DNA of 64,000 bases from Bacteroidota bacterium. GTDB lineage: Bacteria > Bacteroidota > Rhodothermia > Rhodothermales > Bin80. The translations under genes and the position numbers were made by a program. Below, piece by piece: positions 1-64,000 of the stretch. The notes below the pieces were generated by a model. That model did not search any database, was not told where the DNA came from, and saw only the letters and a program-made list of their open reading frames with translations. Location: NCBI GenBank assembly GCA_028875125.1, contig JAPPGC010000104.1, positions 24,746 to 88,745 on the forward strand, written 5' to 3'. Within the stretch, counting starts at the first letter, position 1, and the number at the start of each line of letters is the position of its first letter.

Positions 1-114
1 TTCGCGCAATCGCATGAGTACAGGCATTCGGCTTTCGGCCCATTCAATGCGCATTCGGCCCTTATCCGCCAGACTTAGATCGCGAACTTTGTACTGTCCC
101 TCTACGTGATTCAT
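1..114 (-). CDS. ahcY: Adenosylhomocysteinase, N-terminal 38 codons only (gene runs off the left edge)
   Basis: Absent from the ORF track because there is no stop in the window. The reverse complement of 1..114 reads MNHVEGQYKVRDLSLADKGRMRIEWAESRMPVLMRLRE. This matches the conserved SAH-hydrolase N-terminus (YKV.D.SLA..G...I..AE.EMP.LM.LR). Confidence 0.75.
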   Translation of the reverse strand, partial: MNHVEGQYKVRDLSLADKGRMRIEWAESRMPVLMRLRE

Positions 115-173
115 TGGTTGATTAACTAGACTAATGGGGAACGCTCAAACCCGTATGATTCCTACTCGTTCGT

Positions 174-3100
174 TTATCGGATGAGCGTCATTGATTGCTG
201 GGATATGCTGGTGCCAGCTTCCATTCTAATCCAGTACGTTCCAGGTGCTAGATGACGCATGTTCACGTTGACTGCATATCCCCCGGCCTCATGTGCACGA
301 TCAACGACCGTCAGCACTTCCTGGCCAAGTATGTTGAAGATTGTGATCTGCACCGGCATAGCTTCCGGCAGAACGTAGCTGATGTTTGTCTGGTCACTGA
401 ACGGGTTTGGGAAATTTGGATAGAGCACAAGGTCGGTGAATGTCGGGATAACCGGTGTATTCTCCGTCATCAGATAGTACTCGGCATTCAGAATCTTCCA
501 GAAGTTTCCGTTTGACTGCTGACTGCTACTGTTGTTAATTAAATCCAGGCGAAGTTGATAGGGTTGATTAAGGGGTCCAAGATCAAACCAAGACTCAATC
601 ATTGACGGAGATTCACCTGCAAAGATAACTTCTCCGCTTTCCGTTCTCGCCGGATATCCGTTACCGGGTATAAGTCTAGTCCAGGTGGAGCCTCCATCTT
701 CGGTCACACTTACGTATGCCGAATTTCCCTGGTCCAAGTAATAGGAGTGCTGCAACAGCAGCATCGTGCGCTGCGAATTTTCTGAAAAGTAGACGGGCTT
801 GAGTACTATGGAGGATTGCTGCTGCGAAGCAGGTGCCTCCGCAAGGTAACCGTCATCAGAAAACTCCCAATCTCCACTGATATATGCGTCAGGCAGCGCC
901 GCGACAGGGCTGTGTGTGGCGAGATACAATTTCATTAACGTTCCGGGGGGATCTCCACCGGGCGTACGAACATTGCCGTCAAAGTCTCTAACCGTTATGT
1001 GATACCCCAGCGCGCCGCTCTGTTTTGAACTGGGCACGGGAACGTCTGCATAAAACCAGTTCGAGGCTTCCAGTACAGGTCTGAACCGGTAGACTCCCAA
1101 GGCTTCCAGACGTGAATCCTCAACTTCATAAAGATTCAGCCGGACGGATTCTATGCCGGTGTCATCTTCGGCAGCCATTTGAATATGCGTAACAGGTTCG
1201 CCATACCTGACGAAGCCGTGCTCAAATGGAGCATACAAAATCTCTGGGGATATCCGATCCACGGGGGGATCCGCCAGGACACGTACACCCCGGATTGCCC
1301 ACCCCGCATAATTGTGTGTAGTAGATTCCGAATTGCCAATTCCTGTACCAAACGCTAGGCGCGTACTGACCTCAAACCGAAAAACATCTTCGGGCGCATC
1401 TGGAAGCGGCACACGAACGCGACGCCAGCCAAAACTGGAGCCCCCAAAGGCCGGAGTTCCAGACAGCGGGTTCCCACGCGTGTGGTCCACGACTCCGTTA
1501 TAACCCCATTGTGGTTCGGCGACCGTCCAGAATTGACCGCCGTCCGTAGAAATTTGAATTTGGCCACCATCATAAACTATACCGCCCATGTCTCCCGGGC
1601 CAGGGACGCCGGTATGTTCAAAATCATACCAGTGCCAGAATTCCAAGTGTGCGTTGGGGAATCCGGCGACATTGACCTCGGGCATAGACAGCAGGCTCAG
1701 CGCAGACTGATCACTGTAGGACGCATCCGGGTCGGTTACCCAGAGTGGCCCTGTGTACCCGAAAATAGAATCATCCGGGGCCCATTCACCAGAGGTTAGT
1801 CCGGGCCACTCTGAAGAATTCCATGCTCCGATCTCATTGGGTCCGGGAATCACATCAAGTCTCAACTGAGCTTCTCCCTCAAGAGGAAAGTAAGCGACGT
1901 TGGGTGGCTCGGCCTCGTCGTAAGCAAGCACCCGATACTCCATCCAGATCCCGGGTACAGATATTCCTGTATTGCTGGCCAACGGTGGTATGCCGGAATA
2001 GGTATCATTTCCCCCGTGGCTAAGAAGAAGAACCCCGCTTTCGGTCTCCTGATCGCTGGCGTTGGTCCTTGTGTATAGGATTTCAGCTTTCGATACGGCT
2101 TCATCGTCCGTCACCTGGACAGAAATGGTTAGGGGGATCTGGGCCTGCGTTACATGTGTGACAGGAGTGTAGAGAATCTCAGGCGGCTGTGTATCCGGTC
2201 CCAACTTCACACGGAAGAGCTCATCAGGCGCAGACATGGGGAGTTTCATGGAACCGACATCCGTAGACGCCTGGATATAGTACTCCAGGGACTGCGTGTT
2301 GGCGGGCACTGTTATCTCGGCTTTCCAGGTCTGCTGGCTTTCGTTGACCATGTTTTCCGTCAAAAAATTTCCCGAGTTCAGGCGATAGGTCACCGCTGCA
2401 TTGATGATCGAAAAACCAAGTGCTTCAATGTCAGCCTCAAATAGAACTGGAGAACTAAAGTCGATATGGCGCGGAGGTGGCGTGTGTACAATTACGGGTA
2501 TGCCTGTGGCAGGCCCCAAGAAACCCCGGTGCGCGAAGACATCATAGATTTGGCCCGAGTAAAGTTTGTCGTAAAGCGCATCATCAACCAGCAGCAGAGC
2601 CTGAACCATATCTGCCAGCGTAAAATCACCTGCCAAGTAGGGGAAGGCAGCAATATGCATGCGATCCGTCACTTCACGTCCGATACGTCCCCAGAGTTCC
2701 ATCATGAGGGCGGACCATGTTTGCGCATAGTAATAAAAATCACAACTCAGGCTACAATCGTTTTCGATCGTATCATAGTGAGCATTACCATCGGCGCGTC
2801 TTCCGCCCCAGAAGACGCCGTCCCAAGGAAAGACATCTCGCCAGTCTCCCATCGGGACTTGGCCAGACTCCATAAGGTGTCTGCGATATGAGACCGCCCA
2901 GTAGTCTGAGAATCCTTCTGCCAGTACCCCCGGCTCTCCAGAGATCCGGGGGTGGAAGCCCATATGTTCATACATAACTGCATGACCAAACTCGTGAAGA
3001 ATCACGCCGGCATCCTCTGCGTCGTCGGCTCCACCATCTCCAAAGTGCAAGGAATTAGTCCAGTACTGGAAGTAAGATTGATCTTCCGCGAGTGCGTGAG

Positions 3101-4247
3101 GATCTACCCTTACAGGGATTGAAGGTGGGGGATGTCCGAGATTCAAGCCTTGTATGTAGCGTTGGCTTTGGTCAATGAAGTGGTATGACATAACGGCTTC
3201 AAAACGCTTGTCGTTTCGCGTGTACTTGAAGCTGTTCTGATCGCTCTCTTCTGGAGCGTGAGAACCTATGATTCTCACCCATGGTCCATTCAGCCGGTAA
3301 AGCCCGTCGCTTGAGCTTTTCTCAATGTCCCGAAGGTTTTCGGTGATCAACAGGTTGTTCAGTGCGTCGCTGTCCTGGTCGTTGTTGTCTACATATATTC
3401 CCCCGTAGGGTTGACCCGAGGCGGTCAGGGGGTCATACATCCATACGGATCCCTGCCCGGAGGGGTGCTGATCAGTTCCTTCCGGGCCTTGGGGATGGTT
3501 ATGTGGGGTGGACATCCCCTCTGTGTGTGCACGAGAGAATATGCGCAGGTCCATCAACTGAATCAGCGCTCCCGTGTTTGCATCCAAAACAACCTCCCAT
3601 TCTCCCGGAGAGGAATCCGGCCAGACGATAACGCGCCAGACTAATCGGGGCGGGTTGTCGGGAAGCACAAGGAGATCGGGTGTCCTTGAACTTGCGCCTG
3701 TTTCAGAAACCGCACGTTGCGCCAGAGATTCAGCCTGGGTAGCGTTTAATGCAGGTACAGGGTTAAAGGAAGTAATGTTTTCCAGATGAAGAGCATAGCC
3801 GCTGATCACCATAGTCGGCAAGCCTGCTCTGTCCAGGTTTACATGCACAAAGCGCCCATATACTTTGACGCTGGCCAGCGTTTGCTGAAAGGTGAGATGC
3901 TCTGCACCGAGGGATTGTTTTTCGCTGACCAGTTCAAGGACTTCAGGTGTGTCTATACCGAATCGGGCACCATCTTCGGCCAGCCATTTGCGCGCGGTCG
4001 CCTCTGCGGTGGCTTCCGGGGTTATTGTCGGGGTTAGCTGATAAGCTGCTCGAAAAATTCCGAGCTCCTCATCAATCCGGCCGTTCTGTACGCGCGTACT
4101 AGGGATATTGCCCCAGACATCCTCGGTTACGACGGCAGCCTGGGAGGCTGCCGGGAGCGACTGTACTGCGACAGAGCGATCCTGGGCCTCTGCAAGGAAA
4201 GTGCAGGGGAGTATGAAGGCGAATACAATGAGGGCCTTGTACTCCAT
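174..4247 (-). CDS. Large secreted zinc metallopeptidase (fungalysin/thermolysin-like, M36/M4-type) with T9SS C-terminal sorting domain
   Basis: HExxH motif (VILHEFGHAVMYE) followed by AEGFSDYW, like the M36 GEGWSDF third-ligand region. An FTP/PepSY-like propeptide lies at the N-terminus. The C-terminus NPFSDQTNISYVLP...GTYWIRMEAG...MTLIR is a typical Por/T9SS tail. I place the start at the internal ATG 4247 (MEYKALIVFAFILPCTFLAEAQ signal peptide), which removes the overlap with metK. Confidence 0.7.
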   Translation of the reverse strand: MEYKALIVFAFILPCTFLAEAQDRSVAVQSLPAASQAAVVTEDVWGNIPSTRVQNGRIDEELGIFRAAYQLTPTITPEATAEATARKWLAEDGARFGIDTPEVLELVSEKQSLGAEHLTFQQTLASVKVYGRFVHVNLDRAGLPTMVISGYALHLENITSFNPVPALNATQAESLAQRAVSETGASSRTPDLLVLPDNPPRLVWRVIVWPDSSPGEWEVVLDANTGALIQLMDLRIFSRAHTEGMSTPHNHPQGPEGTDQHPSGQGSVWMYDPLTASGQPYGGIYVDNNDQDSDALNNLLITENLRDIEKSSSDGLYRLNGPWVRIIGSHAPEESDQNSFKYTRNDKRFEAVMSYHFIDQSQRYIQGLNLGHPPPSIPVRVDPHALAEDQSYFQYWTNSLHFGDGGADDAEDAGVILHEFGHAVMYEHMGFHPRISGEPGVLAEGFSDYWAVSYRRHLMESGQVPMGDWRDVFPWDGVFWGGRRADGNAHYDTIENDCSLSCDFYYYAQTWSALMMELWGRIGREVTDRMHIAAFPYLAGDFTLADMVQALLLVDDALYDKLYSGQIYDVFAHRGFLGPATGIPVIVHTPPPRHIDFSSPVLFEADIEALGFSIINAAVTYRLNSGNFLTENMVNESQQTWKAEITVPANTQSLEYYIQASTDVGSMKLPMSAPDELFRVKLGPDTQPPEILYTPVTHVTQAQIPLTISVQVTDDEAVSKAEILYTRTNASDQETESGVLLLSHGGNDTYSGIPPLASNTGISVPGIWMEYRVLAYDEAEPPNVAYFPLEGEAQLRLDVIPGPNEIGAWNSSEWPGLTSGEWAPDDSIFGYTGPLWVTDPDASYSDQSALSLLSMPEVNVAGFPNAHLEFWHWYDFEHTGVPGPGDMGGIVYDGGQIQISTDGGQFWTVAEPQWGYNGVVDHTRGNPLSGTPAFGGSSFGWRRVRVPLPDAPEDVFRFEVSTRLAFGTGIGNSESTTHNYAGWAIRGVRVLADPPVDRISPEILYAPFEHGFVRYGEPVTHIQMAAEDDTGIESVRLNLYEVEDSRLEALGVYRFRPVLEASNWFYADVPVPSSKQSGALGYHITVRDFDGNVRTPGGDPPGTLMKLYLATHSPVAALPDAYISGDWEFSDDGYLAEAPASQQQSSIVLKPVYFSENSQRTMLLLQHSYYLDQGNSAYVSVTEDGGSTWTRLIPGNGYPARTESGEVIFAGESPSMIESWFDLGPLNQPYQLRLDLINNSSSQQSNGNFWKILNAEYYLMTENTPVIPTFTDLVLYPNFPNPFSDQTNISYVLPEAMPVQITIFNILGQEVLTVVDRAHEAGGYAVNVNMRHLAPGTYWIRMEAGTSISQQSMTLIR

Positions 4248-4264
4248 ACTAAAAGACCGGTCAT

Positions 4265-5425
4265 TTATGCTGCTGCAGACTTGGTGTAGACGCGGAGTTT
4301 CTCTACCGCATCCTGTTGCTCCCACGGGAAGTCACTGCGACCGAAATGACCATAAGCGGCAGTCTTCTGGTAGATGGGCTGTTTGAGTCTGAGGTCATTG
4401 ATGATGCCCGCGGGACTCAAATCAAATGTCTCCTGTATGATTTCGGTCAGATCGTTATCCGAGAGTCCATGTGCTACAGTGCCGGACGAGTCAACATATA
4501 TGGAGACCGGCTCGGGTTTGGCGATTACGTAGGCGAGTTGGATTTCAACCATTCCGGCTAAACCGGCAGCCACAAGGTTTTTAGCAACATAGCGTGCGGC
4601 ATACGCAGCTGAACGGTCCACTTTTGATGGGTCTTTCCCACTGAAAGCGCCGCCTCCGTGCGCACCCCGCCCACCATAGGTATCCACGATAATTTTGCGG
4701 CCGGTTAGTCCGGCGTCGGCATGTGGTCCGCCGAGTACGAACTGTCCTGTACGGTTGACATAAAGTATCAACTCATCGTCTCTGAGATGGGAAGGAATTA
4801 CACGTGGCAGCAGGTGTTTTTCTATGTCCGCCTTGATTTGGTCCTGTTCGACAGCGGCATCATGTTGTGTGGCAATAACTACGGTGTGAATCCTCTGCGG
4901 GACCCTTCCTGTATGGTCGTACTGAACGGTCACCTGACTTTTCGAATCTGGACGCAGGTATGGCATAATGGATTCAAACTTGCGGATTCGGGCTAGTTCC
5001 TGCACAAGTCGGTGGGCGTACATCAGGGGAATTGGCATGAGTGACGAATCATCTTCGCGGCAGGCAAACCCGAACATCATGCCTTGGTCCCCTGCGCCCT
5101 TTTTTCCGATCCCCTTAGATATATCGTCACTTTGTCCATGAATGAGATCGGTCACGCAAACCGAGTTGGCAGCAAAGTGCAGATCAGGGTACGTATACCC
5201 GATTTGGCGAAGAACTTTGCGCACGACTGATTCGTGGTCCACCTGTGTCAAAGCACGGGTTTCGCCGGCCAGGATGACATTATTGGAGGTAACCATTGTT
5301 TCAACAGCGACACGGCTGTTTGCATCCTGTCTCAGATATTCGTCCAGGATGGCGTCAGAGATCTGGTCTGCGATCTTGTCTGGGTGTCCCTCGGACACTG
5401 ACTCAGATGTAAATAAGTAGGCCAT
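4265..5425 (-). CDS. metK: S-adenosylmethionine synthetase
   Basis: MAYLFTSESVSEGHPDKIADQISDAILD..., GAGDQGMMFGFA and GGGAFSGKDPSKVDRSAAY are the canonical MetK motifs over the full 386 aa. Confidence 0.97.
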   Translation of the reverse strand: MAYLFTSESVSEGHPDKIADQISDAILDEYLRQDANSRVAVETMVTSNNVILAGETRALTQVDHESVVRKVLRQIGYTYPDLHFAANSVCVTDLIHGQSDDISKGIGKKGAGDQGMMFGFACREDDSSLMPIPLMYAHRLVQELARIRKFESIMPYLRPDSKSQVTVQYDHTGRVPQRIHTVVIATQHDAAVEQDQIKADIEKHLLPRVIPSHLRDDELILYVNRTGQFVLGGPHADAGLTGRKIIVDTYGGRGAHGGGAFSGKDPSKVDRSAAYAARYVAKNLVAAGLAGMVEIQLAYVIAKPEPVSIYVDSSGTVAHGLSDNDLTEIIQETFDLSPAGIINDLRLKQPIYQKTAAYGHFGRSDFPWEQQDAVEKLRVYTKSAAA

Positions 5426-5611
5426 TTAGCGTGACATGTACGTATAAAGAAGACTAGAACCGTTATGCGGTATGTCTGGTTCAATTGGGGCAATTAGCGG
5501 TTCAACTCACTAAGCGGTAAAAATCTCACGATTTTGCCGTAATTTTGTGTCCCAGCGCTGTTTAAGATCGTGCGCTGTGTGCTTTTATCATCAAGACAAA
5601 AGAAAATAGCA

Positions 5612-5848
5612 ATGGCAGGATTGGAAGATAGGGTCAAGGCAATAGTAGCAGACAAGCTAGGCGTAGACGAAGACAGCATTCAGGAGAGTGCCTCTTTCAC
5701 TGACGACCTTGGAGCAGACTCCCTTGATACCGTTGAATTGATCATGGAGTTTGAGAAAGAGTTTGACATAAGTATTCCAGATGAGGATGCTGAGACGATC
5801 GCCACCGTTGGAAAAGCGATAGAGTACCTCGCCGAAAAGGTCGTTTGA
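5612..5848 (+). CDS. acpP: Acyl carrier protein
   Basis: ATG at 5612 gives [20 protein letters not shown]...[17 protein letters not shown] with the DSLD phosphopantetheine serine. It lies immediately upstream of fabF. Confidence 0.95.
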
Positions 5849-5873
5849 GGACTCCTTACCGGACACTTTAGGC

Positions 5874-7139
5874 ATGACCATTGCACACAAATCGCGTCGT
5901 GTCGTAGTGACGGGGATGGGGGCGCTGACCCCCCTGGGGCATTCTTCAGATGTCTTCTGGGAAGGGTTGATGGAGGGTAAGAGTGGTGCAGCGCCCATCA
6001 CCCACTTCGACGCAGAGAACTTCGCTACCAAGTTTGCTTGCGAAGTAAGGGGATTTGATCCTCTAGATCATTTGGATCGGCGTGAGGCGCGGAAGATGGA
6101 TCCGTTTGCCCAGTATGCGGTGGTTGCCGCCGCGCAGGCGGTGGAGCATTCAGGTCTGGAGCCGGATAAGATGTCCCAGGACGAGCGGGATCGAACTGCC
6201 GTAGTCATCGGTAGCGGGATCGGGGGACTTCAGGTTTTTCATGAGCAGACGGAAAGCTACATCAAGCGTGGTCCTCGCCGTATCTCCCCGTTCTTTATTC
6301 CGAAGCTGATTCCAGATATCGTCAGTGGACATGTTTCGATTCGCTACGGGTTCCGCGGCCCCAATTACTGTGTAGTCAGCGCTTGTGCTACTGGTAATAA
6401 CAACATAAGTGATGTGTTCATGATGATGCAGCGCGGTATGATTGATGCAGCATTGTGTGGAGGGGCTGAAGCTGCAATCAGCGAGTTGGGGATCGGAGGC
6501 TTTAATGCTCTCCGGGCGCTTTCAACACGTAATGATGATCCTGCGACGGCCAGTCGCCCATTCGATAAAACCCGCGACGGGTTCGTGCTCGGCGAGGGAG
6601 CCGGGGTGCTTGTGATTGAATCACTCGAGCGTGCACAGGCCCGCGGAGCAAACATTTATGCCGAAATCATTGGGGTTGGTATGAGTGCTGATGCTAATCA
6701 TATCACGGCTCCAGACCCGAACGGGCATGGCGCAATGCTCGCGATGCGCAATATGCTGGCTGACGCACATTTGAAGCCCGAAGATGTTGATTATCTCAAT
6801 ATGCACGGGACTGCAACACCATTAGGGGATATTGCCGAGACTAAGTCCGTGAAACAGGTCTTTGGCGAGCACGCCTACGAGATGAACGTCTCTTCCACCA
6901 AGAGTATGACCGGACACTTACTCGGTGCGGCAGGAGCAGTCGAGGCTATCGCAACGATTCAAGCGATCTGTAATGACATGGTGCCTCCGACGATAAATTT
7001 CGTTACACCAGATCCAGATTGTGATCTCAACTACACATTCAATAAGCCGCAGAAACGTCGAATAGATGTGGCGGTGTCCAATGCGTTTGGTTTTGGCGGT
7101 CACAATACATCGGTAGCTTTCCGAAAATTTGTAGCCTGA
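5874..7139 (+). CDS. fabF: 3-oxoacyl-ACP synthase II
   Basis: RRVVVTGMGALTPLG, active-site SACATG, the HITAP and NMHGTATPLGD histidines, and the GFGGHN C-terminal motif. Confidence 0.95.
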   Translation: MTIAHKSRRVVVTGMGALTPLGHSSDVFWEGLMEGKSGAAPITHFDAENFATKFACEVRGFDPLDHLDRREARKMDPFAQYAVVAAAQAVEHSGLEPDKMSQDERDRTAVVIGSGIGGLQVFHEQTESYIKRGPRRISPFFIPKLIPDIVSGHVSIRYGFRGPNYCVVSACATGNNNISDVFMMMQRGMIDAALCGGAEAAISELGIGGFNALRALSTRNDDPATASRPFDKTRDGFVLGEGAGVLVIESLERAQARGANIYAEIIGVGMSADANHITAPDPNGHGAMLAMRNMLADAHLKPEDVDYLNMHGTATPLGDIAETKSVKQVFGEHAYEMNVSSTKSMTGHLLGAAGAVEAIATIQAICNDMVPPTINFVTPDPDCDLNYTFNKPQKRRIDVAVSNAFGFGGHNTSVAFRKFVA

Positions 7140-7140
7140 G

Positions 7141-7183
7141 TCAGGTCTACCCAGCAGTCGCAGGGTACCCTACCTGATTTTCT
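7141..7183 (+). terminator. Possible intrinsic terminator after fabF
   Basis: tcaggt(7141-46)/acctga(7072-77 numbering: 7172-7177) and taccc/gggta form a two-part hairpin with an internal loop, followed by TTTT at 7178-7181. The stem is imperfect. Confidence 0.35.
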
Positions 7184-7315
7184 GGACTGCTTTGATCCGT
7201 ATTACCACAGTGTAGGAGTGTGAGGTCTTGGCCGCGCACGGCCGAGCCGGCATTGCCAGTTCAGGGGGAGTTTGGTGAGGAGTGGATATATCTGTAACTG
7301 AGGGCGGGGGTCTAT

Positions 7316-7789
7316 TCATGCCGCTGCGCCGCGGTTGGTGCAGTCTGTTCGCTGGCAGTGGCCATACAGGTTGAGTGCATGTCGCTTGATCTCGAAGGTA
7401 TAGATGTCCGCGACCATTTCCTGGATCTTCTGGATGCGTGGATCACAAAACTCCATGACATGGTGACAATCCAGGCAGATCAAATGATCATGCTGCCAAA
7501 AGCGGAAGGAGGGTTCATATTTGGCCTGCGAGTTTCCAAACTGATGGCGGACTACGAGGTCGGAATCCAAAAGCAGACTTAGCGTATTGTAGACTGTCGC
7601 ACGACTGATCGAGTGTTTTTGCTGCTTCAGTTGAAGGTACAGCGTATCTGCATCTATGTGTCCCGTGGCATCGTATATGGCATCAAGAACGACAAGTCGC
7701 GCCTGGGTTTGCCGCAGGCCCCTACGTTTTAGAAATTCTATAAAAAGGACGCGGACTTCTTTGCGCTGATCTGGGGAGAGTCTCGACAA
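7316..7789 (-). CDS. Fur-family metalloregulator (Fur/Zur/PerR type not resolved)
   Basis: Winged-helix N-domain (RQTQARLVVLDAI...SRATVYNTL) and a C-terminal metal site HDHLICLDCHHVMEF...GHC. The start is a TTG, so its position is uncertain. Confidence 0.85.
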   Translation of the reverse strand: MSRLSPDQRKEVRVLFIEFLKRRGLRQTQARLVVLDAIYDATGHIDADTLYLQLKQQKHSISRATVYNTLSLLLDSDLVVRHQFGNSQAKYEPSFRFWQHDHLICLDCHHVMEFCDPRIQKIQEMVADIYTFEIKRHALNLYGHCQRTDCTNRGAAA

Positions 7790-7975
7790 TGCAGTACTGG
7801 GTGGTTGATGTTTATACCTTACACGGGGGAATCCAGCGTGTTCCAGTAAACAGAGTTACTATAGTACGCTGAAATCCTGTTTTCTTAGGGAGAAAAAACA
7901 CCCCGTTCATTTGAAGTTTCGGGTGTATTTGCGTAACTTAGGTCTGCGCTGAATAAGCCCCATTGAGGCAATTCA

Positions 7976-9385
7976 ATGAGCATTTATTATGATTACAGAG
8001 ACGACGATTCGTCTGAGGGTCAGAATATCAGGGCCTTGATCAGTGCTTTTGAGCGCAGGAGTCCGGAGACGTATTTTGATGTTGATTCGCTTGATAAAAT
8101 TGCGTTTCACTACTTTGAATCCGGTCGATTTGAGGAGGCACTTTCTGCAATAGATCAGATTCTGACGGTTCAGCCTTTTTCTGCATATACTTGGCTCAAG
8201 CGAGGTGTCTTGTTGGGTAATCTGTGCCGTTATGAAGATTCCCATCAGTCATTGGAAAAAGCGCTCAGCCTCAATCCCCATGACAGCGAGATTTTGCTCA
8301 ATATGGGCCTAACTCTTGAGGCACTCGGGTGCGATGATGAGGCGGTCAAGCGTTTTGATGAGGCCGTTCGTCTGGATCCGCTGAATGAGGATGCCAACTT
8401 CCATCTGGGGTGTGCATCTGCCCGATTGGGCAGGATTGAAGAGGCGGTTGCTAACCTGCAGATGTGTGCAGATCGAAACCCGGAGCACCAGGATGTGTGG
8501 TTTGAGCTTGGTTATTGCTACGATATTCTTCAGGATTTCGAGGCGAGCCTGGGAGCCTATTCCCACCAGATTGATTTAGATCCGTATTCGTGCGAAACCT
8601 GGTTCAATAAGGGGGTGGTGTTGACGAAGCTTGGACGGATGGAAGAGGCATTGCACTGCTATGATCTCACCCTGGATATCGACCCAGGCTTTATACCGGG
8701 TTACCACAATCGAGGCAACACACTGGCTCTGTTCGGGCGCTTTGAGGAGGCAATAGAGTGTTATCAAGAGATTCTTGATCGCCTGGGTGATGACGCACAG
8801 GCATATTGCAATATGGCGCTCGCTGCCGCAGAGTTGGACGAACTGGATCGCAGTATCCGCTTGTTTCGGAAATCGCTTAGTATCGAACCTGACTTTGCCA
8901 TGGCATGGCATGGATTAGGTTGCTGCTATACGGAGCTCGGACGCCATCGCTTGGCGGTTAGGGCGCATACGAAGGCTACCGAGCTTTCTGGAGATAATCT
9001 GGATTTCTGGTGTTGCAGGGCTGACGCAGAATTAATTGCAGGATACAAACGGAAGGCAGTTAAGTCGTTCAGGAGGATGACCGAGTTACTGCCTGATGAT
9101 CATCGGGTCTGGATGGAGTACGCATCAGTACTGTCCCAAAACGGAAAGACACGCGAGGCGTGCAAGGCGTATGAGCGTGCAATCAAACTTGATCCGGAGT
9201 GCCCGACGACGTGGTATCAGTATTCTGAACTTCTATTTATGCTCGGCAAGGTTGATCTGTGCCTGGATGCGCTGTCAAAGTCCTTTGAGCTAAATCCAGA
9301 GTACAAGAAGCGGTTCAGGAAGCATTGTCCTCCGGAGATATACAATCATCCGCGTTTCAGAGAACGCGTCGGGATAGATTATTAA
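7976..9385 (+). CDS. Tetratricopeptide-repeat protein
   Basis: Repeated 34-aa TPR units (A..Y/F..AL.L.P....A....G) run through the whole 469 aa. Confidence 0.8.
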   Translation: MSIYYDYRDDDSSEGQNIRALISAFERRSPETYFDVDSLDKIAFHYFESGRFEEALSAIDQILTVQPFSAYTWLKRGVLLGNLCRYEDSHQSLEKALSLNPHDSEILLNMGLTLEALGCDDEAVKRFDEAVRLDPLNEDANFHLGCASARLGRIEEAVANLQMCADRNPEHQDVWFELGYCYDILQDFEASLGAYSHQIDLDPYSCETWFNKGVVLTKLGRMEEALHCYDLTLDIDPGFIPGYHNRGNTLALFGRFEEAIECYQEILDRLGDDAQAYCNMALAAAELDELDRSIRLFRKSLSIEPDFAMAWHGLGCCYTELGRHRLAVRAHTKATELSGDNLDFWCCRADAELIAGYKRKAVKSFRRMTELLPDDHRVWMEYASVLSQNGKTREACKAYERAIKLDPECPTTWYQYSELLFMLGKVDLCLDALSKSFELNPEYKKRFRKHCPPEIYNHPRFRERVGIDY

Positions 9386-9391
9386 ATAGTC

Positions 9392-10003
9392 TTGCACTGG
9401 ATCAGGCGGCTATATGATTGGGTGCTCGGCTGGGCCGAGTCCTCCTATGGTGCGGTGGCGCTGTTTTTTCTGGCGGTGGCTGAGTCCGTATTCTTTCCTA
9501 TTCCCCCGGATGTACTTTTGATTGCGCTCGCGCTGGGGCGGCGCAGGAAGGCATTGTACTTCGGACTGCTTTGCAGTGCAGGCTCACTTTGTGGGGGGAT
9601 GATCGGATACGCACTTGGTCACTACGCATGGCTGACTCCTGATGGATTCACAGCGCTCGCACAGTTTTTCTTTCACAATATCCCCGGATTTAGTGAGGCA
9701 GTTTATGCGGACCTAGGACAGAGATTTGAGGAGTGGGGTTTCGTGATCATCTTTACCGCAGGTTTTACACCCGTTCCCTACAAACTCTTCACTATCAGTG
9801 CCGGCGCCTTTGCTATTTCCTTTCCCCTGTTCCTTTTGGCCTCAGCGATTAGCCGCACAGCACGGTTTATGCTCGTGAGCGCCCTGATCTGGCGCTTTGG
9901 AGAACCAGTTCGCGGCTTCATTGACCGCTACTTTAATTGGCTCGCAATTGCTTTTGCGGTGCTCCTTGTGGGGGGCTTTGCTCTGCTAAAGTTGCTTACT
10001 TGA
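9392..10003 (+). CDS. YqaA/DedA-like (SNARE-associated) inner-membrane protein
   Basis: N-terminal LFFLAVAESVFFPIPPDVLLIALAL is typical of the YqaA family, with several predicted TM helices. TTG start. Confidence 0.65.
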   Translation: MHWIRRLYDWVLGWAESSYGAVALFFLAVAESVFFPIPPDVLLIALALGRRRKALYFGLLCSAGSLCGGMIGYALGHYAWLTPDGFTALAQFFFHNIPGFSEAVYADLGQRFEEWGFVIIFTAGFTPVPYKLFTISAGAFAISFPLFLLASAISRTARFMLVSALIWRFGEPVRGFIDRYFNWLAIAFAVLLVGGFALLKLLT

Positions 10004-11543
10004 TCAGTACGACCTTCGTGCTAGTCACATATCGGTCTGTCTGAACCCGGATATAATAAGTCCCGCTTGGCAGATCCCCTGCGTCAAACGTCAGCGTATG
10101 CTCCCCCGCGGGCAATATTCCGAGGTGAATAACGTCAACGGATCGCCCAAGCAGATCAAGGGCTTCTGCACGCACCTCAGCCTGTTCGGGTAATGCAAGC
10201 ACTGCGGATGTGGTTGGATTGAAAGGGTTCGGGTATGCGGAAGAAAGCGAAAAGGATTCCGGAATTTCCACCGATCCATCAATACTTGTAACTGTACCCA
10301 GCACCGGATTTAGAATAAATAGACCGTCGGGAAAACTACCAACAACTGTAGTGCCACTATCCGGGAAGCGAAATGAACTCCAGGCTCCGTCATAGGATTT
10401 GTTGTCGGAGTCTAGATGCGTGTCAAAGTGTGCCACCTCCTTGGGTCTTTTGATATCTGAAATATCCAGGATGCGCAGGCCGGTTGTATAGTTTGCCGCA
10501 TATACGTAGTTTCCGTGCACATAGAGATTGTGATCAATTGATGAGGTCGAGTGATTGAATGAGGAGAAGTAGATCGGATCCTCAAGGTCTTGCAGGTCCC
10601 AAATAATCGTTCGTGTGTTGGGCAACCCATTGCTCTCATCAAACTCATCATTCATAAGGAAGTACCTGTGGTCGTCGGTAAGCCAGCCCTGATGTGAATA
10701 CCCCACGGCCGGGTAGTCACTTATTGCCAGCGCCATAGGGTTTTGCTTGTCGGTCACATCGGCAATGCTGATGTGGGTTTCGTTTGATCCGATACAGATT
10801 TCTTTGCCTCGGTACTTCGCCTGTGGCCCGCGGTAGATTACGCACTGGACATCGTGTGTGTACCCACTACGAGATCTGCCGGTTTGCTTATCGGCAAAGC
10901 AGCCGGCGTAGGTTGGGTTGACCGGGTCTTGGAGATCCAAGATATGCAGTCCACGCCCGCCACATTGATCAAGCTGTACCATAGTATTCGAAAGTCTGTA
11001 TCCCACGACGTATGCGAAGCCAGTCTCCTCATTTATGGCAATGTTGTGCGCAGACCTAATCGCTTCGTAGGCCGCAGTTTCCTCGAAAATGATGGGACTG
11101 CCACTGTAGGCGCGCAGTTGAGTCAGATCAAAGATCTGTACACCATTTGTGCTGACCCCATCAACCGTTACATACATGTGGTTCTTATAAACCTTCATAT
11201 CACGCCAGAGAGAATGCACTTGTGGATCATGATCTGGTAGTTGGCCCACGTAAATGGGGTTCACAGGATCAGTAACATCAACAAAGACTACTGCAGCGCT
11301 AGAACCCTGGAGCACATACTCACGGTCTGAGTCTGGGTCAACCCAACCCCAAATGTCGTTTAGATATCTAACTTGCATATCCGCCATCGACAGTCGGGAT
11401 AGCATGTCAACGTTCCTACATGCGTGGCCGGCTGCCACATTTGCATTACATTGCGTTTGTGAACCGACCACCGACGGTGATTGTGCACCGGCCGAATGCA
11501 TGATAAAAAGGGTTAGGGCCGCGAGGCAAAGGTGACGTTTCAT
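9996..11543 (-). CDS. Secreted choice-of-anchor-B / LVIVD beta-propeller-like protein with T9SS C-terminal domain
   Basis: Signal peptide. DIWGWVDPDSDREYVLQG...WRDMKVYKNHMYV...VQIFDLTQLR...HNIAINEETGFAYVVG...GLRILDIS blocks are shared with the C-terminal half of 23220..25550. The C-terminus AYPNPFNPTTS...GTYYIRVQ...VVLIK is a Por tail. Confidence 0.6.
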   Translation of the reverse strand: MKRHLCLAALTLFIMHSAGAQSPSVVGSQTQCNANVAAGHACRNVDMLSRLSMADMQVRYLNDIWGWVDPDSDREYVLQGSSAAVVFVDVTDPVNPIYVGQLPDHDPQVHSLWRDMKVYKNHMYVTVDGVSTNGVQIFDLTQLRAYSGSPIIFEETAAYEAIRSAHNIAINEETGFAYVVGYRLSNTMVQLDQCGGRGLHILDLQDPVNPTYAGCFADKQTGRSRSGYTHDVQCVIYRGPQAKYRGKEICIGSNETHISIADVTDKQNPMALAISDYPAVGYSHQGWLTDDHRYFLMNDEFDESNGLPNTRTIIWDLQDLEDPIYFSSFNHSTSSIDHNLYVHGNYVYAANYTTGLRILDISDIKRPKEVAHFDTHLDSDNKSYDGAWSSFRFPDSGTTVVGSFPDGLFILNPVLGTVTSIDGSVEIPESFSLSSAYPNPFNPTTSAVLALPEQAEVRAEALDLLGRSVDVIHLGILPAGEHTLTFDAGDLPSGTYYIRVQTDRYVTSTKVVLIK

Positions 11544-12217
11544 GAGATCTTGCCAGTTTAGATGGATCCAACTTTGGTAGAAAGAGGGTAGGATAGAATA
11601 ACATACTCATAGACCACTGATAAGTGCAATTATGGTCGGTCTCCCTGAGTACTGAATTCTACGAGTAGAGGAAATTATTGGTGTCCGTACGAGTCAGTTT
11701 TCCTGTAACCGTCCGATAGGGTGAGTTGTGTCTTCCGAGGCGAGATGTCTCGAAGAGTCTGAGTGCATTCTCGAACTTATTGCACTCTGGCCTTCGTTCC
11801 GTTCGAGATATCGTGCTCACCGGCGTATCTTCAGGGTAATCTCCACAGCAGCAAAAAAGTGGATGCTTTCAATTTTCAGTGCGGACCGTGCCTTCACTAA
11901 ATTTTTGGACGCATTTAGCTCGTCACTTGATTTTCTTCGAATTAAATGGCGCGCATGAAAACTGATAAAACTTTGGCGGAAGTTGTATTCAAACTCGATG
12001 ACTAACGACCACTACTTGTTCGCATGATTTTGATACGCTGATGGGCGCCGGCGACTGGTTTGGTGTATCAGCAACTAGTTGCACCACAGCAGGGAAAAAG
12101 AGCGGTGTATCTCATGGTTGAATTTTTCACGCACTGAGGTACAACATTGTGGATCTTTGGCCTATCTGTTGAGGGTGTGCAGAGCGAAATAGCGCTGTCA
12201 TTTGTACAGCATCCAGG

Positions 12218-13807
12218 ATGCTAAACAATTATTATTTGTTGCGCAGGCTCGCCTGTGCCTGGGACGAGAGGCTTCCAGGCAGCACAGTTCTGGATGCCTG
12301 GTCCCATTCACCAGGAGAGTTGACCATAGCACTTGAACGGGATGGTGTTGTTACGGCGGCGTCATTCCTGACACACGCGCCGATTATCGGTGCATTCAGG
12401 CGTACAAAGGTGGGGCGCCCGAGACGCAACGTCAAACCCCTTTTACGTTCTCTGCACGGGCAGTCAATTGTAAAGATAAGGGTTTCGGAGAGTGACCGCG
12501 TTCTAACTTTGAGATGTACGGGAGGTCTTCAGCTTCAAGCGTACCTGTATGGGGCGCACGCCAATATTCTTCTGGCAGACAAGAAAGGCAAGGTGGCGGA
12601 GGCATTTCGCAAGTATGCCCCGGCGGAACTCCCTCCATTGCGTGCTGCGCCGGAGCCCACAAACATCGCAGAGTTTACAACACGCTGGAAGGATGCGCGT
12701 GGCAGTGCAGAGAGGGCCATCCAACGCGTTTTTGTGCGATTCAATAAGGATCAGGCCAGGGAAATCATGCAGTTGCAGCAGTTTAAAGGGCACAGTGCAG
12801 AGGCGCTCGAGCCTGCGCCGGTGTTTGAGGTGGCGCAGGCATTGCACGAACGGTTGATGAGTGCCCGAGGGCCCTTGTATGTATACAAGGATCCGGTCAC
12901 AATCTCTCCTGTTCGCCTCGAGGCGCGAAAGGGACAGGAGGTATCTGTGTACAGCGATATAGACCATGGTCTCCATACTTACGCACGACACGCGCTTTCG
13001 GAAAGGGCTTATCGCTTACAGTACGAACCTCTACGAAAAAAGCTAGTGCGGATGCTAGATAAGGCTGAGCGTTCAGCCGCACGAATGAGGGTTGAGCGGT
13101 CCCGTCCCTCGCGTGCGGATGAATATGAACGACTAGGACATATTTTGATGGCCTCTCCGCCGTTGCCTGCAGGTAAGCACCGTGTGCGAATCCCAGATGC
13201 CTTCAATCCCGCAACAGAACTGACTGTATCGCTGGATCCGGCGCTGAACTCTCTGCAAAATGCTGAACGCTATTATTCGAAAGCACGCAAGGCGCGCACA
13301 TCCCGCGCGCACCTGGACACGCTCATCAGGCAGGCTGAGGAAAAGGTAGAGTCATTAAAGCAGCAGTTGCAGGCATTGGAAAAAACCCGAACGCAGAAGG
13401 ATATCAAAGCATTTCAGAAAACATACAAGCAGTCTGTTCGCCCAAATCAGCCTTTCAAGCGTTATGCTCTCGTGCCCCCCTACGAATTATGGGTTGGTCG
13501 TAATGCGAGGGAAAGTGAGATGCTAACACTTCAGTATGCACGTCCATTTGATTTATGGATGCATGCACGTGGGGTGAGCGGGGCGCACGCGGTCCTTAGG
13601 TTGCCCGGGCGCAATGCACAGCCAAGTAATCACCTCATAGAGCAGGCGGCGGCGATTGTGGCTTGGCACAGTAAGGCACGAACCAGTAGTGTGGTGCCGG
13701 TGATTGTTACTCCTCGGAAATACGTTCGTAAGGTGCGGGGCACTCCAACCGGTGAGGTTGCCGTGAGTCGTGAAGAGGTCGTGATGGTTGAACCCGCCTT
13801 GCCGTGA
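12218..13807 (+). CDS. NFACT-family (FbpA/RqcH-like, DUF814) RNA-binding protein
   Basis: The C-terminal block LWMHARGVSGAHAVLRLPGR...AAAIVAWHSKAR...VPVIVTPRKYVRK is the NFACT-R/DUF814 signature. It is preceded by a coiled-coil segment and an NFACT-N-like N-terminus. Confidence 0.65.
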   Translation: MLNNYYLLRRLACAWDERLPGSTVLDAWSHSPGELTIALERDGVVTAASFLTHAPIIGAFRRTKVGRPRRNVKPLLRSLHGQSIVKIRVSESDRVLTLRCTGGLQLQAYLYGAHANILLADKKGKVAEAFRKYAPAELPPLRAAPEPTNIAEFTTRWKDARGSAERAIQRVFVRFNKDQAREIMQLQQFKGHSAEALEPAPVFEVAQALHERLMSARGPLYVYKDPVTISPVRLEARKGQEVSVYSDIDHGLHTYARHALSERAYRLQYEPLRKKLVRMLDKAERSAARMRVERSRPSRADEYERLGHILMASPPLPAGKHRVRIPDAFNPATELTVSLDPALNSLQNAERYYSKARKARTSRAHLDTLIRQAEEKVESLKQQLQALEKTRTQKDIKAFQKTYKQSVRPNQPFKRYALVPPYELWVGRNARESEMLTLQYARPFDLWMHARGVSGAHAVLRLPGRNAQPSNHLIEQAAAIVAWHSKARTSSVVPVIVTPRKYVRKVRGTPTGEVAVSREEVVMVEPALP

Positions 13808-13841
13808 GGTATCTTCAGCTACACAATAATAGCATTTGTCC

Positions 13842-14642
13842 ATGACGTGGTGGCAGGCGGTGATACTGGGACTGTTACAGGGATTAACAGAATTCCTTCC
13901 GGTTTCTTCCTCGGGACATCTCGTCCTCGCACAGCATGCGCTTGGTATTCAGCTCACGCCGGATGTGACGTTTGAAGTTTTGCTTCACACAGGTACGGCG
14001 CTCAGTATCATGACGGTGTACAGGCATCGATTGCTTACAATGGTAACAGATACGGTCCGCACGTTACTGCACCCCCAAGAGGCCTATCATGCGAATACAA
14101 ATGTGCGAACTGCATGGCTAGTAGTTATTGCGAGCATCCCCGCCGGTACGGCGTATGTGTTCCTCGACGTGCAATTAGAATGGACCTATGCACGTCCTTG
14201 GTTCGCGTGCATCATGTTGATCGTAACGGGGGTATTGCTTGGATTTACTATGCTGGCCCGGTCACAGGGTGCTCCGGTCACACTATGGAAATCCCTGTTT
14301 ATGGGGGTTGCACAGGCCGTATCACTTCTTCCGGGGATGTCCAGGTCGGGAGCCACCATCAGCACGGGGCTGCTGTTCGGTATTAAGCCTGAAACTGCTG
14401 CGGACTTTTCATTCATAATGGTTCTGCCGGCTATTCTTGGAGCGACGCTGATCAAGGGGATAACCCTTATACAATCCCCGGGAGCTGTGGACTGGTTGCC
14501 GATGCTGCTCGGTACGGTCATAGCGTACGGTGCAGGCATTTTTGCTATTCGTGTGGTCCTTGGCTTTGTTCGCCGTGGACGACTGCATACATTTGCGTTC
14601 TATTGCGTAGGAGTAGGGGTACTGGGACTGATATTGCTGTAG
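13842..14642 (+). CDS. uppP: Undecaprenyl-diphosphate phosphatase
   Basis: GLLQGLTEFLPVSSSGHLVL and PGMSRSGATI motifs with a multi-TM profile. I prefer ATG 13842 over the TTG at 13836. Confidence 0.9.
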   Translation: MTWWQAVILGLLQGLTEFLPVSSSGHLVLAQHALGIQLTPDVTFEVLLHTGTALSIMTVYRHRLLTMVTDTVRTLLHPQEAYHANTNVRTAWLVVIASIPAGTAYVFLDVQLEWTYARPWFACIMLIVTGVLLGFTMLARSQGAPVTLWKSLFMGVAQAVSLLPGMSRSGATISTGLLFGIKPETAADFSFIMVLPAILGATLIKGITLIQSPGAVDWLPMLLGTVIAYGAGIFAIRVVLGFVRRGRLHTFAFYCVGVGVLGLILL

Positions 14643-14683
14643 AATCTTACATTGGTCATACCCCCTGAAATTTACGCGTTGTC

Positions 14684-15502
14684 ATGCGGCTAACACCATA
14701 CGAAAAATCTGCACAGAAGCAAGTGGACGCGTGGTTGCGCGGCGATGCCTCTCTTGTTTCTCGAGCGATGGATTTGGTCATGCGTCCGGTAGACTGGGCG
14801 GTGGAGCAGGGAGTCCCAGACAGCGTCGTAGATCAAATGAGTGGAGCTATTGGCGGCTTTTTATCTAAACTCAATGATGCCACCAAGTGGGCTGTTGACT
14901 TGAGCAGCATCCAATCAGAGGCGCGCAAGCACGGCCTGGATATCGAAGATCTTGAAGATTTACGCACCGCGTCTCTGAAAACACTGGACACTATAGCCAA
15001 GGGGCTCTTCACCCAGAATACCATGATGGCTGCGCTCAGTGGGGGTGGAACAGGACTCGGTGGAGCAATGCTGATCGCAGCGGATATTCCATTGCTCTTC
15101 GCAATCAATCTTCACCTCATCCAGCGGATAGGGGCGGCGTATGGGTTTCCAATGACGGGGCCTGAGCATGGACCGATCGTGTTGTCAATCTACAATGCGG
15201 CGGCCGCCAGTTCCCGAGAGGCCCGCAGCAGCGCCTTGCATGAAGTGGGCATAGCCGCCGCAGCGTATGCGGGTGGCGGCATTTATCAGGGTCGTGTACG
15301 CGGGGTATTCTCGGACCAATCTAGGCATGTGCCGCGTGAGCTGGCGAAGAATCTGGTTGGACGAAAACTGTTACAGACTATCCCGTTGGCCGGTGCAGCG
15401 GTCGGCGCAGGTGTCAACTATTGGTTCACGAGAGAGACTGCCCAAACGTCGTACATGCTGTTTCGGGCGCTCTATTTGGAGCACAAAGACCGCCTTCAAT
15501 AG
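14684..15502 (+). CDS. EcsC-family-like protein
   Basis: The N-terminal YEK..QK.VDAW...PS pattern and the glycine/alanine-rich hydrophobic core resemble the EcsC family. This is recalled from memory and not verified. Confidence 0.5.
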   Translation: MRLTPYEKSAQKQVDAWLRGDASLVSRAMDLVMRPVDWAVEQGVPDSVVDQMSGAIGGFLSKLNDATKWAVDLSSIQSEARKHGLDIEDLEDLRTASLKTLDTIAKGLFTQNTMMAALSGGGTGLGGAMLIAADIPLLFAINLHLIQRIGAAYGFPMTGPEHGPIVLSIYNAAAASSREARSSALHEVGIAAAAYAGGGIYQGRVRGVFSDQSRHVPRELAKNLVGRKLLQTIPLAGAAVGAGVNYWFTRETAQTSYMLFRALYLEHKDRLQ

Positions 15503-15750
15503 CTACATATTGAAGCGATCCCGGATAGTACCGCGTTTGATCCGGGGCTCCTTTTGGACAAATAATCGGGGGCCGCACGTGGTCGGCCTATCGGGAAGAC
15601 GTCGGACCTAAATTTCTACTATCTGCAGGGCGACGCGAATAAAACGGAAGTTGACACCTCGATGTAGAGATTTGATCCCTGCAAACAACTAATTGAAGGG
15701 AGTGTTTGACGGTCTGTCATCTATAGCCTAATGTAGACCACCCTGAAACA

Positions 15751-16290
15751 ATGAATAATCTGCAGTCTAAGTTTTTTTACAATTCTGCTCTTCTTCTGAT
15801 TTTGGTGTTTCTAGCAATTGGATGCTCTGAGGAGGCATTCGTTGAGGAATCGAATGAAGATTTCGTGGGTCAGTTGAGAGATTTAGTATTGGTGCACATG
15901 GATCCGGATAAAGAAAATGTCTTCCTATTAATGGGCATTGTCGGTTCAGAAATAAGGCAGCATAGTATTAAATCTGGGGTGGTTGACAAAATTGACTACG
16001 TCTTTGCGGAAGATCACCCTGATATTGCGAAATTCGGATTTGATGTGATGATTAGTCCTGAAGATGCTTTCAAGACTCTTGGAATAAATGTGGATAAATG
16101 CTCCATACTCCTCAGTAAGCCAGTAAATAGGGATAATGCAAATGCATGGACGGATTACGGAGGATGTGTCTCAAATCTTGTTAAGGAATGTAGGACTGTG
16201 TTCAGTCATGTTGATGACGAAAGAAACTGGATCACTCATTGCCATGATTATCGCGGCCAACTTCCAAAAGAAGAGCTTGATCTTATTTGA
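15751..16290 (+). CDS. Hypothetical lipoprotein (orphan, AT-rich gene)
   Basis: Signal peptide with lipobox LAIGC|SEE. I recognise no family. The gene is visibly more AT-rich than its neighbours. Confidence 0.5.
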   Translation: MNNLQSKFFYNSALLLILVFLAIGCSEEAFVEESNEDFVGQLRDLVLVHMDPDKENVFLLMGIVGSEIRQHSIKSGVVDKIDYVFAEDHPDIAKFGFDVMISPEDAFKTLGINVDKCSILLSKPVNRDNANAWTDYGGCVSNLVKECRTVFSHVDDERNWITHCHDYRGQLPKEELDLI

Positions 16291-16502
16291 TGATTTGCAG
16301 GAGTTAGCTTCTGGATAGTGACCTGATGACTGGCTGTGTTTCCAGCAACACGTTCCATTGCAACTTCGGGCGGGCTACGCTTTTGCAAGATCCACACAGT
16401 CTTACCGGCAATCTAGCATATAATCGCCTAACCTTATCGTGAGATTCCAATGCGGCCGCAACGAGAAACTCTGACCGAACTCCTCGACAAGAGCATTATA
16501 TC

Positions 16503-16955
16503 AGTTAATAACGCGCAGGTCAGCCAATCATCACCGTTGAAATGCGCCAGATTGTACAGGATAACGCCCAGTCTGTGATAATCTACACAGAAAGGGTTAG
16601 GGCTAGTGATTAGCTTCTGCAGGGCGTTGTGCCGATCATGGTAACTACCGCCAATACGGTTGGCGGATTGCTTCCTCTGTGGCCGGGAGGCGATCCTCCG
16701 TACATATCAAAGGCGGTTGCGAGCCTGTCTGGGTCTGTCTTCGTCGGTGTCCTTACCCTCAGTTTCGCCCCGGCATATTATTATCTGCCATTCCGCGTGC
16801 GCTCTCGACAAGCTGCGAAGCCGTTAGCCGAACTCTTGGGCTCAATGACGGTATTATTGCCCGAGGCACCTCCTACGATTCTGCAATCAAGCCCCAAGCT
16901 ATCCAGCGGCTGTTTTTCAACTACTGACGACTTGGCAAAATCAGTTCTCCTTTGA
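16503..16955 (+). pseudogene. 3'-terminal remnant of an RND (AcrB/CzcA-type) efflux permease
   Basis: IVQDNAQSVIIYTE (compare GIVVNNAILLVD), then an in-frame stop. This is followed by PIMVTTANTVGGLLPLW...SLSGSVFVGVLTLSFAPAYYY (compare RPILMTT..T.LGLLPLA...GGL..ST.LTL...P..Y). There is no upstream body of the gene. Confidence 0.35.
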
Positions 16956-17294
16956 GCCAGGCAGCCAACTCCTCAAGTGACATTTCTCCACGTGCAAAGG
17001 ACGGGATGACTCCTGCCATGGCTTCATCGCTCGCTGTCAAAATATACCCACTTCTCTGAACAGGCAGTTCCGTCAGGTAGAATGCCGTTCGCTTGTTGCC
17101 GTCCACGAATCCATGGTTTGAGACGATTTCGTGAATCAGGCAGCAGTCTTTTCGTGAAGGGACTCGAAATATCCGTGATACGGGCGTGCCAACGCAGAAC
17201 GAATGGCATGTTCGTTCAGGATTCCGGGTGCTCCGCCATCAACAAGCGCTTCATCGTGGGCACGAATTGAATCCTCCCATGTGATATGGTAGTG
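16921..17294 (-). pseudogene. Doc (Fic-fold death-on-curing) toxin, frameshifted and lacking an obvious start
   Basis: The downstream frame reads LIHEIVSNHGFVDGNKRTAFYLT, containing the Fic/Doc motif H.F.DGNKR. The upstream homology ITWEDSIRAHDEALVDGGAPGILNEHAIRSALARPYHGYFESLHEKTAA lies in another frame and ends at a TGA (17146-17148). One missing C would join the two frames. There is no ATG/GTG/TTG in frame upstream of the N-terminal homology. Confidence 0.65.
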
Positions 17295-17298
17295 AGTT

Positions 17299-17538
17299 TT
17301 ACAGATCTGCCAACATCTCCATGGCCTTCCTTCGCTTAACCGAGGTTTCTTTGATGATCCTTTCAGAAACCGGGCATACTTTCAAGCCCAATTCGCGGAT
17401 CATAGAAACCACAGGCTTCGGTGCACCATCTTTTGAGGCTTGCTCGACCTTGTCCGGCCGCGAGCCAGCGGGTTGATTAGACTTGACTGTCATGGCGACT
17501 TCCATGTTGGGCTGTCCCGAGCGGACTACGCGCACCAT
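17299..17538 (-). CDS. Small ORF immediately upstream of Doc, putative antitoxin
   Basis: The call rests on position only: its stop at 17299 abuts the start of the Doc homology. I recognise no antitoxin family, and the real start may be an internal Met (MTVKSNQ...). Confidence 0.35.
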   Translation of the reverse strand: MVRVVRSGQPNMEVAMTVKSNQPAGSRPDKVEQASKDGAPKPVVSMIRELGLKVCPVSERIIKETSVKRRKAMEMLADL

Positions 17539-17685
17539 TTAGCCAGGTTTCATATACCGTTAGAACGCAATAAAATCAGCCACCCGGAGAATCCCGATCT
17601 GTTGCCGCAGATGATCCGATGACGTGAAGGGGGTGCCTCTCTAAAATTGGGCATCTCCTCTACCAGGGGCTCATGCCCGAAAATA

Positions 17686-17729
17686 ATACGCAGCGAACGA
17701 ATGCAAGAATAATCAAGTTGTGAAATACG
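17686..17729. repeat. Imperfect direct repeat, copy A (partner at 18570..18614)
   Basis: atacgcaGcgaaCGaaTgcaagaataatcaagttGTGAaaatAcg compared with copy B, with an identical 17-mer core gcaagaataatcaagtt. Confidence 0.7.
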
Positions 17730-17805
17730 TGAGGGGTTGTTAACGTTGAGTTGTTTTTAGCACACGGTGCTGCGCATTTACGGGTCGCGTTCTGGACACA
17801 GCGGA

Positions 17806-17826
17806 CTAACTAACTAACTAACTAAC
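17806..17826. repeat. (CTAA)5 tetranucleotide microsatellite
   Basis: ctaactaactaactaactaac read directly. It places TAA stops in all three forward frames. Confidence 0.95.
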
Positions 17827-17890
17827 GCTAGACAACTGCACTATCTGGCACCCGGGGTAAGGACCCTGCAAGATGGCAGTGATTGCACGC

Positions 17891-18507
17891 TTATAAAGAC
17901 GAGGCCTCATTCTCATTTATCTTCTTTTCAACATCCAAAATCACGTTTTGCAGATCTCCAAAACTGCATTTGTGCGGAGAGAGTTTTATAAGAGAACTCA
18001 GACCAATCGTTTTTTGCTGGGGTACTTCTTGATCCAGAACGCTGGTAGCAATGACAAAAAATTCCCATTTGTTCATGTCAAGGCAGTCAAGAGAATTCCT
18101 TCCCTCAAACACGCAGAAAACATAGATGTCAGACCAGCGCTTTTTTCTTCATTGAACTTTCCAGTCTCTGCGTTCCAGCTTCCGGAAGGTGCTACCCCAA
18201 ATCGGATCGTGGAAGGCCTAGCCTGTTTCCATGCCTGATTGTAGGCCGCTGATTTCACTTCTATTGAGGTATTGGATGGCATGCGAATATCACACACATC
18301 CCACGCCCTCTTTATATTTTTGTGGAGTCCAAGGGCCGCCGCTACGAGAAACTCGGCAAGATCTCCTCGAGTTGTATTATCTGAAAGCATAGAACCCGAC
18401 CAGCGCCAATAGTCAATCAATTGGAGTGCCGGCCTGACGTTTTGCCCTCGAAACGGTTCTTCACCAGTACGCAGTTCAGCATCGTGGTGGGAAAGTCCAT
18501 CATTCAT
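17891..18507 (-). pseudogene. PD-(D/E)xK nuclease-like protein, frameshifted in a homopolymer
   Basis: ORFs 18073..18507 and 17891..18112 are two halves of one gene. GDLAEFLVAAALGL...WDVCDIRMPSNTSIEVKS carries a D..ExK motif. The reading ...KFNEEK continues as KRWSDIYVFCVFEGRNSLDCLDMNKWEFFVIATS only if one A is added to the A6 run (T6 at 18141-18146 on the plus strand). Confidence 0.6.
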
Positions 18508-18569
18508 GAGTTCTCTCGCTTGGATGCTCCAATAATTGTTTTTCTGGTGGTGGGTTCACTCTCGCGAAT

Positions 18570-18614
18570 ATACGCAACGAATTAAGGCAAGAATAATCAA
18601 GTTTATCAAATGCG
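18570..18614. repeat. Imperfect direct repeat, copy B (partner at 17686..17729)
   Basis: atacgcaacgaattaaggcaagaataatcaagtttatcaaatgcg. It shares the same 17-mer core as copy A and the same orientation. Confidence 0.7.
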
Positions 18615-18882
18615 CTATGGTCGTTAATTTTGCTACAAATGAATGTAGCTCATTGTGAAGCGCATTTTGAGGCAGCATTCTTGGTTCAGTCACCTAGGAC
18701 GCGCTTGAGTGATGACAATCCAAACAGACAAAAGGTAATACGGTTGGAAGCCTCCATATTTGACTTTGCGCAAAATTGCGCACTGGAAATAGTGTATATT
18801 CTGCGCGCAACAGCAGCCCGTGATCTTGTGGTAAAGAAGTTGTGAGAAGCTCAGACGGGAGCTAGATAAGTTTTGGGAAACC

Positions 18883-20199
18883 ATGGCACTTGTAGCGATT
18901 GTTGGCCGTCCAAATGTGGGAAAGTCGACGCTGTTTAATCGGTTGACGGAATCGCGTCAGGCAATTGTACATGACGCGCCCGGGGTTACGCGGGATCGTG
19001 TCTATGGTCATGTAATCTGGAACGGAAGGGAGTTTGCACTCGTGGATACCGGGGGCTACGTGCCGCGGAGTGCAGATCGGTTTGAGCGCGCAATACGTGA
19101 ACAGGTTCAGATTGCACTTACAGAAACTGATATTGTCCTATTGATCACGGACGTCATGGCAGGTGTGACCGATCTGGATCAGGAAATGGCGCGGATGCTC
19201 CGACGAAGCAACAAGCCAGTGTTCGTCGTTGCGAATAAAGCCGATAACGAAAAGCGTCAGTGGGAAGCGGCATCCATGTATAGTCTGGGGCTGGGCGAAG
19301 TCTATCCCGTGAGTGCTACGAACGGGATGGGCACAGGTGATTTTCTGGATGCGGTTGTCGCCGCACTACCCAAAGAAGAACAAAATGAAGATGACGGTGG
19401 CGTGAGGATTGCCCTCATTGGACGGCCGAATGTCGGAAAATCCCAACTCACGAACACATTGCTGCGACAGGAACGCTCTATTGTAACGGAGATCAGCGGT
19501 ACAACGCGGGATGCCGTTGATGCAGAGCTGACCTATAAGGGGGAGGCCATCACATTGGTTGATACGGCCGGGTTAAGGCGGCGGACCAAGGTCCGTGAGA
19601 ATGTGGAATTTTATGCTACACTGCGTACAGAACGCGCGATTCGTAGTTGCGATGTTGCGGTACTGCTTCTGGATGCGACCGTGGGTCTGGAAGCCCAGGA
19701 CATAAATATTCTCAAGGAAGCGGAAACATTAAAAAAAGGTCTCGTGATTGTTGTTAACAAATGGGACCTTGTTGAAAAGGAAACAAACACAGCCAGAGAC
19801 AATGAACGCGCGATCCAAGAGCGTCTGAAGACGCTGGATTACGTTCCGATCCTGTTTGTTTCTGCACTTACCGGTAAGCGTGCGCATCGTGTACTGGATG
19901 TCTGCTTGGAGATAATGCGCAATGCGGCATATCGCGTGCCAACATCCGAGCTCAATCGAATGGTGCAGCAATCGATCGGGCGCTATCATCCTCCCACTTG
20001 GCGTGGGCGGTATGTTCAGATCAAGTATACAACCCAAGTTGGGGTATCTCCGCCGCTTTTTGCGTTCTTTTGTAATCATCCCCAAGGTGTTGGGACGGCT
20101 TATGCCCGTTATCTCGAAAACCAGCTTCGAAAAGCGTATGGCTTCGTGGGGGTTCCGATTACCCTGGCTTTTCGGCGTAAATCTCCAGAAGACGAATAA
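18883..20199 (+). CDS. der: Ribosome-associated GTPase Der (EngA)
   Basis: Two tandem GTPase domains ([12 protein letters not shown] and [28 protein letters not shown]) plus a KH-like C-terminus. Confidence 0.95.
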
Positions 20200-20252
20200 T
20201 GGAACAATCACCGCCCGGTTTGATATTCAGGGGCTGAACGGTAGATAGCCCC

Positions 20253-20963
20253 ATGCCTGGTGTACCGAAGAATACCAAAACCGAGAACGAACGAAATCTC
20301 AATTTCTGGGAGCGACTATATCTTCCAGAAATCTTCAAAGGTCTCAGGTACAGCTTCCGTAAGATGGTTAGGGAACCGTCCTACACGACGGAGTATCCAG
20401 ATGAACTTTGGGAGCCCCCTGATTCTTACCGCGGGCGCCCCGTTCTTGTAGAGGAAGAAGGCAAGCCGCGCTGCGTATCCTGTAATCTTTGCGCCAAAGC
20501 ATGCCCTCCAATGGCAATAGCAATGCAGTCACGCGAGGTGGATGATCCGAACAGCAGCAAAGAGCGTGAACCAGCCTGGTTCGAGATCAACATGCTCCGC
20601 TGCATCTATTGCGGATTCTGTGAGGAAGTTTGTCCAGAGGAAGCTATTGTGATGTCAAAGGAGTACGATCTCACTTTTCATGGACGGGATGAGGCAATCT
20701 TCGGGCTCGATCGGTTGTTGGTGCCCGCAGAGCGACTCACAGATCGACTTGATTATCTGGAGGAAGCCCGCAATAAGCAGGAGAACGCGGATGCGTGGCA
20801 GCACCGCAAGGATAATAACCTGCACAGTTTAAGGGACCGCAAGTATGTGCGTGAGTTGGCCGAGACGGAAATGCCGGAATTGAAGAACACGCATTTGCGC
20901 TCAGAGACCCCCATTGCTGCTGCCAACACATGGGAAGGCCGTCCTTCGTCAGACGATGCCTGA
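20253..20963 (+). CDS. nuoI: NADH-quinone oxidoreductase subunit I-like 2x[4Fe-4S] ferredoxin
   Basis: YRGRPVL...[12 protein letters not shown]...[16 protein letters not shown] matches NuoI/TYKY. A C-terminal tail of about 70 aa has no NuoI counterpart. Confidence 0.8.
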
Positions 20964-21411
20964 GCCAGATCCAGCGCGCTCTCGCAGTGCAGTGCTGGAT
21001 CAACTGCGCTACCTAATAGACGAGATCGCAGCACTGCGACAGATTTCAGCACGCCTGAATGAGTCGCAAATCACCAACACTGAACGCGGACTATCAGTCA
21101 AACAGTGCTATGGTGCGATTATCATGCGAGATCGAAACAAAATTCTTCCCGCCCTGAAAAATATATCGGGGCGTACGATTACCCCGAAGGCCTCGTCTGT
21201 AGATTGGAACAGCATACCCATGACGGACATCCTTGTGCAGGTTGAATCCGCCCGCAGATCAGTCATTGAGGTTGCCGAAAATCTAAGTTCGGAGGCTTGG
21301 TCACAGCAGATTACGGAGGGGGAGGATGTCTTTCAATTCCTTTTAACTGCCTCGCAGCAGGATACGGACACGCTTCGTACCGTTGCAGAAAGGCTATATC
21401 GTACTTGGTGA
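20956..21411 (+). CDS. Hypothetical protein, possibly DinB-like four-helix bundle
   Basis: ATG 20956 overlaps the nuoI stop (ATGCCTGA). The sequence is helical with weak DinB_2-like character. The family assignment is weak. Confidence 0.4.
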
Positions 21412-22484
21412 TGTCTGCAGCGGGCAGTAAGCGCAAAAGAAAATCTTCGCTCCAGATCTATAAGGATCTGAAAAAAGATTTTGAGGGAGGACGCTTCAAA
21501 CCGGTCTATCTTTTCTATGGAGAAGAGTCATACTTTGCAGATCAGCTGCAGCAGATTCTTATTGATCATACGATTCCCCTGGAGGATCGAGACTTCAACC
21601 TTGATGTAGTCTACGGACCGGATGTAGCTGCTAAAGATGTACTGGGTATATGCCAAATGGCCCCCATGCTGACTGAGCGACGTATTGTCGTCATACGGGC
21701 ATTCGATAAGCTTAAGGGAAACCAGATATTTGCAACGCTGGCTAAATGGCCAAATCCAGCGGCGGTTGTGCTCCTAATTTGCGAAAACCGCCCAAGGGTT
21801 AATGCGAACCCTTATAAAACGCTGAAAGAAAACTCAAAAGTCGCTCAGGTTGTCGAATTTGCTCCGTTGTGGCGCAATCAGATGGGATCGTTTTTACGTG
21901 AGTATGCGCAGTCCCGAGGTTATAAGTTGGAAAGGAATGCTGAACAGCTGCTGATAGAGTTTCTTGGCACCGGATTGGCCCTACTCACGCAGGAGATCGA
22001 AAAGCTCATCACTTATGTGGGTGCGTCTGAAGAGAGAGTGATTACAGAACAGGATGTTCTGCAGGCCAGTGGACAGACTCGGGAGATCAATATATTTGAG
22101 CTACAGGATGCCATCACGGATCGCAGACGGGTTGAGGCGCACAGGATTGCAGAGCAGTTGTTGCTAGGTGCTTCTTCAAGACAGGGCGAGTGTCTACGAA
22201 TTGTGTCCGTATTAAGCCAACATTTCCTCAAGCTCTGGAAATTGCATGGCTGTCCCTCATATGGCCTCAAACCCGCCGAGATTACCAAGAGGACCGGCGT
22301 TCCTTCCAACATGATTTATAAATACAGGCAGGCTGTACGCAAATGGCCACTGCCAGAAATCAAACAGGCCATGCAACTGTTTCTGAGCGCAGACAGCGAA
22401 ATCAAAGGATTCTCCAAACGTAGCCCACATGTAATCATGACTCTTTTGATTGTACGGCTTTTGTCTGAACCTTTGCGGTACTAA
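21411..22484 (+). CDS. holA: DNA polymerase III delta subunit
   Basis: The N-terminus ...GRFKPVYLFYGEESYFADQL is typical of HolA, and the size is about 357 aa. ATG 21411 overlaps the upstream stop (TGATG). The track's longer 5' extension was rejected. Confidence 0.8.
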   Translation: MSAAGSKRKRKSSLQIYKDLKKDFEGGRFKPVYLFYGEESYFADQLQQILIDHTIPLEDRDFNLDVVYGPDVAAKDVLGICQMAPMLTERRIVVIRAFDKLKGNQIFATLAKWPNPAAVVLLICENRPRVNANPYKTLKENSKVAQVVEFAPLWRNQMGSFLREYAQSRGYKLERNAEQLLIEFLGTGLALLTQEIEKLITYVGASEERVITEQDVLQASGQTREINIFELQDAITDRRRVEAHRIAEQLLLGASSRQGECLRIVSVLSQHFLKLWKLHGCPSYGLKPAEITKRTGVPSNMIYKYRQAVRKWPLPEIKQAMQLFLSADSEIKGFSKRSPHVIMTLLIVRLLSEPLRY

Positions 22485-22672
22485 TTGCGTTGGCATTGTC
22501 CAAGGGTTCTGTGAGGATCTTTGCAAACGCTTTCATGTTATGGTTATCCGAGGTGCTTCGGTCTGGCTCAAATCAGGGAACATTTGTGTTCTGCCTTCGC
22601 TACGCCACGTCTCAAGAAGCCAATCTCACGCTGGAAACTGATCGTATGAATGACAAATAGCTACTCTCGCTC

Positions 22673-23113
22673 ATGTTGAGGAAAGCCCATTGGATGGACG
22701 AACTCTTGTGCGAGTACGCAGACGGGACGATGGACCGTAGCGTTCGCACTGTGTTTGAGGAGTGTGTGAAAGGCGATAGAAGGCTTGCAAGCCAGGTCAG
22801 GTGCTTGCGTTGTATACGACGCTTACTGTGTGATCATCGTTTGCGAACTCCAATTGGTTTGCGTGAGTGTGTTCGTAGGCGCTTGTATCGTCATTTGCCG
22901 TTTGCCAGTCCAGTGCGTCCACCACACACGAGTATTTTGGTCGGCACGGCCATTGCGATTGTTTTGGCGGCGGGGCTTGTAGCCGGTGCTTCGCAACAGG
23001 TACCCAATTCGGTAATGAGGATGCATGGTGGGGTGCAATCTGTTTTGGAAGCGGATCCTGGGTCAGTTAAAAAGGTTCACGGTCGGCCCCTATGGGAGTA
23101 TCTGTCTGGTTAG
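22673..23113 (+). CDS. Hypothetical single-pass membrane protein, anti-sigma-factor-like N-terminus
   Basis: DELLCEYADGTMD...FEECV...C.RC resembles a zf-HC2 anti-sigma N-terminus but lacks the His. There is one TM helix (ILVGTAIAIVLAAGLVAGA). No sigma gene lies adjacent. Confidence 0.35.
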   Translation: MLRKAHWMDELLCEYADGTMDRSVRTVFEECVKGDRRLASQVRCLRCIRRLLCDHRLRTPIGLRECVRRRLYRHLPFASPVRPPHTSILVGTAIAIVLAAGLVAGASQQVPNSVMRMHGGVQSVLEADPGSVKKVHGRPLWEYLSG

Positions 23114-23190
23114 GGGCTCTTAGCTCAGTGGTTTAGAGCGCTCGCCTCACACGCGAGAGGTCACAGGTTCGAATCCCGTAGGGCCCACCA
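23114..23190 (+). tRNA. tRNA-Val (anticodon CAC), CCA encoded
   Basis: Cloverleaf folded by hand. Acceptor gggctct/agggccc (one G-U pair), D arm gctc-agtggttta-gagc, anticodon arm ctcgc-ctCACac-gcgag, variable loop aggtc, T arm acagg-ttcgaat-cccgt (one A-C mismatch), discriminator A, then CCA. Confidence 0.9.
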
Positions 23191-23219
23191 ACTGCTTACA
23201 CTAAATTACTCATCTCAAA

Positions 23220-25550
23220 ATGATGCGAACTCTTCCAATTTTGGCCATTGTAGCCACATTGACAGTGCCTTTTACAGGAGCCTCTCCTTCTGAATCAATG
23301 GCTGGTTTTGGCGGAGCGATTGTTGCCGGAGATGGTTACCTGTTTGTAGCTGAGCCTCGGGGCTTCAAAAACCCGGGAATGGTTCATGTTTACGTGCGTG
23401 GTGCGGATCAGGAGTGGTTACTGAGGAGTTCACTGCGTGCTCCAAATGCCCACGTTAATGATGGGTTTGGGAGCACGATTGCGTATGGAAACGGAACATT
23501 GGTTGTTGCGAGTGCATCCGCCGTTTATGTTTTTGAGCAAGAGGATGGAACGGGCAATTTCGTTCAAACAGGAAGACTCGCGTCAGGTCATCCCGCCTTC
23601 GGCAGTGCACTAACAGCAGATGGGGGATGGATTGCTGTAGGTACTGCACAGCGAAGTGCAGGCGATGTGTTCGTTTTTTATCGAAACCCTGATGGCGCTT
23701 GGGTTGAGGGTACAAGACTTGCCGATCCCAATGCAGAGGCGGAGTCAATGTACGGAATGACGCTTTCGATGGATCAAGGGCGTTTGCTCGGGGGTTCCCC
23801 TGGGGCCTGTAGTGCGTTCTTGTACGAGCAGGGCGACGATGAGTGGGAGCTTGTAGAAACTTTTTCGTGTGGAGAGCTGGGCACAGAGTCGGCGTTTGCA
23901 GCCTCTGTAGACTTAAAAGGAAACCGGGCAGCCATAGGGGCGCCTCGGCATAACAGCGGGGTAGGTGCAGTGGCTGTCTGGCGCCTAGGGGATGGCGAAA
24001 ATGCGATGTGGAGTGAAGGGGAAGCACTTATTCCTACTGATCAGTCAGGGCCCCAGTTTTTCGGTGCGCAGGTCCAGGTCCAGGATCCTCAATGGATTGT
24101 TGTTGGTGCGCCGATGGCCTCGGATATGGATGGGGCAGTACACGTATATCCGGTGCAGGAAAATGGATATGCCGAGTCGGACAACTACACAATAGTTCGC
24201 GGGCCCGGACCAAGATTTGGATCAGTTATAGCAATTTATGAATCAGTTATTGCAGTGGGTGCCCCGGGTGCAGCCTATGGAGAAGGCAGTGCCTTGTTGG
24301 TGGAAAGAACGAATGAATTTTGGGAAGTAACACATGAGATATTTAATGCAGGAGAACCGATGTCAAGTATTTCCGGGACCCAAGTGACCTGTGCAGGAGG
24401 AGAGGCGGAAAGCTATGACTGTGGTCTAGTGGATATGCTGGCGTTCCTGCCCAACCAGGAAATGGAGATGAATCGGGGTGTGCGTCTGAGTGATGTGTGG
24501 GGCTGGACGGATCCCGAAACCGGCATCGAATATGGTTTGATTGGCCATTTGGAAGGAACTGTTTTTATTGATTTAAGCGATCCATCCATGCCGAAATATC
24601 TGGGCACGCTGCCGCGCACAGAAGGCTCGCCTGGAAGTACCTGGCGGGATATCAAGGTGTATAAAGATCATGCGTTCATTGTGGCTGACGGTGCACGCGA
24701 GCACGGGATGCAAGTCTTTCACTTAACGCAATTAAGAGAGGTGACCTTTCCACCAGTGCAGTTTGCGGAAACTGCGCACTATGACAAGATTCACAGTGCT
24801 CACAATATTGTTATCAACGAAGACACAGGATTTGCCTTTGCTGTTGGTGCTTCCGGCGGAGCCGAGACTTGCGGCGGTGGCCTCCACATGATTGATATTC
24901 GTGAACCCCAAGCCCCCGTTTTTGCGGGTTGCTTTGCAGATGAAACGACCGGACGCCGTAAGACCGGATACAGTCATGATGCGCAGTGCGTGATCTATAA
25001 TGGACCGGATGCCGAATATGTAGGACGTGAAATCTGCATTGGTGCCAACGAAACTGCTATCAGTATCGCGGATGTCACCGATAAAGACAATCCGGTTGCG
25101 GTTGGAACAGGTTCCTATCCCGATGCAGGATATGTACATCAGGGCTGGCTTTCGGAAGATCACTCCTACTTCTATCAGAATGACGAACTGGATGAAATCG
25201 CCGGAAGGGTTGATAAAACACGCACACTGGTTTGGGATGTCAGGGATCTAAGTGATCCAATAATGATACGTGAATTCTATGGTCCCACTTCGGCAACAGA
25301 TCATAACCTTTATGTGCACGGTGATCTGATGTATCAGACCAATAATGCGAGTGGTCTGCGACTTATAGATGTATCAACACCGGACAATCCGGTGGAGATC
25401 GGTTACTTCGATACAACGCCGTATGGAACCGATGAAGCTGGATTCAATGGAACCTGGAGCAGCTATCCGTACTTCAAGAGCGGTATCATTGTGGTGACGA
25501 GTCGGCGGGAAGGCGTGTTTATTCTTAAGAAACAGACGGTCGATACCTGA
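23220..25550 (+). CDS. Secreted two-module protein: FG-GAP-like repeat N-half plus choice-of-anchor-B/LVIVD C-half
   Basis: Signal peptide. The N-half has repeated G.S(V/L)A..G..L(V/A)VGAP units. The C-half (from about aa 420) is collinear with 9996..11543 ([56 protein letters not shown]). It has no T9SS tail. Confidence 0.6.
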
Positions 25551-25644
25551 TCAATGGATCGTAGATGGTGTCAATTATATAACCGCCGGGCCGCATCATG
25601 GTCCAGCACGTAATCTGAATCGCACTTACCGGAGCCGCTCACAC

Positions 25645-26484
25645 ATGTACGTTCCACGTCGCCAGCGAATGCTGGATCAGTATCTGAAAGAGATAGGTCA
25701 AATTGACCTCGTAACTCCAGCGGAGGAGGCGGAGTTAGCACGGAAGATTAAACAGGGCGATGAGGATGCACTTCTGAAGCTTACGCGTGCCAATCTTCGG
25801 TTTGTAGTTTCAGTTGCGAAAAAATTTCAAGGACAGGGTTTGCATCTGACTGACTTGATCAACGAGGGTAATTATGGCCTCATCAAAGCCGCTAAGCGGT
25901 TTGATGAGACGCGTGGATTCAAGTTCATCTCCTATGCTGTGTGGTGGATTCGCCAATCTATCCTGCAGGCGCTGGCTGAGCAGGGACGTGTAGTGCGTTT
26001 GCCGCTAAATCAGATTGGCACGATAAGCAAGATTCGCAAGAGCAGCGCACGACTAGCCCAGGAGCATGAGCGTGACCCAAACCTGGAAGAACTGGCAACC
26101 GACCTCCAGATTGATATTGAAAAGGTTCGCAGTGCTGTGCAGCGCACTGCCAGGCACCTGTCTATGGACGCCCCCTTTAATGAGGACGACGAGAACAGCC
26201 TGCTGGATGTATTGCCCAGTAATGAGGTAGCTTCGCCTGACGAACCACTCCGTGGAGAGTCCCTGAAGATTGATATTGAGGTGGCGCTCAGCAGCTTGAG
26301 TCCGCGTGAGGCAGAAATTACCCGTCTATACTTTGGGGTCGGTCGCGAGCATCCCCTGACACTGGAGGAAATCGGCCTCCGATTTGATTTGACAAGAGAG
26401 CGGGTGCGCCAGATTAAAGAAAAAGCCCTCCGTAAACTTCGCCAGAAACACAGGCGCGAAGATTTGAAAATGCACGACATGTAG
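25645..26484 (+). CDS. rpoD: Primary RNA polymerase sigma factor (Bacteroidota-type short SigA/RpoD)
   Basis: [67 protein letters not shown] and [18 protein letters not shown] cover regions 1.2 to 4.2 in 279 aa. Confidence 0.92.
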
Positions 26485-26713
26485 CGGGAATTACAGTTCC
26501 CGATGAGATCCCCAACCCTTGCCTCGTAAAGCGCCGGAGTGGATACAGAATCCTGGTCGTCTATGAATGCGGATTTAACTGCTATGATTGGTAACGCCTG
26601 CGTGTGGCTTGTTCTGTGTGTAACAATGGCAGATACTACTTCGTAGACACGGATAGCCGATTGCAGTGCCACCCCGAAAAAAATCGCAAAATTAACTCTT
26701 CCAAACTTCTTCA

Positions 26714-28090
26714 ATGAGTACGCTCATGACTATTCGGCTCCCCTTACTGACGTCTTCGCGCATGTTTTGCGCAGGCTTGCTGGCCTTCGTCACTCTTGCT
26801 GCATCAGCCCAGGTACCCCAGGAAATTACATTTCAGGATGCAGTACGCATCGCGTTGGACCAGAATATTCAGTTGCGACAAAGCGCCAATCAGTTGCGGC
26901 TCAGTGAGATTGATGTTCGGTTTGCACGTGCGGCATATTTGCCAAGTTTTAACCTGAGCACAGGAGGCGGGACAAACTTCGGGTTGTCTTTTGACACAAA
27001 TGTTGGTGAGCTTCGCACAACGGCCAACTCACGATTCAATATGAGCGCGCGCACGTCAGTGACGCTGTTTGATGGTTTCCAGAGACAGTCGAATCTTCGT
27101 CAGAGCCGACTCAGCGTGACCGCAAACGACCTGACTCTTGATCGTCAGCGTCAGTGGGTGGTGTTCGAAGTTGCAAGCCAGTTTCTCGCCTATATCCAGC
27201 AGAGTGAACAGATTGAGGTTCAGCAGGAAAACCTAGCTGCCCAGCAGCAGCAACTGGCGCAGATTGAGGAGTTTGTACGGGTAGGTACACGTCCGGTATC
27301 GGATCTGTACCAGCAACAGGCCGCAGTAGAATCCGCAGAGCTGGCCATACTCACCACCGAGCGGCAGGCGCAGAATGTGATGTACCAATTAATACAGACT
27401 TTACAATTGGATCCACTGGGCAGCTACGAGCTCGTGGTTCCGGAATTGCAGGACGAATACTTGGTACCGGAAGAGTATGACCTGGGTGACCTGATCACGC
27501 GTGCGCGGCAGCAGCGAAGTGATTTGCGTGCACAGGAGATTTTCGTGCTTGCAGCCCGGCAAGGTCTTCGTGCAGCGTCCGGCAGCATGTTACCGCAACT
27601 CGGATTTTCGGCCGGTGCAGGTACAAGTTATAACAGTGGGATTAAGGCGGTTGATTTTGGTGAGCAGTTGGAGCGAAACCGATCTGAGTCAATTTCGCTG
27701 TCGGTAAGTGTACCGGTTTTTAATGGTCTCCGCACACGTACGCAAAAGCAGCGTGCACAGGTATCGTACGAAAACGCACGGCTCGCCGTCGAGAACACTC
27801 AGCAGCAGGTCGGAAATGAAGTTCGGGCGGCATATCATGATTATCTGATAGCTGAAAAAGAGTTGGAGGTATCTGAGAGGCAGTTGGTTTACCGGCAGCA
27901 GGCGTTAGACGCTGCTCGTGAGCGTTACAATGTGGGCGCTGTTACGCTCGTTGAACTTACGCAGGCGCAGTCTGAATGGGTGCAGGCGTCTCAGGATGCA
28001 ATCACCGCACGATACACGATTTTTGTGCGTAAACGATTGATTAGTTATTTCACTGGTGAACTGGATCCAAACCAACCATTATTTGACTAG
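26714..28090 (+). CDS. TolC-family outer-membrane efflux protein
   Basis: Signal peptide and duplicated OEP repeats (LR.S...L....A.....A.YLPS..., Y..G..T.LE(V)L.AQ), 458 aa. Confidence 0.85.
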   Translation: MSTLMTIRLPLLTSSRMFCAGLLAFVTLAASAQVPQEITFQDAVRIALDQNIQLRQSANQLRLSEIDVRFARAAYLPSFNLSTGGGTNFGLSFDTNVGELRTTANSRFNMSARTSVTLFDGFQRQSNLRQSRLSVTANDLTLDRQRQWVVFEVASQFLAYIQQSEQIEVQQENLAAQQQQLAQIEEFVRVGTRPVSDLYQQQAAVESAELAILTTERQAQNVMYQLIQTLQLDPLGSYELVVPELQDEYLVPEEYDLGDLITRARQQRSDLRAQEIFVLAARQGLRAASGSMLPQLGFSAGAGTSYNSGIKAVDFGEQLERNRSESISLSVSVPVFNGLRTRTQKQRAQVSYENARLAVENTQQQVGNEVRAAYHDYLIAEKELEVSERQLVYRQQALDAARERYNVGAVTLVELTQAQSEWVQASQDAITARYTIFVRKRLISYFTGELDPNQPLFD

Positions 28091-28097
28091 GATTCCC

Positions 28098-29462
28098 ATG
28101 GCAAAGAAAAAAAATCGAACTCGTAATCTTCTAATATTTGTTGCAATTGCAGTGGTCCTTCTGGTGGCTCTGGGTTTTGTTGGGCAGCGTATCTTCGGTG
28201 GTCCCAGTGCAGAGCGCGTGGAGATTGTCACAGCGGAATTACGGACGGTCACACAAACGGTGACCGCGTCTGGACGTGTGCAGCCGGAGGTGGAAATCGT
28301 GATTAGCCCCGATGTCTCGGGCGAAGTTGTGCAGTTACCTGTCGTTGAAGGTCAGCAGGTTCGCAGGGGAGAGCTGCTGGCGCGTATCAAGCCGGATTAT
28401 TACGAGGCTCAGGTAGAGCAGGCGGAAGCACAGCTTTCGCAGGCCAAGGCGAACCTGTCTCAGCGCGAAGCAAACCTCCTGCTGCAGGAGCAGATACTTG
28501 ACCGGCAGCGACAGCTTTACGAAGCACAGGTCATTCCTCTTGATGAATACGAGCAAAGCGAAACCCAGTACAAAATCGCCAAGACAGATCTGGACGCGGC
28601 AACGTTTAATGTAGAGAGTTCTGAGGCTCGTTTGCGGGAAGTTGAGGAACAACTCAGCAAGACCGCACTCTACGCACCGATGTCTGGAACGGTGAGCCAA
28701 TTGGATATTGAGTTGGGTGAGCGGGTGACGGGTAATGAGCTCCAAGCGGGCACTACGGTTATGAAGGTGGCACGTTTGGACCAGATGGAGTTGGAAGTGG
28801 AGGTCAGTGAGAACGATGTGGTCAATGTTGCGCTTGGTGACACCGCCTCCATTGAAGTGGATGCCTACCCTGAGCGCTTTTTTAAAGGGATCGTTACGGA
28901 GATCGCAAATTCGGCTCGACTGCAAGGAAGTACATTTCAGGAGCAGGTGACGAATTTTCCAGTCAAAATCCGAATCCTGGATCCGCATAATCCAGCTTCG
29001 CAGGCTCCCGGCGTTCTTAACGAGACACCTGCGGTTCAGGACTATCCGAGCTTCAGGCCCGGTATGAGTGGGACCGTCGATATCTTTACAAACACGGTCA
29101 CCGAGGTCGTTGCTGTTCCAATTCAGGCCGTGACCGTAAGGGATTTTAAAACAATTAATAGGGCTCGTGCCCGGCGAGCCGCCAGTTCGGGATCAGACTC
29201 GACGGCGGCAGACAACAGTGAAGTAAGATCGGCCTCTTCCTCGGATGAAGAAGATCTGCAGCGGATGGTATTTGTAGTGAATGACGAGATGAAGGCGGTC
29301 GCAACGGCAGTCGAAACAGGAATTTCTGACGATCAGTTTATTGAAATCAAGTCAGGTCTGGAAGAGGGACAGCGGGTGGTGAATGGTCCATACAGTGCCG
29401 TAAGCCGTGAACTCGGCGATGGAGACCTGGTCGAGGAGCGTGGATTCCGAGGTAGCAGATGA
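28098..29462 (+). CDS. Efflux periplasmic adaptor (HlyD/MacA family)
   Basis: ATG 28098 ([22 protein letters not shown] membrane anchor), a lipoyl-like G.V.....V.EG..V..G..LA.I motif, a long coiled-coil hairpin and beta-barrel domains. Confidence 0.85.
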
Positions 29463-30205
29463 ATAACGGAACAAGCGGTCATCCGCTGATTCAGCTGCGC
29501 GATGTAAGGAAGCTTTATCCCATGGGCACGGAGATTGTCCGCGCATTGGATGGAGTAAGCTTGGATGTGTACCCGAATGAGTACGTAGCGGTCATGGGTC
29601 CCAGTGGATCCGGCAAGTCCACGCTCATGAACATGATCGGTTGCCTGGATACCCCTACGGATGGGAGTTATCTCCTTCGAGGGCAGAATGTAGGTGAGAT
29701 GGTTGATCACGAATTGGCAGAAATTCGCAATCGTGAGGTCGGTTTCGTTTTTCAAACCTTCAATTTATTGCCGCGCGTCAACTGTCTACAGAACGTAGAG
29801 CTTCCGCTTATATACAGCGGCAAGACGCGTGGTCAGCGCCGCCAAATGGCTGCACGTGCATTGGAGCAGGTTGGATTATCGGACCGGGTGACGCATAAAC
29901 CCAACGAACTGTCCGGTGGACAGCGCCAACGGGTTGCAGTTGCACGCGCCTTGGTAAATAATCCTGCATTGGTTCTAGCCGATGAACCCACCGGAAACCT
30001 TGATACCAAGACGGGTCGAGAGATTATGTCTCTTTTCGAGACACTTTACCGCAGGGGCAACACGATCATGGTGGTAACGCATGAAGAAGAGGTTGCCCAT
30101 CATGCACGCCGCATTGTTCGCTTGCTGGATGGTCTGGTAGAGAGCGACGTTCGTGTTGAAAACCCCTTACTGGCGAATCAGGATATCTCTGCTGTACCGG
30201 GTTAA
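29459..30205 (+). CDS. ABC transporter ATP-binding protein (MacB/LolD/FtsE-type ATPase only)
   Basis: Walker [11 protein letters not shown]-loop, signature [15 protein letters not shown], Walker [14 protein letters not shown]-loop VTHE. Its start overlaps the adaptor stop (ATGA). At 248 aa it has no permease domain. Confidence 0.9.
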
Positions 30206-30301
30206 GAGAAGGCATGCCGGCCAGTAGGCTATGGGCAGTTGCCGGCGATCGGGCTGGCAGTAGTTTTCGTTCAGGTTGGATCGACTCCGGCACCGTGGTT
30301 G

Positions 30302-30787
30302 TTAGTTTGGTTCACAGTCCAGTGCTTCCTCAATTTGCACAAACCTGACTGGATTCTGGGTTCTTCTGATCCGAACGGCTTCAAAAGCAACCCCGGTGGA
30401 AAAAGATGGGCGACAATCGGGGCCCGGGGAGAACAGCCGATAGGTTGCAACCACAGTATCCCTAAGACTTTCAACGAGCTCAAAACGAAGGTCATATCCT
30501 CCCGCATTAACGTCAACAGCGGCAAGGAGGACCATTTCTGTTTCAAAGTCTGGTGATGTGAAGGGCATCAGCGGCTGAAGTGAATCCGCATATGCAATCC
30601 ATGTGTTCACATCTGAGATCACACGTACGGTGGTTGTGTCGAGGGAAGCCTGTAGTCCGCGGCCCAGTGACACATAGGGGAGGAGTTCGGCAAGGTCTTC
30701 TTCTGTCAGCTCAGGTGGTGGCGTGGTCTCACAGCTTGCAGAAAGCAGCAACGTGGAGATCAATATTATGGAACTATACTTTTGCAT
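30302..30787 (-). CDS. Hypothetical lipoprotein (possibly PrcB_C-like)
   Basis: Lipobox LLSASC|ETT. The AGGYDLRF...VVATYRL pattern is reminiscent of the PrcB C-terminal domain. The assignment is weak. Confidence 0.4.
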   Translation of the reverse strand: MQKYSSIILISTLLLSASCETTPPPELTEEDLAELLPYVSLGRGLQASLDTTTVRVISDVNTWIAYADSLQPLMPFTSPDFETEMVLLAAVDVNAGGYDLRFELVESLRDTVVATYRLFSPGPDCRPSFSTGVAFEAVRIRRTQNPVRFVQIEEALDCEPN

Positions 30788-30832
30788 TAGCGTGTCAGCG
30801 GTTCGTAACGCGTTCGTGTATATAAACTACTC

Positions 30833-31135
30833 ATGCCGCTTAAAACAGTTGATGTCGATGCGCTGGTTGAACAAACAGGTAACCTGTTTGAAGCCGTTGC
30901 GATCCTTTCGAAACGTTCGCGCCAAGCCGCGATTAAAATGAAGTCTGAACTTGATACGCGTCTCGCGTACTTTGAAGGTTTCGATCCCGAACTGGAGGAT
31001 CCGCATTTTCAGGAGGAACAGCGCCGTATATCTATTGAGCACGAGGAGCGACCCAAGCCCACGGAGGTCGCGGTCGAGGAAATGTTCAATTCCGAAATAT
31101 ACTTCCGGGATCCCACCACGGAGCCGGAAATCTAG
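30833..31135 (+). CDS. rpoZ: DNA-directed RNA polymerase omega subunit (Bacteroidota type)
   Basis: [17 protein letters not shown]..., then the acidic ...YFEGFD...EEQ... region, then ...[11 protein letters not shown]...IYFR. This follows the pattern of the ~100-aa flavobacterial RpoZ (TGNIYEAISIMAKRANQ...LPKP...A..E...YYR). Confidence 0.75.
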
Positions 31136-31153
31136 GGCGCAGCCCGGCCTGTC

Positions 31154-34027
31154 ATGGAAGGCCAAAATAGAGAACGCCAGGACGAGTACATTCTCGTCCG
31201 AGGTGCGCGTGAGCACAACCTCAGGGATGTGGATGTGGATGTTCCGCGCGATGAGTTGGTTGTCGTAACTGGTCTATCAGGTTCGGGAAAGAGTTCACTC
31301 GCCTTTGATACTGTTTATGCTGAGGGTCAGCGGCGATACCTGGAAAGCCTGAGTGCGTATGCACGACAGTTTGTTGGGATGCCTGAACGTCCTGACGTTG
31401 ATCATATCGAGGGGCTCTCCCCGGTAATTGCAATTGACCAGAAGATCGTCTCCAGGAGTTCACGGTCAACGGTTGGTACGGTTACCGAGATATACGATTT
31501 TCTGCGACTGCTCTATGCACGGGCAGCGACCTCCTTCTCAGCGGCATCGGGCAAACCGCTTATCAGGCAGTCTACGGGCGAGATAATTGCAGCGATCCAG
31601 GAGTACCCTGTGAATGCAGAAATTGTGCTGCTCGCACCGGTAGTTCAAGGGCGCAAAGGACATTACGGCGAACTCTTCGAGAGGGTGTCTCGCCAGGGCT
31701 ATACCAGAGTTCGCGTTAATGGCAAGATCCGTGTGATCAAGCCCGGTATGAAGGTTGCCAGGTACAGAACGCATAACATCGAAGTTGTTGTTGATCGTTT
31801 GCGTATTGAGGAAGGAATGGAGGCCCGCATTGCTCAATCGGTCAAGACCGCACTGGGGTTGGGCAAAGGAGTCTTGATTCTGGCAGAAGCGTCCGAAAAG
31901 GATCGCATCTTCAGTCGTCACCTATATGATCCAGAAACAGGAGAGTCCTATCAGGAGGCCTCGCCGAGGACTTTTTCTTTCAACTCGCCATTCAGTGCCT
32001 GCAAGGTATGTCGGGGCCTCGGCATACAAGATTGCTGGGATGAAGATTTGCTTGTGCCGGACCGCTCACTCAGTATCAAGAACGATGCGATAGAACTCAT
32101 TGACTCGTGGAGGGACCAGTACTTTATCGAGGAGATAAAGTCGGTTTTGAATAAAGGAGGATTTTCGTTAGCCACACCCGTAAAGAAGATTAGTGAGTCT
32201 GTTTGGGATGAAGTACTCAATGGTTCCTACCAAAACCATGAGATCAAGATGGATGGAACCAAGTATATCTTCAAGTCCCCAGATGGACGAGGCCTTTACA
32301 GATTCTTGGACACGCGGTACAAATTTGCGGACAAGAGAGAAAGAAGAGAACTTGACTGTTTCAGGGTAAGTCGGCCATGTACTGAATGTAAGGGGGGCCG
32401 TCTTTCCAGCGAGGCGCTTTCGTACAGAATTTCCGGAAAGACGATTGCTGATCTGACACAGATGGATCTGATTAGTCTGCGCGAGTTCTTGAATACAGTT
32501 CGTTTTGGCAAACGACAGGCCCAGATTGCCGCACCCATTATTAAGGAGGTTCAGGAACGCCTGATGTTCATGATTGATGTTGGGGTTGGTTATCTAACCT
32601 TGGATCGACCGGCTGCCACATTATCCGGCGGAGAAAGCCAGCGTATTCGCCTGGCCACACAGATTGGTACACAGTTAACAGGAGTCTTATATGTTTTGGA
32701 TGAGCCCTCTATTGGGTTACATACTCGGGATAACCGGCGTCTGATAGCATCCCTGCGCAGGTTACGCGATCTAGGTAACTCAATCCTGGTCGTTGAGCAT
32801 GATCGTGATATGATAGAGTCAGCGGATCATATCATTGACATAGGGCCCGGTGCAGGCGACCAAGGTGGGGAGGTTGTATATGCTGGCTCTCCTGCAATGT
32901 TACGGCAAAATGGCAGTTCCAATAAGGGATTAACCCTGCCTTATCTCTTGGGACAGCGTCGCATAGAAATTCCAGAAAAGCGTAGGGAATTGCAAAAGAA
33001 AGCCATTGTGCTTTCTGGTGCTACGGGCAACAACTTGAAGAACGTTACGCTTACCCTACCCCTGGGGACATTCATTTGTGTGACCGGTGTCAGTGGATCG
33101 GGAAAGAGTTCGCTTATTAATCAAACGCTTGTTCCTGCACTTACGTACAGGATGAACCCGCGTACACGGGTACGAGGATTGCCGTATGAGAAACTGGATG
33201 GGTATTCGTTAATTGATAAGTTGATCAACATTGATCAAAAGCCGATTGGGCGAACGCCTCGGTCTAATCCGGCCACCTACATCAACTTGTTCACGGAAAT
33301 CCGGCAGTTGTTTGCCAATTTACCCCTGTCTAAAGCACGGGGCTATAAGCCGGGACGTTTTTCGTTCAATGTGCGAGGTGGGAGATGCGAGACCTGTTCC
33401 GGGGCGGGTATCGATCGCCTGGAGATGAATTTTTTGCCTGATGTATATGTAGAGTGCGAGACCTGTCAGGGGAGGCGTTACAATCAGGAAACATTGGAGG
33501 TGTCCTATAAGGGCAAAACCATTTCGGATGTTCTGAACATGCGTGTAACTGAGGCGGCGGCCTTTTTTGCCAATCTGCCCAAAATTGCCAAGAAGCTAGA
33601 CACGCTGCTCTCGGTTGGTCTGGGGTACGTACGCTTAGGGCAGCAGTCAACTACGATTTCTGGTGGAGAGGCGCAGCGCGTGAAGCTGGCCAAAGAGCTT
33701 TCACGTTCGGCAATAGGGCGGACACTGTATCTATTTGATGAGCCAACGACGGGGCTGCATTTTGAGGATATCCGGTTATTTCTGAATGTTTTGCAGAAGC
33801 TGGTGGACAGAGGCAATACGGTGCTGGTGATAGAACACAACCCGGATGTTATAAAAGTTGCTGATTATATAGTGGATATGGGCCCGGAGGGAGGTGAGGC
33901 AGGTGGAGAGATTCTTTTTGCAGGTCCTCCAGAGGAGATGAGTCGTCAAAACACCTATACAGCAGACTTGCTCAGGGAAATACTTTCGGGTATGCAAGGC
34001 AAGCAGGTTTCTGGTGATGTCGTGTAG
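31154..34027 (+). CDS. uvrA: Excinuclease ABC subunit A
   Basis: Two ABC modules ([14 protein letters not shown]; [12 protein letters not shown]; [12 protein letters not shown]; [12 protein letters not shown]; LDEPSIGLH; FDEPTTGLH), zinc-finger cysteines ([24 protein letters not shown]...CETCQGRRY), 957 aa. Confidence 0.97.
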
Positions 34028-34189
34028 TCATACGACTGCCAATTAGGTCACTTTGCGTTGAGTCAAATGGAGGTGCTTTAGACGCAGAAGTTCCCTATTA
34101 ACCGCTATGCCTCTGGACACAATATCCTGGGAATTCAGGCTTGCTGCTAAAAGCCGGAGTCCTTGTAGGCTGGGTATGGATTGAGATCA

Positions 34190-36298
34190 TCAGTCATGCG
34201 CAGGCTCCCCGTTACCCATTTGTTTTTCGAATGCTTGGCGCACCAGCCCCATCACGTAGGGCAACTGGTCTTGGTCGCTAATGTCTATTTCGACATCACC
34301 ATTTCCCCACTTACCGAGGCCGGTGATGTCCCGCGCGGTCTTCCTCGGGTCGTAGAGTTCATGAAAATGGAGGTTTAGGATCAAGCATAGGCGGCGCATC
34401 TGCGGAACCACATCAACAAAGTTGGTCTCTGCCTTGTAGGCAATATAAACCTTGAGGATCTCCTCGCTTACGCAAGGATCAAGGGCCAAGATCTCTTTGC
34501 GCAATACGTCGAAGAGCGGACGCATGGCACTGTTCTCGGAAACGTGCTGATGGTTAGCCAAGGAATAGCTGGTTGGCAGCTTGTCCTTCGGGAGATAAGT
34601 CTCCAATACGTTTGCGGTTAGCGCAGGTCGTGCCCACACCTTCACCGCCCGACATGCAAGTCGCTTTGCGCGTGTACGGATAGCATCCTCGTCCCAAGTC
34701 TCAAGAGAACCCAAGTGCTCGTTCAGCTTGAGCGGGCTATTCTTGAAGCCACCCTTCATGGTACGTTTCTCAGCGAAAGGCTTGTCACTGTACTCCGCGT
34801 TGTAGCCGGTAAGTGTAAGATTGCCAAGGGTGTGCAGCCACCTTTCCTGCACATCACGCCAGTTTGAGCCAAGAGCCTTTTGCCACTCTTTAGAGAGATT
34901 CGGGTTCTGAGGAAGAATATGCTCAATGGTTAACTCGTCCATGAGCACGCGTTCCTTGCTGTCATGGTTTTCTAAACGGCGGAGATAATAGCTGCTCCGG
35001 GAAAAATTGTAGAGGTCGCGGGTCCTGAACTCGCGCTTGAATTCCTTATCGTTCGGGAATCGTCGGTAGGACTGCATGCTCAGAAAATGCGCTTGAATGC
35101 TCTCCAGATAGCGATCCTTCTCGAGAGCCTGTGCGAACGTGGAGAACGTCTTGTTCAGTGAATTGGTGGGAATGGCGCAAACGACCCGTCGAAATACGTA
35201 CGCCTCTACCATACGCGCGGCCTGGACAAAATCGTCCTTATTGAGGCAATCCTTGGCGTAGTCGCGGTAAAGCTCAAGGAGAAATGGAAAAGCTACATCG
35301 ACCCTGAGTTCACGCAGATCGCGAAAGGCCTGCGCCAGTTCCTTATCCGGCTCTTGATCAAGTGCCATATTGCAGTAGTAACGGGCGAACGCATGAATCT
35401 TTTTTACCAAACCTTCCACACCAGCCTCCGCGATTCTTTGTGATTTGGAGTAACCTTTGAAGGCTTCATAGACGGCCTTGATCTTGGGGATCTCTCCAGT
35501 TTGTAATGTCAGGTAGTGCCGCATGAAGCCGTCAAATTGCTTGCCATACGCTTCCTGTCCGAAAGCGACTTCCATCGGACGCCAATGCTGTTCGTACAGC
35601 CGATCCTGTTGGTGCGACTCCAGTCCCATGAGAATGAAGTTGCGGATCAAGTCGGCTTGACTCAGCTCACGACCGGTGGAGTTCATGCTCTCGAATATGA
35701 GCTGTGGGTCGTCCCGGTCACGGTCAAGCGCAACGTCGATGATCATGAGCTTATTGAGTCCAAGACACAGCGGAGCGAGATCAAAACCGAGAGCATTTAC
35801 TTGCTCCTGAAAGAAGGCGAAATTCCGCGCAATGTGCAGTGAAGATTCAGTTGGCTGAGGTTCCTGTTCCAAAAGCGCGATCAAGCTCTGCTTATCCGTC
35901 TGCGTGAGCAGGAGCTTGTAATGGAGCTCGCCCGTTTCTAGATGGTTTAGCAGGTAGTAGTGACGGAGTTTTAGTGCAGAGAAGCGATCTACCGTCTCAG
36001 TACTGCCCAGCCGCCGCGCTAGCGCTTCGAGAATGAGCATCACTGTGGTTAGACGTTGCTGGCCGTCAATCACCAAGAGCGGCGGCGGGTCGGTGACTAT
36101 ATAGGGACTCTTCCCGATATAGACAATGGGACCGAAGAAGTGTGCGCGGATGGCGTCGTTACGACCCGCGCGCAGGACATCATCCCAGAGTTGGCGGCAT
36201 TCACGTTCCGTCCAACTGTACGTACGCTGGTAGATCGGAATGACAAACTGCGGTGAACTCTTCAGGAAGTCAAGGAACTTGGCTGCATTCGCCTGCAT
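34190..36298 (-). CDS. GmrSD-type DUF262/DUF1524 protein (putative type IV modification-dependent restriction enzyme) with an extra C-terminal domain
   Basis: N-terminal DUF262 (FVIPIYQRTYSW, LVIDGQQRLTT). The DUF1524 His-Me finger is TIEHILPQNP...LHTLGNLTLTGYN. A further ~150-aa C-terminal module (LFDVLRKEILALD...YIAYKAETNFVDV...) resembles the DUF5655-type domain often fused to these enzymes. Confidence 0.85.
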   Translation of the reverse strand: MQANAAKFLDFLKSSPQFVIPIYQRTYSWTERECRQLWDDVLRAGRNDAIRAHFFGPIVYIGKSPYIVTDPPPLLVIDGQQRLTTVMLILEALARRLGSTETVDRFSALKLRHYYLLNHLETGELHYKLLLTQTDKQSLIALLEQEPQPTESSLHIARNFAFFQEQVNALGFDLAPLCLGLNKLMIIDVALDRDRDDPQLIFESMNSTGRELSQADLIRNFILMGLESHQQDRLYEQHWRPMEVAFGQEAYGKQFDGFMRHYLTLQTGEIPKIKAVYEAFKGYSKSQRIAEAGVEGLVKKIHAFARYYCNMALDQEPDKELAQAFRDLRELRVDVAFPFLLELYRDYAKDCLNKDDFVQAARMVEAYVFRRVVCAIPTNSLNKTFSTFAQALEKDRYLESIQAHFLSMQSYRRFPNDKEFKREFRTRDLYNFSRSSYYLRRLENHDSKERVLMDELTIEHILPQNPNLSKEWQKALGSNWRDVQERWLHTLGNLTLTGYNAEYSDKPFAEKRTMKGGFKNSPLKLNEHLGSLETWDEDAIRTRAKRLACRAVKVWARPALTANVLETYLPKDKLPTSYSLANHQHVSENSAMRPLFDVLRKEILALDPCVSEEILKVYIAYKAETNFVDVVPQMRRLCLILNLHFHELYDPRKTARDITGLGKWGNGDVEIDISDQDQLPYVMGLVRQAFEKQMGNGEPAHD

Positions 36299-36439
36299 GG
36301 ATGATTTCCTTTGATGATATGATTCAGTATTCCCTCAGTTTTATTCTCCAATGTCAGTATATCGGCTCAAATCTCCTCCAGTGCTCGCAAAGGTTTCGGC
36401 CTGTAGAATAAGCATTTGAAGCTGATCATGTAGCTGGCC

Positions 36440-36873
36440 TCAAAAGTCTTGGCCCACACCAAGCATCGCGGGCATGACAATGCCGTCAATGATCGCTTTC
36501 CTATCACGGCTTTCCGCTGCCTTTAGTGAGGAATTCATCGGCGGTGCATTTAGGATGCTAGCCCTGTTCTGTGGGCATAAAGTCGATTTACCAGTGGCTT
36601 TCACGGTGCCTAGTTTCGCGCCCTGAGAAAATACATGTTTTTGTCGAATTGGGGACGTCATGTCGGTGGTTATGCACGTCTGAAGTGTAATTCGCATATT
36701 CCGACAAAGTGGCTCACTAATTCCGAGTGAAGTGAACCACCAATACGATCGAACTGGGCCATCAAAACGATCGAAGTGAGCCACTGGATGTGTGAAGGAT
36801 TGCGGAAGCACCCTATGAGTTCTTTTCTCTTAGTATCCACGCTGAAGTTAGGGAGGTTTCCAAGCTGGCCCAC
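36440..36873 (-). mobile_element. Decayed fragment of an ISAzo13-family (Rhodopirellula-type DDE) transposase
   Basis: ORF 36670..36873 contains FSVDTKRKELIGCFRN, close to the family signature SVDTKKKELVGNFKN. The downstream frame changes (ORF 36440..36811). There is no N-terminal part, no DDE core and no IS ends. Confidence 0.35.
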
Positions 36874-37145
36874 GTCCGAAGAACAGGAATCTGCGTGAAC
36901 TGCTGGTCTCGTTCAGGATGCTGGGATCCAGGCAACGTTTTGAGTCTGTTGAAAAACGGCATTCAATTTTGGAGGAGAATATTTCAAACGTCGAGAGATT
37001 CTGGATTCAACTGACTCCGCTTTATTCAAACGAATCGTTTCTCAACATTCTCTTGCACGAAATGAATATGTCGCATCATTTAATTGGACCCTGCACATTT
37101 GTTAATTATTCTCGTACATTCGCTTGGGGTTAACTATTATAACTC

Positions 37146-39980
37146 ATGGTTCCCAGAGTTAATCATTTAATTGTTTCCCTCTTTTGCATAGGTTCCAGTT
37201 TTTGTCTTTTTTCCGAGCCAGTTCTTGGCCAGTCTGCGACTGTGGTTGGGAAGGTTACCGATTCGGAAACCGGTAAATCATTGATTGGGGCGAACGTGCA
37301 GGTTGCTGGGACCTCGATTGGAAGTGCCACTGATATTGAGGGTAATTTTGAAATTTCGAACCTTCACGCTGGAATCCATATCCTGCGAGCAAGTTTTATA
37401 GGGTATTCAGCTCAGGAATTGACGGTTACTCTGGCTGAGGGAGAGAATTATGTCTGGAACGTTGCCTTAGACCCAGGAACAGATCTAGACCCCGTACAGG
37501 TGACCGCAGGACGCCGGAATGAGAAAACGTTGAATGCACCCTCTTCCATTGATGTCATTACTTCGCGAGATCTTCAATTGGATGTCGCACAGACAACGGC
37601 AAAATCGCTCCGAAATGTGACCGGGTTGGATTTGGTTCAGACCGGCGTGGATCGCTACGAAATCGTGCTTCGCGGATTCAATGACGCTTTCTCAAGATCT
37701 ACACACGTGCTCACCGATTACAGGAAGGCAGCGGTTGCCTCCATTGGTGTCAACCTGCATAATGTTATGCCAAGTCTGGCCATCGATACGGAACGGATTG
37801 AAGTAGTTCGGGGGCCGGGATCCGCACTTTATGGACCTGGTGTGGATTCAGGAGTGATCCACTACATCTCAAAAGATGCATTCAATTACCCGGGAGCTAC
37901 GATCTCTGTTTCAGGTGGCCAAAGGTCTATGCTCAATGTTCAGGGACGCATGGCTACGGTTCTAGGCACAAATCTCGGTGTCAAAGTGATTGGCAATTAC
38001 GCAACATCGGAGGATTTTACTCTTGAAGGGTGTGACGCTGCACTCCTCAAGAGTGAAAGGTTTAGTGAATGCCCTGATCCCGAAGACGCAGTTCAGTTGT
38101 TTGTCGATGGGGTTCGCGAAACCAAAAACCGCAAGCTTGTGCTGTCCAGTACTATGGACTTGCGCATGGGCAAATCAACCACTCTTTCGTTGAGTGGGGG
38201 GATTGGAAATCTGGATGGTGCAATGCTCAGCAGCTTGGGCACAATTCAGGCAAAGGGAATGGTTGCCAGCTATGCACAGATTCGGCTGTCCAGCGGCCCT
38301 CTCTTCGTGCAGGCGTATATGAATTCAATCAATTCGGGGAACTCCTATATCTATGGTGGAGATCCCGTTCAAGAATACTCCGAAGAATTTTCCGTGCAAG
38401 GCCAGTATACGCAAGAGATTGGGTCTAGACAGCAGCTGATTGCAGGAGTGGACCTACGATTTGATCGTCCTGATACCAGAGCAATTGTTATCGAACGCAT
38501 CGATGGGATTGCAGGGCTTGACGAATATGGTGCATACCTGCAATCGACGACACAGATCTCAAATAGACTCAAACTGACACTCGCCCTTCGGGGAGACTAC
38601 AACAATATCGTCCCCGATCTTCAATTATCTCCACGCGTCGCACTCGTGTTAAAACCAACTCCTTCCTCAGGTCTGCGTGCAACGTTTAACCGTAGTCTCT
38701 CTTCACCGCTGTCGACCGATTACCTGTTGGATTTAGTGGTAGCTTCCCTTGGGCCGCTCACAGTGCGGGCCCGCGGTGGTGCAACCGGATTTACCTTTGA
38801 CAGAAATCCCAACTACCTTGAACTTGGTGCACCTACGTCTCTTGTTGCTTCCAGTATGCTCCCAGGAATGGAGGGATATCCAACTCCCGTTGGAATAGAT
38901 ACAGGGTTCCTCTATGGGTTGATTTACGATGGTCTGACAAAAATCCCAGATGATGAACTTGCACGAATACTTGCCGATGCAGGACTAGATATTCCCCCTC
39001 AGCTTCTGCCCCTCCTGAAGCAGGGGTTGAACCCAGAAGTGACTCCAGTTCAGGGATTCAGTCCTGGGATCCTTAGTCTCGTGAACCTGAGTACGCTCGA
39101 GCTCAAATTCAACCCGGAGTTGAATAACCTTCAGGATACCGGACCAATCAAGCCAACTATTACTCAATCTTGGGAATTTGGATATAAAGGAATTATTCGT
39201 GATCATATTGTCTTCGCAGTGGACGGGTACTACAGTAGAAGAAAAAATTTTACAGGTCCACTTCAGATTAAAACACCATTTGTTCTGGTTCCAAATCTGA
39301 AACAGGATCTCATTCAAGACATCTCAGCTGGACTGGCAGCAAATTCGGACGTTGCGAATGCACTGGAGTTATTTGGGGTGACCCCTCAGTTGGCTGCAGA
39401 AATGCTCGTCGATATTGCGGGCAGTGATCTGCCTGATAGTGAAACCCCAGTGGCAATTGTACAGACAAACGAGAACAACAAGGGAGCGGGAAATTTTCCT
39501 GAACTGATGCTGACCTTTCCTAACTTTGGGGATATCCGGTATTTTGGAATGGATGTTTCAGCTCAGATCATCGCCAGTGAAAAACTGATGGTTTTTGGAA
39601 ATGCATCCTGGGTAAGTGACGATTATTTTGATCATACGGAGATCAACGAGGAGTCAGAGGATCTGGAATTGGCCCTCAATGCGCCGGGATTCAAGTTTAA
39701 GATCGGCGGTCAATACCAACCAAAGAACGGCTTTTCGTTCATGGCATCGGGACGGTTTACAAAGGGATTTCCTGTTATTTCTGGTCAATATGTGGGGAAT
39801 GTGCAGAGCTATACGGTGGTTGATGTAGGCATAGGATATGCGATTCATAAAGCCGGATTCCGTGCTGATCTGGGAATCAACAATCTGTTCAACAGTAACC
39901 ACCGCGAATTTGTCGGTGCCCCCAGACTCGGTAGAATTGCAATTATCAGGCTCACGTATACCACGGATCGCAGCGGTTAG
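37146..39980 (+). CDS. TonB-dependent receptor with N-terminal carboxypeptidase-regulatory-like domain
   Basis: Signal peptide, a CarbopepD_reg-like block (VVGKVTDSETGKSLIGANVQVAG...TDIEGNFEI...G.H.L..SFIGY), a plug domain (IERIEVVRGPGSALYGPG) and a long beta-barrel. Confidence 0.85.
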   Translation: MVPRVNHLIVSLFCIGSSFCLFSEPVLGQSATVVGKVTDSETGKSLIGANVQVAGTSIGSATDIEGNFEISNLHAGIHILRASFIGYSAQELTVTLAEGENYVWNVALDPGTDLDPVQVTAGRRNEKTLNAPSSIDVITSRDLQLDVAQTTAKSLRNVTGLDLVQTGVDRYEIVLRGFNDAFSRSTHVLTDYRKAAVASIGVNLHNVMPSLAIDTERIEVVRGPGSALYGPGVDSGVIHYISKDAFNYPGATISVSGGQRSMLNVQGRMATVLGTNLGVKVIGNYATSEDFTLEGCDAALLKSERFSECPDPEDAVQLFVDGVRETKNRKLVLSSTMDLRMGKSTTLSLSGGIGNLDGAMLSSLGTIQAKGMVASYAQIRLSSGPLFVQAYMNSINSGNSYIYGGDPVQEYSEEFSVQGQYTQEIGSRQQLIAGVDLRFDRPDTRAIVIERIDGIAGLDEYGAYLQSTTQISNRLKLTLALRGDYNNIVPDLQLSPRVALVLKPTPSSGLRATFNRSLSSPLSTDYLLDLVVASLGPLTVRARGGATGFTFDRNPNYLELGAPTSLVASSMLPGMEGYPTPVGIDTGFLYGLIYDGLTKIPDDELARILADAGLDIPPQLLPLLKQGLNPEVTPVQGFSPGILSLVNLSTLELKFNPELNNLQDTGPIKPTITQSWEFGYKGIIRDHIVFAVDGYYSRRKNFTGPLQIKTPFVLVPNLKQDLIQDISAGLAANSDVANALELFGVTPQLAAEMLVDIAGSDLPDSETPVAIVQTNENNKGAGNFPELMLTFPNFGDIRYFGMDVSAQIIASEKLMVFGNASWVSDDYFDHTEINEESEDLELALNAPGFKFKIGGQYQPKNGFSFMASGRFTKGFPVISGQYVGNVQSYTVVDVGIGYAIHKAGFRADLGINNLFNSNHREFVGAPRLGRIAIIRLTYTTDRSG

Positions 39981-40105
39981 AGGCTACCCGTCCAAATCAT
40001 GGTTTGTATTTCTACATCCGCGCGAAAATAGGGAATCACCCCCTGCACCGATTCAGGTATCAGCGTTCTTTTTCCAGAACGAAAACTTGACAGTCGCAGT
40101 GTCTA

Positions 40106-40383
40106 CCCAGTTGCCAAGCTCTTGCAGGGCCTACAATTTCTTTACCAATGATTGCTACTTAGTGCGCCATTGACCGGATCAGGAGCTGTCTGTTGCAGGT
40201 AAAGTGTGACCAAAACCTGTTCCATGGCACCCACGCAACGATTCAGTTCCTCCAAGGTCGTGAGCAGTTTAGCCGTAACTCGGGAGTATTCAATTTCCGC
40301 GAGTTTAATTGGTGAAGCGATTGCGCTGCGCGGTGCGAATTCCATAGGTGCATGCCTAACTCCGCAGTATCAATGCCGTCATT
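40106..40383 (-). pseudogene. Ghost copy of 41927..42200 (first ~65 nt of lhgO + spacer + last ~200 nt of the class-V aminotransferase)
   Basis: Collinear nucleotide similarity to 41927..42200, for example cccagttgccaagct..., ccaatgattgctac, ctgttgcaggtaaa, acctgttccatggca, ttcagttcctccaaggt, ttagccgtaactcg, tatcaatgcc. The track ORF 40142..40345 translates to ...LTTLEELNRCVGAMEQV versus the parental ...FTTLEELNRFVDAMEQV. Confidence 0.75.
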
Positions 40384-40693
40384 AGGGCGGACAATGCATC
40401 AAATTGATGAGCCGACGACGGGGTTGCATTTTGAGGATATCCGGTTATTTCTGAATGTATTGGAGAAGCTGGCAGACAGGGGCAATTCGGTGCTGGTGAC
40501 AGGACACAATCCAGATGTGATAAAAACTGATGATTACATCGTGGATATGGGTCTAGAGGGAGGCGAGGCAGGTGGGGAGATCCTATTTGCTGGTTCTCCC
40601 TACGAGATGAGTCGTCAAACAGCCAAACCGCAAACTTGCTCAGGGAAATATTTTCGGGGAGGCAAGGTGAGAGGGATTCTAGCGGTCCGGTAA
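40384..40693 (+). pseudogene. Ghost copy of the uvrA 3' end (33715..34027)
   Basis: Collinear with uvrA at a constant offset of 6669 nt, including an identical 34-mer (33756-33789 = 40425-40458). It encodes [41 protein letters not shown]..., with a 1-nt indel near the end that changes the C-terminal frame. No upstream uvrA body exists. Confidence 0.85.
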
Positions 40694-40797
40694 TTGAGCC
40701 CGAAACCGCGCTGGATTGCAGAAATTTGGACGCCGCTGACTAATGTTAGGGCGTTGTTAATGTCTGTCTCTGCTTGATCCAGTCTGGTGCTGAACTT

Positions 40798-41991
40798 CTA
40801 ATCGAGCCGTAGTCGGTTCATCAAATTCCTCGCTAGAGTTTCTCCTATGGCAAGTGATGCGGTTGCGCTTGGAGAACTGGCATTTAATACACTCAGCACT
40901 CGTTGACGTTCTTTGATATACATGCTTCGAATCATTTTGCCATCGGCTCTGACTGCCTGTGCGCGCACGCCACTTCGTGCAGGCCTAAGATCAGCTAGTT
41001 TAACTGCGGGAATCAGGCGTTGTAATTCTCGCAAATAATACTTTTTGCTGAGGCTTTGCAGAATTTCTCGTGCAGCAGTTCGCCACAATGAGCGTGCGAG
41101 ATGCCAACTTCCAGGCCAAAGAACTGTATCCAGGATGTCTCCGGGTACAACTGTGAAGCCTGTATATCCCTCCCGGGATAGTGCCAGAACGGCGCTTGGG
41201 CCACAAAGAACGCGGCCGTCTGTCATACGGGTCGCATGTACACCAAGGAAGGGGGCACGTTCATCTCCCGCGGGATAAATGAGATGGCGACAGTACTGTC
41301 GGGATAGGAGTTCGTAATACTCCCCTCTGAACGGTAATACACGAATATTTGGTTCCTGTCCCAGAAGTTTAGCTACACGGTCAGCATACAATCCGGCACA
41401 GTTAAGAACATGCCGCGCATGGACCGTAAGACTGTCGGTCTCCAGAACAATATGTTGACGCTCCTCGTGCGCCCCGTACACGCATGAATTTGTCAATACG
41501 TCTGTGCCTTGTTCCTGTGCTAGCGACATCAGGCGCCGCACGACGCCCGGATAATCCACGATACCAGCATCACGCACCAAAAGGGCTTTACTACCGGCGG
41601 AATACGGCTCACGTTCTCGGAGTGCGTCTCGGTCTATGATTTGGCATTGCACACCATTTGCACGTCCCCATTCGTAAAACGTGTATAGGCGAGCCAATTC
41701 CCGGGGGGTGCTGCCTATGATCACCTTGCCGCAGAGCTCGAATGGCAGGTCGTTGGTACGGCAGAATTCTTCCATTAACCGTCGCCCGCGCAGACACGTC
41801 TGTGCCTGTTTTGACCTTGGCTTATAGTAGATTCCTGAGTGCAGCACACCCGAATTACGGCCTGACTGATGTGTTGCGACGGAACTTTCCTTCTCGAGAA
41901 CCAAGACTCGACAATCATAGCGCCGGCCCAGTTGCCAAGCTGTTGCAAGGCCGACAATTCCTCCCCCAATGATTGCTACGTCACACTCCAC
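40798..41991 (-). CDS. lhgO: L-2-hydroxyglutarate oxidase (FAD-dependent)
   Basis: DVAIIGGGIVGLATA dinucleotide fold, LEKE...HQSGRNSGVLHSGIYYKP, PFRGEYYEL, FLGVHATRMTDG, GVRAQAV..DG and LNASSPSATASLAIG are collinear with E. coli LhgO (YgaF). GTG start. Confidence 0.85.
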   Translation of the reverse strand: MECDVAIIGGGIVGLATAWQLGRRYDCRVLVLEKESSVATHQSGRNSGVLHSGIYYKPRSKQAQTCLRGRRLMEEFCRTNDLPFELCGKVIIGSTPRELARLYTFYEWGRANGVQCQIIDRDALREREPYSAGSKALLVRDAGIVDYPGVVRRLMSLAQEQGTDVLTNSCVYGAHEERQHIVLETDSLTVHARHVLNCAGLYADRVAKLLGQEPNIRVLPFRGEYYELLSRQYCRHLIYPAGDERAPFLGVHATRMTDGRVLCGPSAVLALSREGYTGFTVVPGDILDTVLWPGSWHLARSLWRTAAREILQSLSKKYYLRELQRLIPAVKLADLRPARSGVRAQAVRADGKMIRSMYIKERQRVLSVLNASSPSATASLAIGETLARNLMNRLRLD

Positions 41992-41999
41992 AAGTAGGA

Positions 42000-43301
42000 C
42001 TAGGAGCTCTCTGTTGCAGGTAAACCGTGACGCACAACCTGTTCCATGGCATCTACAAAACGGTTCAGTTCCTCCAAGGTTGTGAATAGGTTAGCCGTAA
42101 CTCGCAGGCCTTCAAATTCCGCGTGTTTAATTGGTGTAGCGATTATGCGGTGCGCATCCCATAGGTGTGTGCCCACCTCCGCCGTATCAATGCCCTCAAT
42201 CTGGACCGTGCCGATACAACAGGAAAATTCGGGCTTGAGGCTGGTGTGCAGACGAACGCGGTCGTGCTGCATGAGCGGTTTTGCCCAGTAGTCACGCAGG
42301 TACCGCAGACGATCCTCCTTGCGTTTGGCTCCAATACCCTGATGGAAGGTAAGCGCTTCGGCAATAGCTATGTAGTTGGCCGCAGGGTGCGTACCAATTT
42401 CTTCGTACTTGCGAATATCTTCATCCATGCCCTCGGGAGCTGCCATAAGCGGCCATAATTCCTTGATTTTATCCTTGCGCACGTGCAGCAGCCCCGTGCC
42501 ATGTGGTGCCAATAGCCACTTGTGCAGGCTGGAAGCGTAGTAGTCGCAATCCAGATCTTCATGCTTAAAATCGAAATGCCCAAACGCGTGTGCACCGTCC
42601 ACGATAACCGGGATACCCTTGCGTCGATCCATTTGGACTACCGGCTTCACTGGCAGGATTTGACCGGTAATATTGATCATGTGGCACATGAGTATGGCAC
42701 GGGTGCGGGGGCCAATGTTTTCCTCAAAGAGGCGTACGATCTCTCCCGGATCTTCGGAGGGTATGGGTATGGAAAACTGTTTAAGGACAATTCCTTCACG
42801 GCGTTCTCGTTGCTTGAACGTAGTGATCATACGTCCATAGTCCTGCGTGGTAGTTAACACTTCATCACCAGGCTCAAATTCCAGTCCCAATTGGCATATC
42901 TGAAGACCTTTACTTGCATTGCGGGTCAGTGCGATCTCCTCGGAATCACAGCCAAACTCCAACGCCAAGCGTTGTCGGACTCCCTCGCGCTGAGGTTCCA
43001 AGATGCGCCACATGGTGTACACTGGTGCTTCATTGGAGTAGTCCAGATGTCCTTTCATAGCCTCTTGGACAATCCTTGGAGAAGGGCTCACGCCGCCGCT
43101 GTTGAGGTTGATTAGACTGCGGTCAACCGTGAAGGCCTGTTGCACCTCACGCCAAAAAGTCTCATCTCGCGTTACATCGCCAGTTACACCCGCTATGTGT
43201 TCAAGTACAGCCGGAACTCGCGCAGGAACCAGTGAACTGTATGTGAGGGCCGCGGCTGCGGGGGCCCCAATCTGGTAAAGAAACTGCCTGCGGTTTGACA
43301 T
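42000..43301 (-). CDS. Class-V-fold PLP-dependent aminotransferase/epimerase-like enzyme with twin-arginine signal
   Basis: ATG 43301 gives MSNRRQFLYQIGAPAAAALTYSSL, a Tat motif (S-R-R-x-F-L). The PLP lysine context is YYASSLHKWLLAPHGTG, and DGAHAFGH is also present. Confidence 0.8.
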   Translation of the reverse strand: MSNRRQFLYQIGAPAAAALTYSSLVPARVPAVLEHIAGVTGDVTRDETFWREVQQAFTVDRSLINLNSGGVSPSPRIVQEAMKGHLDYSNEAPVYTMWRILEPQREGVRQRLALEFGCDSEEIALTRNASKGLQICQLGLEFEPGDEVLTTTQDYGRMITTFKQRERREGIVLKQFSIPIPSEDPGEIVRLFEENIGPRTRAILMCHMINITGQILPVKPVVQMDRRKGIPVIVDGAHAFGHFDFKHEDLDCDYYASSLHKWLLAPHGTGLLHVRKDKIKELWPLMAAPEGMDEDIRKYEEIGTHPAANYIAIAEALTFHQGIGAKRKEDRLRYLRDYWAKPLMQHDRVRLHTSLKPEFSCCIGTVQIEGIDTAEVGTHLWDAHRIIATPIKHAEFEGLRVTANLFTTLEELNRFVDAMEQVVRHGLPATESS

Positions 43302-43369
43302 GACTAAACCCTTCTTTAATTGATCAGTAAACAAATTAAGACATTTCATACACTGATATAGAGATTATT

Positions 43370-44419
43370 GTGCGACCCGAGGTACGCATGTTTTGTTGGG
43401 TTCTAGTCTGTTTACTGATTGCCGGCTGCGACGCGGGCGACCGGCAAAATGACACGGTCTCCGTGATCAGATCCGTGACACTTGACGCTCGGAATGAGCC
43501 GTCCGCGGCAATGCTGCCCAAGCTGAAAGAATCCGGGCTCACACATATAACGCTGGTGCAGTTTGGTTTTCAGCGGGATGTTGACATTCCTGAGATCCGC
43601 ATGAATCCCGACGCAAGATGGTACAGTGAAAGTGATCAAGCGGCGCGGGAATTGTCTCAAAAAGCTGACAGCCTCGGAATGGGGATTATCCTAAAGCCGC
43701 ATCTTTGGCTTGGTCGTTACAGTTCTGAAGGTCAGTCGAGAAGCTCAATAGGCTATTCGGAGGAACACGATTGGCAGACTTGGGAGACGCAGTACACTAA
43801 GCTGCTCATGCATTACGCACACCTCGCCGAAGAGATTAATGCGGCAATGCTGGTAATTGGTACTGAACTTGCAAAAAGTGCTCATGAACGCCCGGATTAT
43901 TGGCGCGGACTCATAAGGGATATACGTTCTGCGTACCGGGGCAATCTGACTTATGCGGCCAACTGGTGGGAGGAATACGAGGAAATTGAGTTTTGGGATG
44001 TGCTTGATTATATAGGTGTGCAGGCATATTTCGAACTTTCCGATGAACCCAACCCAACCAACGGGATGCTGGCAGAGGGCTGGGAGCCTCATATTGAGGC
44101 GCTTGCGGGTCTCTCAAAGCGTATAAATCGCCCCATTCTTTTTACTGAAATTGGCTACCGGAATGTCCCTGATGCGGCCGCCAAGCCATGGCGATGGCCC
44201 TCGCGTGGAGAAGCGGATTTGGTGGAGCCGGATGATGATTTACAGGCCCGCCTGTATGAAGTGTTTTTTGACGAGTTGTGGGACAAACCGTGGTTCAGTG
44301 GTGCCATTCTCTGGAAATGGTACGGCGATCGTGACCGGCCTCGCACCTATCTGGATTTCACTCCACAAGGAAAGCCGGCCGAAGAAGTTATCCGTTCCCG
44401 GTTCACAGCCAGCCTGTAG
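43370..44419 (+). CDS. Putative glycoside hydrolase lipoprotein (TIM-barrel, clan GH-A-like)
   Basis: Lipobox LIAGC|DAG. VIGTELAKS and LFTEIGYRN are spaced as the acid/base and nucleophile glutamates of a (beta/alpha)8 glycosidase. The family is not resolved. Confidence 0.45.
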   Translation: MRPEVRMFCWVLVCLLIAGCDAGDRQNDTVSVIRSVTLDARNEPSAAMLPKLKESGLTHITLVQFGFQRDVDIPEIRMNPDARWYSESDQAARELSQKADSLGMGIILKPHLWLGRYSSEGQSRSSIGYSEEHDWQTWETQYTKLLMHYAHLAEEINAAMLVIGTELAKSAHERPDYWRGLIRDIRSAYRGNLTYAANWWEEYEEIEFWDVLDYIGVQAYFELSDEPNPTNGMLAEGWEPHIEALAGLSKRINRPILFTEIGYRNVPDAAAKPWRWPSRGEADLVEPDDDLQARLYEVFFDELWDKPWFSGAILWKWYGDRDRPRTYLDFTPQGKPAEEVIRSRFTASL

Positions 44420-44423
44420 GTAC

Positions 44424-45602
44424 ATGCGAACGCTCTGTTTGCTGCTCGTGGTTTTTTTGCTGGGCTGCGATTCGTCAGGCATGGAACCCGAACCCACTCC
44501 GGTAAGGGGAGATGTTATTGACGTGACCACTCTTGCAACCTACACAGCTGAGGAGGTATCACAACTGGTTGGCGCATATGGGATACCTTATTCAGCGAGG
44601 TATGGTATTTCATTTTATGTCATAGAGTACCTGACCGTGGATACGCATGAAGAGGAAACGACGGCTTCGGGTGCAGTAGCCGTTCCGCAACCTGTTTTAC
44701 GGTCGCTTCCGATGGTTTCGTTTCAGCACGGGACGGTAACGCGGCGTTCGGGTGCGCCTTCTAGAGGTGACACGAATGAAGCTGTGGTGGGCATGTTTTT
44801 TGCCGCAGACGGGTATTTATCAGTAATGCCTGACCTGCTTGGGTTGGGGCGTTCGCCGGGGCTGCATCCCTATTTGATAGCTGATGTATCTGCTTCGGCA
44901 ATAGTCGATATGATGCAGGCTGTGGTTCGCTGGTCCGCCACCCAGCCATGGAGCTACTCGGGCGAGGTTTACATGGCAGGATACTCGGCAGGCGGTTACA
45001 CGGGCATGGCAGCACATCGCCTTTTGGAGGCTGAGTATTCAAGCGAATTTACCATTAAAGCGTCTTCCCTGATGGCAGGACCTTACGGTTTGAGTGGAAC
45101 CATGTTGGACCTCATGCTGCGTGAAGAACCATATCCCCAACCGTATTATTTCCCCTACGTGCTATTCAGCTATAACGAGGCTTATGGTTTGTATGACAGT
45201 CCGTCTGATTTTCTTGCAAGCCCTTACGATGTTACGTTACCTCCATTATTTGACGGAATGCATGGCGGCGGTGACATTAATGAGGCTATGCCAACTATCC
45301 CGATTCAAATTGTACATCCAGATGTTCGCCGGTCCTTTCTGTCTGACCTCAACCACCCATTCCGTCAGCGTCTGCGTGAGAATGATCTGACCAACTGGAC
45401 ACCGCGGGCACCAACACGGTTATATCATTGCGCGGCTGACGAACTCGTACCCATTGAAAATTCTATAATTGCCGCACAGTCGCTTGGCGAGGCCGCTACA
45501 TTGTTGGATCCCAGCCCGCAAAGTGAGCATGGTGACTGTGCTCCCCTCGCAATTGCAAGCACACGAGCGTGGTTCAATTCGGTATCTACATCGGGACAGT
45601 AA
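44424..45602 (+). CDS. Alpha/beta-hydrolase lipoprotein (secretory-lipase-like)
   Basis: ATG 44424 gives MRTLCLLLVVFLLGC|DSS (lipobox). The nucleophile elbow is GYSAGGY. The track's 5' extension overlapping the previous gene was rejected. Confidence 0.5.
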   Translation: MRTLCLLLVVFLLGCDSSGMEPEPTPVRGDVIDVTTLATYTAEEVSQLVGAYGIPYSARYGISFYVIEYLTVDTHEEETTASGAVAVPQPVLRSLPMVSFQHGTVTRRSGAPSRGDTNEAVVGMFFAADGYLSVMPDLLGLGRSPGLHPYLIADVSASAIVDMMQAVVRWSATQPWSYSGEVYMAGYSAGGYTGMAAHRLLEAEYSSEFTIKASSLMAGPYGLSGTMLDLMLREEPYPQPYYFPYVLFSYNEAYGLYDSPSDFLASPYDVTLPPLFDGMHGGGDINEAMPTIPIQIVHPDVRRSFLSDLNHPFRQRLRENDLTNWTPRAPTRLYHCAADELVPIENSIIAAQSLGEAATLLDPSPQSEHGDCAPLAIASTRAWFNSVSTSGQ

Positions 45603-45651
45603 CATCCGGCACTAGTCTGAACTGGTCAGGCTTTCCGGGACAGCAAGGGGG

Positions 45652-47370
45652 TCACTGAACCAGAAGTTTCCCGTGAGCAGTCAATAACGCATTCTGCTTG
45701 GTAACGATGACACGGTACAGGTACACTCCTCCAGGGAGCGTACTTGTGGGTACAAGGACGGATTGTTGAATTGCCGGAGCCATGATTTGCGGGGGTATGG
45801 TAGTAATGCGGCGCCCAAGCAAGTCATGTAACTCTACCGATACGCTGGCTCGCTCAGGCAGGTCAAAAACTATGCGCGTGTCACCGGACGAGGGACTGGG
45901 AAAGTGACCATGAAGAATAAAGCCTGGTAACACATCTGTGAGTTCATTGGTCAGTGATTCGTGTATGGAGAGTTCGAACTGTAGTGCTCCCTGCAAACCA
46001 TTGGTATCTACGGCATGGAGCGTATAGGTAGTCGTGTCTGCGAGGACAGTGGCTGTTCCCTGTAATATGCGCGTTGAAGCATCAAAGGACAGCCCCGCGG
46101 GAAGAGAGGGGGAAAGCGAGTAGGTAAATGATCCACTTCCCCCTCGGGCAGCGGGCAGCGTAGTGGTTGGGATCGGGGCACCCAGCGTGAATTGAAGGGG
46201 CTTAACAAAGGACTCAAATCCCAGTGAGCCGCCTGTTGCCGAGAACCTGTAAATCCGCCCATTTCCGGCGAGCATAAAAACCTCGCCTTGGTGGTCTATG
46301 CCGAAAGATAGAGGAGACAGGAACCTGTCTTCTAATAATGCGCTTTCCAGCAGGGTATTTCCGTCGTAGAGCAGTCCCCAAAACCGACCGTCGACATAGT
46401 CTCCGAAAACGTACCAGCCTGTAAGATCCGGTACCCCAGGGCCGCGATAAACGTATCCGCCCGTTACGGAGGCAGGACCGTTTGAGTGATCATATTCAAA
46501 AATCGGTAGCACCAGGCCACTTTGGTCACAGTTCGCACGCGGCCGAAAACACCGCGTTCCTTCCATAATCGGCCACCCATAGTTCTTGCCATTTTCGATG
46601 ATATCGATTTCTTCGATCGTGTTTTGTCCTACATCTGCGGCGTAAAAAACGCCAGTCTTGAAATCGAAAGCAAATCTCCATGGATTACGAAGTCCCCAGG
46701 CAAAGATTTCCGGCAGACCAGCAGCCCCGCTGGCAAAAGGGTTATCCGGCGGGATTGTGTAGGGAACATCATCCACATTGATTCTGGAGATAGTACCCAG
46801 AAGCGAGCGTGTATTCTGACCGTTTCGGAATTGGTCGTTTGCACCACCCCCATCACCGAAGGCAATGTACAGAGCACCTTCGGGCCCAAAGCCCAATTGT
46901 CCGCCGTTGTGGTTGCCAGCGGGCTGATTTACCTCGAGGATCACGGTTCCACTGTTCAAATCGGCCCGGTTTGGATCACCAGCGAGTAAACTGAAACGTG
47001 CGACCACGCTCCGTCTTGGGTTTGAGGCAGTGTAGTAGACAAAAAAGTACCCGTTAACGGCGTGGTCCGGATGGAAGGCCAGCCCAAGCAAACCCTCCTC
47101 GTTATTAACTGCTCGAACACGGTCCCGTATGTCCAGGAATCTGTGGCGATCGGTTACATCCTGTTTGTTTTCAAAAGTCCAAATAATGCCTTGTTGCTCG
47201 ACTACATAGAGCTGTTCCCCGAAGTGCTGCATATCCACGGGCCGATTAAAGAAAAGGTTTGGAAATGCGTGTTCGAGAGTGACCTGGGGCTGGCTCCAGG
47301 CAGGGACTGCGGCAATAAATATCCCAGCGAGAATGAGGATGCACGTCCTTTGCATAACTGATTGAGGCAA
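45652..47370 (-). CDS. PQQ-dependent sugar (glucose/sorbosone) dehydrogenase with Ig-like domain and T9SS C-terminal domain
   Basis: GSDH beta-propeller blocks (EEGLLGLAFHPD, HNGGQLGFGPEGALYIAFGDGG, GLRNPWRFAFD, DVGQN..EEID....G.NYGWP). These are followed by a putative-Ig segment (FTYSLSPSLPAGLSFD) and a Por tail (...GGVYLYRVIVT...LLVQ). Confidence 0.8.
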   Translation of the reverse strand: MPQSVMQRTCILILAGIFIAAVPAWSQPQVTLEHAFPNLFFNRPVDMQHFGEQLYVVEQQGIIWTFENKQDVTDRHRFLDIRDRVRAVNNEEGLLGLAFHPDHAVNGYFFVYYTASNPRRSVVARFSLLAGDPNRADLNSGTVILEVNQPAGNHNGGQLGFGPEGALYIAFGDGGGANDQFRNGQNTRSLLGTISRINVDDVPYTIPPDNPFASGAAGLPEIFAWGLRNPWRFAFDFKTGVFYAADVGQNTIEEIDIIENGKNYGWPIMEGTRCFRPRANCDQSGLVLPIFEYDHSNGPASVTGGYVYRGPGVPDLTGWYVFGDYVDGRFWGLLYDGNTLLESALLEDRFLSPLSFGIDHQGEVFMLAGNGRIYRFSATGGSLGFESFVKPLQFTLGAPIPTTTLPAARGGSGSFTYSLSPSLPAGLSFDASTRILQGTATVLADTTTYTLHAVDTNGLQGALQFELSIHESLTNELTDVLPGFILHGHFPSPSSGDTRIVFDLPERASVSVELHDLLGRRITTIPPQIMAPAIQQSVLVPTSTLPGGVYLYRVIVTKQNALLTAHGKLLVQ

Positions 47371-47581
47371 TGAGGATTCTAGGATGCAATCCCCTTGGCT
47401 TACCCATCTCTCTCAAAAACGTTTTTCGAAATTGCGATAACCGGGAGGTATGAGGTGCTTGGGTTCGGAAACCTTCCTCAATTCACGATGATCCAGAATG
47501 TCTGCAGGGCCGGTTCGGGAAGGTGAAAGGGAATATCTTATAGCATCTCAAAAGAGATTGGTCTCAATTTGCAGGTTACCC

Positions 47582-49586
47582 ATGAAAACATTCGCAAGCT
47601 TAGTTGTCTTTTTCGTTATTACTGCCAGCGTGCAGGCGCAGGACCGGATTGAATTGGTGCAGTATTTGGACATGGAAACGGTGTCCAACCCACAGTTGTC
47701 CCCGGATGGGGCGGAAATCATTTATACGAGAGGCTGGATTGATAAGATGGAGGATCGGAGAGCATCAAGCCTCTGGATCATGGATTCGGATGGTGCCCAC
47801 AACCGGTTCCTGATTCACGGTTCTTCTCCTCGCTGGTCGCCTGACGGTACACGCTATCTCTATCTCGCGGAGGGAGAACCCAGTGGGCGTCAAATTTTTG
47901 TACAATGGCGGACCATTGCCGGGCCGGCCACACAGGTCACGCGCCTCGAGCGGGCGCCCTCCAATGTGCGATGGAGCCCGGATGGAAAATGGATTGCCTT
48001 TACTGCCTTTGTACCGGGAGATAAAGGCTGGGGCATTAGCCCACCCGGCAAACCGGAAGGGGCCAAGTGGACGGCCTCCCCGAGGGTCGTAGAAGATTTG
48101 GTCTATCGGCGTGACCGCGTTGGATTCTACGAGCCGGGATATACACACGTGTTTGTAGTTTCCGCCGAGGGAGGGACAGCACGGCAGCTCACAGATGGTG
48201 ATTGGCATCATGGACGTGCAGGTATAGCCTGGACCCCAGATGGATCCGAATCCTGTTTTCCAGTCTTCGCACTGAGGATGCACCTTGGGCATGGAGGGAG
48301 TCCGAAATCTATGCAGTCAGCGTTTCCTCGGGTGATATTCGACAGCTTACTACACGTAGAGGACCTGACAGTAATCCTGTTGTGTCGCCCGATGGACGCC
48401 TTGTCGCATACACGGGATATGACTTTTCAGATGATACATACATTGCGCAGCGCCTTTATGTGATGAATATTGACGGCAGTGGCTCAATGGTATTGACGGA
48501 AAGCCTTGACCGTTCCCCCAGAGGATTGATATGGCAACCTGACAGTGAGGGGGTATATTTTACGGCCAACGATCACGGTACGCGCAACTTGTACCATGTT
48601 GATCTGGATGGCAAGGTGAGGCCGATCACCCAACTGAATGCTATGCTGAGCATTTCGAGTGCGGTGAGAGGCCGGTTTGTCGGTACGTACAGCGATTCAT
48701 ACAATACTTCGCAGCTGGTTACTTTGGGTGTCGAGGAAGATTCTCCCCAATTATTGCTTGATGTTAATGAGGATGTTTTGGGGCATGTTGATCTAGGCGC
48801 TGTCGAAGAGATAAACTATTCCTCCTTGGATGATCTAGGTATTCAGGGGTGGATCATCAAGCCGCCGGACTTTGATGCCAATAAAAAGTATCCGCTGATT
48901 CTTGTGATCCATGGTGGTCCACATGGCATGTATAATGTCGGTTTCAGTTTTTCCTGGCAATACCATGCCGCCCAAGGGTATGTCGTGCTGTACACCAATC
49001 CACGAGGATCAAGCGGATACGGCAGTGACTTTGGTAATGCTATAAAGCGGGCATACCCCGGCAAAGATTACAATGATTTGATGCGTGGAGTAGACGAGGT
49101 GATTGCACGCGGGTATATAGATGAAGACAATTTATTTGTGTACGGATGCAGTGGGGGAGGTGTATTAACTTCATGGGTTGTCGGGCAGACCGATCGTTTT
49201 GCTGCTGCCAGTGCCAACTGTCCGGTAACCAACTGGCTTTCATTTGTAGGGACGGCAGACGGTGCATCCTGGTACTATAACTTTGACCATCTTCCTTGGG
49301 AAGATCCCTCGGAGCACCTGCGTCGCTCTCCACTCATGCATGTCGGTAATGTGTCTCGACACCAACCATGCTTATGACGGGGGTCAATGACCTACGTACC
49401 CCTATGTCGCAGACAGAGGAGTATTATCAGGCACTCAAATTGCTCAAGGTGCCTACTGCCATGATCCGCTTCAACGGGGAATACCACGGAACAACCTCCA
49501 AACCCAGTAACTATCTGCGCACACAGCTTTATCTGCACCACTGGTTTAAGAGGCATGCGCGTGACACCGATAGGGCGCACATGTAG
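47582..49586 (+). pseudogene. S9-family serine peptidase (acylaminoacyl-peptidase/DPP-like) interrupted by two frameshifts
   Basis: Three consecutive ORFs (47498.., 48202.., 49368..) together give a signal peptide, a TolB-like propeller (repeated SPDG motifs) and an alpha/beta domain. The catalytic GCSGGG Ser is in ORF2, while the Asp (GVNDLRTP) and His (GEYHG) are in ORF3. The frame changes fall near 48249-48251 and 49351-49360. Confidence 0.8.
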
Positions 49587-49594
49587 ACTTCTGG

Positions 49595-50719
49595 ATGATA
49601 ACACACCCCATTGCTGTATTCCTGATTCTGGCAGTTATCGTTTGGGCTGCGGTGTGGCTGGAGTCTCGCGTAGCGCTCTTCAAGGCGCTCAGTGCCGCGT
49701 TGGTTGGCATACTGCTGGCTATGGTATTATCCAATGTGGGGATCATTCCGGCGGATAACAAGGCCTATGATGTTCTGATTAACCCCGGTATCAGTCTGGG
49801 CATTGTACTGATTTTGCTGGAGGTAAATGTCAAAACCATTCGCAAGGCAGGTGGTGCAATGCTGGCTGCATTTGGTCTGGGAGCGGTCGGCACCGCTGCA
49901 GGCGCATTTGTATCGGCACTGGTATTGGCACCGCTCGTTGGACCAGAGACCTGGAAGTTAGCCGGTCAGTTTACAGGTACCTATAATGGAGGTGGCGTCA
50001 ATTTTGCAGCGCTGGGGCGTGCGTTTGATACTAGCAGTGAGCTTTTTGCTGCTGCAATTGCCGCAGACGTACTGTTGACAGCACTGTGGATGGCCGCTTG
50101 CCTGATGGTTCCGTTACTTTTCAGGCGAAAGCAGAGGAAGGAAAGTACCCAGTCCCAAGATGGTCTAACCCAATCTTTATACAAGAGCAAGGAGCGTATA
50201 GCCTTGCAGGATACCGCCCTCCTAGTGGTTATCGCGCTGGGTGCAGTATGGTTTTCAGAACAATTGGGGAGTATAGTTCTGGTCATCCCTGAGGTGCTGT
50301 GGTTGACCACCATTGCACTTGCAGTCGCACAAGTGCCACAAGTGCGTCGACTTTCGGGTGCGGCCATGTGGGGATACTATTTGCTCCTGCTCTTCCTCAC
50401 CACGAATGGGGCACAGTCTGTGGTGCGCAATATTGTAGCCATTGGTCCAGGTGTGCTTTACTTTGCGATCGGTACACTGACGCTGCATGGAATTTTTGTA
50501 TTCGGTTTTGGCGTATTGTTCAGGATGGATCCGACTACGCTGGCAATAGCTTCACAGGCAAATGTGGGCGGACCTGCATCGGCAATGGCATTGGCCACTG
50601 CGCGGGGTGCAACGGATCGGGTATTGTCAGGTGTGGCAGTGGGGCTGCTTGGATATGCGATCGGCAATTACACTGGTTTCGCAATTGGTATGCTGGTACG
50701 CGGAATTCTGGGATACTAG
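49595..50719 (+). CDS. Polytopic membrane protein, DUF819-like
   Basis: About 10 predicted TM helices. The N-terminal pattern ...WLE....FK.LSAAL..ILLAMVLSNVGIIP resembles DUF819. This is recalled and not verified. Confidence 0.5.
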   Translation: MITHPIAVFLILAVIVWAAVWLESRVALFKALSAALVGILLAMVLSNVGIIPADNKAYDVLINPGISLGIVLILLEVNVKTIRKAGGAMLAAFGLGAVGTAAGAFVSALVLAPLVGPETWKLAGQFTGTYNGGGVNFAALGRAFDTSSELFAAAIAADVLLTALWMAACLMVPLLFRRKQRKESTQSQDGLTQSLYKSKERIALQDTALLVVIALGAVWFSEQLGSIVLVIPEVLWLTTIALAVAQVPQVRRLSGAAMWGYYLLLLFLTTNGAQSVVRNIVAIGPGVLYFAIGTLTLHGIFVFGFGVLFRMDPTTLAIASQANVGGPASAMALATARGATDRVLSGVAVGLLGYAIGNYTGFAIGMLVRGILGY

Positions 50720-50862
50720 GATGTAGGCTTTATCGGGCGTGGGCGATAATCATATGAGGATGAGAGCCAGTTGCGACAGGTATAACTGAAAGGCGTGGTT
50801 CTGGACGGATCAATCCATGTCCTGAAGGGAATAAATATCGTCTTCTACACTGCAATAGATTC

Positions 50863-52665
50863 GTGATCGGTAAGCGCCGCAAAATCACTCGGTCGGCCTG
50901 GCAACAGGCACGGCGCCTGATGTGGAATTATCGTAAGGTTCTTGCCATAGGTATAGGCCTCATGGTGGTTAATCGTGTGAGTGGGTTTGTGTTACCGGGC
51001 AGTAGTAAGTGGTTGATAGACGAGGTGGTCGGCAACAATCGGATGGAACTCCTTCTGCCGCTGGCCATCCTGGCGGCTGTGGCCACTCTCGTCCAGGCCG
51101 GAACGTCCTATTTGTTATCGAACGTGATCAGTATAGCGGCCCAGCGCGCTATCATGGACATGCGCCGCCGGGTCCATGAACATGTGATACACTTGCCGGC
51201 GCGTTTTTTCGAGCGACATAAGAGTGGGGAGCTTATATCGCGTGTAATGAGCGACGCCGAAGGGATCCGCAACCTGGTTGGTACAGGTGTCGTAATGCTG
51301 GCGGGGGGCGTAGTCACGGCGGTTCTGGCACTCGTCATCATGTTTGTACTCTACTGGCAGCTGACGCTAATTACCTGTGTAATTCTAGGAGTTTTCGGGG
51401 GCTTGATGGCCTATGCTTTCCGGGCACTACGCCCGATATTCAGAAAACGTCAGAAAATTCAGGCGGAGGTAACGGGCGCCTTAGGGGAAACTCTGGGAGG
51501 TATCAGGCTGGTTAAGGCCTATGGCTCTGAAGAACGGGAGCAAGCAAAGTTCAGCGGCGGAATTGAACGGCTGTTTGATTTGATTGCCAAATCTATTCGA
51601 GGACGCTCTGCAACGGTTGCGTTTGGCACGGTCTTCGTTGGCGTAGTTGGTGTTCTCATGATTGTGATGGGGGGCAGGGCAATCACCGAAGGCGCATTGA
51701 CACTCGGAGACTTTGTGATGTACATCTTTGTGGTTGGTGTCATGGTCGCTCCGATTGTGCAAATGGCTATGGTAGGCACCCAAGTTTCAGAGGCCTTTGC
51801 AGGACTTGATCGAATCCGGGAGCTGATGGCAGAGACGCGTGAAGATGAGGATGAAGATCAGCGCAAGACGCTGAGAACTGTTGGGGGAGAGATTGTTCTG
51901 GAAAACGTACACTTTCGATACGATGAAACAGTGCCTGTAATACGAAACGTCTCGCTCAGAGCTGCCGAGGGGACGACGACTGCGCTTGTGGGTTCAAGCG
52001 GTTCAGGCAAGAGCACGCTCGTGAGCTTGGTCATGGGTTTCAATAAACCCGACGCGGGACGGGTTTTGGTGGACGGCCAGGATCTGGCAACCTTAAAGTT
52101 GAGGGATTACCGCAAGCATCTGGGGGTGGTGATGCAGGAAAATTTCCTGTTTGATGGCACGATTGCGGATAACATCAGTTTTGCCCGACCAGAGGCCTCA
52201 CGCAACGAGATTGAGGACGCAGGAAGGATTGCTAATGCGGATAAGTTTATCCGAAGGTTTCCTGATGCCTACAATACGATAGTTGGTGAGCGCGGGGTTA
52301 AACTCAGTGGAGGACAGCGGCAAAGAATCTCCATCGCACGTGCGATTTTGGCAAATCCTAGAATCCTGATTCTTGACGAGGCTACTTCCAATCTTGATAC
52401 GCAAAGCGAGGCGTTAATCCAGGAAGGATTCCAAAATCTGCGTTATGGGAGAACGACATTCGTGATTGCACATCGACTCTCAACGATCCGCAGTGCGGAT
52501 CAAATATTAGTCCTGGAGGACGGCGAGATTATCGAATGTGGCAATCATCGCACACTCTACGATCTGGCGGGCCGCTACCGTGAGCTGTATGACCAGCAGC
52601 ATAGCTACGAAAAAGATCTTTACGTGAATCCTGGCGAAGACTACTTGCCAAGTCTCAGCCAGTGA
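50863..52665 (+). CDS. ABC exporter, fused permease/ATPase (MsbA/type I exporter family)
   Basis: Six-TM N-domain, Walker A GSSGSGKST, signature [14 protein letters not shown], Walker B ILILDEATSNLD, H-loop IAHRLST. GTG start. Confidence 0.9.
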   Translation: MIGKRRKITRSAWQQARRLMWNYRKVLAIGIGLMVVNRVSGFVLPGSSKWLIDEVVGNNRMELLLPLAILAAVATLVQAGTSYLLSNVISIAAQRAIMDMRRRVHEHVIHLPARFFERHKSGELISRVMSDAEGIRNLVGTGVVMLAGGVVTAVLALVIMFVLYWQLTLITCVILGVFGGLMAYAFRALRPIFRKRQKIQAEVTGALGETLGGIRLVKAYGSEEREQAKFSGGIERLFDLIAKSIRGRSATVAFGTVFVGVVGVLMIVMGGRAITEGALTLGDFVMYIFVVGVMVAPIVQMAMVGTQVSEAFAGLDRIRELMAETREDEDEDQRKTLRTVGGEIVLENVHFRYDETVPVIRNVSLRAAEGTTTALVGSSGSGKSTLVSLVMGFNKPDAGRVLVDGQDLATLKLRDYRKHLGVVMQENFLFDGTIADNISFARPEASRNEIEDAGRIANADKFIRRFPDAYNTIVGERGVKLSGGQRQRISIARAILANPRILILDEATSNLDTQSEALIQEGFQNLRYGRTTFVIAHRLSTIRSADQILVLEDGEIIECGNHRTLYDLAGRYRELYDQQHSYEKDLYVNPGEDYLPSLSQ

Positions 52666-52674
52666 ACCCGAGAA

Positions 52675-53544
52675 TCACAGGCGATAGCGAACGGTAGCCA
52701 TCACGGTAGTCAGATTGGCCTCACCGAAGGTTGTCGTATTGGCTAGATTTGGGATCTTGTGCTCAGCGTAGGTGCCCTCACCGGAGATGCGCTGCAAAAG
52801 AGTATAGCTGATACGTATGCCTGCCAGGATCCTGTTTGTGAGCGCGTACTCAAACCCAGCGTGCCCGACGCCCAGGAGAATCGTGTCTGATAGATCTTCG
52901 TCATGCAGCGAGTCATAGCTTGAAATGTCTCCCTTACATGGTGGGCCGGTGCATGAAAAACGCTCCTCGAAGTACAAACCCGTCACTACCGCGCGTGCAG
53001 CTCCCCCTCCCAAGCCGATATAGGGACGGAGCACACGTATCTCAGGGAGAAGGCTCAGAAATATGTTTAGGCGAAATGAGGAAACCTGAAGCCGCCCTAT
53101 CGTTGTTGTGACCGTGCTTTGAACCCCACTGCTCGGGTCATATGCAGGATAGTCTGATCCATTCAGGAACGTGAGACGAGAGAAGACCTGTTCCAGATTT
53201 TGTGAAGAGTGTTTAACGTTTGCGTCTATGCGCAGGCTACCTTGCTCCTTTCCGGCACCGACGCGAAAAGCAAACCCCGGGTCCGTTGGTATTTGGTAGA
53301 ACCAGCGATATCCGTTACCGGGTTGACATTCTGTCCGACCAGGGTAACAGGATGTATCGAAATTAAATCCCGACTGGGACAGCTCGCTGCTAAAGGTCGG
53401 GCCTGCCCCGAATTCGAAATACCAACTATCTGTTTGGGCGTGTGTGATTGAAAGTGTAGATGTGGCAATAATTACGAAAACTGCGACCCGTCTTACAGTT
53501 TTAGCAGCAAGTTTTGAGACAAACCATTTATCTTGGGAATTCAT
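52675..53544 (-). CDS. Putative outer-membrane beta-barrel protein
   Basis: Signal peptide from ATG 53544 (…VFVIIATSTLSITHAQ), and alternating hydrophobic beta-strand pattern with G/Y/F-rich strands. No specific family recognised. Confidence 0.45.
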   Translation of the reverse strand: MNSQDKWFVSKLAAKTVRRVAVFVIIATSTLSITHAQTDSWYFEFGAGPTFSSELSQSGFNFDTSCYPGRTECQPGNGYRWFYQIPTDPGFAFRVGAGKEQGSLRIDANVKHSSQNLEQVFSRLTFLNGSDYPAYDPSSGVQSTVTTTIGRLQVSSFRLNIFLSLLPEIRVLRPYIGLGGGAARAVVTGLYFEERFSCTGPPCKGDISSYDSLHDEDLSDTILLGVGHAGFEYALTNRILAGIRISYTLLQRISGEGTYAEHKIPNLANTTTFGEANLTTVMATVRYRL

Positions 53545-53570
53545 GGCGATTGAGTAAATAATTTGGCGAA

Positions 53571-54968
53571 ATGCGTTTTTCAGGTGTACTAGCAATTATA
53601 GTTATTGTGGCGTTCTGCGGCTGTGAATCGAACTCACGAGTGAGTGAGAATGGTTCTTTTGTTGGACAGCCAAACTTTGTGATAATCTTCGCTGATGATC
53701 TGGGTTACGGGGACTTGGGCGTGTACGGTCATCCGACGATTCGGACTCCGCACTTGGATCGGATGGCCGCCGAGGGACTTCGTTTTACACAGTTCTATAC
53801 CGGTGCATCGGTATGCACGCCTAGCCGGGCTGCCCTCCTGACTGGGCGGCTGCCTGTTCGAAGCGGCATGGCCGATGATCGAATCAGAGTTATCTTCCCT
53901 CCAAGCAAGGGAGGATTGCCGGCGGCAGAGATCACCATAGCAGAAGCGCTGAAGTCGATCGGTTACGCGACAGCAGCGATTGGTAAGTGGCATCTGGGAC
54001 ATTTGCCGGAGTATTTGCCGACGGCACATGGCTTTGATGAGTATTTTGGAATCCCGTACTCGAATGATATGACTCCTTCGGCGAGTAAGGGGGCCCGCGT
54101 ACAGACCTATCCGCCTCTACCACTGATGCGTGGTGAGGAAATCATTGAAGAAGAGCCCGACCAGCGCCTCTTGACACGTAGATATACCGAAGAATCGATC
54201 ACTTTTATTCGCAGCAATGTGGATAACCCTTTTTTCTTGTATGTACCTCATTCGATGCCCCACATTCCCATTTTTGCATCAGAAGATTTTGAGGGGACGA
54301 GTACACGTGGCCTTTACGGGGATGTAATTGAAGAGTTGGACTGGAGCGTCGGACAAATACTGGAGGTCCTGCGCGACACGGGTTTGGATCGCAAGACATT
54401 CGTGATTTTCACTAGCGACAATAGTCCATGGCTCACCGTTGGGCTGGCAGGTGGTACGGCCGGGCTTCTACGCAATGGTAAGGGAACGACTTGGGAAGGG
54501 GGAATGCGCGTGCCGACTATAGCTTGGTGGCCAGAGACAATTCCGGCTGGTAACGTTACACAGGCACTGGGGAAGACCATGAATCTGCTACCGACCATGT
54601 TGGGACTGGCCGGAGCAGCTCTGCCGGGGGACCGGGTTTTGGATGGTGTCGACCTGACCCCGGTTCTTAAGGATCCCGCGGCCCGCGTTCGGGAATCCGT
54701 TTACTACTATCGGGGCGCACAATTGTGGGCCGCGCGGAAGGGCCCCTGGAAAATGCACTATATCACTCGAAGCGCTTATGTGGGAGATCAGCCGGTCATG
54801 CATATTCCACCCGCGCTCTATCACCTCGACCGGGATCCAGGAGAGCGATTTAATGTAGCCGCAGACGAGCCGGAGGTCCTACGTGAGATTCAAGCAATGG
54901 TAGACGCACATAAGGAGGAGCTTGTAAAAGCACCGTCGCAACTAGATATTCCAGAATGGAACGACTAA
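53571..54968 (+). CDS. Arylsulfatase (formylglycine-dependent, type I sulfatase)
   Basis: PNFVIIFADDLGYGDLG, the CTPSRAALLTGR formylglycine motif, GKWHLG and TSDNSPW. Confidence 0.9.
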   Translation: MRFSGVLAIIVIVAFCGCESNSRVSENGSFVGQPNFVIIFADDLGYGDLGVYGHPTIRTPHLDRMAAEGLRFTQFYTGASVCTPSRAALLTGRLPVRSGMADDRIRVIFPPSKGGLPAAEITIAEALKSIGYATAAIGKWHLGHLPEYLPTAHGFDEYFGIPYSNDMTPSASKGARVQTYPPLPLMRGEEIIEEEPDQRLLTRRYTEESITFIRSNVDNPFFLYVPHSMPHIPIFASEDFEGTSTRGLYGDVIEELDWSVGQILEVLRDTGLDRKTFVIFTSDNSPWLTVGLAGGTAGLLRNGKGTTWEGGMRVPTIAWWPETIPAGNVTQALGKTMNLLPTMLGLAGAALPGDRVLDGVDLTPVLKDPAARVRESVYYYRGAQLWAARKGPWKMHYITRSAYVGDQPVMHIPPALYHLDRDPGERFNVAADEPEVLREIQAMVDAHKEELVKAPSQLDIPEWND

Positions 54969-55819
54969 CAGGTTGCTTTCTGATTTTACTGTTTTTTGGT
55001 ATAGCTGCGTGTAGTCAGGGGCCACCGCCAACCCCACCACCCGGCATGGTGTATATCCCGGGTGGGAGAACGCAGATCGGTTCCGAGGATGGTATTCCGC
55101 ATGAGCGGCCGGTCTTCAAGGCACGAGTCAAATCTTTTTTTATGGATTCATCCCCCATCACTGTTGGAGAATTTCGGGAGTTCATTCAGGCAACCGGGTA
55201 TGTGACCCAGGCCGAGTCATTTGGGAATGCAGCCTTATTCAACGTTGGAACCAGGCAGTGGGAGCTCAGAGACGGGGCGTACTGGGAGTGGCCAATGGGG
55301 CCCGAAGGTCCTCCTGCACCGGAGAATCATCCGGTAACGCAGGTATCGTGGAATGATGCGGTTGCATATGCGGCATGTTCTGATAAACGGCTCCCGACTG
55401 AGATAGAATGGGAGCATGCCGCCCGTCTGGGGAGCGATGGTCAGTATGCTTGGGGGGATTCGCTTGTAAAAGATGGCCGGCACAAGGCGAATGTATGGAA
55501 TGGGCGATTTCCCGCATTCAATACCAACGCGGATGGATACGCGACTACCTCACCTGTTGGAGTATTCGGGACCACGTCAACCGGTCTCGTTGATATGGGG
55601 GGCAATGTTTGGGAGTGGACGGCAGACTGGTATCGATCGTACGCAGACCGCGATAAGGCATTCCAGCCGAACCCGAGCAGCGAAAAAGCACAGCGTGGAG
55701 GGAGTTTTCTGTGCGAACCTGGCTGGTGTCACGGCTATCGAGTGTCTGGGCGAAGCCACTCAACGCCGGAGACGGCACTCTATCACGTAGGTTTCCGCCT
55801 CGTGAAGGATGTGCCGTAA
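54956..55819 (+). CDS. Formylglycine-generating enzyme (SUMF1/FGE family)
   Basis: HPVTQVSWNDAVAYA, LPTEIEWEHAAR, GNVWEWTADWY and RGGSF.C.........R. It overlaps the sulfatase stop by 13 nt. Confidence 0.85.
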   Translation: MERLTGCFLILLFFGIAACSQGPPPTPPPGMVYIPGGRTQIGSEDGIPHERPVFKARVKSFFMDSSPITVGEFREFIQATGYVTQAESFGNAALFNVGTRQWELRDGAYWEWPMGPEGPPAPENHPVTQVSWNDAVAYAACSDKRLPTEIEWEHAARLGSDGQYAWGDSLVKDGRHKANVWNGRFPAFNTNADGYATTSPVGVFGTTSTGLVDMGGNVWEWTADWYRSYADRDKAFQPNPSSEKAQRGGSFLCEPGWCHGYRVSGRSHSTPETALYHVGFRLVKDVP

Positions 55820-56394
55820 TGTAGGTATTGATCAACTGCTGCCACAGCGATATTCAAGCGTTCGGTGTGGGTCCCTTTGATACTGACCGTGTTCAGCGCA
55901 TGCTTTTCCGTTTCAGCGCGCAGGAGTGCATGTGAACGTAAACGCTCTTCTGGACTCGCTCGTTGGCCGGGATCAGGTTCCCATGGAATGTCAGGTTCTG
56001 TGAACAGGTATAGTCCTGACCTATGGTCCAAGGCGGACTCCTCGATGTCTGATGGGCATGTTCCAAAGTAGATGCGCTGGTAGACACACGTGGTAAAGAG
56101 ATCTGTATCCACGAATAGAACCCTTCGGGCCCTGAGCCCCATCCGGGCGACAAGTTTCAGGTGTCCCTGAGCGATGGCATAGACGTCAGACTCTTCGGGA
56201 AGAGCCCCTTTGTTGTCGACAAATAGACGCAGGTATTCGGAAGCCCAAGCCGTCTTGTAGTGTTTCGCCAGGGCCGCCGCCAGTGTTGATTTTCCGGTCG
56301 ACTCCGCCCCCATCAATACCACGGTAGTTAGGCGGCTGATGTCAGCGGTCGGCTGTTTAATCCTCTGTTGGTCGTTCTCCGGGCCATGCATCAA
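55783..56394 (-). CDS. AAA-type ATPase, NadR C-terminal (ribosylnicotinamide kinase)-like
   Basis: The P-loop VVLMGAESTGKSTLAAALA followed by ...SEYLR... resembles the NadR kinase module. Assignment is at family level only. Confidence 0.55.
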   Translation of the reverse strand: MMHGPENDQQRIKQPTADISRLTTVVLMGAESTGKSTLAAALAKHYKTAWASEYLRLFVDNKGALPEESDVYAIAQGHLKLVARMGLRARRVLFVDTDLFTTCVYQRIYFGTCPSDIEESALDHRSGLYLFTEPDIPWEPDPGQRASPEERLRSHALLRAETEKHALNTVSIKGTHTERLNIAVAAVDQYLHYGTSFTRRKPT

Positions 56395-56683
56395 TCAAAT
56401 GCAAACGTTCTTAACAGAATGAACCCAAGTATAACCATCGGGAATTAAGTATTGAATTGTGCAAGCCACTCGCTTATTATTGATGTTTCATGTCCTTGTC
56501 CCTGTTGTAGATTTGTCACCGGCCTGATGAGTGTTGGTAGTTTTGAAACATCGAGTCGCCTTGGTACAGATAATACTTATGGGGTAAGGTATGGGTCGGA
56601 ATAAAAGGGCGACTAATCGCGTCTTAATAATAATGTATGGACGTGTACATAGCTTTCAATCAGTTTTGCAAGAGTGAGAGATC

Positions 56684-57478
56684 ATGGATTCAGACGATAG
56701 ACCGGTTGGTCGGATACTTAGTCGACGGGAGATTATGCAGATCTTTGGAGCTGCATTCCTGGTAAGTTCGGGGAGTGACGTTGTCAGGAAACCAACTTCC
56801 GCGATGGGGAAGACAGCATTGCCCCCGTGTATTGTTCGTCCCGAGCAGACAGAGGGTCCCTTCTTTGCGGATCTGGAGCTTGACCGGTCTGATATTCGGA
56901 CTGAACCTTCTACAGGGGCATTTCTGCCGGGCCTGCCATTGGAGTTGACCTTCCAGGTATCTCGGGTTGGCAATGAAGAGTGCGCTCCATTGCCAGGAGC
57001 AAGAGTAGATGTTTGGCAGTGTGATGCGGAGGGACGCTACTCGGCATTTCAGGATCGGAGAGCAGGCGGGGACCTGCGTGGAGAGAAATTCCTGCGTGGT
57101 TATCAGTTGACTGATGCGTCTGGAATGGCCAGGTTCACGACTATTTATCCAGGATGGTATCGGGGGCGGGCAGTGCATATTCATTTCAAGATACGCACCG
57201 AGGTCAATCAAGGTAGCGTATATGAGTTTACTTCTCAGCTCTATTTTGACGATGAACTGTCTGATCAGGTGTTTGCGAAAGCGCCATACGCAGCACGTGG
57301 AGTGCAAACTACACGGAATTCCAATGATGGAATTTTTCGGCGCACCGGCGAAAACCTGATGCTTGACCTTTCCCCCAATGGTGAAGGATATCAGGCGACT
57401 TTTGGTATTGGCCTTGACCTTTCAGATACCGAAACAGGCAGTAGAGATTCAAATCGTCGGTCTCGCAGGTCCAATTGA
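56684..57478 (+). CDS. Intradiol ring-cleavage dioxygenase-family protein with Tat-like signal
   Basis: SRREIMQIFGAAFLV is the signal. Then TEGPFF...L.L.F.V.....C.PL.GA.VDVWQCDA.GRYS, and ...FTTIYPGWYRGRAVHIHFKI, typical of the PF00775-type dioxygenase core. Confidence 0.7.
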   Translation: MDSDDRPVGRILSRREIMQIFGAAFLVSSGSDVVRKPTSAMGKTALPPCIVRPEQTEGPFFADLELDRSDIRTEPSTGAFLPGLPLELTFQVSRVGNEECAPLPGARVDVWQCDAEGRYSAFQDRRAGGDLRGEKFLRGYQLTDASGMARFTTIYPGWYRGRAVHIHFKIRTEVNQGSVYEFTSQLYFDDELSDQVFAKAPYAARGVQTTRNSNDGIFRRTGENLMLDLSPNGEGYQATFGIGLDLSDTETGSRDSNRRSRRSN

Positions 57479-58009
57479 AGGCGTTGAGCCAGGCTCAAAC
57501 TTGTTGACAAGGAATGGTACACCGTGAATCGAATATGGACGGTGTTGTGGGTTCCCGGCCGGTGTGACTGAACGGTCGTAGTTGATTGGCGAAATAGCTC
57601 AGTGCGATAGACACAGGGTACTTATCCTAGTCTTTCCATGCGCGGGTTTTAGCGCCCCCCGATATGCGGCCATACATTTATGACCCATGCTTAGGCACAG
57701 ATAAATAACAAATGCCGCCGTCTGGATAAGCATATCATTTGGTGAGTCTGAAGATGGATGGGAAACGACATCGCAGCAGGCAATTTTGCTCAAAGCTCAA
57801 TTTATTCGACTTAGTACCTTGGAGTACATTGTTTACGCATCGTGTCCGCTAGTCTGACACAAATATCATTGATCAATGTACTCAGTCAATATGAGTTTCT
57901 GGAACGGTTACGGTTCCACACAGCGTGAATATTTTCTGATCAGTTGGAATAATTGGATTAGGCAATTGTACTAGGCAAGTATCCTAACAATGTTTGGCAG
58001 CAGGCTACT

Positions 58010-60112
58010 ATGGCACAGTACGTATTTGCTGAGGGAATAAAATATCTGAAGGGTGTAGGACCGGCGCGCGCGGACGCGCTGGCCCAGGTTGGCATCAAAA
58101 CCTGTCGTGACCTCCTGCATTTCTATCCTCGACGTCATCTTGATCATACCAATGTGTCTCGGGTGATAGATCTAAAAACAGAGGGGGAGACCGTAACGAT
58201 TATAGGGACCGTTGTTGCTACAAAGGTAATTTCAGGTCGTCATCGTGAACGATTTGAAGTAGATGTCCATGACGATTGGGGCGGGCGTTTAAAACTGGTC
58301 TGGTTCAAAGGCTTCAGATGGATCCGTCGATTTTTTGTAGAGGGCTATCGTATTGCATTCACAGGAGATGTGTCGTCAAAGTATGGTGGAAGATGGACAA
58401 TGGTGCACCCGGATTTCGACAGGCTGGATGAAAGTGGTCCGCGGCTCTCAACCGCGCGGATTATATCACTTTATCCTGGTAGCGCTCGGTTACAGGCGGT
58501 AGGATTGAGCAGCAGGACGTTTCGGAATATAATTTATCAACTCATCAAAAAACGCGGGCTGGAGTTTCCGCAGGTCCTTCCCGAGTGGGTCCAGGAGGAA
58601 TACGACTTATTGGATGGTCGCATAGCTCTGCGTGCTATCCACTTCCCGAAATCCCATGACGAACTTCGCAAAGCTAAGCGGCGGCTAAAATTTGAGGAGC
58701 TATTCTTTCTCCAGCTAATGCTCCGGCAGATCAAGAAGATGCGTGTCAAGCGAAAGGGCATTCGTCTGGAGGTTCAGGGTTCGCGGTATTCGCAGTTTAT
58801 CGATCAGGTACTGCCATTTGAATTAACCGAAGATCAGAAAAAAGCCCTGCACGAGATTAAACGGGATATGCAAAGTGGGCACCCCATGTACCGCATGCTG
58901 CAGGGCGATGTTGGTTGCGGTAAGACGGTTGTTGCTGTTGCAGCTTTGAGTCTGGTAGTAGATAGCGAATTCCAGGGTGCTTTCATGGCACCAACCGAAG
59001 TTCTTGCAGAACAGCAGTTTGCAAGCCTTCAAGGGTATCTAGAGCCCATAGGTATTCGTGTGTGTTTACTTGTGGGGGGGCAGCGCAAGCGTCTGCGCGA
59101 GCAAATTCTGCAAGAGATTGCCAGTGGCTCTGTAGATATCGTTGTTGGCACGCATGCTGTATTTCAGGAACAAGTGAAGTTTAAGAATCTGGCACTCGCA
59201 GTGATTGATGAGCAGCATCGCTTCGGTGTTGAGCAGCGGGCCACACTCTTTGCGAAAGGCAATAACCCGCACATGCTCTTGATGACTGCGACACCGATCC
59301 CACGTTCTCTTGCGTTGACCGTGTATGGAGATTTGGGAATTACCACTATACGGGAGCTACCCAAGGGACGCAAGCGCGTAATCACAAAGCTTTTTCGAGA
59401 CAAGTATCGCTCCGAAATGGAGAAACTGGTTCTGCAGCAATTAAGCGAAGGGCGTCAGGCGTATATTGTTTACCCGCAAGTGGAAGAGAGTGAGAGCAGT
59501 GACCTCAAGAATGCGGAAGCAGGGTATCGCGCGTGGCAGCAGTTGTGTTCTGGGCATTCCGTTGGACTTGTGCATGGCAAAATGAAGTCTTCAGACAAGG
59601 AAGCTGTGATGGCACAGTTTAAGTCGGGCGAGACCCAAGTTCTTGTCGCAACTACAGTCATCGAGGTTGGTGTTGATTCCCCAAACGCAACAGTGATGGT
59701 AATTGAACACGCCGAACGGTTCGGTTTAAGTCAGTTGCATCAGTTGCGCGGACGTGTGGGACGGGGAAAACATCAAAGCTATTGTGTTCTGATGGCTGAT
59801 TGGCGGCAGTCTATTGAATCGAGGGAGCGGTTAAATGTGATTTTACGTACCACAGATGGATTTGAGATCAGTGAGGCCGACCTGAAGCTGCGTGGGGCAG
59901 GTGATTTTTTTGGAACACGCCAGAGCGGTATGCCTGAGCTCAGGATTGCGGATATCTCGGAGGATATGCCGATTCTGGAACAGGCGCAGGAGGCGGTCAG
60001 GCGGATTTGGGAACAGGATCACGATCTGATTCGACCGGAGTACCAGGTCATGCGTACATATTTTGAGACTTTCGTGCTAGCCCGGATGGAGGGGTATGCA
60101 CGTACAGGTTAA
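58010..60112 (+). CDS. recG: ATP-dependent DNA helicase RecG
   Basis: Wedge domain N-terminus, helicase motifs (LQGDVGCGKT, DEQHRFGV, MTATPIPR, VYP...ES, HG.M, TTVIEVGVD.PNA, QLHQLRGRVGRG) and the TRG motif region. Confidence 0.95.
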   Translation: MAQYVFAEGIKYLKGVGPARADALAQVGIKTCRDLLHFYPRRHLDHTNVSRVIDLKTEGETVTIIGTVVATKVISGRHRERFEVDVHDDWGGRLKLVWFKGFRWIRRFFVEGYRIAFTGDVSSKYGGRWTMVHPDFDRLDESGPRLSTARIISLYPGSARLQAVGLSSRTFRNIIYQLIKKRGLEFPQVLPEWVQEEYDLLDGRIALRAIHFPKSHDELRKAKRRLKFEELFFLQLMLRQIKKMRVKRKGIRLEVQGSRYSQFIDQVLPFELTEDQKKALHEIKRDMQSGHPMYRMLQGDVGCGKTVVAVAALSLVVDSEFQGAFMAPTEVLAEQQFASLQGYLEPIGIRVCLLVGGQRKRLREQILQEIASGSVDIVVGTHAVFQEQVKFKNLALAVIDEQHRFGVEQRATLFAKGNNPHMLLMTATPIPRSLALTVYGDLGITTIRELPKGRKRVITKLFRDKYRSEMEKLVLQQLSEGRQAYIVYPQVEESESSDLKNAEAGYRAWQQLCSGHSVGLVHGKMKSSDKEAVMAQFKSGETQVLVATTVIEVGVDSPNATVMVIEHAERFGLSQLHQLRGRVGRGKHQSYCVLMADWRQSIESRERLNVILRTTDGFEISEADLKLRGAGDFFGTRQSGMPELRIADISEDMPILEQAQEAVRRIWEQDHDLIRPEYQVMRTYFETFVLARMEGYARTG

Positions 60113-60117
60113 CTGAC

Positions 60118-61020
60118 ATGGAGAAATACTGGGAAATATTTCTGAATGCCTACGATGGGTACGCCCACTATCTGTGGGGGGAAATCACGACGCCTCACTG
60201 GCAGAACTATTTCTATTGGCTTATTGGGGTAAGTGCATTTTTCTTTGTGCTGGAGTTGTTCGCACCCTGGCGGAAAGAGCAAAGGAAATTCAGGCATGAT
60301 TTCTGGCTTGATCTCTTTTACATGTTCTTTAACTACTTCCTGTTCTCGCTATTCATTTTTAATGCGGCGAGTATGGTGTTAGTGAATCTTTTCAACGATG
60401 CGCTGGCCAGCATTGGGATCACCAACCTGGTTGCCATCCAGGTGGGTAACCTCCCGGTGTGGGCTCAACTGCTTGTTCTGTTTGTGATTCGGGACTTCAT
60501 TCATTGGAATGTTCATCGGTTACTGCATCGGGTCCCGGCCCTGTGGGAGTTTCACAAGGTGCATCATTCTGTTGAGGAGATGGGTTTTGCCGCGCATCTC
60601 CGGTTTCACTGGATGGAAAATGTGGTCTACAATGGATTGCAGTACATCCCGTTGGCTATGATTGGTTTTGGAATTGAAGAGTACTTCATTGTTTACCTGA
60701 TCACTCTAGTTATTGGCCATGCTAACCACAGCAATATTTGGGTACCGCTGGGGCCGCTGCGTTACGTGATCAACAATCCTCAGATGCATATCTGGCATCA
60801 TGCCAAGCGTTGGCCGGAAGGACACCCTTACGGAATTAATTACGGGATCAGTCTCAGTCTGTGGGACTACCTGTTCAAGACCGCGGTCATTCCACACGAC
60901 GGGCGTGATATTGAACTGGGATTCGAGGATATCGAAGAGTTCCCAAAAACTTTCGTGGGACAAAGTCTGCACGGCCTTGGACTGGATAAAAAAGAGGATG
61001 GTCCACATGAGCGCCCATAA
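60118..61020 (+). CDS. Fatty-acid hydroxylase / sterol desaturase family membrane protein
   Basis: Histidine boxes HWNVHRLLH, HKVHHS and HIWHH with four or more TM helices. Confidence 0.75.
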   Translation: MEKYWEIFLNAYDGYAHYLWGEITTPHWQNYFYWLIGVSAFFFVLELFAPWRKEQRKFRHDFWLDLFYMFFNYFLFSLFIFNAASMVLVNLFNDALASIGITNLVAIQVGNLPVWAQLLVLFVIRDFIHWNVHRLLHRVPALWEFHKVHHSVEEMGFAAHLRFHWMENVVYNGLQYIPLAMIGFGIEEYFIVYLITLVIGHANHSNIWVPLGPLRYVINNPQMHIWHHAKRWPEGHPYGINYGISLSLWDYLFKTAVIPHDGRDIELGFEDIEEFPKTFVGQSLHGLGLDKKEDGPHERP

Positions 61021-61527
61021 CCTTGGTATGCATCGGATGTTGGACTCCGCAGGTTTTGAATACTTGTATTGAGCTTGCTGGGAGGCTTGGTCAAGATTAG
61101 TATTGTAAGCTCCTCTGGCGTTGCAAGCATAGATTTTTGCAAGTTCAGGGTCTCATTCACTACTGGCTGGCCACATTGCTTTGTCATCGCTTGGCGCACT
61201 TCGTCAATTCGCTTGGATCAACCCGTAGCCTTGGTATAGGATTCTGTTGGGGATACACGGAAACTTCGACTGTTAAAACAGCTGCAGTAGATTCATTGAT
61301 TGCCTGTATACGGATCGTTTTTACGTGAAACTTAGGGAGGCAATCGATGGCACCTATGTACTTCACTGCTTAACGGGTAGTCATTGTGTATTTGACTGCA
61401 ACCCTGCGGAGACCGTGACATGGGTGAACCAGTAGTGGTTGCGGACTGGGATGTGACAGTTTTCTTTTACCAGTTGTGAAGTATTGATCGTGGTTGAAGC
61501 ATTCATCTGGCTTGGATCCATTCGAAC

Positions 61528-64000
61528 ATGGGGTACAATCCAGAGTTATCAACTGAGTGGACTTCTTCGCCGTATCCTAATTTGTGGCAGTCAATGGAGC
61601 GTCCAGTACAAGTAACACCGTACCAAGCGTCTAATTCCATTCGGATTGTTACGGCAGCGAGTCTATTTGACGGGCACGATGCCGCCATCAACATCATCCG
61701 GCGCGTACTGCAGGCTTCTGGAGCGGAGGTAATTCATCTTGGGCATAATCGGTCTGTGCAAGAAGTTTTGGAGACAGCTTTGCAGGAGGATGTGCAGGGG
61801 ATTGCAGTGTCTTCATATCAGGGTGGCCATCTGGAATACTTCGGCTATCTGCTTTCATTACTCGATGCGCGTGGAGCGGCGCACATAAAAGTCTTCGGGG
61901 GTGGAGGTGGTGTAATTGCCCCGGACGAGGTCAGGCAGTTGCATGCAATGGGCGTGACTCGCGTTTTCACATCCCGGGATGGGATGCGGCTTGGGCTTCA
62001 GGAGATGATCAATATTATGCTCAAGGCCTGCGATTTTCCAGTCACGTCCGAACCGGTGGGTAAACTTCCATTTGATAAGTTGGCCCGCCAGCTTACCCAA
62101 GTAGAATTGCAGTCTTCTAATGAAATAGAATGCCCAGACCGCGCAGTGGTTGTCGGGATTACGGGAACAGGCGGTGCCGGGAAGTCCACGCTCGCCGATG
62201 AGCTTGTTCTTCGTCTGCTTGAAGACATAACTGATGTAAGCGTGGCGATTTTGTCCGTGGATCCGACACAGCGGCGATCTGGGGGTGCACTGCTGGGCGA
62301 TAGGATTCGGATGAATGCCCTCTATGGTCCAAAGGCCAAGGGGCGAGCTTTCTTGCGCAGCCTGGCCACACGTCGGGCGCATCGCTCTACCAGCGAGGCA
62401 CTGTTGGGAAGCATAAAGGCCTGCTCCAAAGCTGAATTCGACTTAGTGATAGTAGAAACGGCTGGCGTTGGGCAAAGTGACACCGAAATTGCCGATTTGG
62501 CGGACATAACGCTTTATGTTATGACCTCCGACTACGGTGCGGCGACACAGCTGGAAAAAATTGGTATGCTGGATGTGGCCGACTTCATCGTGCTCAACAA
62601 GTATGATCACAGAGGTAGTCTGGATGCCCTGCGTGATGTCCGCAAACAAGTGCAGCGCAATCGGATGGCATTTGACCAGACTCCAGACACCATGCCGGTT
62701 TATCCCACCACGGCCTCTCGTTTTCATGATCCGGGTGTGACGGCTTTGTATATGGATTTGGTTGCCATGCTGCGTGAGAAATGCAATTTTCGATACAGTA
62801 CGTCTATGGATGGGCATCCGGTATCTCCCAATAGCGAAACAATTATACCCGCCCGGCGCCAACGCTATTTGGGTGAGATCTGTGACTCGATCCGGGAGTA
62901 CCATGATTGGGTGCGCACCCAAGTCACTTGTGCCCGCAAGTGGGGGCAGGTGAGAGGGACGAATGATCAGGTGGAGGCTTGGAATCCCACTGATGCCAAA
63001 GAATTACGCACGCGCCTTAGCACGATGGAGGCCCATTGGTGGGAGCGTTTGGACAGTCGGTGCAGGAATATCCTTACTAATTGGGATGCATGGGCCGAAA
63101 AGTATCGGAAGGAAACGTGTACCTACACGGTGCGTGATCGCGATATCAACGTTCCGCTATTTTTCCGGTCTTTGGCCGATACCAAGATTCCGCGTATAGC
63201 TTTGCCCGCAGTGGCCGACCAGGGTGAGCGGCTGAATTATGCCCTGAAAGAGAATCTGCCTGGTTATTTCCCGTTTACGGCTGGCGTATATCCTTTCAAA
63301 CGAAGGAATGAAGCGCCGACTCGGATGTTCGCGGGAGAGGGATGCCCAGAACGGACCAATCGCAGGTTCCACGTAGTGAGCCAAGGCATGTCCGCCCACC
63401 GGCTTTCTACGGCTTTTGACTCCGTGACACTTTACGGATTTGATCCTCATAAGCGGCCGGATATTTATGGTAAAGTGGGAAATGCGGGAGTGTCTGTGGC
63501 GACGCTGGATGACATGAAGAAGCTCTACAGCGGATTTCATCTTTGCGATCCGGAGACCAGTGTATCTATGACCATTAATGGACCGGCGCCTGTGGTCTTG
63601 GCCCTGTTTTTCAATACTGCAATTGATCAGGCGACCGAGTTATTTCTTCGCGATTCGGGGCGCTGGGAGAGGGCCCAGAGGGTTTTTAACAGCCAACTGG
63701 ATTCGAACCGTCCTCAATACGTCCCCTTTGGGCCGGAGGGATGTGAGACGGATTTTCCAATGGGGCATGATGGTAATGGTCTCGGCCTTTTGGGAACCTC
63801 CTCTAAGGAGCTCGTCGAGTGGGGTGTGTTGGAGGACAAGGAGTTTGAGCGTATCTGTCGCAAGGCAATACAGACTGTTCGGGGCACCGTGCAAGCGGAT
63901 ATCTTCAAGGAAGACCAGGCCCAGAATACGTGCATTTTCTCTACGGAGCTAGCACTGCGCATGATGGGCGATATCCAGGAGTTTTTTACGCAGGAACAGG
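61528..64000 (+). CDS. icmF: Fused isobutyryl-CoA mutase (B12-binding domain + MeaB-like G-protein + mutase domain), 5' ~824 codons; continues past the right edge
   Basis: Absent from the ORF track because there is no stop in the window. My translation from ATG 61528 gives ...IRIVTAASLFDGHDAAINIIRRVLQASGAEVIHLGHNRSV...GIAVSSYQGGH...KVFGGGGGVI (B12 domain). Next comes VVVGITGTGGAGKSTL...VETAGVGQSD...VLNKYD (MeaB GTPase). Then PGYFPFTAGVYPFKR...RMFAGEG.PERTNRRFH...RLSTAFDSVTLYG...VSMTINGPAP (mutase). An upstream in-frame TGA lies at 61495. Confidence 0.9.
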   Translation, partial: MGYNPELSTEWTSSPYPNLWQSMERPVQVTPYQASNSIRIVTAASLFDGHDAAINIIRRVLQASGAEVIHLGHNRSVQEVLETALQEDVQGIAVSSYQGGHLEYFGYLLSLLDARGAAHIKVFGGGGGVIAPDEVRQLHAMGVTRVFTSRDGMRLGLQEMINIMLKACDFPVTSEPVGKLPFDKLARQLTQVELQSSNEIECPDRAVVVGITGTGGAGKSTLADELVLRLLEDITDVSVAILSVDPTQRRSGGALLGDRIRMNALYGPKAKGRAFLRSLATRRAHRSTSEALLGSIKACSKAEFDLVIVETAGVGQSDTEIADLADITLYVMTSDYGAATQLEKIGMLDVADFIVLNKYDHRGSLDALRDVRKQVQRNRMAFDQTPDTMPVYPTTASRFHDPGVTALYMDLVAMLREKCNFRYSTSMDGHPVSPNSETIIPARRQRYLGEICDSIREYHDWVRTQVTCARKWGQVRGTNDQVEAWNPTDAKELRTRLSTMEAHWWERLDSRCRNILTNWDAWAEKYRKETCTYTVRDRDINVPLFFRSLADTKIPRIALPAVADQGERLNYALKENLPGYFPFTAGVYPFKRRNEAPTRMFAGEGCPERTNRRFHVVSQGMSAHRLSTAFDSVTLYGFDPHKRPDIYGKVGNAGVSVATLDDMKKLYSGFHLCDPETSVSMTINGPAPVVLALFFNTAIDQATELFLRDSGRWERAQRVFNSQLDSNRPQYVPFGPEGCETDFPMGHDGNGLGLLGTSSKELVEWGVLEDKEFERICRKAIQTVRGTVQADIFKEDQAQNTCIFSTELALRMMGDIQEFFTQEQ

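Follow-up and report, generated by a model that had tools for sequence, protein, structure and literature searches.

The locus lies in a 64,000-nt stretch of DNA (hereafter the window, position 1 being its first letter) and runs from the repair gene uvrA to a class-V aminotransferase gene. In the following list, copies 1 and 2 are those of a putative duplicated unit, a and b are functional sequences, and a' and b' are their decayed counterparts, or ghosts.

31154-34027, plus strand: uvrA, 957 aa, intact.
33708-34018, plus strand: a, functional uvrA 3' end and start of the unit in copy 1, matched to a' by BLASTN.
34019-36786: lineage-variable insert, a later layer that clipped the uvrA tail.
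34190-36298, minus strand: GmrSD-family gene (DUF262 + DUF1524 + DUF5655), 702 aa, predicted type IV restriction-like defence.
36786-37069, minus strand: decayed, frameshifted remnant of an ISAzo13-family (DDE_Tnp_ISAZ013) transposase gene.
37146-39980, plus strand: TonB-dependent receptor gene, 944 aa, with a CarboxypepD_reg N-domain, located inside the putative copy-1 lhgO.
40066-40170, minus strand: b', part 1, decayed start of copy-1 lhgO (first 35 codons).
40176-40381, minus strand: b', part 2, decayed end of the aminotransferase gene (last ~66 codons), cut off at the duplication joint.
40376-40386: joint of b' and a', GTCATTAGGG in the window.
40382-40693, plus strand: a', frameshifted ghost of the uvrA 3' end and start of copy 2.
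40694-40797: copy-2 spacer, the ancestral uvrA-lhgO intergenic region, aligning with the post-uvrA sequence of the related lineages L083, L085, L091, L096 and L084.
40798-41991, minus strand: lhgO, copy 2, intact, L-2-hydroxyglutarate oxidase-like DAO family (Pfam DAO 1.6e-61).
41887-42198: b, functional counterpart of b' (BLASTN).
42000-43349, minus strand: class-V aminotransferase gene, intact (Pfam Aminotran_5 4.7e-35).

The uvrA product (Pfam UvrA_inter 1.7e-31, UvrA_DNA-bind 4.5e-15) shares 94% aa identity with the 972-aa protein P0001; an exact look-up of the window product found no entry, probably owing to a different choice of start codon. Homologues of lhgO are named L-2-hydroxyglutarate oxidase by their sources. 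The receptor (Pfam Plug 2e-12, TonB_dep_Rec_b-barrel 1.9e-21, CarbopepD_reg_2 2.5e-19) occurs clade-wide, at 96-97% nt identity in L083, L085, L089 and L091 and 92.7% in L096. No complete DDE transposase is present: ~95 frameshifted codons are left in the window and 67-167 aa fragments in relatives, with Pfam family DDE_Tnp_ISAZ013 listed for those of L083, L089, L091 and L098. The 167-aa fragment of L083 aligned by tblastn to the window remnant at 60% over 80 aa and, in another frame, at 68% over 25 aa. Judging from these fragments, the ISAzo13-family element appears to be a relic and not an active IS.

A BLASTN comparison of 39900-40900 with the whole window returned just two non-self matches, and an independent repeat search concurred. 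One pairs a' (40377-40680) with the uvrA 3' end (33708-34012; 83.6% identity, 305 nt, 1 gap, E 6e-90), and the other pairs b' (40066-40381) with the junction of the lhgO start and the aminotransferase end (41887-42198; 77.6%, 317 nt, E 1e-67). These matches confirm the homology proposed for both ghosts in the first-pass annotation and correct their limits: b' starts at 40066 rather than 40106, and the cargo between uvrA and b' occupies 34019-40065. Likewise, the a/a' homology is real and ends at 34012-34018 rather than 34027, since the last three sense codons and stop of uvrA (34019-34027) came in as new sequence with the GmrSD segment, as a comparison of tails with relatives indicates. On the other side, 40681-40693 and the spacer are homologous to the relatives' uvrA tail and downstream spacer, and window a is 92.6-94.5% identical to a of L083, L085, L089 and L091. 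Both ghosts are broken, as had been described. The frame of a' is shifted by a 1-nt deletion near 40617 and conserved UvrA motifs are damaged (LYLFDEP to MHQIDEP, VIEHN to VTGHN), and in b' the fourth codon of the lhgO remnant is a stop, one deletion of 1 nt and one insertion of 5 nt being present as well.

The identical 34-mer reported earlier at 33756-33789 and 40425-40458 is indeed exact and is the longest run common to a and a'. The homology reaches 48 nt to its left and 223 nt to its right, and the 34-mer is absent as a conserved block from a' of the other lineages. By a rough estimate (independent sites, ~84% identity, ~270 start positions), a 34-nt run has a chance of about 1 in 10; thus, it needs no special explanation. 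It was considered as a crossover mark or att core and rejected, being within chance by that estimate and not conserved elsewhere.

At the joint, b' is followed directly by a' in direct orientation, so that the end of the unit abuts its start. The parental sequences read CTCAAT followed by CTGG in b and GGCAAT followed by AGGG in a, with CAAT in both. CAAT stands at the joint in five of the six lineages compared, the window having CATT; the joint reads GTCAATAGGG in four of the five other lineages and GACAATAGGG in L083. Because the b'-a' join is identical in six lineages, it points to one old event. The offset from b' to b (1817-1822 nt) equals the unit length, which is 1817 nt from the start of a' (40382) to the end of b (42198), and the unit ends with the last 199 nt of the aminotransferase gene (42000-42198).

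In L083, L085, L091 and L096, copy 1 has kept interior sequence colinear with copy 2, in the order a, spacer and lhgO 3' end, followed further on by the lhgO 5' end and aminotransferase 3' end. For example, 12555-13021 of L083 aligns with 16812-17271 at 81%, and 3134-3360 of L096 with 9844-10068. Relatives lacking the GmrSD segment retain, just past uvrA, the copy-1 spacer and 41-191 nt from the lhgO 3' end; in the window this interior was deleted by that segment. The first-pass annotation had suggested a tandem duplication with the first lhgO later overwritten, and the remnants kept in these four lineages bear it out, as do the match of offset to unit length and the CAAT joint common to six lineages.

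The accompanying expectation that close relatives would be "empty", with uvrA directly convergent with lhgO, failed: all carry the structure, and only in L084 do the spacer and an lhgO 3' end come straight after uvrA, that lhgO being broken off after 191 nt. The 77 nt beyond this break match nothing in any fetched locus or the window. Searches with lhgO gave a best match of 51% aa identity among species-representative genome contigs, with no close genome for synteny, and of 53% among the at least 600 metagenome matches listed, all distant homologues.

The ghosts have diverged mostly since they arose. The ancestral consensus of a' differs from that of a at 18 of 298 sites (94% identity), compared with 16% between present-day copies, and terminal branches measure 6-10% for a' and 2-5% for a. 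The a'-specific changes fall at codon positions 1, 1, 1, 2, 2, 3 and 3, and those of b' are spread over positions 1, 2 and 3 as 6:8:5; the third position is enriched in neither. Divergence of a' between lineages (14-20%) is of the same order as dS in uvrA and lhgO (0.12-0.30), and the indels are lineage-specific, with 5-12 gapped columns per ~310 nt. The pattern of substitutions suggests decay at a roughly neutral rate and an age of ~0.13-0.18 substitutions per site. Some lineages have lost more: half of b' is deleted in L086 and L089, and b' and most of a' are overwritten in L096. The diverged a/b homology arms once invoked are not needed, because the ancestral a'/a identity is 94% and changes confined to the ghosts do not favour third codon positions; each lineage acquired the greater part of its a/a' difference independently, after the event.

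Quartets group a' with the clade's own a and not with L084 or L095 (8:2:0). In a neighbour-joining tree of all a and a' copies and a'' (a further ghost, in L089), deep nodes have bootstraps of ~50-60, too low to order the split of a' relative to L084 and L096; weak quartet counts are all that times the duplication relative to these two. The ancestral identity of b' to b (85%) is lower than that of a' to a (94%), which is unexpected for fragments of equal age and requires an extra assumption. We can suppose later allele replacement in a recombining aminotransferase/lhgO region, early gene conversion between a and a', or a younger common ancestry of the receptor-b' block.

The interval next to uvrA is a separate and later layer. 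L083 1-12865 corresponds to window 21154-34018 and L083 13228-21505 to window 36787-45074; at the insert site L083 has the uvrA tail, the copy-1 spacer, the lhgO 3' remnant and ~210 nt of IS remnant. L098 shares window 33640-36718 at 86%, with the same left joint, ATGTCGTGTAG. The gene at 34190-36298 (Pfam GmrSD_N 6.6e-35, GmrSD_C 2.7e-25, DUF5655 1.7e-12; PADLOC Orf5 2.8e-195) encodes an N-terminal DUF262 domain with a DGQQR motif at residue 78 and a C-terminal DUF1524 His-Me finger with an EHILPQN segment, the combination that places it, by predicted domains, in the GmrSD-family type IV class. The window and L098 products (~702 aa) share 79% aa identity, and the sources of ~70% aa homologues name Binatia, Planctomycetes and Anaerolineae. 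Only distant matches to the gene (64-67% nt) were found in a plasmid collection, and the cargo had no match in a phage collection.

The window and L098 carry the GmrSD segment, which L083, L085, L091 and L096 lack. The slot of L089 holds an unrelated 600-aa DUF262 gene (HEC-05-like), and an extra receptor cluster or a transposase-like gene occurs there in other lineages. Nothing significant was found by PADLOC and Pfam for the small slot ORFs, namely 36440-36811 in the window, 126 aa in L085, 67 aa in L089, 103 aa in L095, and 76 and 229 aa in L096. The same core-gene flanks, in a small sample of nine lineages, enclose different defence genes or none, as in a hotspot. The cargo at 34019-40065 is therefore not one unit: the IS remnant and receptor are old and clade-wide, whereas the GmrSD segment arrived separately. 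This corrects the view of the ~6 kb segment as one mobile unit and of one event having placed both the defence gene and the receptor.

Overall, the best explanation, to which we give a probability of about 0.6, is an old tandem duplication of ~1.82 kb, with the spare lhgO overwritten and the GmrSD layer added later. In an ancestor of this clade of uncultured Rhodothermales-like bacteria, uvrA and lhgO would have been convergent neighbours. Illegitimate joining at the 4-nt CAAT microhomology would have duplicated a region that begins 320 nt ahead of the uvrA stop and reaches 199 nt into the aminotransferase 3' end, leaving both boundary genes intact, truncated b' and a' back to back at the joint, and a second lhgO. 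The uvrA-proximal spare lhgO would then have been destroyed as an ISAzo13-family element and the receptor gene filled its middle; the IS may have brought the receptor. Of this copy, the first 105 nt (in b') and, in relatives, the last 41-191 nt would be left. Removal of most of the repeat with the spare lhgO would have stabilised the arrangement, after which the ghosts would have drifted neutrally and the interval from uvrA to the IS remnant turned into a small variable slot. In the window lineage, a GmrSD-type segment would have replaced the uvrA tail, copy-1 spacer and lhgO 3' remnant. Because neither an intact pure duplication (two lhgO copies) nor a clean single-copy site was found among the lineages compared, we infer the order of events, with the duplication arising within one genome and preceding the cargo; the truncated lhgO beside uvrA in L084 could mean that disruption came before duplication instead.

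A possible though less probable origin of the second copy is import of close-relative DNA, linear or circularised, by homologous recombination on one side (in uvrA or the aminotransferase gene) and an illegitimate CAAT join on the other, through homology-facilitated illegitimate recombination or a Campbell-type single crossover. The import could have carried a copy already disrupted by the IS and receptor, or an intact lhgO that repaired an already disrupted locus. The final topology is the same as that of a tandem duplication, and the truncated lhgO of L084 fits a cargo-first order. In L089, a defence gene lies between 388-nt direct repeats that include another uvrA 3' ghost, a nested case suggestive of a recurrent process anchored on uvrA. 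Genes in the region are recombination mosaics (L083, L085 and L091 have one and the same aminotransferase sequence but uvrA genes that differ by 1.3-5.9%), and the greater ancestral divergence of b'/b (15%) than of a'/a (6%) would also agree with import. However, the arms bear no sign of having diverged as functional genes beforehand: ghost-specific substitutions affect all codon positions, including conserved UvrA motifs, and a' groups with the clade's own uvrA. With a nearly identical donor, import would be hard to distinguish from in-genome duplication, and less parsimonious.

The nested ghost of L089 also raises a rather unlikely extension, namely that accessory and defence genes are captured repeatedly, with no integrase, by recombination anchored in the uvrA 3' end, where each capture may rebuild uvrA and displace the prior 3' end as a ghost (a' in all lineages, and a'' next to the different DUF262 gene of L089). 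If this were true, stacked ghosts would record the assembly of a core defence hotspot without mobile elements.

We regard as very improbable a site-specific integrative element attached in the uvrA 3' end, which brought a new 3' end and pushed the old one aside as a'. Direct repeats of a gene 3' end on both sides of the cargo, with a 34-nt identical core, would suit such an element, but the repeat continues on both sides of the 34-mer, which other lineages do not conserve in a', and att duplication leaves unexplained both the fusion to b' from 1.8 kb away and the copy-1 spacer and lhgO remnants. In agreement with the first-pass annotation, no integrase or recombinase was found in 34019-40065 or the relatives' versions (Pfam on window ORFs of 60 aa or more in and around the cargo; gene tables of five relatives), and tRNA and Rfam scans of the region found no tRNA and no Rfam match.

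It is just as improbable that the ghosts are functional, as the 113-aa ORF at 40352-40693 or as a regulatory or terminator element for the receptor gene or lhgO. They do persist through the whole clade and the ORF is open in the window, but every lineage has different 1-nt and larger indels, divergence between lineages is close to dS, no Rfam match exists, and b' or a' has been partly deleted or overwritten in L086, L089 and L096. Positions 40066-40693 should be annotated as pseudogene fragments and the ORF not called a gene.

Least credible of all is an assembly artefact, whether through collapse or chimerism of a repeat or through mistaken placement of a free 6.67 kb circle in the chromosome at the 34-mer: short-read contigs end exactly there and that graph alone leaves the path ambiguous, but the alternative path gives uvrA a frameshifted, motif-damaged 3' end, and the same order is unbroken in other lineages. 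For SRR10996927, two Logan contigs reproduce a-cargo-b'-a' (window 33760-40454) and a'-lhgO-aminotransferase, breaking only at the common 34-mer, which we assume reflects a k-mer size of ~31. Contigs from other samples span the architecture with both ghosts in L083 and L085 (ERZ25069412), L089 (ERZ23495530) and L091 (ERZ23492022), and in L096 (ERZ23495066) with most of the ghosts overwritten and only the last ~50 nt of a' left. Because these and the Logan contigs give the same order, mis-assembly is excluded.

Among known systems, cDHS1 and cDHS2 of Pseudomonas aeruginosa are core defence hotspots without mobile-element hallmarks, with a median of 26 kb, and their transfer has been suggested to proceed via recombination in conserved flanks, leaving no mobile-element scars (PMC10250203). 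The uvrA-lhgO slot differs in its size (0-9 kb), in holding single DUF262-family genes with receptor genes and IS debris, and in being known from just nine related metagenomic lineages; it is alike in having variable defence content at a fixed core-gene site with no obvious mobile element. As in 3'-end genomic islands with att duplication, accessory genes lie between direct repeats of a gene 3' end; unlike those islands, the locus lacks an integrase, still contains pieces of the duplicated interior, and has its repeat joined to an unrelated fragment that originates 1.8 kb downstream. Cargo between direct repeats of a conserved anchor gene can also arise without an integrase by homology-facilitated illegitimate recombination or Campbell-type integration, one side then being joined at a microhomology. 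Both processes require a donor, which is not needed at uvrA-lhgO because the arms show no pre-existing functional divergence.

The join points of RecA-independent, microhomology-mediated tandem duplications have been studied in Salmonella and Escherichia coli, and laboratory tandem duplications usually span tens to hundreds of kb and are quickly lost by recombination. The uvrA-lhgO case is unlike these in being 1.8 kb long, old, fixed clade-wide and stabilised by losing most of copy 1. It resembles RecA-independent duplications in that a short microhomology links the unit end to its start, boundary genes stay intact, truncated copies lie back to back at the joint, and a spare internal gene can be lost or overwritten. 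A small tandem duplication may thus provide a disposable gene copy as a landing pad beside a repair gene, leaving uvrA undamaged; fragments at its joint can persist clade-wide as datable fossils, and such a site can give rise to a small variable slot in which defence genes change with no integrase involved. The kind of event is already known, and the locus is an unusually well-preserved case of ordinary genome evolution in a small, integrase-free variable hotspot.

A BLASTN search of window positions 39900-40900 against the whole window returned exactly two non-self matches, and a separate repeat search yielded identical pairs. One match is a degraded copy (a') of the 3' end of uvrA (a), and the other is a degraded copy (b') of the junction between the start of lhgO and the end of an aminotransferase gene (b).

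31154-34027, + strand: uvrA (Pfam); a comprises its last ~105 codons
40066-40381: b', 77.6% identical to b at 41887-42198 over 317 nt (BLASTN, E 1e-67)
40377-40680: a', 83.6% identical to a at 33708-34012 over 305 nt, with one gap (BLASTN, E 6e-90)
40798-41991, - strand: lhgO, DAO family (Pfam)
41887-42198: b, the first 35 codons of lhgO, an 8-nt gap and the last 66 codons of the aminotransferase gene (Pfam)
42000-43349, - strand: class-V aminotransferase (Pfam)

Given the significance of both alignments, the ghost copies described in the first-pass annotation are real, and the identical 34-mer that it reported is exact (33756 and 40425); by a rough estimate, the length of this 34-mer lies within chance expectation at 84% identity. 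The coordinates required amendment: b' starts at 40066, 40 nt earlier than originally placed, and the a/a' homology in the window stops at 34012-34018. The earlier view that both copies are non-functional also stands. In a', 1 nt is deleted and substitutions have altered conserved UvrA motifs (LYLFDEP to MHQIDEP, VIEHN to VTGHN, GPEGG to GLEGG), and b' has two indels and a stop at lhgO codon 4, so that both are clearly dead sequence.

In SRR10996927, window 33760-40454 is covered by one Logan contig and the sequence from 40429 onwards by another; both break solely at the shared 34-mer, presumably owing to a k-mer size of ~31. Contigs from other samples run unbroken through the same gene order (L083 and L085 from ERZ25069412, L089 from ERZ23495530, L091 from ERZ23492022 and L096 from ERZ23495066), and mis-assembly was rejected on these grounds.

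These contigs represent a clade of metagenomic lineages with nucleotide identities to the window of 90-94% in uvrA, 87-95% in lhgO and 93-97% in the receptor gene. A search of species representatives with lhgO recovered no close genome (best match 51%), the nearest named UvrA homologues (74% amino acid identity) are from Rhodothermaceae and Bacteroidota MAGs, and the exact protein of the GmrSD-type defence gene next to uvrA is on record from an NCBI "Bacteroidota bacterium" MAG. Gene order in the clade is constant: uvrA, a variable slot, an ISAzo13 transposase remnant, a TonB-dependent receptor gene, b', a', a spacer, lhgO and the aminotransferase gene. The exception to the full order is L096, in which both ghosts are largely overwritten.

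The joint between b' and a' is alike in all six lineages that keep it (...ATGCCGTCAAT followed by AGGGCGG...). Its parents are ...ATGCCCTCAAT followed by CTGG in b and ...TTCGGCAAT followed by AGGGCGG in a, with 4 nt of microhomology (CAAT). The joint is a single historical event. A tandem duplication, one of the two mechanisms proposed in the first-pass annotation, is the best-supported reading of a' and b' (probability roughly 0.6), and the relatives supply the piece that this model previously lacked. Lineages without GmrSD have a diverged spacer and the 3' end of lhgO directly 3' of uvrA, in the same order as their counterparts in the second copy (a', spacer, lhgO). In L083, this first-copy remnant (12555-13021) matches the second copy (16812-17271) at 81% over 468 nt, and it is arranged likewise in L085 and L091; the L096 remnant lies at 3134-3360 and its counterpart at 9844-10068. 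The lhgO 3' end left in the first copy measures ~41 nt in L083 and ~68 nt in L096. In L084 (sample ERZ15614457; uvrA 87% amino acid identity), uvrA and the spacer are followed by 191 nt (62 codons) from the 3' end of lhgO, then by unrelated sequence and the contig end. Because relatives keep these colinear remnants, the first copy would originally have consisted of a, spacer, lhgO and b', and the second of a', spacer, lhgO and b. The unit length is ~1.82 kb, the observed offset from b' to b (1817-1822 nt), and what is left of the first-copy lhgO flanks the IS remnant and receptor gene, its 3' end on one side and its 5' end on the other. The lhgO call in L083 (17073-18422) is 449 rather than 397 aa, since its frame, antisense to a', stays open across the spacer and enters a'; either a true stop-codon loss or an assembly error could account for this.

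A serious if rather unlikely rival is that a near-identical copy was imported from a close relative by one-sided homologous plus illegitimate recombination, as such a fragment would leave the same topology as a tandem duplication. Today a and a' differ by 16% and a' copies differ between lineages by 14-20%, but with ancestors approximated by majority consensus sequences, ancestral identity is 94% for a/a' (18 of 298 sites differ) and 85% for b/b'. Terminal branches for a/a' are 6-10% in the ghost and 2-5% in the functional copy. Outgroup polarisation assigns 7 ghost-only changes to a' (codon positions 1,1,1,2,2,3,3) and 19 to b' (6:8:5 at positions 1:2:3), and 4 and 0 functional-copy-only changes to a and b, respectively. 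Neither ghost set shows a third-position excess, and therefore no trace remains of a time when the ancestors of the ghosts were working genes in a different lineage. With this and the high ancestral a/a' identity, the diverged homology arms of the first-pass single-crossover alternative are unneeded. By quartet counts (8:2:0), a' groups with the a of its own clade in preference to L084 or L095; an NJ tree gave no resolution. Integrase-mediated integration was rejected, and scans of 33000-43500 found no tRNA or Rfam family.

The window's own copies give pairwise dN/dS values of 0.35 for a/a', 0.80 for the aminotransferase part and 0.24 for the lhgO part; with sites pooled the value is ~0.4, close to the 0.5 expected for a pair made up of one drifting and one constrained copy. 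Between lineages, the ghosts diverge to an extent comparable with dS in uvrA (0.19-0.30, the close pair L085/L091 excepted) and lhgO (0.12-0.30), and ghost indels differ lineage by lineage. The ghosts are, judging from these sequence comparisons, neutral relics, and a functional role for them was rejected. The b' stem (~0.12) is three times that of a' (~0.04). A likely cause of this mismatch is recombination mosaicism, since the receptor-b' block coalesces later among lineages than a' (receptor dS 0.07-0.13, b' copies 86-94% alike) and the aminotransferase gene is identical in L083, L085 and L091 (dS 0), among which uvrA dS is 0.05-0.23. Across window 31154-43349, compared with L083, L085, L089 and L091, neighbouring genes diverge unequally (receptor dS 0.07-0.13, uvrA 0.19-0.30), an apparent recombination mosaic with a younger common ancestry for the receptor block.

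The first-pass annotation had both the defence gene and the receptor gene arriving together; this was wrong, as the receptor gene is an old feature found throughout the clade, whereas the defence gene belongs to a layer that was added later and varies between lineages. The GmrSD segment (34019-36786) stands in place of L083 12866-13227 and gives the window uvrA three new sense codons and a stop, so that UvrA has 957 aa compared with 972 aa in L083. The UvrA C-terminal tail (window 34013-34027, L083 12860-12919, L084 12860-12877) varies by lineage: the window tail, ...DVV*, is new from the GmrSD segment, L084 UvrA has 958 aa, and in L083, L085, L091 and L096 (972 aa) a 1-nt loss deletes the stop and translation would continue into spacer sequence. 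The extreme C-terminus seems dispensable. The GmrSD gene encodes DUF262, DUF1524 and DUF5655 domains, with DGQQR at residue 78, and is Orf5 in PADLOC (E 2.8e-195). Homologues at ~70% amino acid identity are labelled by their sources as Binatia, Planctomycetes and Anaerolineae, and cyanobacterial, alphaproteobacterial and E. coli plasmids match at 64-67% nucleotide identity; by its sequence matches, this is a widely transferred predicted defence gene. Upstream on the same strand, a 123-aa ORF (36440-36811, -) had no Pfam or PADLOC match, and an imperfect direct repeat (ACGATCGAAcTGgGCCA ... ACGATCGAAgTGaGCCA) lies just within the right edge of the segment (36740-36786).

L098, another related contig, matches window 33640-36718 at 86% nucleotide identity with an identical left joint (ATGTCGTGTAG), and its GmrSD protein is 79% identical. 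It has 6 kb extra (a 406-aa ORF, a 794-aa TonB-dependent receptor-like gene and a DUF4249 gene). This cluster (L098:1844-6509) separates the GmrSD segment from the IS remnant, and the shared homology stops at a 39-nt near-perfect palindrome (L098 reverse complement 3058-3096).

The slot in L089 holds, in the same place as GmrSD, an unrelated 600-aa DUF262 gene (HEC-05-like in PADLOC; L089:16383-18185). A 388-nt direct repeat (reverse complement 2277-2664 and 4718-5101, 76.5%) brackets this gene and includes a third uvrA 3' ghost, a''. At 9 of the 13 sites separating ancestral a from a', including VIEHN to VIGHN, a'' shows the a' state. This nested ghost is the sole lead able to raise the importance of the locus. 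In L096, three ORFs (503, 76 and 229 aa; L096:11640-14198) between the receptor gene and lhgO overwrote b' and most of a'; none has a PADLOC match, and the 503-aa ORF weakly matches DDE_Tnp_1 (E 1.3e-4, below Pfam's cutoff). In the more distant L095, the nearest outgroup (uvrA 68% and lhgO 57% amino acid identity), a peptidase S9 gene and a 103-aa ORF separate uvrA and lhgO (L095:11350-13801). A peptidase S9 gene occurs elsewhere in the window's clade, a few genes off between DUF819 and GSDH; if the two are orthologous, an older rearrangement hit the same interval.

Overall, the locus is a well-preserved case of an already known type of event. The uvrA-lhgO interval resembles, in miniature, the cDHS sites of P. 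aeruginosa, hotspots flanked by core genes and without mobile-element hallmarks (PMC10250203).
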